Assembly: GCF_031769215.1 (NCBI RefSeq)
Contig: NW_026782087.1
Span: forward strand, 868,001-932,000
Reading direction: 5' to 3'
DNA length: 64,000 nt
From: Ylistrum balloti
Taxonomy: Eukaryota
The notes below the pieces were generated by a model. It was not told the DNA's origin. It worked only from the letters and a program-made list of their open reading frames with translations, and made no database searches. Positions 1 to 64,000 of the stretch are shown in pieces. Each line of letters begins with the position of its first letter. The first letter of the stretch is position 1. The translations under genes and the position numbers were made by a program.

Positions 1-12746: not shown

Positions 12747-13874
12747 TCAACGTAAGTATTGCTCTGGATTATGTAGAAATGAACTGATCCTTGTCGCTAC
12801 CTGATGGAGTACATCTTTATCTTTACTTGCGAGCAAGTTGACTCCGGTATGGAAGTACAGTGGCAGGTTTCCTCTTTGGAGATAGCCGAGAAGACGATAC
12901 GTCATAGTGGTCACTCTTTCCGCCAGCAGTTCCTGCTGCCATTCAGTCTCAGAGGGACGATCCTCACATTCCCAGAACAATACGTTCTTAAGATGATATG
13001 ATGTTAACCCCTTTTTGACACCCGGTTTGCACCACATATTTTCTTTTAGTGTCTTGAGAATGCGAAGACACTTTCTCCTGCATGTTCCATTCTCGTCAAC
13101 GCCTTCCAAAAGTTCCTTCTCACAGGCGGCAAACGACAATGTCCAGTAAAATGGCGCCTTCGCTACTTCATGTATCCCGATATTCTTGATACAAGAAATC
13201 TTCTGGTTAGAAGGCCATTCGGAAGACACTCTTGGCCAGTTGAATTCACTTTTAAATTCTAATTTTGATTCAATCATAGGACATAAATCGATGCTGATTG
13301 GATACTTTCCATTCGGAAGCTCTACAGAGAAGGTGATTGCAGGGGATTCCGACAGACGGTCCATCTTGACACGACTTCTTATCTTCGGTTGGTTCACCGC
13401 CTCTGCAACAAGAGACTTAAATCTCCTTTTGACCTTAATTGGCACGATATCATTCTGAAAAGTAATGCTCGCTCCTCCGTCGTTAAGTCCTTCACGATCC
13501 CACTGATCCCTAAGACTGGGAATTACAGTAAAATACTGGCCAACGGGAGGACTTGGAAGAGCAGCACCCTTACTCTCAACTTTGTTATTGTTGCTGTCAA
13601 ACCCATAGTACCTTGGCTGGGTGTCTGACTTCCAGTGTAACTGACCGACATCAACAACGACACTGAAATCAAACTCGTCGGCCCGCTTAACTTTCAGGTG
13701 AGTATGATAACTCCCCACCTTAACCGTTTGAATCATAAATCGTTTGTCTCTCTGGTTAACGTACCTTAATATATCCTCCACCAGTGGTAACACCACTTTA
13801 GTGTTCCGCTCAGTTTCATCACGCCTCATCTTTACATTCTTTTCGTAATATTGATTCAAAATCTTGTTATCCAT
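12747..13874 (-). CDS. cGAS-like receptor (cGLR, Mab-21 nucleotidyltransferase) copy 1, intronless, 375 aa
   Basis: GSYHTHLKVKRADEFDF matches the hGS-x-DEhD nucleotidyltransferase motif, with the third acidic residue in SIDLCP. It also has WPR-x4-WP, LSF-x2-EK-L, SYHLKN-x-FW and LPLYF-x4-NLL, all typical of cGAS/Mab-21 proteins. Confidence 0.92.
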   Translation of the reverse strand: MDNKILNQYYEKNVKMRRDETERNTKVVLPLVEDILRYVNQRDKRFMIQTVKVGSYHTHLKVKRADEFDFSVVVDVGQLHWKSDTQPRYYGFDSNNNKVESKGAALPSPPVGQYFTVIPSLRDQWDREGLNDGGASITFQNDIVPIKVKRRFKSLVAEAVNQPKIRSRVKMDRLSESPAITFSVELPNGKYPISIDLCPMIESKLEFKSEFNWPRVSSEWPSNQKISCIKNIGIHEVAKAPFYWTLSFAACEKELLEGVDENGTCRRKCLRILKTLKENMWCKPGVKKGLTSYHLKNVLFWECEDRPSETEWQQELLAERVTTMTYRLLGYLQRGNLPLYFHTGVNLLASKDKDVLHQVATRISSFLHNPEQYLR

Positions 13875-14193
13875 GGTAGTAACTTGCTTGTGATGTTTTT
13901 CGCTTTATGTGAACGAACCTTAAACGTCAAACTATATACTCATTCCTGTTATATTTTAAGAGTTGACGACATATATCTATTTTTAGTTTCTTCCGATTTC
14001 CGAAAACATTGCGTATTTACCGCAATGCACTCTGGGAGATTGAACTTGCGCCAAACGTACATTGTATTTTGACCGAATTTTATCTCAAATGGAGACTGTA
14101 TCTTAGATTAAGTAATCATTAAGTACATTTACTCCCAATGAAGTTGTTGGATTGTGTATTGAATTGGAGTATTGATTTATCAGGAAATCCAGT

Positions 14194-14210
14194 AGTTTCA
14201 CTTTCGCTTT
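14194..14210. promoter_or_regulatory. ISRE/IRF-E consensus site about 320 bp upstream of cGLR copy 1
   Basis: AGTTTCACTTTCGCTTT matches AGTTTCNNTTTC with a third partial repeat. A kappaB-like GGAAATCC lies immediately 5' (near 14183-14190). Sequence match only. Confidence 0.5.
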
Positions 14211-15216
14211 ACCATGCTATTACTAACAAAACATAAATACTGCTCATTGCGTTAGGTCAACGAACAAAATTGGTCATATTTTTGTAACAAACTTTAAGTG
14301 TTGATATTGGCAGAAACCTGTCTATGGAAATAGCTACAAATATGAAAAAAACACAACCGGGCCATCAAAAAAACCACGCTTAGAATGTAGGTCAGAAAAC
14401 GCGATTAGTATTACAATAAATACATAAGATTTCTTGTTCTTGTCGATAATTCGATGTGCATACATCAGTGATGTTGTTTACAAGACACGTTTACATTTTC
14501 ACGACTTTTGAGACAGTTATAACGTTCTCCATTGAAACTGTGTCTAAATCAAATATATATTTAAGCCTTACTTAATGTTATTTTGTATGTTTTTCTTCAA
14601 GAAAACGCAAGCTGCGTTCGTGCAAAACAAAAAACAAAAAACACACACACACTAAAACAGAAACTCGCAGATAAACCTGACGTCAGAAATCGTAACACAC
14701 TAATAAATGTAAAGGTCTCATTTTCCAGTGTTATTACAAAAATAGCTTTTTGAGTTCCAAAAACTTCTAATGGTTCAATTTTTTATTTATGAAAAACTGG
14801 CACACAAACACACACAAAATACACTAATACATTGTTTATCAACTGAAATATGTGTGTTATTCATGGTCTAGAGTTAGTAGTGCTGACGAAGGAACTAATA
14901 TGCGATTAGATATACCGATAGATAAATAGACGAATTCATACATTTATACTTGTTTATCAATATTATTTATTCAATTTATTCAAACCAACCCTGTTCGATT
15001 AGAATTACAACCAATTGTACGCATAATGATGTCATTGAAATCGATGTATAGAAAATAGAAAACAATTTAATTCGATTAAATCTTATCTTAAATGTGTGTA
15101 TATATATATATATTGTAACGTTACTGTTCGTCTGTTTATATTTTCATCACAGTTATTGCCCGTATGTATATATAAGTATATAGATGTAACTTAAAGATGC
15201 TTTGTGTATCGATTAA

Positions 15217-15336
15217 ATAGTTGAACAAAATCAAATCAAATCAACACGACAAATGTGTTCCGTCTGAAGATGGCCGTTAGGCCTGAAAACGTTAGCGGAT
15301 TACATTTGTCGTGTCGATTTGATTTTTTTCAACTAT
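15217..15336 (+). ncRNA. Minimal type I hammerhead-ribozyme-like motif inside a 120-bp foldback (Penelope-like element derived)
   Basis: Stem I TCCGT (15259-63) / GCGGA (15295-99); core CTGAAGA (15264-70); stem II GGCC-GTTA-GGCC; GAAA (15285-88); palindromic stem III AACGTT; predicted site after A15294. Outer arms pair (ATAGTTGAA...ACACGACAAATGT with ACATTTGTCGTGT...TTCAACTAT). An extra U on each side of stem II deviates from consensus. Confidence 0.55.
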
Positions 15337-15524
15337 AAGTATATATATATACATACTATATACGTTAAAAGATTTATTGCAAAACTCTAATTACATGAGT
15401 ACATACATAAACAAACGAACATTACGGTGGAAAATAACAAGTACAACCCTACCCACAAAAGTAAATCCGAATGTCTTCTTATTGTCCTGTTAAAGATGGC
15501 TTTTGAGTTCGGAGACTATCTGGT

Positions 15525-15536
15525 AGTTTCGTTTTC
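15525..15536. promoter_or_regulatory. ISRE consensus site in the divergent cGLR1/cGLR2 intergenic region
   Basis: AGTTTCGTTTTC matches AGTTTCNNTTTC. Sequence match only. Confidence 0.35.
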
Positions 15537-17211
15537 TATCTATGCACAAATGGGTAAAACTGTCTAGCCGATATATTCAAGTATGTAGTTACTTGTTAAT
15601 AACTATGTACCCCTATCAAGATAAATACCAACCGTATGGATTGTAATGTCATTGTAACATGTAAAACAGGGGGAAATCAAGGTAATCAGATTAATCAAAA
15701 CTGTATACATACATTATGAAAGTTGTTGTTCTTGTCGATAAGTCGACATACATGTACCGGTAAATATTTTCAGCAAGAAGTACTCAACTATGTTTTCCTG
15801 AATCACTCGAGACATTGACCGATAACAATATTTGTCGTAATCCTATGTTTTCACGACGCTAAAATCGTAATAAACACGTAAAGGTGAAAGTTTCATTTAG
15901 AAAAAAAAATATTTTCCTTGTTATGCTGAAGATGGCTTTTAATTTCCGAGAATATCTGATATTTCATTTTCTGTTTATGAACAAACTCGCACATCAACAC
16001 ACGCGTGCACTACAAACGTTGTTCATCGATTTAAACACGTTTGTTAGCCTCGTCGTTGTCTACAATTATTAGTAATGTCGATGAAGGAAGTGATATGCAA
16101 ATAATATTCATAATTATAGCCATAGATAAATGGATCTTGTAAAACTGACCAAATAATGTAAGAAAATATGTAAATTGTGATCAATACCTTACATATATTC
16201 TATTCCTGCTTCGTGAAATTATGTTAAATAAAAGAAATCAATTATGTTCAATTAAACGATCACCATATTTGTGAACAAATAATGCAATTGAAAGATGTCG
16301 AATAGAAAAAGGAATTCAAGACAACTAAACAGTTACATGGACATTTTATACCGTAACAGACGAAAAAAAAAATAAATACTTGAATCCATGGATTTTATAA
16401 AAATGTATACCATTAATTAAATTGCTACGACCACGAAGAGTACACATGACTCAAGAAGACGAATAACTCGTTGAGTGCAATTTTTCATTATTGTAGGCAA
16501 CTCCAAAAATCGTTTAATAAATACAGTCTATAGAAATGATTTTAATGAGCGATTGTTTTTTCTGTTTATAAAGCATAGTTACGATAAAAGACTACATGTA
16601 GCATACAAAGATACATTGTCGTATACATGTACATCAAAATATACAGACTTGTCCATATGGTGTTGTGAATTTGCTGTTTTGGAAAATGATTATTGTGTTA
16701 AGTGCTCGTAAATATTCCTCAATGAGTTTTGATGGATAGTGTGTTTTAAGGTTAGTACAATTATTGTCTATACCTGTTTATGTCAGTGAGGTAGTGGTAA
16801 AAGACATACATTCTTCACAGTGGAGCAAGCATATAGAATTATTCAGATTCTTGATAACGAAACTTAAAGTAATTGTAAATACACGGAACTGAAACAAACA
16901 TCACGTGGCTTTAGAGGTCAAGGTCTTAAGTAACATCAAATATAGCATGGTATAGAATGTTCAAGAAAGATTAGGTATGACAGCAAAAATAGAATGTAAA
17001 TTTTCAGTCATATGTTATCTGCACACAAACGTTAAACTCTGCACGATAATACCAAACATTATCTTTTCATTGTGCAATCCAAATCACGTGATATGACTGA
17101 AGTAGAACTGAATACCAACTCATTCTGGTATATAAGCGTTATGAAAGAAGAAGTTGCGCATTATTCAACATATATTCGTATGTGCTGCTAACAGTACTGT
17201 ACTATAGAAAA

Positions 17212-18342
17212 ATGGATAATTATTCTCTCAACTGCTACTGTGACGAAAAGGTACTGCTGAAAAGACAGGAAACTAAAAGGAACGTGGAAAAAGTGCTGCC
17301 TCTCGTTGATGAGATATTGAGATACGTTCACTCCCGGGATAAACGCTTTCTGATACAGCCACTGAGAGTAGGCAGTTATGACACGCGCTTGAAAGTCGAG
17401 AAAGCGGACGAATTTGACTACAATGTTATCGTTGATATCGGCAAATTGGTGTGGGCTTCAGGGGGAAAACGATACTATGGGTTTGGCAACACCAGGGACA
17501 AAGTAGTGGAGAAAAAGGGATACGCGTTTCCGGATCCTCCTGTTGGGCAGCACTTAACCGAAATCGCTTCAAGTAGGAAGAAATGGGATGCCGACAGATT
17601 AAACGATGGAGTGTCGAGCATGACATTTGATGACGATATAGTCCCAATTAAAGTCAAAAGAATATTCAAGTCACTTGTTGGCGAAGCAGTCAACCAACCA
17701 AAGTTCAGAAACCTGATATCAACAGACAAAATATCGAGTTCTCCTGCCACCACACTATCTGTGAAGTTTAGTGACACTGGTTACCCAATCAGCATTGATC
17801 TGTGTCCGATGATTGAATCTCAGCTGGAATTTAAACCCGAATTTCACTGGCCTCGGCCAAACAGCCAATGGCCTTCGCAACAAAAGAGGATGATCATAAA
17901 GAAAATAGGCGCGAATGAAATAGCCAAAGAGCCATTCTATTGGACACTGTCTTTCGCCGCTTGCGAAAAGGAACTTCTGGAAGGAATCGACATACATGGG
18001 ACATGTCGAAAGAAAAGTCAACGAATCATGAAGAGACTGAAAGAGGACGTGTGGTGCCCACCTGACATGAAAAACGAACTGACATCATACCACCTGAAGA
18101 ATGTGCTGTTCTGGGAATGTGAGGATCGTCCCTCTGAGACTGAATGGCAGCAGGAACTGCTGGCGGAAAGAGTGACCACTATGACGTATCGTCTTCTCGG
18201 CTATCTCCAGAGAGGAAACCTGCCACTGTACTTCCATACCGGAGTCAACCTGCTTTCCAGCAAAGATAAGGATGTACTCCATCAGGTGGCAACAAATATC
18301 AAGTCATTTCTCGATCATCCACAGCAGTATTTGTCGGTATAA
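17212..18342 (+). CDS. cGAS-like receptor (cGLR) copy 2, intronless, 376 aa
   Basis: GSYDTRLKVEKADEFDY, SIDLCP, SYHLKN and LPLYF-x4-NLL are present. The ATG at 17212 (MDNYSLN) aligns with the copy 1 start MDNKILN; the ORF-track start at 17182 is a GTG. TATA-like TATATAA near 17129. Confidence 0.92.
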   Translation: MDNYSLNCYCDEKVLLKRQETKRNVEKVLPLVDEILRYVHSRDKRFLIQPLRVGSYDTRLKVEKADEFDYNVIVDIGKLVWASGGKRYYGFGNTRDKVVEKKGYAFPDPPVGQHLTEIASSRKKWDADRLNDGVSSMTFDDDIVPIKVKRIFKSLVGEAVNQPKFRNLISTDKISSSPATTLSVKFSDTGYPISIDLCPMIESQLEFKPEFHWPRPNSQWPSQQKRMIIKKIGANEIAKEPFYWTLSFAACEKELLEGIDIHGTCRKKSQRIMKRLKEDVWCPPDMKNELTSYHLKNVLFWECEDRPSETEWQQELLAERVTTMTYRLLGYLQRGNLPLYFHTGVNLLSSKDKDVLHQVATNIKSFLDHPQQYLSV

Positions 18343-19081
18343 AGCTCACACCTTTTGTTTGTAGACCAAAGAACCAAATCTGAGAAGTAAGATGTCGCTT
18401 GTTTAAAAACGACTACTGCAGATCAATTTATTTTCTCATTTCTATGACGCTTTTCACAAATGATTCCCAGCCCTTTAAAACGTTCTCTATATCGGCGAAA
18501 ACAAAACCTATTGTCGTAGTTAGAAAAAACTCGAAATAAAATGATTTGCAGTATTCTAACGAAACATTAACACCTACTATAATCAGGTGTGTACCAATTA
18601 TCATTATGGTATTTAGTATTGAAATGTATTCTACTTTAATAATCTGAGTCACACTACGTATTTTGTTTGCTGAATGATATAATTTTTACAGTTTTTACGA
18701 GGTGACAAATATCAAAATGAATGTTGAGTCTACAAATCGGATATCTTTTAGATGTAATTTTAGATGTAACATTGAATTGCAGCTACAGAATCCCAGTTTT
18801 CAGTTACTGCTTCGGTTATATAGAATACCTCAGCATAACGCATGTTAATACTTAATGTTACTCACATCTAACAGACATGTGAACACTTGCTTAGTTTACA
18901 TCCCATTGTAACCACTATTATATCTTTGGTGAAATGATCTAAAATGACACCCCATCCACCATTTCTATAGCACTTTAAACACCACTGCGTTCCTTGATAA
19001 ACGTAGGTTATGTCACTTTGGCTAAATGTTATTGTTTCATTACCTGTACTGTGTCAAATGTACAATTTTTCGTCCATATAA

Positions 19082-19593
19082 GTTCATTATAAGATCTGTT
19101 TTAACAAAAATACCAAACTTCAATGGCTCCAGTATAGGATCTCTCATCACATTCTGACAACTAATAGTAGTCTTTTTAAGGCAAAACTTGTATCCAGTCC
19201 ACTTTGTAATCTATGCAACTCAGAAAGAGAATCAATCACTCATCTCCTTTGGGAATGTCAGGAAGTGCAAAATTTTTACAATCATTTGAAACACTAACAG
19301 ATTCTTTATTAATACCATTCTCAGTCAACAAACGGTCTTTTATACTTGGAATTAAAAGGAACAATAGCCCTAGCTTTAGAGTTGACAATGAAGTAATTCT
19401 TATGATTAAACATTATATATATAAAACAAGATGCCTCCATGCTACTCTCGATATCAACGCCATTGTAAAGATTATACAAAATCACTATTCTGTTCAAAAA
19501 TATATTTCAAATAGCAAAAACACGTCTTACAAACAAAATTTCACAAATGATTGGAAAAAATGGGAAAATCTTATCCAATTGAATATTAAATAA
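19082..19593 (+). mobile_element. 5'-truncated L1/Tx1-like retrotransposon ORF2 C-terminus (zf-RVT region), frameshifted
   Basis: Translates as KNTKLQWLQYRISHHILTTNSSLFK...SPLCNLCNSERESITHLLWEC, then after a 1-bp frameshift ...ILMIKHYIYKTRC...FTNDWKKW. This matches the Cys/His finger region at the end of L1/Tx1 ORF2. Confidence 0.75.
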
Positions 19594-20184
19594 TTATAAT
19601 ACTTTTTATCCTTGACAGTGCTGTCATATCTTTGTTTCACTGTCTTTAGCAAAAAATTTGTTTCAACATCCCATGGACTTCTTATGTCATTCCCCCCTCC
19701 CCATCCCTTATCTTCCTATTTCTGTTTTAATCGCTTTGTCTGTTTCTGTAATTGTAGAGAATGATTCAGTGAGAGAGAGCAATCTATGTATAATGTTAAT
19801 TATTGATATTTCCTCTATGCTATCATTTAGTCTGGCTGTACTATGCTCTGTGTAATTTTTGACAACAAGGGCAGATAACAAAGAATCATCACCAGCTATT
19901 CACACCTCAATTATTTACAAAGGTTTTTTTTTTCCTTTTTTTATGTTTTTTTTTTTTAATGTGAATTACACTTTGTTTCAAACAAGCAGAAGTTGCAACA
20001 TGGAAAGGCTGTTATGTGGGGCGTATCTCGCTACTCCCAATCCATGCTTGCACTTCTGGTTTGGGATTACACTATTGAAAACATATAATTTTGAATAATG
20101 TTTGGGGATTAGGAGTGAATAGATGATGATGAGGCAAAACACTAATAATAATAAACAGCTCTGTTGTTGATCAGTGTATAATGT

Positions 20185-20368
20185 GATAATGAGGATGAAA
20201 GGTTGATGATGAAGTGGTGATAATGATATGATGATTACGATGCTGAATATGTGTTACTGCTGCTGCTGCTGCTGATGATGATGATGATGACGATATGGTG
20301 ATGATCATGATAATGAAGTGGTGATGATACGATGATCATGATGATAACTATGTGATGATGACGATGAC

Positions 20369-20403
<35 letters not shown>
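20185..20403. repeat. Compound (GAT)n/(GCT)n microsatellite
   Basis: Interrupted GAT runs with a short CTG run. Confidence 0.9.
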
Positions 20404-20733
20404 CAGCAGTCATTGAGTTTGTATTATTATTGGGGCTTGTGAATGAAACACAGTAGTACATTGTATGTCATGTCAGCAAAGAGGAATGAGTGCATGTTTT
20501 GAGTGAGTGTACATGGGTGTAGTGTGATGTGTGCCAGGGTGTGTATGTGTATGTGAGTCTAGTATATATCGTGTGTTGCATACCTTTGTAAAATCTTGAA
20601 AAACAAAATAATAAAAAAAAAAGATCTGTTTTAACTCCATAGAATGTTTCTCCTTATGTTGTATCATTAACTATATTATGATTTAAGTTACCACGACAAC
20701 GGCTGATTCATCTACCTGCAGAGTTATGTCGTG

Positions 20734-20862
20734 TTTTGTAGATATCGTATCATTTTGTAGATATCGTATCAGTTTGTAGATATCGTATCATTTTGCAGAT
20801 ATCGTATCAGTTTGTAGATATCGTATCAGTTTGTAGATATCGTATCATTTTGCAGATATCGT
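20734..20862. repeat. 19-bp minisatellite (T/G)TTTG(T/C)AGATATCGTATCA, about 6.8 units
   Basis: Direct tandem units counted by hand. Confidence 0.9.
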
Positions 20863-22378
20863 TATTTTGATGATAATATATCTACATTAGAAATATGCAA
20901 TCCACAATGGTGTATATGAAGTTTTCTTAGGTCTTGTTTGATGATCTTAAACATTTCATATTTGTTTGCGTTGCATCATAATCAATTTCTTCATGCTTGA
21001 ATAAACATTTACAATATTACAATTGTGTGTTTGTTTATTGCAGTGCAGACTCAGTTTCCTTTTCTTTGGTAATAAATCTCATAAACGACATGACTCGTGT
21101 TTATATATTACTGTAAAAGACAAGACTGATATTGGCTAAGACGGCCCAGTTTTATTGCATATTAAAAAAATGACCAAGCACATTAGATCCCCGAGGGGAT
21201 TTCAACGTAAACATGAAATTTTACCTCACCTTTGCAACCCGAGTGAAGAACCATTTTTTTCACCGGTCAGTCGTGGTCAACCCCTCAGTCAGTCATTCAG
21301 TTACCCATCCGCTCGATATATATTATCGATATATTTTAAAACGTATTGCATATTTCTTTTTATAGCATTTTCAACATTTTTGTTCTTGGTCCCTTTTAAA
21401 GTATGAATTTTGAAATTGAAGTTGAAACTTGTTACTGGAATTTCTATGGGATCAGTGTTAAAGCATTTGGTTCCCATTTGAACCTACAAACTTCACTCGG
21501 TAGGGTTTTTGCTCGTTGGTTTTGTTGACTGGTAAACATGAAAAGTCATTTCATCAGTATAAATTACTTTACCATCCTATTATGACCGTTACAGGATGCT
21601 GTGTTGTCGATTCTTAGTGGTATTTATATTGCAAATGCTGATAAGAAAATACAGACATGTTTGTAAACTCAAAACCGAATTCCGGAAGGGTTATCGTTAT
21701 CTGCCTCATGGAGAAAAAAACTCTGCTAATTTCGGTCAATCCAAACAAGTGATGTCCCGTTCTAATATGAGCAAACGGAAATACAATATTTCACAATGAG
21801 ATCAATATGGCGACCCTACAACTTCCCCATAGTCTTAATCAAACCACACCTCATAAAGTCATGTTTTGAGACTATCTACCAGCTGTCGATATCTTGAATG
21901 CAAATCGTGATTATGGCAATAAGCTCTTGATTGAATCATTTCTGACAATTAAACACCATGTGTATAGAAGCAGGTATATTACTAACAAGAAATTAAATAT
22001 TCAAATCATACGTTTTTACACCAAGTATTCAACTACATTTGTATGTCAACTTACCATACATTTGGACGAAGTATACATTTGACTTTTCTTGGAGTTGACT
22101 CGAACACACAACCAAATTAACTAATAATACATGTTGACATGCAGGAGTACACAGCCAACGTCTCGAAGATTTTAACGAAGTATACAACTTTTTCTTACAA
22201 ACCTTTGAAGTAAGTTTCGATTGAAAGTGGTGTACATGTAAATGGAACCAACCCAATGGGCCTGCGTTAACCAATAGTGACAACCTTTAACTACTACGTG
22301 TAACGGACAGTCGGTGTCTAGACAGAATATTTTCCTTGTTATGCGAAAGATGGCTTTTAATTTCCGAGAATATCTGAT

Positions 22379-22395
22379 AGTTTCATTTTCAGTTT
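22379..22395. promoter_or_regulatory. ISRE consensus site about 1.26 kb upstream of cGLR copy 3
   Basis: AGTTTCATTTTCAGTTT. The paralogous position in duplication copy 1 (near 15960) lacks the G (ATTTCATTTTCTGTTT). Confidence 0.35.
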
Positions 22396-23642
22396 ATGAA
22401 CAAACTCGCACCTCAACACACGCGTGCACTACAAACGTTGTTCATCGATTTAAACACGTTTGTTAGCCTCGTCGTTGTCTACAATTATTAGTAATGTCGA
22501 TGAAGGAAGTGATATGCAAATAATATTCACAATTATAGCCATAGATAAATGGATCTTGTAAAACTGACCAAACAATGTAAGAAAATATGTAAATTGTGAT
22601 CAATACCTTACATATATTCTATTCCTGCGTCGTGAAATTATGTTAAATAAAAGAAATCAATTATGTTCAATTAAACGATCACCATATTTGTAAACAAATA
22701 ATGCAATTGAAAGATGTCGAATAGAAAAAGGAATTCAAGACAACTAAACAGTTACATGGACATTTTATACCGTAACAGACGAAAAAAAATAAATGAATAC
22801 TTGAATCCATGGATTTTATAAAAATGTATACCATTAATTAAATTGCTACGACCACGAAGAGTACACATGACTCAAGAAGACGAATAACTCGTTGAGTGCA
22901 ATTTTTCATTATTGTAGGCAACTCCAAAAATCGTTTAATAAATACAGTCTATAGAAATGATTTTAATGAGCGATTGTTTTTCTGTTTATAAAGCATAGTT
23001 ACGATAAAAGACTACATGTAGCATACAAAGATACATTGTCGTATACATGTACATCAAAATATACAGACTTGTCCATATGGTGTTGTGAATTTGCTGTTTT
23101 GGAAAATGATTATTGTGTTAAGTGCTCGTAAATATTCCTCAATGAGTTTTGATGGATAGTGTGTTTCAAGATAGGTTAGTACAATTATTGTCTATACCTG
23201 TTTATGTCAGTGAGGTAGTGGTAAAAGACATACATTCTTCACAGTGGAGCAAGCATATAGAATTATTCAGATTCTTGATAATGAAACTTAAAGTAAATTG
23301 TTGTGAGAAATACACGGAACTGAAACAAACATCACGTGGCTTTAGAGGTCAAGGTCTTAAGTAACATCAAATATAGCATGGTATAGAATGTTCAAGAAAG
23401 ATTAGGTATGACAGCAAAAATAGAATGTAAATTTTCAGTCATATGTTATCTGCACACAAACGTTAAACTCTGCACGATAATACCAAACATTATCTTTTCA
23501 TTGTGCAATCCAAATCACGTGATATGACTGAAGTAGAACTGAATATCAACTCATTCTGGTATATAAGCGTTATGAAAGAAGAAGTTGCGCATTATTCAAC
23601 ATATATTCTTACGTGCTGCTAACAGTAATATACTATAGAAAA

Positions 23643-24773
23643 ATGGATAATTATTCTCTCAACTGCTACTGTGACAAAAAGGTATTGCTGAAAAGACTTG
23701 AAACTAAAAGGAACGTTGAGAAAGTGCTGCCTCTCGTTGATGAGATATTGAGATACGTTCACTCCCGGGATAAACGCTTTCTGATACAGCCACTGAGAGT
23801 AGGTAGTTATGACACGCGCTTGAAAGTCGAGAAAGCGGACGAATTTGACTACAATGTTATCGTTGATATCGGCAAGCTGGTGTGGGGTTCAGGGGGAAAA
23901 CGATACTATGGGTTTGGCAACACCAGGGACAAAGTAGTGGAGAAAAAGGGATACGCGTTGCCGGATCCTCCTGTTGGGCAGTACTTCACCCAAATCGCTC
24001 CAATTAGGAAGAAATGGGATGCCGACAGATTAAACGATGGAGTGGCGAGCATGACATTTGATGACGACATAGTCCCAATTAAAGTCAAAAGAATATTCAA
24101 GTCACTTGTTGGCGAAGCAGTCAACCAACCAAAGTTCAGAAACCTGATATCAACAGACAAAATATCGAGTTCTCCTGCCACCACACTATCTGTGAAGTTT
24201 AGTGACACTGGTTACCCAATCAGCATTGATCTGTGTCCGATGATTGAATCTCAGCTGGAATTTAAACCCGAATTTCACTGGCCTCGGCCAAACAGCCAAT
24301 GGCCTTCGCAAGAAAAGAGGATGATCATAAAGAAAATAGGCGCGAATGAAATAGCCAAAGAGCCATTCTATTGGACACTGTCTTTCGCCGCTTGCGAAAA
24401 GGAACTTCTGGAAGGAATCGACATACATGGGACATGTCGAAAGAAAAGTCAACGAATCATGAAGAGACTGAAAGAGGACGTGTGGTGCCCACCTGACATG
24501 AAAAACGAACTGACATCATACCACCTGAAGAATGTGCTGTTCTGGGAATGTGAGGATCGTCCCTCTGAGACTGAATGGCAGCAGGAACTGCTGGCGGAAA
24601 GAGTGACCACTATGACGTATCGTCTTCTCGGCTATCTCCAGAGAGGAAACCTGCCACTGTACTTCCATACCGGAGTCAACCTGCTTTCCAGCAAGGATAA
24701 GGATGTACTCCATCAGGTAGCAACAAATATAAAGTCATTTCTCGATCATCCACAGCAGTATTTGTCGGTATAA
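23643..24773 (+). CDS. cGAS-like receptor (cGLR) copy 3, intronless, 376 aa
   Basis: Same intact motifs as copy 2, with 11 amino-acid differences from copy 2 by hand count. ATG at 23643. Confidence 0.92.
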   Translation: MDNYSLNCYCDKKVLLKRLETKRNVEKVLPLVDEILRYVHSRDKRFLIQPLRVGSYDTRLKVEKADEFDYNVIVDIGKLVWGSGGKRYYGFGNTRDKVVEKKGYALPDPPVGQYFTQIAPIRKKWDADRLNDGVASMTFDDDIVPIKVKRIFKSLVGEAVNQPKFRNLISTDKISSSPATTLSVKFSDTGYPISIDLCPMIESQLEFKPEFHWPRPNSQWPSQEKRMIIKKIGANEIAKEPFYWTLSFAACEKELLEGIDIHGTCRKKSQRIMKRLKEDVWCPPDMKNELTSYHLKNVLFWECEDRPSETEWQQELLAERVTTMTYRLLGYLQRGNLPLYFHTGVNLLSSKDKDVLHQVATNIKSFLDHPQQYLSV

Positions 24774-25513
24774 AGCTCACACCTTTTGTTTGTAGACCAA
24801 AGAACCAAATCTGAGAAGTTAAATTTCGCTTGTTTAAAAACGGCTACTGCAGATCAATTTATTTTCTCATTTCTATGACGCTTTTCACAAATGATTCCCA
24901 GCCCTTTAAAACGTTCTCTATATTGGCGAAAACAAAACCTATTGTCGTAGTTAGAAAAAACTCGAAAATAAAATGATTTGCAGTATTCTAACGAAACATT
25001 AACACCTACTATAATCAGGTGTGTACCAATTATCATTATGGTATTTAGTATTGAAATGTATTCTACTTTAATAATCTGAGTCACACTACGTATTTTGTTT
25101 GCTGAATGATATATTTTTTACAGCTTTTACGAGGTGACAAATATCCAAATGAATGTTGAGTCTACAAATCGGATATCTTTTAGATGTAATTTTAGATGTA
25201 ACATTGAATTGCAGCTACAGAATCCCAGTTTTCAGTTACTGCTTCGGTTATATAGAATACCTCAGCATAACGCATGTTAATACTTAATGTTACTCACATC
25301 TAACAGACATGTGAACACTTGCTTAGTTTACATCCCATTGTAACCACTATTATATCTTTGGTAAAATGATCTAAAATGACACCCCATCCACCATTTCTAT
25401 AGCACTTTAAACACCACTGCGTTCCTTGATAAACGTAGGTTACGTCACTTTGGCTAAATGTTATTGTTTCATTACCTGTACTGTGTCAAATGTACAATTT
25501 TTCGTCCATATAA

Positions 25514-26013
25514 GTTCATTATAAGATCTGTTTTAACAAAAATACCAAACTTCAATGGCTCCAGTATAGGATCTCTCATCACATTCTGACAACTAATAGG
25601 CAAAACTTGTGTCCAGTCCACTTTGTAATCTATGCAACTCAGAAAGAGAATCGATCACTCATCTCCTTTGGGAATGTCAGGAAGTGCAAAACTTTTTACA
25701 ATCATTTGAAACACTAACAGATTCTTTATTAATACCATTCTCAGCCAACAAACGGTCTTTTATACTTGGAATTAAAAGGAACAATAGCCCTAGCTTTAGA
25801 GTTGACAATGAAGTAATTCTTATGATTAAACTTTATATATATAAAACAAGATGCCTCCATGCTACTCTCAATATCAACGCCATTGTAAAGATTATACAAA
25901 ATCACTATTCTGTTCAAAAATATATTTCAAATAGCAAAAACACGTCTTACAAACAAAATTTCACAAATGATTGGAAAAAATGGGAAAATCTTATCCAATT
26001 GAATATTAAATAA
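25514..26013 (+). mobile_element. 5'-truncated L1/Tx1-like ORF2 fragment, duplicate copy
   Basis: ORF 25609-26013 SPLCNLCNSERESITHLLWECQEVQNFLQSF...WKKW. It has a 13-bp deletion near 25598 relative to the first copy. Confidence 0.75.
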
Positions 26014-26614
26014 TTATAATACTTTTTATCCTTGACAGTGCTGTCATATCTTTGTTTCACTGTCTTTAGCAAAAAATTTGTTTCAACATCCCATGGACTT
26101 CTTATGTCATTCCCCCCTCCCCATCCCTTATCTTCCTATTTCTGTTTTAATCGCTTTGTCTGTTTCTGTAATTGTAGAGAATGATTCAGTGAGAGAGAGC
26201 AATCTATGTATAATGTTAATTATTGATATTTCCTCTATGCTATCATTTAGTCTGGCTGTACTATGCTCTGTGTAATCTTTGACAACAAGGGCAGATAACA
26301 AAGAATCATCACCAGCTATTCACACCTCAATTATTTACAAAGGTTTTTTTTTTTTCCTTTTTTTTATTTTTTTTTTTTTTTAATGTGAATTACACTTTGT
26401 TTCGGCAAACAAGCAGAAGTTGCAACATGGAAAGGCTGTTATGTGGGGCGTATCTCGCTACTCCCAATCCATGCTTGCACTTCTGGTTTGGGATTACACT
26501 ATTGAAAACATATAATTTTGAATAATGTTTGGGGATTAGGTGTGAATAGATGATGATGAGGCAAAACACTAATAATAATAAACAGCTCTGTTGTTGATCA
26601 GTGTATGATGTGAT

Positions 26615-26795
26615 AATGAGGATGAAAGGTTGATGATGAAGTGGTGATGATGATATGATGATTACGATGCTGAATATGTGTTACTGCTGCTGCTGCTGCT
26701 GCTGATGATGATGATGATGACGATATGGTGATGATCATGATAATGAAGTGATGATGATACGATGATCATGATGATAACTATGTGATGATGATGAC

Positions 26796-26848
<53 letters not shown>
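26615..26848. repeat. Compound (GAT)n microsatellite, duplicate copy with a longer run
   Basis: Paralog of 20185-20403 with more GAT units. Confidence 0.9.
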
Positions 26849-27192
26849 CAGCAGTCATTGAGTTTGTATTATTATTGGGGCTTGTGAATGAAACACAGTA
26901 GTACATTGTATGTCATGTCAGCAAAGAGGAAAGAGTAGGAAATAATGAGTGCATGTTTTGAGTGAGTGTACATGGGTGTAGTGTGATGTGTGCCAGGGTG
27001 TGTATGTGTATGTGAGTCTAGTATATATCGTGTGTTGCATACCTTTGTAAAATCTTGAAAAACAAAATAAAAAAAAAAAAAAATCTGTTTTAACTCCATA
27101 CAATGTTTCTCCGTATGTTGTATCATTAACTATATTATGATTTAAGTTACTACGACAACGGCTGATTCATCTACCTGCAGAGTTATGTCGTG

Positions 27193-27321
27193 TTTTGTAG
27201 ATATCGTATCAGTTTGTAGATATCGTATCAGTTTGTAGATATCGTATCAGTTTGTAGATATCGTATCAGTTTGTAGATATCGTATCAGTTTGTAGATATC
27301 GTATCATTTTGCAGATATCGT
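27193..27321. repeat. 19-bp minisatellite, duplicate copy
   Basis: Six full units plus a partial unit, more homogeneous than the first copy. Confidence 0.9.
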
Positions 27322-29619
27322 TATTTTGATGATAATATATCTACATTAGAAATATGCAATCCACAATGGTGTATATGAAGTTTTCTTAGGTCTTGTTTGA
27401 TGATCTTAAACATTTCATATTTGTTTGCGTTGCATCATAATCAATTTCTTCATGCTTGAATAAACATTTACAATATTACAATTGTGTGTTTGTTTATTGC
27501 AGTGCAGACTCAGTTTCCTTTTCTTTGGTAATAAATCTCATAAACGACATGACTCGTGTTTATATATTACTGTAAAAGATAAGACTGATATTGGCTAAGA
27601 CGGCCCAGTTTTATTGCATATTAAAAAAATGACCAAGCACATTAGATCCCCGAGGGGATTTCAACGTAAACATGAAATTTTACCTCACCTTTGCAACCCG
27701 AGTGAAGAACCATTTTTTTCACCGGTCAGTCGTGGTCAACCCCTCAGTCAGTCATTCAGTTACCCATCCGCTCGATATATATTATCGATATATTTTAAAA
27801 CGTATTGCATATTTCTTTTTATAGCATTTTCAACATTTTTGTTCTTGGTCCTTTTTAAAGTATGAATTTTGAAATTGAAGTTGAAACTTGTTACTGGAAT
27901 TTCTATGGGATCAGTGCTAAAGCATTTGGTTCCCATTTGAACCTACAAACTTCACTCGGTAGGGTTTTTGCTCGTTGGTTTTGTTGACTGGTAAACATGA
28001 AAAGTCATTTCATCAGTATAAATTACTTTACCATCCTATTATGACCGTTACAGGATACTGTGTTGTCGATTCTTAGTGGTATTTATATTGCAAATGCTGA
28101 TAAGAAAATACAGACATGTTTGTAAACTCAAAACCGAATTCCGGAAGGGTTATCGTTATCTGCCTCATGGAGAAAAAAACTCTGCTAATTTCGGTCAATC
28201 CAAACAAGTGATGTCCCGTTCTAATATGAGCAAACGGAAATACAATATTTCACAATGAGATCAATATGGCGACCCTACAACTTCCCCATAGTCTTAATCA
28301 AACCACACCTCATAAAGTCATGTTTTGAGACTATCTACCAGCTGTCGATATCTTGAATGCAAATCGTGATTATGGCAATAAGCTCTTGATTGAATCATTT
28401 CTGACAATTAAACACCATGTGTATAGAAGCAGGTATATTACTAACAAGAAATTAAATATTCAAATCATACGTTTTTACACCAAGTATTCAACTACATTTG
28501 TATGTCAGCTTATCATACATTTGGACGAAGTATACTTTTAACTTTTCTTGGAGTTGACTCGAACACACAACCAAATTAACTAATAATACATGTTGACATG
28601 CAGGAGTACACAGCCAACGTCTCGAAGATTTTAACGAAGTATACAACTTTTTCTTACAAACCTTTGAAGTAAGTTTCGATTGAAAGTGGTGTACATGTAA
28701 ATGGAACCAACCCAATGGGCCTGCGTTAACCAATAGTGACAACCTTTAACTACTACGTGTAACGGACAGTCGGTGTCTAGACAGAATCAGCGTAATGGTT
28801 CTTATAAAACCGGCACAATTAAATATCCAGTGCTGTTGAACAGTGGAAAAGATTAATATAAAGCAACCAGGACAGAAAAACACAGCGTACTATGAAGCTT
28901 GACCAAATACATGAAGTGTTATGTAGCTACATATGGATGATATTGTAACATCAATTAATAATGCACAATGGAACGACACCTGAAAATCGATACAAACCAG
29001 CTGTTTTCCCTCATCGGAGACGTTTTCACTCACAATCAGTAATATTCAAATTTAACGTTAAGTAATCAAAGAGGTTTCTAAACAAGTATAGGCTCTGTTC
29101 TGTAAATTTGTTGGCTTGTCCACAAGCTCGAGTGGCAGAATTTATCATGCTGGAGTGATACCGTGATGACAAGTCTAGTTAACTTAACATTCTAAATATG
29201 ATTTTCATGGCGAAAGCACTTAAGCATTTGCCAGACTTACTATTACTTTACTACAAGATGACTTATATAATAATGATAATTTTTTCAAGCATATATTAAA
29301 GCTAGATTGAGTTTCTTCGCCCTCTTGAACGATGTGTGGTACTGTTCAGAAACTGAAATCAGAACAGTACTTTAGATTTATCTCTCCTTTGCCGCGTGTT
29401 TGTCAATGGTTTTTATGGTTATATTTCTTAGAGGAAGTTTAGCATAGTCTGGTGAAAGTTTGGTTCGTCACTTTAATTATTTCATATCAAATTGTATCCT
29501 CTCTAACCACAACTACTACGGTACTTTGATTGCTATAGTCATGTGACCTGTGGCCCTTTTGTTAGTTATTCTGGATGTTGAGTAGCACAAGTAAATGTTC
29601 ATTACGGGTATCAAATGGT

Positions 29620-29975
29620 CCGGTTAGCCCAGGAAAGGTCCAGGCAAAGTCCGGTCAGCCAAGGCAAAGTCCAGTCAGCCCAGGCAAGGTCCAGGCAAAG
29701 TCCGGTCAGCCCAGGCAAGGTCCAGGCAAAGTCCGGTCAGCCCAGGCAAAGTCCAGTCAGCCCAGGCAAGGCCCAGGCAAAGTCCGGTCAGCCCAGGCAA
29801 AGTCCAGTCAGCCCAGGCAAGGTCCAGGCAAAGTCCGGTCAGCCCAAGCAAGGTCCAGGCAAAGTCCGGTCAGCCCAGGCAAAGTCCAGGCAAGGTCCGG
29901 CCAGCCCAGGCAAGGACCAATCAGTCCAGGCAAGACGGTCCATGGAAAGTCCAGTCAGTTCAGGCAAGGTCTGGA
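29620..29975. repeat. GC-rich modular minisatellite (20-bp and 31-bp units)
   Basis: Built from modules AGTCC(G/A)GTCAG, CCCAGGCAA and GGTCCAGGCAA in varying order. Confidence 0.9.
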
Positions 29976-31132
29976 AGAGCTAAACGCGGACCTACAAAAT
30001 TGTTACAGTTGCTTTCCACTATATTTCAACACATGTTCAGACTTCCATTTTTTGAGGGACTGATTTTGAATGACAAACGCTAGACGGGCGACGGAATTAT
30101 ATTTTGAAGGTCCGACAGTCCAATGGTATTCGTTATTGTTTAATCAGAATGCTTTAACTTTTAGTTGTCTTTTCAACAAAAGGCTAAAAAATGTGCCCTT
30201 CTAGTTTCATAATCCTTTGTGTGTTCATATATGTAATTATCACATTATTATAATCCAATAAATTCACTCCGTTATATATTGGCATGTGATACAAGCGTAG
30301 CATGGCCTACCGTTTTTCATTTGATGTGCGAATCAGAAAATTGATTGAGATTTTATACTATAGACAATGACGCTACGTCATAGCATGATTGAAAATGTCG
30401 CTACAAATTGGTTGCCTCGGTTTGATTAAGCCCTTCATATTTTGACTTTTAAACCGGTCAAAATGTAAATGTTATGAATTAAGTGATTAAAAGTATCTTA
30501 ACCTTGTTTTTATTTCAGTTTTAATTTCCGCTGTTAGGGCTTGCATCAAAAACTTCTAAGACTCTATTTTTTTTTATAAAATCTCATATGAAATCAAGTT
30601 TTAGGTCCGTGATAAAATGAATCACAGGGTCATCTCAAAACTGACATAGATTGATAATGGAAGATATCTGTGGTTTCTTTATATATGAAAATTTTATAAA
30701 TAAATTTGTGGGTCAAACAATATCCTGTCTTGATGTATCCTGCCTAGATGTCGTAAATAAACTAATTCAAATTTCGTGAACACCATATTGCAATAAATTT
30801 GTGTTTCATCGCTAGCTTTCACGAAGATAACATAACAGTGATATTTTCGGGTTTTGGAGTATTGGGCCTTCGGAATAACGGGCCTTCGGAATAGCGGTGT
30901 CACCTCCATATATATAACGTTTGTGTTCACCCTCTGACAAATACAGACTGCTCCCCGTGATTGGCGTGGATTCATTATAAAACGTTACCACACAGTAGTG
31001 AAAGAAAGTGTATTTATTTCAACTGTCAGTTTTAGTTAAATATCCGATAAGCAGATGTCGCATAAACAAATACAAATATAAATCATGTGATTTAGGAATT
31101 AATAACCGCTCCCCACACTGGGAGAAAATAAG

Positions 31133-41758
<10,626 letters not shown>

Positions 41759-41929
41759 GTATGAATTCATGATTTGGGGATAAATTGGTACTTAAATAAT
41801 TTGGGAAATGAGGAGTAGTGGCAATGTAGGCCTATATGGCCTCTTGTATACGTAGGTCTTAATAATCAGGAGACCATTAAGGCCCATCAGCCTAATGTTT
41901 ATATAGGGAGATGTGTGTTGTTGGGTTTT

Positions 41930-42682
41930 TAACCCAGCGTCCAGCATCAAGTTTTCCATTTAAACCAAATTCTTCTCAATAACAAACTGGCCAGATGTCA
42001 TGATACTTGGCTGGTGGGTTGCTGGGATGAAGCCTTACAATGTTCATGAAATGAAATAACTAGGACTTTTATTCGAGGACACAGGGGCCAAATTTGTTAA
42101 ACTTTTAAACAACTTCTGATAACTAACCAAAATATGCAAAAGCGTATTATTTGGGTTAGAAGTTTTAAGAATTAATTCCATCAAATTTTGCCGAAAAAAG
42201 TGACCAAGACCCTTATTCAAAATCACAGGGGTCAAATTCGTTAAAACCTTCAAACAAATTCTAGTAACTTATCAAAAGGCGTAGAAGCATGGTATTTAGC
42301 CGATAGGTTTGTAGGATGAAGCCAGATCAAGTTTGCCAAGAAATTGACTTTGATCCTTATTCGAGGTCACAGGGTTCAAATTTGTTAAAACCTTAATACA
42401 ACTTCTTCTGGCAAACCAAAGTCCAAGAAGCAAGATATTTAGTGGAAAGGTATTTCTATGTAAAACCCTGACAAATGTTGAGAAAAAGGGAATTGATATT
42501 TACCTACAATCCACATCAGGACTGCCATTGGCAGTATGTCGTGGAAATTGGTAAGAATTGATTGGATTGCCACTTTGAATGCCAATGGTGTAAGTGTTAA
42601 TGTATTTGTGATAAAAATTGATTCTATTTTTAATGGACATTGAACACCATGTGAGCGATGCAGGCCCATTGCCCCTCTTGTT
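41930..42682 (+). mobile_element. Interspersed repeat with internal 144-bp periodicity, possibly a Helentron-associated (HINE-like) element
   Basis: Degenerate CACAGGGG(C/T)CAAATTTGTTAAA at 42080, 42224 and 42368. The 3' end GTGAGCGATGCAGGCCCATTGCCCCTCTTGTT resembles ends of common mollusc repeats. The family assignment is from recall and the boundaries are approximate. Confidence 0.4.
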
Positions 42683-43539
42683 TGTCAGGAAAAGACAAGT
42701 CATCTTTACTACTCTGCGGAGTCTTGCCCATAGACGCTGGTTCCCAGCCTCTAAATATTGAAACCATATAGAATTTGTAAATGCATGATTACAGTGTGGT
42801 TAATAGCATTGTATTCTCTGTTCACAGGTAATAAAAACTCCAAGCAGACTTCTGTTCCTCTGATTAGCAGCCAAAAGTGATGAAATTCATTGTGTGTTTT
42901 GCTCAGTGATGGTGATTTCAAGCTTTCTGTGACAGCATTTGTATTGATAATTGTTGTCAGGAAGTACAACTCCTCTGTTTCTTTGATAAATGATATCGCA
43001 GAACAAATCCGTACCACACAGCATTGACTTCGGACTTTGATCAGGTTACTTTGTGTAATCTACTATGAACAGATCACTTTACATGCAGTTTACTATGGAC
43101 AGGACTTTCTCCAAATTTTCACTGGTGCATTCTTGTGTTTTCTAGAGAAAGATAAACTTGTTTTATAACCCAGGAAAAGACAGAGGATGGCTCACACAAG
43201 CTATGAGTTCATTTCTAATAGTGGGGACATGTCACCACTATATGTTGCGTAACCATATAAAAGTTGGAAAATGTCATCAAATTTGATTCACATGTATTAC
43301 GCCATTGGTGATGGTCTGACATGCACCTTTCAAGACTATAATTTCAGATATTTCAAAAAAGGAAAATGTAGGGAAAAAATATGTGATGTGGATAGAAATA
43401 TCTCGCCCTTAAGATAAATACATTGTATTTCAAAATTTAGCACAAAGCTTTAAATTTTGAAACATCATTCTCATGTAAAAGATATCTCTCTCCACATCAC
43501 ACAGAGATTAAAGCTGTTTATCTATTACTCAACATACAG

Positions 43540-45140
43540 CTTATTGTAGACAGGTGATTCTTCACACAGATTAATGTGGACAACTGACTCGCCATACAGT
43601 TCACTGTTGACATGTGATTCTCCATAGTTACTGTGGACGACTTACTTGCCATACAGTTTACTGTGAACATGTGACTCTCCATACAGTTACTGTGGACATG
43701 TAATCACCATACAGTTACTGTGGACAGTTGACTTGCCATACTGTGAACATGTGACTCTCCATACAGCCAACAGTGTATGAGTGTCTCCTTACAACTTACT
43801 TTGGTCAAGTAACTCTCCATACAGCATACTGTGGTAAAGTGACACACCATACAGTTTACTGTAGACAGATAACTTGATATACAGCCCACACTGCTTCAGT
43901 GAACATGTGACTCTTCCTGCAGTTCACTGTGGACATGTGACTCTCGATACACCATAGTGTGGACATGGGACTCCCTACAGCTCACAGTGGAGAGCAGACA
44001 CACCATACAGTTTACTGTGGACTGGTAACTCTTTAGGTCACTGGACAGATGATTCACCTTACAGTTTACTGTGGAGGAGACACACCTTACAGTTTACTGT
44101 GGAGGAGACACACCTTACTGTATACTGTGGAGGAGACACACCATACAATTTACTGTGGAGGAGACACACCTTACAGTTTACTGTGGACAGGTAACTCTTT
44201 AGGTCACTGGACAGATAATTCACCTAACAGTTTACTGTGGAGGAGACACACCTTACAGTTTACTGTGGAGGAGACACACCTTACAGTTTACTGTGGAGGA
44301 GACACACCTTACAGTTTACTGTGGAGGAGACACACCTTTCAGTTTACTGTGGAGGAGACACACCTTTCAGTTTACTGTGGAGGAGACACACCTTTCAGTT
44401 TACTGTGGAGGAGACACACCTTTCAGTTTACTGTGGACAGGTAACTCTTTAGGTCACTGGACAGATAATTCACCTAACAGTTTACTGTGGAGGAGACACA
44501 CCTTACAGTTTACTGTGGAGGAGACACACCTTTCAGTTTACTGTGGACAGGTAACTCTTTAGGTCACTGGACAGATAATTCACCTAACAGTTTACTGTGG
44601 AGGAGACACACCTTACTGTTTACTGTGGAGGAGACAAACCTTACTGTATACTGTAGAGGAGACACACCTTACAGTTTACTGTGGAGGAGACACACCTTAC
44701 TGTTTACTGTGGAGGAGACACACCTTACAGTTTACTGTGGAGGAGACACACCTTACAGTTTACTGTGGACAGGTAACTCTTTAGGTCACTGGACAGATAA
44801 TTCACCTAACAGTTTACTGTGGAGGAGACACACCTAACAGTTTACTGTGGAGGAGACACACCTTACAGTTTACTGTGGAGGAGACACACCTTTCAGTTTA
44901 CTGTGGAGGAGACACACCTTACAGTTTACTGTGGAGGAGACACACCTTACAGTTTACTGTGGACTGGTAATTCTCCATACAACCTATTTACATATAACTA
45001 AGCCCAACCTAACATAGAACCTTATCTGATCTATTCAGAGCCTGAGTGGAACCAACACTTAATCCAATGTGGACAGGTGACTCTCCATTCAGTTATTGTG
45101 GATAGGAGACTCACCATACGTCTTAATATGAACAGGCAAC
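43540..45140. repeat. 28-bp minisatellite with interspersed 54-bp variant units
   Basis: Core unit CAGTTTACTGTGGAGGAGACACACCTTA; variant CAGTTTACTGTGGACAGGTAACTCTTTAGGTCACTGGACAGATAATTCACCTAA. The homogeneous core is about 44010-44970, with degenerate flanks. Confidence 0.92.
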
Positions 45141-47259
45141 TCGTACAACACACCAAAATTTCTCTGGCTCTGCTAAGCTGATGCACTTCAAAAGTACTTC
45201 TGCTCACTGATTATTACAGTTTGTACCATGTTGTTTTGTTTACCTTTATAAGAGGAATTAGGTGTTGAAACAATTGACATGCTTTTAACATTTAGTTTGA
45301 AAACATTTTCAAGAATGAATTATCATCATCACTTAATCATGGATATTTTAAGCTTTACTTTCCTTGAAATTAAAGATACTTATTTTATCAAATGATGTGC
45401 TTTTGGTTTCACAACTTATTTTATCAAATGATGTGCTTTTGGTTTCACATATTTGTTTTACAGAAATGTTAATTTTATAACGGCAAACTGCAAAATGTTA
45501 CAATTAATCTTTGAACCTTTATATACTGGTGTTTGTATAGAAAACAAGTGTTATATGATGATCGAAATTATAATATTTACAGTCAGATGCTCTCCTTGTA
45601 CTTTTTTTGACTTTTTCCACACCTCTTTTATAAATGATACACATCCTCGGTGATCTACTTAAGGAACTACAATATCTTTCAATCTTTGAAATGTCTAGAT
45701 ACAAATTTTGAGTTTATATTGTTGCAGAGAGCAATTATTTTCTACTGTCCCTGTTGTATGGAGATTGACATATGTAACCTCAGGAATGATCCTTCTAGCA
45801 TGTGACAAAATTAAGTGATGGAAATTTGAATTATTTTCCAGGAGAGAATATCTTATTTAATATAGACAAAGGACAACATTACCAATATAATGTGGATATT
45901 TTGGACAAAGGATTCTCTGTTCCTTAAAAACTCTTGTTACATTTATCTTTAAAACTTTAAATACTGTGATAGTACGTGGCATGGCAGAAGGGGAGATAAT
46001 CTAGAGTACATAAACATTCAAGCAATAGTCAAATCTGTCTGTTGGTTTTCTTTCCATGATGTATATAGGTATTAACAAATATCGTCATGAGGTGATTTCA
46101 CATTATGATAATGCTAACCCCTTATCATTGCAATACTTGTCTAATATAGTGTTAACTGGAATGAAAAGCTTTGCTGTCACATTGATTTTTCACACATTGT
46201 GTGAATGACTGTAATCTTGTACCTTTAGGTATAGGAGTTGTTCAAGATTTCATATTTTTTCTTTATACAAATTTGTTGAAGAATGCTATAATAAATTCTT
46301 ATTAATATGCCAAATTTTGTGGAATGTTATGTTTTAAATATTCATTTTGTGTAAGTAGAAAAGGTCACACTATTTATTACAAATTATTTTGTTTAAGAAA
46401 ATATATATAGACATGGTTGTTAGTATCATAACTAAGATGTGCTGTTTGTGTCCTTGGGCAAGACATTTTACCAGGCTGTTTACATGGTGATTAACTCAAT
46501 ATTTTATCAAAAGGATATGAATTTACAAACTACATATCCAAATGCTAAACCATTACAAAATAATGTTTTCCTGGCAAATGGTAAGAAACTGGAGACCACC
46601 AACACAGCTTTGTATGATGACTTCTATGCTATAACATTGTAAAGAATTGACACACATAACAAGTATCAGCATATCTACATACACTACCACATACTTGTAC
46701 TCTTACATATGGTAGCACAGAAAAGGACAATGATTTCAGCTGCTAATATGAGCAAATCAGTCAAAATCAAATGCACACTAACATTGCATTTGTCTTCAAA
46801 ATTATATTTCCTACCTATGTTGTCAGAAATAGTTATCTACCTTGGATCATGGCTTAAATACACTTGCATTACTGGTTTCAATTTTACATAACCGAAAACA
46901 ATGAGATTTTGTGGTGCATGTATGATCTTACAAAAACAAAAAATATTAACATGACCGATATTTTAATTTTATTTACATATACAATATAATAGCCTTAATT
47001 GTTGCACAGGAAATAAGTTAACATACATGTACTGCATTTCACTTACGCAGTATGAGATGTATGTCATAAATCATGATTGCACAATTGTCTCACAGAATAA
47101 ACATTCAATGAATATTTACAAATGGAAGTCATGCATGAAATGTAGTTCCATATCTGTTTTTGTCATTCACAAACTTCTGATAAACAATGGAGCTGAACAA
47201 TGCAAAGCGACTCTTCACCGTTGAGAGAGAATGACACAACCAGTGGTTTGATATAACGA

Positions 47260-50200
47260 TCAGGAAGTGTTGCTCTTCTGCAGGGATAGGAGTTTGTTGT
47301 GCCAGTCCTCTTCAGAGATATTCTTGGCCCAATCTGGAATGTTTGGTGCAGGAAGGTGGATAGTAGTCATGGCAGCCTTAACTTTCTCAGCATGTCCTGT
47401 AAAACATCACAAGTATCAACTTCATCTTTTATTCTGAAGGCTATAAGAAAACAGAAGGAAATGAAGACTGTATCAACACAATGTATAAGGAAAAATATCT
47501 ACTTCGTTTTCATTTTTTTGTTGGTATCTCTCCTCGTATTATTGAAGAACACTTAAATTAGTACCAAAGGCTTAGGCTCATCTTTTTGTTTACACCTGAA
47601 ATGCAATTACTTTAAATCTGAATTTATATTAATGTGTAAAAGATAAAATATTATTTTCAAATCAAAGTATTCCTATATTGTATATCTAACATTTATCTAC
47701 ATTTATCCAACCACCTATCTTTCACATTTATAAACCCCAGTTAACCGATCTTAAATATTTAACCCCAGTTAACCTCAGATCTTTAACATTTATCCAAGTT
47801 AACATCCTGTCTTTAATATTTTACACCAGTAAACTTCAAACCTTTAACATGTATCTCCAGTTGACTTCATATCCTTGACATTGATCCCAAAAATAACTTC
47901 CTATTTTTAAGAATCTATCTTAAATTAACTTACTATTTTTAAAATCTATCCCCAGTTAACTTGAAATCTGTATCATGAATCCATGTTTAACTTATACCAT
48001 TTATCCTCACATAAGTCCCAATTTTTAATATTTAACCTCATTAAACATGTGATTACAACCTTTACTAAGCAGGTATTGATTTTACCGATTCATATCTTTG
48101 TTTACTACCAAAAAATATGTTAACTACTGATGGTGTATAATATTACAGTACCAGCTGCTCCTTTGGTATTTGAAGTCTTTATATTGAAACAATATTTACC
48201 TTTCATGCTAAATCTATCCTTACCTGGCTCCATTTGTATATTAGATGTTCTCTGTTTGTTCCATAATAGTTCTTTGGATTCAGGCTTTGGTAGGTCTGGT
48301 AACTGTGAAACAACCATAGAAAACAAAGCTAATACATGTATATATATAGCGTACACATCAGACATTGGCATAATAAACCAGGGGGCAGACATTAGCATAA
48401 TAAACCTGGGGGCAGACAATGGCATAATAAACTTGTGGGCAACCATTGGCATAATAGACCTGGGGGCAGACAATGGCATAATCAATTTGCGGGCAGACAT
48501 TGGCATAATAAACCTGGGGGCAGACAATGGCATAATCAACTTGCGGGCAGACATTGGCATAATAAACCTGGGGGCAGACAATGGCATAATAAACCTGGGG
48601 GCAGACATTGGCATAATAAACTTGGGGGCAGACAATGGCATAATAAACCTGGGGGCAGACATTGGCATAATAAACCTGGGGGCAGACATTGGCATAATAA
48701 ACTTGTGGGCAGACAATGTCATTGTAAACTTGCAGGCAGACAATGGCATAAAAACTTGTGGGCAGACATTGGCATAATAAACCTGGGGGCAGGCATTGGC
48801 ATAATAAACTTGCAGGCAGACAATGGCATAAAAACTTGTGGGCAGACATTGGCATAATAAACCTGGGGGCAGACATTGGCATAATAAACCTGGGGGCAGA
48901 CAATGGCATAATAAACTTGCGGGCAGACATTGGCATAATAAACCTGGGGGCAGACAATGGCATAATAAACTTGCGGGCAGACACTGGCATAATAAACTTG
49001 GGAACAGTCTAATGGCATATTAACTTGGAAGACTTACAAAGCCATACCAGGATAATCAACTTGGGAATATATGGACAATGGCATATCAGCTTGGAATGTT
49101 GACAATTATGGCTAAAAACTAATGAAAAACTTCCATAATCAACCTCTGAGTCTGACAACTGCATAACAAACCCGCAAGATTAATGCCATAATCAACTTGA
49201 GAGAAAGAAAACTGACATAACCAGCTTTTGGGGCAAACAATGGCCTAACCAACACCTGAAATGGACAATTGTGTGATCATTTTTTAGGAACAGAGTAAGA
49301 CATTGGTACAATCAACTCCTGGAATAGACAATTGAATATTGACCATATGCAATGAACTTATGTATAACAGATTTGAAAAAAGACTAGCATACTAATTTTA
49401 GTTAACATACTTTTAACAATCAGTACAGAACCATTTGCATCATATTTTTTGTAGCTCATACATACAGCTAATATCAGAGATGAAAGTGGCTGGCATTGGA
49501 AAAGGTGGAAATCTGCCGATCGGCGGAAATTTTTCATCTCTGCTGTAATTCAACTATAGCTTTCAAACGTTCGACTGATGTAAGAGTTATCTTCCTTCAT
49601 ATTATCGATTTGACAATACTGGAAACTCTGTGCTCATAACTGCTCAATGTTTAACTTTACAGTTTATAAGGGCATCTAAATCGAAGAATTTAAGAACGGA
49701 GTTAATGAAGATTGCTTAAAAATAAAATGCATCATCAAAACATACCTAACCCCCCTACCCCTGAAATATTCTCACTGGATTTGCATCGATCTCAAAAATG
49801 ACCAAATTTGTCATGAAAAAGGCAGAAATCCGCCGATTGGCGGAAATTTTTCATATCTAATATGTGTGATATACCTTCATGTAGCCTGTTGCCTGTCCAC
49901 CAGCATTTTGGTGCAGCATAAAATGATCAAGCTTATTTAAAGGTTCAGCTTTGTCTTTATCACAATCAGCAGAAATAGGACCCTCTGCTCCTGCCTCAGT
50001 TAAACTTTCACTGTTCTGACTGGACTGGCTGTGTTCATCAGTGTTCATAACGCTTGTGCCTGTTGTATCACCAGATACATCATCTGGTTCCTGTGGTAAC
50101 ATCTGATATCCATAATAACCATCCCCATCCTCACTTTCACTCTCTGATTCAGAGTTAGCATTGTCAATGACAAACTGTGGCGTAGGAATGTTCTCCACTC

Positions 50201-50267
50201 CCTCTTCGTCCTCATCTGAGGGAGGTCCCTTGTCTGTCTCACCATCTGGCTCAGGCTGGGGAGACAT
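47260..50267 (-). CDS. MEA1: Male-enhanced antigen 1 homolog, 3 coding exons, 202 aa
   Basis: Exons 50267-49875 (MSPQPEPDG...acidic...GYYGYQMLPQEP...GYMK), 48302-48224 (LPDLPKPESKELLWNKQRTSNIQMEP) and 47396-47260 (GHAEKVKAAMTTIHLPAPNIPDWAKNISEEDW...*). Introns are GT-AG and phases are 0 and 1. The C-terminal H-x3-VK-x2-M-x2-I-x-LP-x4-P-x-WA-x2-IS-x3-W matches the MEA1 signature. Confidence 0.82.
48356..49020. repeat. 27-bp minisatellite in an MEA1 intron
   Basis: Unit CAGACA(T/A)TGGCATAATAAACCTGGGGG, about 24 copies, with a degenerate tail to about 49330. It explains the overlapping periodic ORFs. Confidence 0.92.
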
Positions 50268-51329
50268 TCCTGTTATTAGAACTTTCAAAGTGCCTGTAAA
50301 ACAAATAAAAATTAAACCATAAATCAAATTATCAGTAAGGTTAAGATAAGGCCACTGATGCTGAAATAACTTCTTCCTTGAACATTTTTAGCATTTAATT
50401 GTTAAGTACAAATTAATATGTTGTTAAAACCAAATTTACTATGAGAGCAAGAACTAGCTCTAGATTTATAATTCTTGAAGTTGGTTTATAGAGTTTGTAT
50501 TTATGAATATAAGTCAAACAAGGGGCAAGCAAAGTGAAATGGTCAGAATATGTGAAGCCTTCTCCAAATTAGGTAACCACTGACCCTTGTCTTCAATAAA
50601 TGAAATCAAAACCTGTCATTACATTACATATATAGCAATACATGTCTGTCATATCCTTTTCATGTTTAAAATCTTCCGTGTATGTAGGTAGTAATGTAAT
50701 GGAAAGACAACATGCCACAATGTACAATATTTGTATAAAAGCCATTTCATTTTGTTCTATAAAATGTACGTGCCAAACTGAGCCTCTAACGAATTGCGAA
50801 GCAACTTCAACACAACATATATTTTTCCTTGCAGAATCCTTACAATTCTCTTTTATCTGATTTTGAAAATGCGGGATGAAAATTAAATATACTTCTCACT
50901 AACAAGGCTTCAACAGTCTATCTCTCCAAGACTTTTCTCTTTGTAATCACCGAGAAATCTCTCTCTTAAACCTTGCTGACAATGACAACAAATTAAAGCT
51001 ATTTTAAACTATGACATCACAGCATTACTATCATTTCAACTACTGACGGCATATTCCGACAATAAAAAGATGCATCAAACACAAAAATCGATAGGTTGAA
51101 TGTATATCTACTAAAAGATAGTTTTTGTTGAGCACAGTAACAGCGCAACTTGTCCCACGGCAAACTGCAGCTGGACAATCCTTGTGTGGCCCATGAACAT
51201 GTGATGATTCATACGAGGGGCATATTACACAGCAGTTATCAGTGCTTTTGTTAATTATTCATACTTGATCATAAGCTAATTTAACTGAATCTTAGGATGA
51301 GAAGTTCTATGTGTAATGTGTTCATCAGT

Positions 51330-51457
51330 ACTTGTCTGAAAGATTAGTCCGCGCTGTCCATCACCGTCCGCTTGTCAGTGATTGTTATTTCCGGAAACTG
51401 TCGAAGGGAGACAATTCTGAGGACTGCGCATGCTTGATATTCCGTTCCGGTTACAAA

Positions 51458-51460
<3 letters not shown>
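51330..51460. promoter_or_regulatory. Probable bidirectional promoter between MEA1 and PSMC1
   Basis: GC-richer island between head-to-head genes, with ETS-like TTTCCGGAAA (51388-97) and TTCCGG (51445-50), NRF1-like TGCGCATGC (51425-33) and YY1-like AAAATGG at the PSMC1 start. The MEA1 ATG exon begins at an acceptor (50293), so it needs an upstream non-coding exon. Confidence 0.5.
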
Positions 51461-58156
<6,696 letters not shown>

Positions 58157-58869
58157 TGTTTTATGTACAATCAGACTGTCATCCCTAGGACCTGAACAAC
58201 TAGGTCTTGGACATGTGAAGTGCTTTGATGAAATTATCAATTGGAAAATAGTGCAGTTTTGGGAAAAAAACAACATGGTTTCTGTGTGTGAATATCATCA
58301 ACATGAAAGAAAGAATGTGTGAAAGCATAATGTATGTTGGAAATAATGATAAATTAAACATTTGATGTCAGTATGTTTGTATATTATTTGTCAGACTGTA
58401 ACAGGATTGGGTATTACCAAACTTAGCAAAGGAATTCCAAATCCCAGCAGAAATTTTAAGTGAACAGCATACACACTTGTGTATTTCCCAAATGCTTCAC
58501 ATAAAATTGATGATCCAGTCAGTGGCCGTGTTCCAGATTCGCCAATGAACTTTGTATAGACAGTCTAATTTGCATTGGCAGGTTGTATTTCCACAAATTC
58601 CGCCAATCCAAACTGATCTTAGAAAGGATAGTTTGATGCTGACAATAGTTTTAAGTCATTAGAGAGAGAATAACCTTTTATGTTTTCTTTCTAATATTTT
58701 CTATATATAGTTTTTTTTTAGAAAAGGCATAAACATCCAGATATTTTCAAACTGGTATAGAATACCCTTTTAATTTACAAAACACGTGAAAAATGTGGTT
58801 TGTCCGTATTACATAAAAGTGCCTTTATGTAGAATAATTCAAAGATCGTAGATCAGTTGCATGGTATTT

Positions 58870-61175
58870 AAACAACCTGTTGAACGTTAATGGGATTGAT
58901 AACTGTAATGATCCGCTTCCCCCACCCACCCCCCCTCCCCTCCCTCAATTTATCCATGGGTATGGCAATACAGTCATGCACTATCTTAAAGAGTCCCTTC
59001 ACTTTTCTAGAATGGGCCAGCCCAGACTACCCAGCATTGCACCAACACTGGACATGTTCCTGTATCTATAGTAGTATGAAGCAGGTTGCCCTGTGTCTAT
59101 AGTAGAATGAAGCAGACTGCCCTGTGTGTCTATAGTAGAATGAAGCAGGCTGCCCTGTGTGTCTATTAGTATGAAGCAGGCTGTCCTGTGTGTCTATAGT
59201 AGAATGAAGCAGACTGCCCTGTGTGTCTATTAGTATGATGCAGGCTGCCCTGTGTGTCTATAGTAGAATGAAGTAGGCTGTCCTGTGTGTCTATAGTAGA
59301 ATGAAGCAGTCTGCCCTGTGTGTCTATTAGTAAGAAGCAGGTTGCCCTGTGTGTCTATAGTAGAATGAAGCAGACTGCCCTGTGTGTCTATAGTAGAATG
59401 AAGTAGGCTGTCCTGTGTGTCTATAGTAGAATGAAGCAGTCTGCCCTGTGTGTCTATTAGTAAGAAGCAGGTTGCCCTGTGTGTCTATTAGTATGAAGCA
59501 GGCTGCCCTGTGTGTCTAGTAGTATGAAGCAGGTTGCCCTGTGTGTCTATAGTAGTATGAAGCAGGTTGCCCTGTGTGTCTATAGTAGTATGAAGCAGGT
59601 TGCCCTGTGTGTCTATTAGTATGAAGCAGGCTGCCCTGTGTGTCTATTAGTATGAAGCAGGCTGCCCTGTGTGTCTATACGTATGAAGCAGGCTGTCCTG
59701 TGTGTCTATAGTAGTATGAAGCAGGTTGCCCTGTGTGTCTATTAGTATGAAGCAGGCTGTCCTGTGTGTCTGTTAGTATGAAGCAGGCTGCCCTGTGTGT
59801 CTATTAGTATGAAGCAGGCTGTCATGTGTGTCTGTTAGTATGAAGCAGACTGAACTGTGTGTCTGTTAGTATGAAGCAGGCTGCCCTGTGTGCCTATTAG
59901 TATGAATCAGGATGCCCTGTGTGTCTATTAGTATGAAGCAGGCTGCCCTGTGTGCCTATTAGTATGAATCAGGATGCCCTGTGTGTCTATTAGTATGAAG
60001 CAGGTTGCCCTGTGCCTATAAGTATGAAGCAGACTGCCCTGTGTGTCTATTAGTATGAATCAGGATGCCCTGTGTGTCTGTTAGTATGAAGCAGGCTGCC
60101 CTGTGTGCCTATTAGTATGAATCAGGATGCCCTGTGTGTCTATTAGTATGAAGCAGACTGCACCGTGTGCCTATTAGTATGAAGCAGGTAGCCCTGTGTG
60201 TCTATTAGTATGAAGCAGGTTGCCCTGTGCCTATAAGTATGAAGCAGACTGCCCTGTGTGTCTATTAGTATGAAGCAGGCTGTCCTGTGTGTCTGTTAGT
60301 ATGAAGCAGACTGCACCGTGTGCCTATTAGTATGAATCAGGATGCCCTGTGTGTCTATTAGTATGAAGCAGGCTGCCCTGTGTGTCTATTAGTATGAAGC
60401 AGACTGCACCATGTGCCTATTAGTATGAAGCAGGTAGCCCTGTGTGTCTATTAGTATGAAGCAGGTTGCCCTGTGCCTATAAGTATGAAGCAGACTGCCC
60501 TGTGTGTCTATTAGTACGAAGCAGGCTGCCCTGTGTGTCTCTTAGTATGAAGCAGACTGCACTGTGTGTCTATTAGTATGAAGCAGGCTGCCCTGTGTGT
60601 CTATAGTAGTATGAAGCAGGCTGCCCTGTGTGTCTATAGTAGTATGAAGCAGGTTGCTATGTGTGTCTATCCGACGTCAGTCCTGGTAAAGGGGTCCCAT
60701 GCACACTAGGAATATTACAGAGATGGTCTAAATAAGGTCTTGTAAGCTTTTTCTTTAATGGATGTGGACCCTTCTTTCAAATTTCCTCTAAGGAAGCCTA
60801 GAGTAGAATCTGTGTATCCCATTTACAATAAGATTAAATGTTAAGACCCCAATATCTAGCTTCATCTACATGGAGTGATTATCCATATATAGTGTATGTG
60901 TACTTATTAGGGGATTTATTTCTAATCTTTGACACGACATGCTGGGCCAATCAACGAACCCTGTAAGACCCAGACAAGACATTTGCATACTTGGACCTTT
61001 CCCCCTCAACGGCCTGTGTCCTTCCTGGTAGAAGACTTTCAATCACTGTGGCAACAGACTGATTTATACCAGAGTGTCTTAACTTATGAATTGGTATGCG
61101 TAATGACTTCACTGACGGTAATATTCTCAATGATTTTACAGTACACATACGTCAATGAAACTGGATGAAAATTTT
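58870..61175 (-). mobile_element. Decayed CR1/L2-group LINE ORF2 (reverse transcriptase and C-terminus), interrupted by a minisatellite
   Basis: The - strand reads ...IHKLRHSGINQSVATVIESLLPGRTQAVEGERS... then STLGFLRGNLKEGSTSIKEKAYKTLFRPSL*YS*CAWDPF (about 60815-60675), then the array, then RYRNMSSVGAMLGSLGWPILEK*R...FKIVHDCIAI (about 59065-58960). It has multiple stops and frameshifts. Outer boundaries are approximate. Confidence 0.8.
59061..60670. repeat. 31/33-bp minisatellite, about 50 units
   Basis: Unit GTGTCTATTAGTATGAAGCAGGCTGCCCTGT, with 33-bp variants GTGTCTATAGTAG(A/T)ATGAAGCAG... Confidence 0.95.
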
Positions 61176-64000
61176 CAGGTATGAATTTTTGACATTTTTT
61201 TTTTATAAATGGGAGAAACATGGAATGTCAGAGACCGCGGGTAATTAACAGTGAGGATAGATGTTATTTCAGCGCCAACTCTTTGGGATCTTCAGGTCAA
61301 CGTTAGAGTGCTAGTTGTACTGTTGGATCATACATGTACGTCGGCTTTTGTCTTTGCCGTAGTTTCTTCAATAGTTGAATTATGAGGGTCGGAAAGCCAT
61401 GATCTCTAAGATTTTTCCCTTTTGACAATTCTTCCAACCGAAAAATAGAAAAGAGTCAAGTGCTGAATATTTTGAAAAGTAATCATTTTTTTCTACTAGT
61501 GTCTGAGGTCATTGACGTCACTTGCATCACTTTAATCAAGCCCCTCCATTCCCTAGCGACCGGCACGAACGAGGATTCGTCATGGTTTCGTGGAGTAGAA
61601 ATGTTGCAGTGACCGCTATTAATGGAGAACAGCCCATTTAATTGCCAATTTTCATACGGCTATGAATCCTTGTTTTTCCGAAGGGCCATATTCCGTCGTG
61701 AATCCATCAATGGGTCTCCCGGATAAGTGAAATCAAACTCCGTCATGACCCACCATGGTTAATCCGTTGAATATGATCACGTCTGTTACGTTACTTTTGT
61801 CAAATTTGACTTGAGGATCGTCAACACAGAAAGCCGTCAAGTGGCCATCATGTGACCTCTCGTGAACTAGAGTCAAGTTCATTATTATCCGCTTAGTGTA
61901 CTTTCATTCAGCCGTTACTGCCATCGGAAGTGATTTAACTGAACGTCCTATTCAGCGGAGTCATTGCCGTTATGTATAACTTTCACGTTCAAAAATTTGA
62001 AGTTAACGCGCAGCACCCAGTCTTGACGGTGGTGATCTACCAGCGCCAAATACTTCGAACTATTTTTCCAGCTCCTCCATATAGAATTAGGTTTAGTTAT
62101 TCAGGCCGTGAAACAGCACGAGGGCAGGCTTTGATCACGCGTTAATATGCGTGTGACTTCACGGTAAAATTTAATGTAGCAGGTCACGTTTTCCCATTAT
62201 AAACATTGCGTGGTCCGTTATGTAGATGTATTGCGGGAAGCATTCAAAGAGTAGTAAAGTATTATTTACGAGCCAAGCCTGAAAGTCAACCAGCCAGAAG
62301 ACCATCTGTGCGTCTAGTATTTTCGTAGGAATTAAAACACAATGTAAAATGTATTGATGTTGTATCAAAGGTAGAATAATTAATCATTTCATACATAAAG
62401 ATTAAATGGTCTAACACGAAAAACATTACACAGCGTGACTATTGAACCACAACCTCTATTGTGACTCTCCGAAAGAGAGGTACAGTGTGATCCCTGGACG
62501 ATTTTTTCCATGGCTGTTGAAATGAAAATTTCTATCTCGCAACAGCTTCATAAAAGCAAATATTCAATTCTAAAGACTGGTAAATGACTACATCTATTTG
62601 AAAAGACTGGTTCCAGAATTTCCATTTACCAACTTGTTGATGTGTTCTAAGCAGTATATTACGTATATATATACATTATTGGTTATACTACTTAAAAGTT
62701 TCTGTGAAGGTGGTGTATTGATGTCATTCTTTTGGAAACAAAACAATAGACTTTGTATGATTTTACGTCATGATTTTTCTTGGACCACGTGATGTAATAC
62801 CAGTCTAGTGCTATAACATTACAGGGTACATATTTCAAAACTGACGTAATTGATGACGTCAAGGTCAATAAATAAAAACAGGTATCTGGTATCTGGCGAT
62901 CGGTTTTAAATAAAAACATATATGTACTGGTTGGGAAGGAGACTATGTAACCTTAATACTCGACTATTTAGTTATTTGACTGGGTTTGAATTCGTCATGC
63001 CTTAATTCAGTGACACATGACGACAACCCAACATAATACCACAACAATGAGGTGTGATCCTCTTATCGATTTACTTTCTGTTTTATAAACCTCTGAACCA
63101 ACATTGTAAATAATGGGTGCCTAGCGTATCAACTAATTACAGGTTTGGTTGGTCAAGTCTGGCAACGCAAGGTGGGCATCATTTTCACAATTTAGTTTAC
63201 AGGAGCTTTACATCTTACTCAAATATGTCTATATAACAGATGAATTTACTGTCACAAATGATCATATTTCAGATATCAATTCTCTAATATGGTATAAATT
63301 TTCGTCCTCGTTAGATTGAAAAATTGACGCCGGAGAAGTAAGTAAAACAATTATATCAAGATAAACAATTCTAGGCATTCATGAATCGTGGCGCTGGTAG
63401 TACCGATTTTTGTTTTTGTTTTATTTGTCTTTTTCACACGATTGTCTGTTAGCTGAATTTATAGACCCATGGACAGACCGAGTTACATTCCTTGTAGTAT
63501 ATGTGGTGACTTCCTTATTGATAAAATTACAAGAGGTCCGTCGCAAGCCTTCCAGAGCAATTAAGATAAAGCGCCTGGTCTAAATGCTCAACCAAGACAC
63601 TTGTCCGATTTAATTCGATTTAAATCTTTAGTTTGCACTCGATCAGTATATATGATCAATAGATAGATATTTATCCTTTAAATAAATAAATAAATAAATT
63701 TTGTTAACGTGTGCATTATGTAAAAAAATAGTTGTTAAGATAGGGATTATGGTATAACATATTGAACACCCGGTGAATATCAACTAGCAAGACTACAAGA
63801 ATTACCGGTATGAAGTAATTTAAATTCAAATAAGATTAATTCGAACTTAAAGCAATTGATACATTGATATACGTACAAGTCATTGCTTCGTGTTAAGTAT
63901 TATACCTGAGACATATGTGTTATATTTGTGTCTCTGATTATACTTTTAAAATGATCGTCCTCACATACCGTAGTTTGTATAACATTCTTTCGTTATTGTG

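Follow-up and report, generated by a model that had tools for sequence, protein, structure and literature searches.

Two conserved types of intronless cGLR-like genes at a scallop locus with local copy-number turnover

The genome of the scallop Ylistrum balloti carries, in the 64,000-nucleotide stretch analysed here (positions 868,001 to 932,000 of contig NW_026782087.1; hereafter the window), two old and conserved types of intronless paralogues that resemble cGAS-like receptors (cGLRs) and are probably ligand-gated. Genes of the second type turn over in number, and the C-terminal lobe of both types undergoes gene conversion. We assign this reading as a whole a probability of about 0.6. The three genes concerned are typical representatives of a mollusc family that is already known and conserved. 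Bivalves possess the largest known cGLR repertoires; to our knowledge, almost no bivalve cGLR enzyme has a known ligand or product.

Results

Copy 1, the type 1 gene, is a single-exon gene of the Mab-21/cGLR type, located at positions 12747–13874 of the minus strand; it encodes 375 amino acids and ends with a TGA stop codon. The two type 2 genes, each of 376 amino acids, lie on the plus strand: copy 2 (recorded protein P0046) extends from the ATG at 17212 to a TAA stop at 18342, its entry in the program-made list of reading frames beginning upstream, at GTG 17182, and copy 3 (recorded protein P0004) spans 23643–24773. For all three, the annotated proteins match the single-ORF translations exactly, and the coding sequences are therefore intronless. 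The Pfam domains Mab-21 (residues 56–258) and Mab-21_C (residues 265–364) both exceed their curated cut-offs in every copy, with values of 3.7e-21 and 3.4e-24, respectively, in copy 1. The profile search thus bears out a preliminary description of the window, in which three complete single-exon frames of the Mab-21 fold had been recognized. Its account of the layout and composition stands as well: copy 1 faces away from copies 2 and 3 in a head-to-head (divergent) arrangement; the first 81 residues share 48–49 identities with theirs (59–60%, against an announced 60% or so); copy 1 on one side and copies 2 and 3 on the other form two diverged types; and copy 1 is net basic, with 57 K+R against 46 D+E and a pI of 9.16. 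The pI is 8.73 for copy 2 and 8.91 for copy 3; nucleic-acid-sensing cGLRs are reported to have values above 8.5 (PMC9980059). An intronless DHHC palmitoyltransferase gene (9273–10346, minus strand; Pfam DHHC, 3.4e-27) lies outside the cGLR system and serves as a synteny marker.

The catalytic motif is preserved in all three copies, as had been claimed from its GS...DEFD and SIDLCP elements. G54-S55 is followed after 11 residues by E67-F68-D69-F/Y70 (ADEFD), and D196 of SIDLCP lines up, within I-D-L, with the third acid in both the cGAS orthologue and the Sp-cGLR1 relative. Across 38 family members, the GS pair of the activation loop and the three metal-binding acids are nearly invariant. Two features depart from the published cGLR motif (PMC9980059): each copy has V before GS, where the strict form has Q/T, and D69 is separated from D196 by 126 residues instead of the X50-90 expected ahead of the third acid (h[DE]h), because of an enlarged variable region. 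The corresponding spacing is 121–129 in mussel, chiton and other relatives. From D69 to the next conserved helix we count 75 residues; MAB21L1 has 49 there, and a vertebrate cGAS orthologue 47. The insert, previously put at some 55 residues, therefore shrinks to about 26–28 extra residues, found in mussel and chiton relatives too; a long stretch after D69, of 73–82 residues, is common to these and other invertebrate relatives. Between the EKE and CRK helices, where the cGAS orthologue P0191 has the His/Cys-rich insert of the zinc thumb, a loop of 9 residues containing a single Cys is present in the scallop proteins.

By prediction, copies 1–3 adopt a complete cGAS-like cage fold. The AF2 model of copy 1 (pLDDT 91.3, pTM 0.90) aligns with cGAS–dsDNA–product complexes in VIA-align with a Z-score of 34.6 and an rmsd of 2.3 Å over 331 residues, and Foldseek matches it to 8gjy (E 5.8e-22). 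The same entry, Sp-cGLR1, is the top sequence match among solved structures (E 3.8e-32, residues 3–374); the identities of 8gjy and 8gjw are those of the Foldseek table. The three copies agree with the definition of cGLRs by Li et al. (PMC9980059) in the G[S/G] activation loop followed by [E/D]h[E/D], in the Mab-21 domains and in predicted structure.

In phylogenetic terms, the genes appear to belong to a mollusc-wide clade that the best maximum-likelihood tree joins, with moderate support, to vertebrate MAB21L3 (33-row clade; UFBoot 89, SH-aLRT 87). The strongest vertebrate matches are fish and amphibian MAB21L3, aligned over their full length at 35–36% identity and 157–170 bits, and NCBI gives the orthologues from scallop, mussel and chiton the automatic best-hit name 'mab-21-like 3'. 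Grouping with MAB21L1/2 is the only one rejected by the AU test (p = 0.0215). The join to MAB21L3 bears on the reservation made in the preliminary description about developmental MAB21L or other non-immune Mab-21 clades, though at moderate support. The AU test rejects neither a grouping with Sp-cGLR1 (p = 0.20) nor one with the cGAS clade (p = 0.35).

Copies 2 and 3 reside in two tandem units, delimited by self-BLAST on the plus strand. Unit A (15908–22328, 6.42 kb) contains a promoter region, copy 2 and a fragment of a high-copy retrotransposon; unit B (22326–28787, 6.46 kb) has the same content with copy 3 in place of copy 2. They are 97.7% identical counting gaps, with 85 substitutions and 69 indel columns (1.3% diverged). 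The two proteins differ at 11 residues, 8 of them within residues 83–136, and the genes at 21 codons; these codons do not consistently match copy 1, which we rejected as a gene-conversion source of the differences. We also set aside the 56-residue cluster 'members' of copy 3 (P0047–P0049), present in many unrelated contigs, as they have no similarity to it.

The units meet head-to-tail at 22326–22328 (plus strand), on an AAT microhomology of 3 nt, and no contig bridges this junction in three further animals, which carry two organism labels between them. The contigs of these animals match up to 22328 or from 22327 onwards and carry on into other sequence. At the start of the unit they lead in from the upstream flank without a break, and at its end they continue in the same way into the downstream flank. 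A single contig covers each of the unique portions of the unit, the loose end past 22328 consists of the letters that follow 28787, and many A/B differences segregate as polymorphisms. The duplication is therefore either a copy-number polymorphism or an artefact of the assembly: judging from these contigs, the 6.4-kb duplicate with copy 3 would be young and not fixed, or not real. With the junction absent from the contigs of three other animals, the count of three genes given earlier does not hold as written, and neither does the phrase 'actively expanding'.

These contig observations also favour another history, in which copies 2 and 3 represent both alleles of a single heterozygous locus, misassembled end to end, and the cluster comprises two genes; so does the 1.3% divergence between units, which is close to the difference of those animals from the reference. 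We consider it a serious possibility, though one held at less than even odds. The junction is clean, free of Ns and built on 3 nt of microhomology, as in real microhomology-mediated duplications, and Pecten maximus and Mizuhopecten yessoensis truly have two type 2 genes at this place. Moreover, contigs lose rare variants, so that absence from them is no proof, and the animals concerned are not the reference animal.

The order of the DHHC gene, type 1 and two type 2 genes is syntenic with P. maximus, and the scallop genes fall into a type 1 and a type 2 clade. In P. maximus, the aligned DHHC gene adjoins the type 1 gene; the orthologue of copy 1 there is P0002, at 77% amino-acid identity. In both P. 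maximus and Mizuhopecten, the corresponding position is occupied by a pair of type 2 genes specific to the species, which fits turnover and speaks again against active expansion. The picture is one of copy-number turnover and gene conversion, not of net growth. Relative to the P. maximus orthologues, dN/dS is 0.093 in type 1 genes and 0.082 in those of type 2, at a dS of about 1.4–1.6, values that indicate strong purifying selection between orthologues and carry no arms-race signal. Such selection and a roughly stable copy number are unusual for fast-evolving immune sensors and count against a sensor role.

Gene conversion links the two types. A tract in copy 1 (12837–12979, minus strand; codons 300–347, in the C-terminal helical lobe) is identical at 142 of 143 nucleotides to its counterparts in copy 2 (18107–18249, plus strand) and copy 3 (24538–24680, plus strand), which are identical to each other. 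Outside it, copy 1 shares about 65% of nucleotides and 35–55% of third positions with copies 2 and 3. P. maximus has an independent tract with an identical left edge, the conversion and promoter comparisons covering two scallop genera. Recurrent conversion would keep the C-terminal lobes of types 1 and 2 nearly identical, leaving the N-terminal and loop regions type-specific. Starting each time near codon 300 and confined to the C-lobe, conversion may have happened separately in two or more genera of scallops, and the locus might on that view be a modular pair of sensors that share one output but take two inputs; we regard this as doubtful. If true, selection would preserve a common C-lobe, for instance for a partner, hetero-oligomerisation or the same nucleotide product, while the spine helix and enlarged loop stay type-specific and even allele-variable, as for 8 of the 11 differences between copies 2 and 3 at residues 83–136. 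Domain-limited recurrent conversion is in itself a tidy case of concerted evolution and no new phenomenon.

Upstream of copy 1, an ISRE-like element, AAAGCGAAAGTGAAACT, occupies 14194–14210 (minus strand), 320–336 nt before the ATG. Both type 1 genes of P. maximus have AAAGCGAAAATGAAAGT on the same strand at -412/-413. The background frequency of the ISRE core motif is 0.24 per kb, and the match, which is short and was found post hoc, makes a weak candidate for an IRF site. Scans of the upstream sequence for NF-kB and STAT consensus sites gave nothing beyond chance. Among the RNA sequencing runs searched for this stretch, none was found to contain it. Logan contig L003 (1.6 kb, with a 66%-identical ORF) was discarded as evidence of expression, as it bears no poly(A) or other sign of a transcript.

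Discussion

We propose that the locus encodes two types of cGLR-like, ligand-gated protein. Each protein would stay inactive until its basic face, made up of the N-terminal spine helix and the enlarged loop region, engages a ligand, in all likelihood a nucleic acid; the lack of a zinc thumb makes RNA a better candidate than DNA. This contact would reorder the GS loop, whereupon E67, D69 and D196 with two Mg2+ ions would join two NTPs into a cyclic dinucleotide, to be read by a STING-type receptor. The literature on scallop cGAS/cGLR and bivalve 'mab-21-like 3' yielded no functional study, and no member of the clade is described in the publications searched as having enzyme activity, a ligand, a product or a connection to STING. 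The locus was rightly called uncharacterised, having no biochemically characterised close relative; its designation as an antiviral sensor is weakened by orthologue dN/dS values of 0.08–0.09 without an arms-race signal and by the join, at moderate support (89/87), to MAB21L3, for which a developmental role alone is described (PMC4897736, ref. 23).

That join, along with the top vertebrate matches at 157–170 bits, the database names and the low dN/dS, could also come from invertebrate counterparts of MAB21L3 that act in development or cell fate outside immunity and use the nucleotidyltransferase motif for housekeeping or signalling. Xenopus MAB21L3 acts downstream of Notch in epidermal cell fate (PMC4897736, ref. 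23). We find such a role rather unlikely here: the motif is intact in the scallop proteins but lost in amniote MAB21L3, and the genes exist in several copies that turn over locally, whereas developmental Mab-21 genes are single-copy. The basic pI, the ISRE-like promoter element common to two genera and an AU test that allows grouping with the dsRNA sensor Sp-cGLR1 weigh the same way, and the 'mab-21-like 3' names are automatic best-hit labels. It is more improbable still that the proteins keep the motif without being enzymes, as nucleic-acid-binding or scaffold proteins of the kind proposed for some Mab-21 members. Purifying selection on the motif-bearing genes is strong, GS and the three acids barely vary among the 38 family members, and in relatives whose function was lost, amniote MAB21L3 for example, these residues are gone as well. 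In favour of non-enzymes, no product was obtained from the majority of cGLRs screened in vitro (a screen of 140 found 15 new active enzymes; PMC9980059), MAB21L1 binds nucleotides with no detectable activity (PMC4897736), and V replaces Q/T before GS.

As a genomic finding, the locus is modest; the striking claim of active expansion depends on a duplicate missing in other animals. Its interest lies in the clade, which by sequence comparison seems conserved from chitons to scallops with catalytic residues intact and is probably nearer than any other invertebrate group to the little-understood MAB21L3 of vertebrates. Enzyme activity in this clade would bear on whether MAB21L3-type proteins were ancestrally signalling enzymes.

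Among known systems, Sp-cGLR1, a dsRNA-activated 3'3'-cUA synthase from the coral Stylophora pistillata (PDB 8GJY), is the top match among solved structures both by sequence and by Foldseek. It shares the GS...DEFD...D motif, a similar length without extra domains and a short loop that replaces the zinc thumb of cGAS. In contrast, identity is only about 28%, some 2.6 substitutions per site separate the two on the tree, in the scallop proteins the loop region beyond the DEFD strand takes up about 22 more residues, and Sp-cGLR1 is not the sister group in the ML tree (AU p = 0.20 for that grouping).

With vertebrate cGAS and the oyster dsDNA sensor Cv-cGLR1 (PDB 8GJW), the scallop proteins have in common an end-to-end fold (Z 34.6 to cGAS), the catalytic residues and a basic character. 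Unlike them, they lack the zinc thumb and the disordered basic N-terminal tail; identity is 19–24%, and in the ML tree the two sets fall into separate major clades. MAB21L1 and MAB21L2 resemble the scallop genes in their intronless coding sequence and fold and give the second-best PDB sequence match (E 1.5e-22), but MAB21L1 reads DA/E/E/Q where the scallop proteins read GS/E/D/D (alignment; PMC4897736), and the two form a tight clade of their own, to which an attachment of the mollusc genes is rejected (AU p = 0.02). Finally, MAB21L3 of lungfish, caecilian and newt has the same GS/E/D/D residues at 35–36% identity over the full length, whereas the motif has disappeared from the MAB21L3 of birds and mammals. 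The sole role described for MAB21L3 is developmental (PMC4897736, ref. 23), and the scallop genes differ from it in being multi-copy, within a cluster that turns over.

Three Mab-21 genes of two types

The window holds three complete single-exon reading frames of Mab-21 type: copy 1 (12747-13874, minus strand, 375 aa), copy 2 (17212-18342, plus strand, 376 aa from its ATG, with an upstream GTG at 17182 as the start in the ORF listing) and copy 3 (23643-24773, plus strand, 376 aa). All match the Pfam profiles Mab-21, the NTase core, and Mab-21_C, the helical lobe, far above the curated cut-offs. The proteins on record for the genome are these same single-ORF translations, and the coding sequences are therefore intronless. 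Overall identity between copy 1 (type 1) and copies 2 and 3 (type 2) is 69-70%, and the isoelectric points are 9.16, 8.73 and 8.91 for copies 1, 2 and 3, respectively.

The preliminary description of these frames proved accurate in most of what it observed. Copy 1 stands head-to-head with the other two and is net basic as first counted (K+R 57, D+E 46); the N-terminal identity given as about 60% corresponds to 48-49 of the first 81 residues; and the catalytic motif, G54-S55, E67-F-D69 and D196 (SIDLCP), is found in each copy. Only the size of an insert was misjudged, and the interpretation holds only in part.

Elsewhere in the window, a single-ORF protein of 372 aa (31133-32251, plus strand) carries a MYND zinc finger at its N-terminus (Pfam 1.8e-10), its remainder matching no family. 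A tandem array with alternating 31/20/11-nt spacing (29587-29965) lies within a 162-aa ORF (29575-30063) for which the Pfam search gave no match. Three long minisatellite-like tandem arrays (59059-60670, 43527-44974 and 48359-49027) show 74-91% self-identity by self-BLAST.

Relatives in other scallops

Pecten maximus, whose proteins are 77% and 73% identical to copy 1, and Mizuhopecten yessoensis have the nearest relatives, with Mytilus coming next, and NCBI names all of these 'mab-21-like 3'. The window thus belongs to a pectinid scallop that is neither P. maximus nor M. yessoensis. P. maximus has a matching layout: a DHHC gene and a type 1 gene are followed by a pair of type 2 genes in opposite orientation. 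It additionally has a duplicated block of type 1 and DHHC genes and an N-terminal gene fragment. In a tree of close relatives, copy 1 and P. maximus P0002 (its orthologue) and P0003 form a type 1 clade (support 97); within the type 2 clade (99), the two genes of each species pair together. Orthologue dN/dS is 0.093 for type 1 and 0.082 for type 2, at dS of about 1.4-1.6. Judged from these sequences, both types are old and under strong constraint.

The DHHC palmitoyltransferase gene of the window (9273-10346, minus strand, 357 aa) is likewise intronless and syntenic with that of P. maximus, which was duplicated jointly with the type 1 gene. At the P. maximus locus (L001 20473-21122 and 5991-20676), a third, partial type 2 copy lies at a distance of 13 kb and consists of the promoter and first 68 codons. 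In the deposited annotation it is spliced onto the body of a different gene copy, a model that is probably chimeric. The second type 2 copy of M. yessoensis (L002 3353-4580) aligns piecewise only, at 56% over 406 columns, its gene model spans the C-terminal domain only, and it may be broken.

Gene conversion between the types

Third-codon-position identity between copy 1 and copies 2/3 is 35-55% over most of the gene and 95-100% in codons 300-347. The conversion tract (12837-12979 in copy 1, 18107-18249 in copy 2, 24538-24680 in copy 3) is identical at 142 of 143 nt. Type 1 and type 2 genes of P. maximus have their own tract, 93-100% identical, from the same alignment column (898/899) to the stop. 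Since orthologues are only 72-80% identical between species in this region, conversion must be recurrent and lineage-specific. The two P. maximus type 2 genes are 97.9% identical across the CDS (dS 0.041), and their flanks cease aligning within a few hundred bases; comparison of the sequences indicates a pair likewise shaped by conversion.

The apparent tandem duplication of type 2

Copies 2 and 3 lie in the two units of an exact head-to-tail duplication, A (15908-22328) and B (22326-28787), which each contain the same retrotransposon fragment and meet at a 3-nt AAT microhomology. We count 85 substitutions (1.3%) and 69 indel columns between the units. The two ORFs are distinguished by 22 nucleotide and 11 amino-acid differences, and residues 83-136 contain 8 of the latter.

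Logan contigs from four DNA runs were placed on 19000-24900; none of these runs is from the reference animal (word share 0.59-0.65). In X1, X3 and X5, runs of three animals under two organism labels, a contig reaches the unit end at 22328 and continues as other sequence, and this loose end is the exact sequence that follows 28787. In X1 and X5 a further contig enters the unit start at 22327 from outside sequence; of the 12 listed sites, the X1 contig matches unit A at 8, and the indels of both runs likewise agree with unit A. These unit-end and unit-start contigs wholly account for the depth bins near the junction, and none of the Logan contigs of X1, X3 and X5, which cannot prove absence, spans it. 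With contigs running from flank to unit and no bridging contig, the unit is therefore single in these animals, or its junction is too rare for contig building. We favour, somewhat above even odds, a duplicate carrying copy 3 that is a young, unfixed copy-number variant; that the assembler joined two alleles end to end as A and B is a tentative alternative of clearly lower probability. Under neither account is the cluster shown to be actively expanding, as it had been called. The dynamics of the family are those of turnover: two to three genes here, four and a fragment in P. maximus, several partly broken ones in M. yessoensis.

Part of each unit is a high-copy repeat (19100-20770 and 25530-27230); contig depth there is 100-1500, compared with about 14-35 in flanking sequence. 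The repeat includes a LINE-type reverse-transcriptase tail with a weak zf-RVT match (ORFs 19213-19593 and 25609-26013), together with microsatellite-like arrays of 9 and 19 nt (20248-20919 and 26678-27378).

Placement in the Mab-21 family

Among all solved structures, sequence matches were to Sp-cGLR1 (115 bits), MAB21L1 (83), cGAS (about 50), Cv-cGLR1 (47) and MB21D2 (22). An exhaustive representative search gave 1156 relatives, the nearest named ones including MAB21L3 of lungfish, caecilian, newt, sturgeon, bird and lynx, and 'mab-21-like 3' of chiton and Saccoglossus. In a deep tree of 50 sequences (LG+C20), the scallop genes fall within a mollusc clade (support 97/96), itself nested with vertebrate MAB21L3 in a clade of 33 sequences (89/87) that leaves MAB21L1/2, the Sp-cGLR1 relative and the cGAS clade outside. 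The earlier reading depended on the genes not grouping with developmental MAB21L; this stands for MAB21L1/2, whose grouping with the mollusc clade is rejected (AU p=0.0215), and not for MAB21L3, which the best tree joins to them. Groupings with the Sp-cGLR1 relative (p=0.20) and the cGAS clade (p=0.35) survive the AU test, leaving the deep position loose, and 'MAB21L3-like cGLRs' is the most fitting name for the genes. No biochemically characterised enzyme is near; each anchor lies about 2.6-3.1 substitutions per site away.

Fold, predicted activity and comparison with known enzymes

Copy 1 was modelled by AlphaFold2 from 38 relatives with high confidence (pLDDT 91.3, pTM 0.90). The top Foldseek match of the model is Sp-cGLR1 of Stylophora pistillata (8gjy, E 5.8e-22), followed by MAB21L1, cGAS and oyster Cv-cGLR1 (8gjw); VIA-align superposes it on the mouse cGAS dsDNA/product complex with Z 34.6 and rmsd 2.3 Å over 331 residues, covering 2-375. 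The insert put at 55 aa is in fact about 26-28 residues long, since the stretch from D69 to the next conserved helix measures 75 residues in the scallop copies against 47 in cGAS and 49 in MAB21L1. A long stretch here (73-82 residues) is common to mussel, chiton and other invertebrate relatives, and the model predicts an ordered loop (pLDDT 84-93).

Known cGLRs are ligand-activated enzymes making cyclic dinucleotides for STING, and those sensing nucleic acids have pI >8.5; Sp-cGLR1 senses dsRNA and makes 3'3'-cUA, and oyster Cg-/Cv-cGLR1 sense dsDNA and make 2'3'-cUA (PMC9980059). In the scallop proteins the motif is intact, the cGAS-type cage complete and the pI basic; the zinc thumb is missing, and constraint is strong. 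The proteins are predicted to be nucleic-acid-activated cyclic-dinucleotide synthases, the activator probably being RNA. Type 1 and type 2 would diverge chiefly in the N-terminal spine helix, in the enlarged loop and at residues 161-190, regions that probably correspond to the ligand platform of cGAS.

An ISRE-like element, AAAGCGAAAGTGAAACT, lies 320-336 nt upstream of copy 1, and both P. maximus type 1 genes match it at 15 of 17 positions on the same strand at -412/-413. Compared over 1.5 kb, the upstream DNA can be aligned only in two colinear local stretches, and the element sits in one of these. Short and post hoc, this match is a weak pointer to possible immune regulation. Three points weigh against a role in immunity: orthologue dN/dS is low, a search of sequencing runs for the scallop stretch found no RNA run, and the sole functional report on MAB21L3, the nearest vertebrate gene, which PMC4897736 cites, is developmental. 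We therefore give the reading of the scallop proteins as enzymes a probability of about 0.6, and hold a specifically immune role to be less probable than that.

Copies 1-3 were aligned with anchors for MAB21L1 (P0134), an Sp-cGLR1 relative (P0114) and a vertebrate cGAS orthologue (P0191). The scallop proteins retain GS and all three acids, whereas MAB21L1 has DA/E/E/Q at these positions, matching the description by de Oliveira Mann et al. (PMC4897736), and the motif is lost from mammalian MAB21L3. Where cGAS carries its His/Cys-rich zinc thumb, the scallop proteins have a 9-residue loop.
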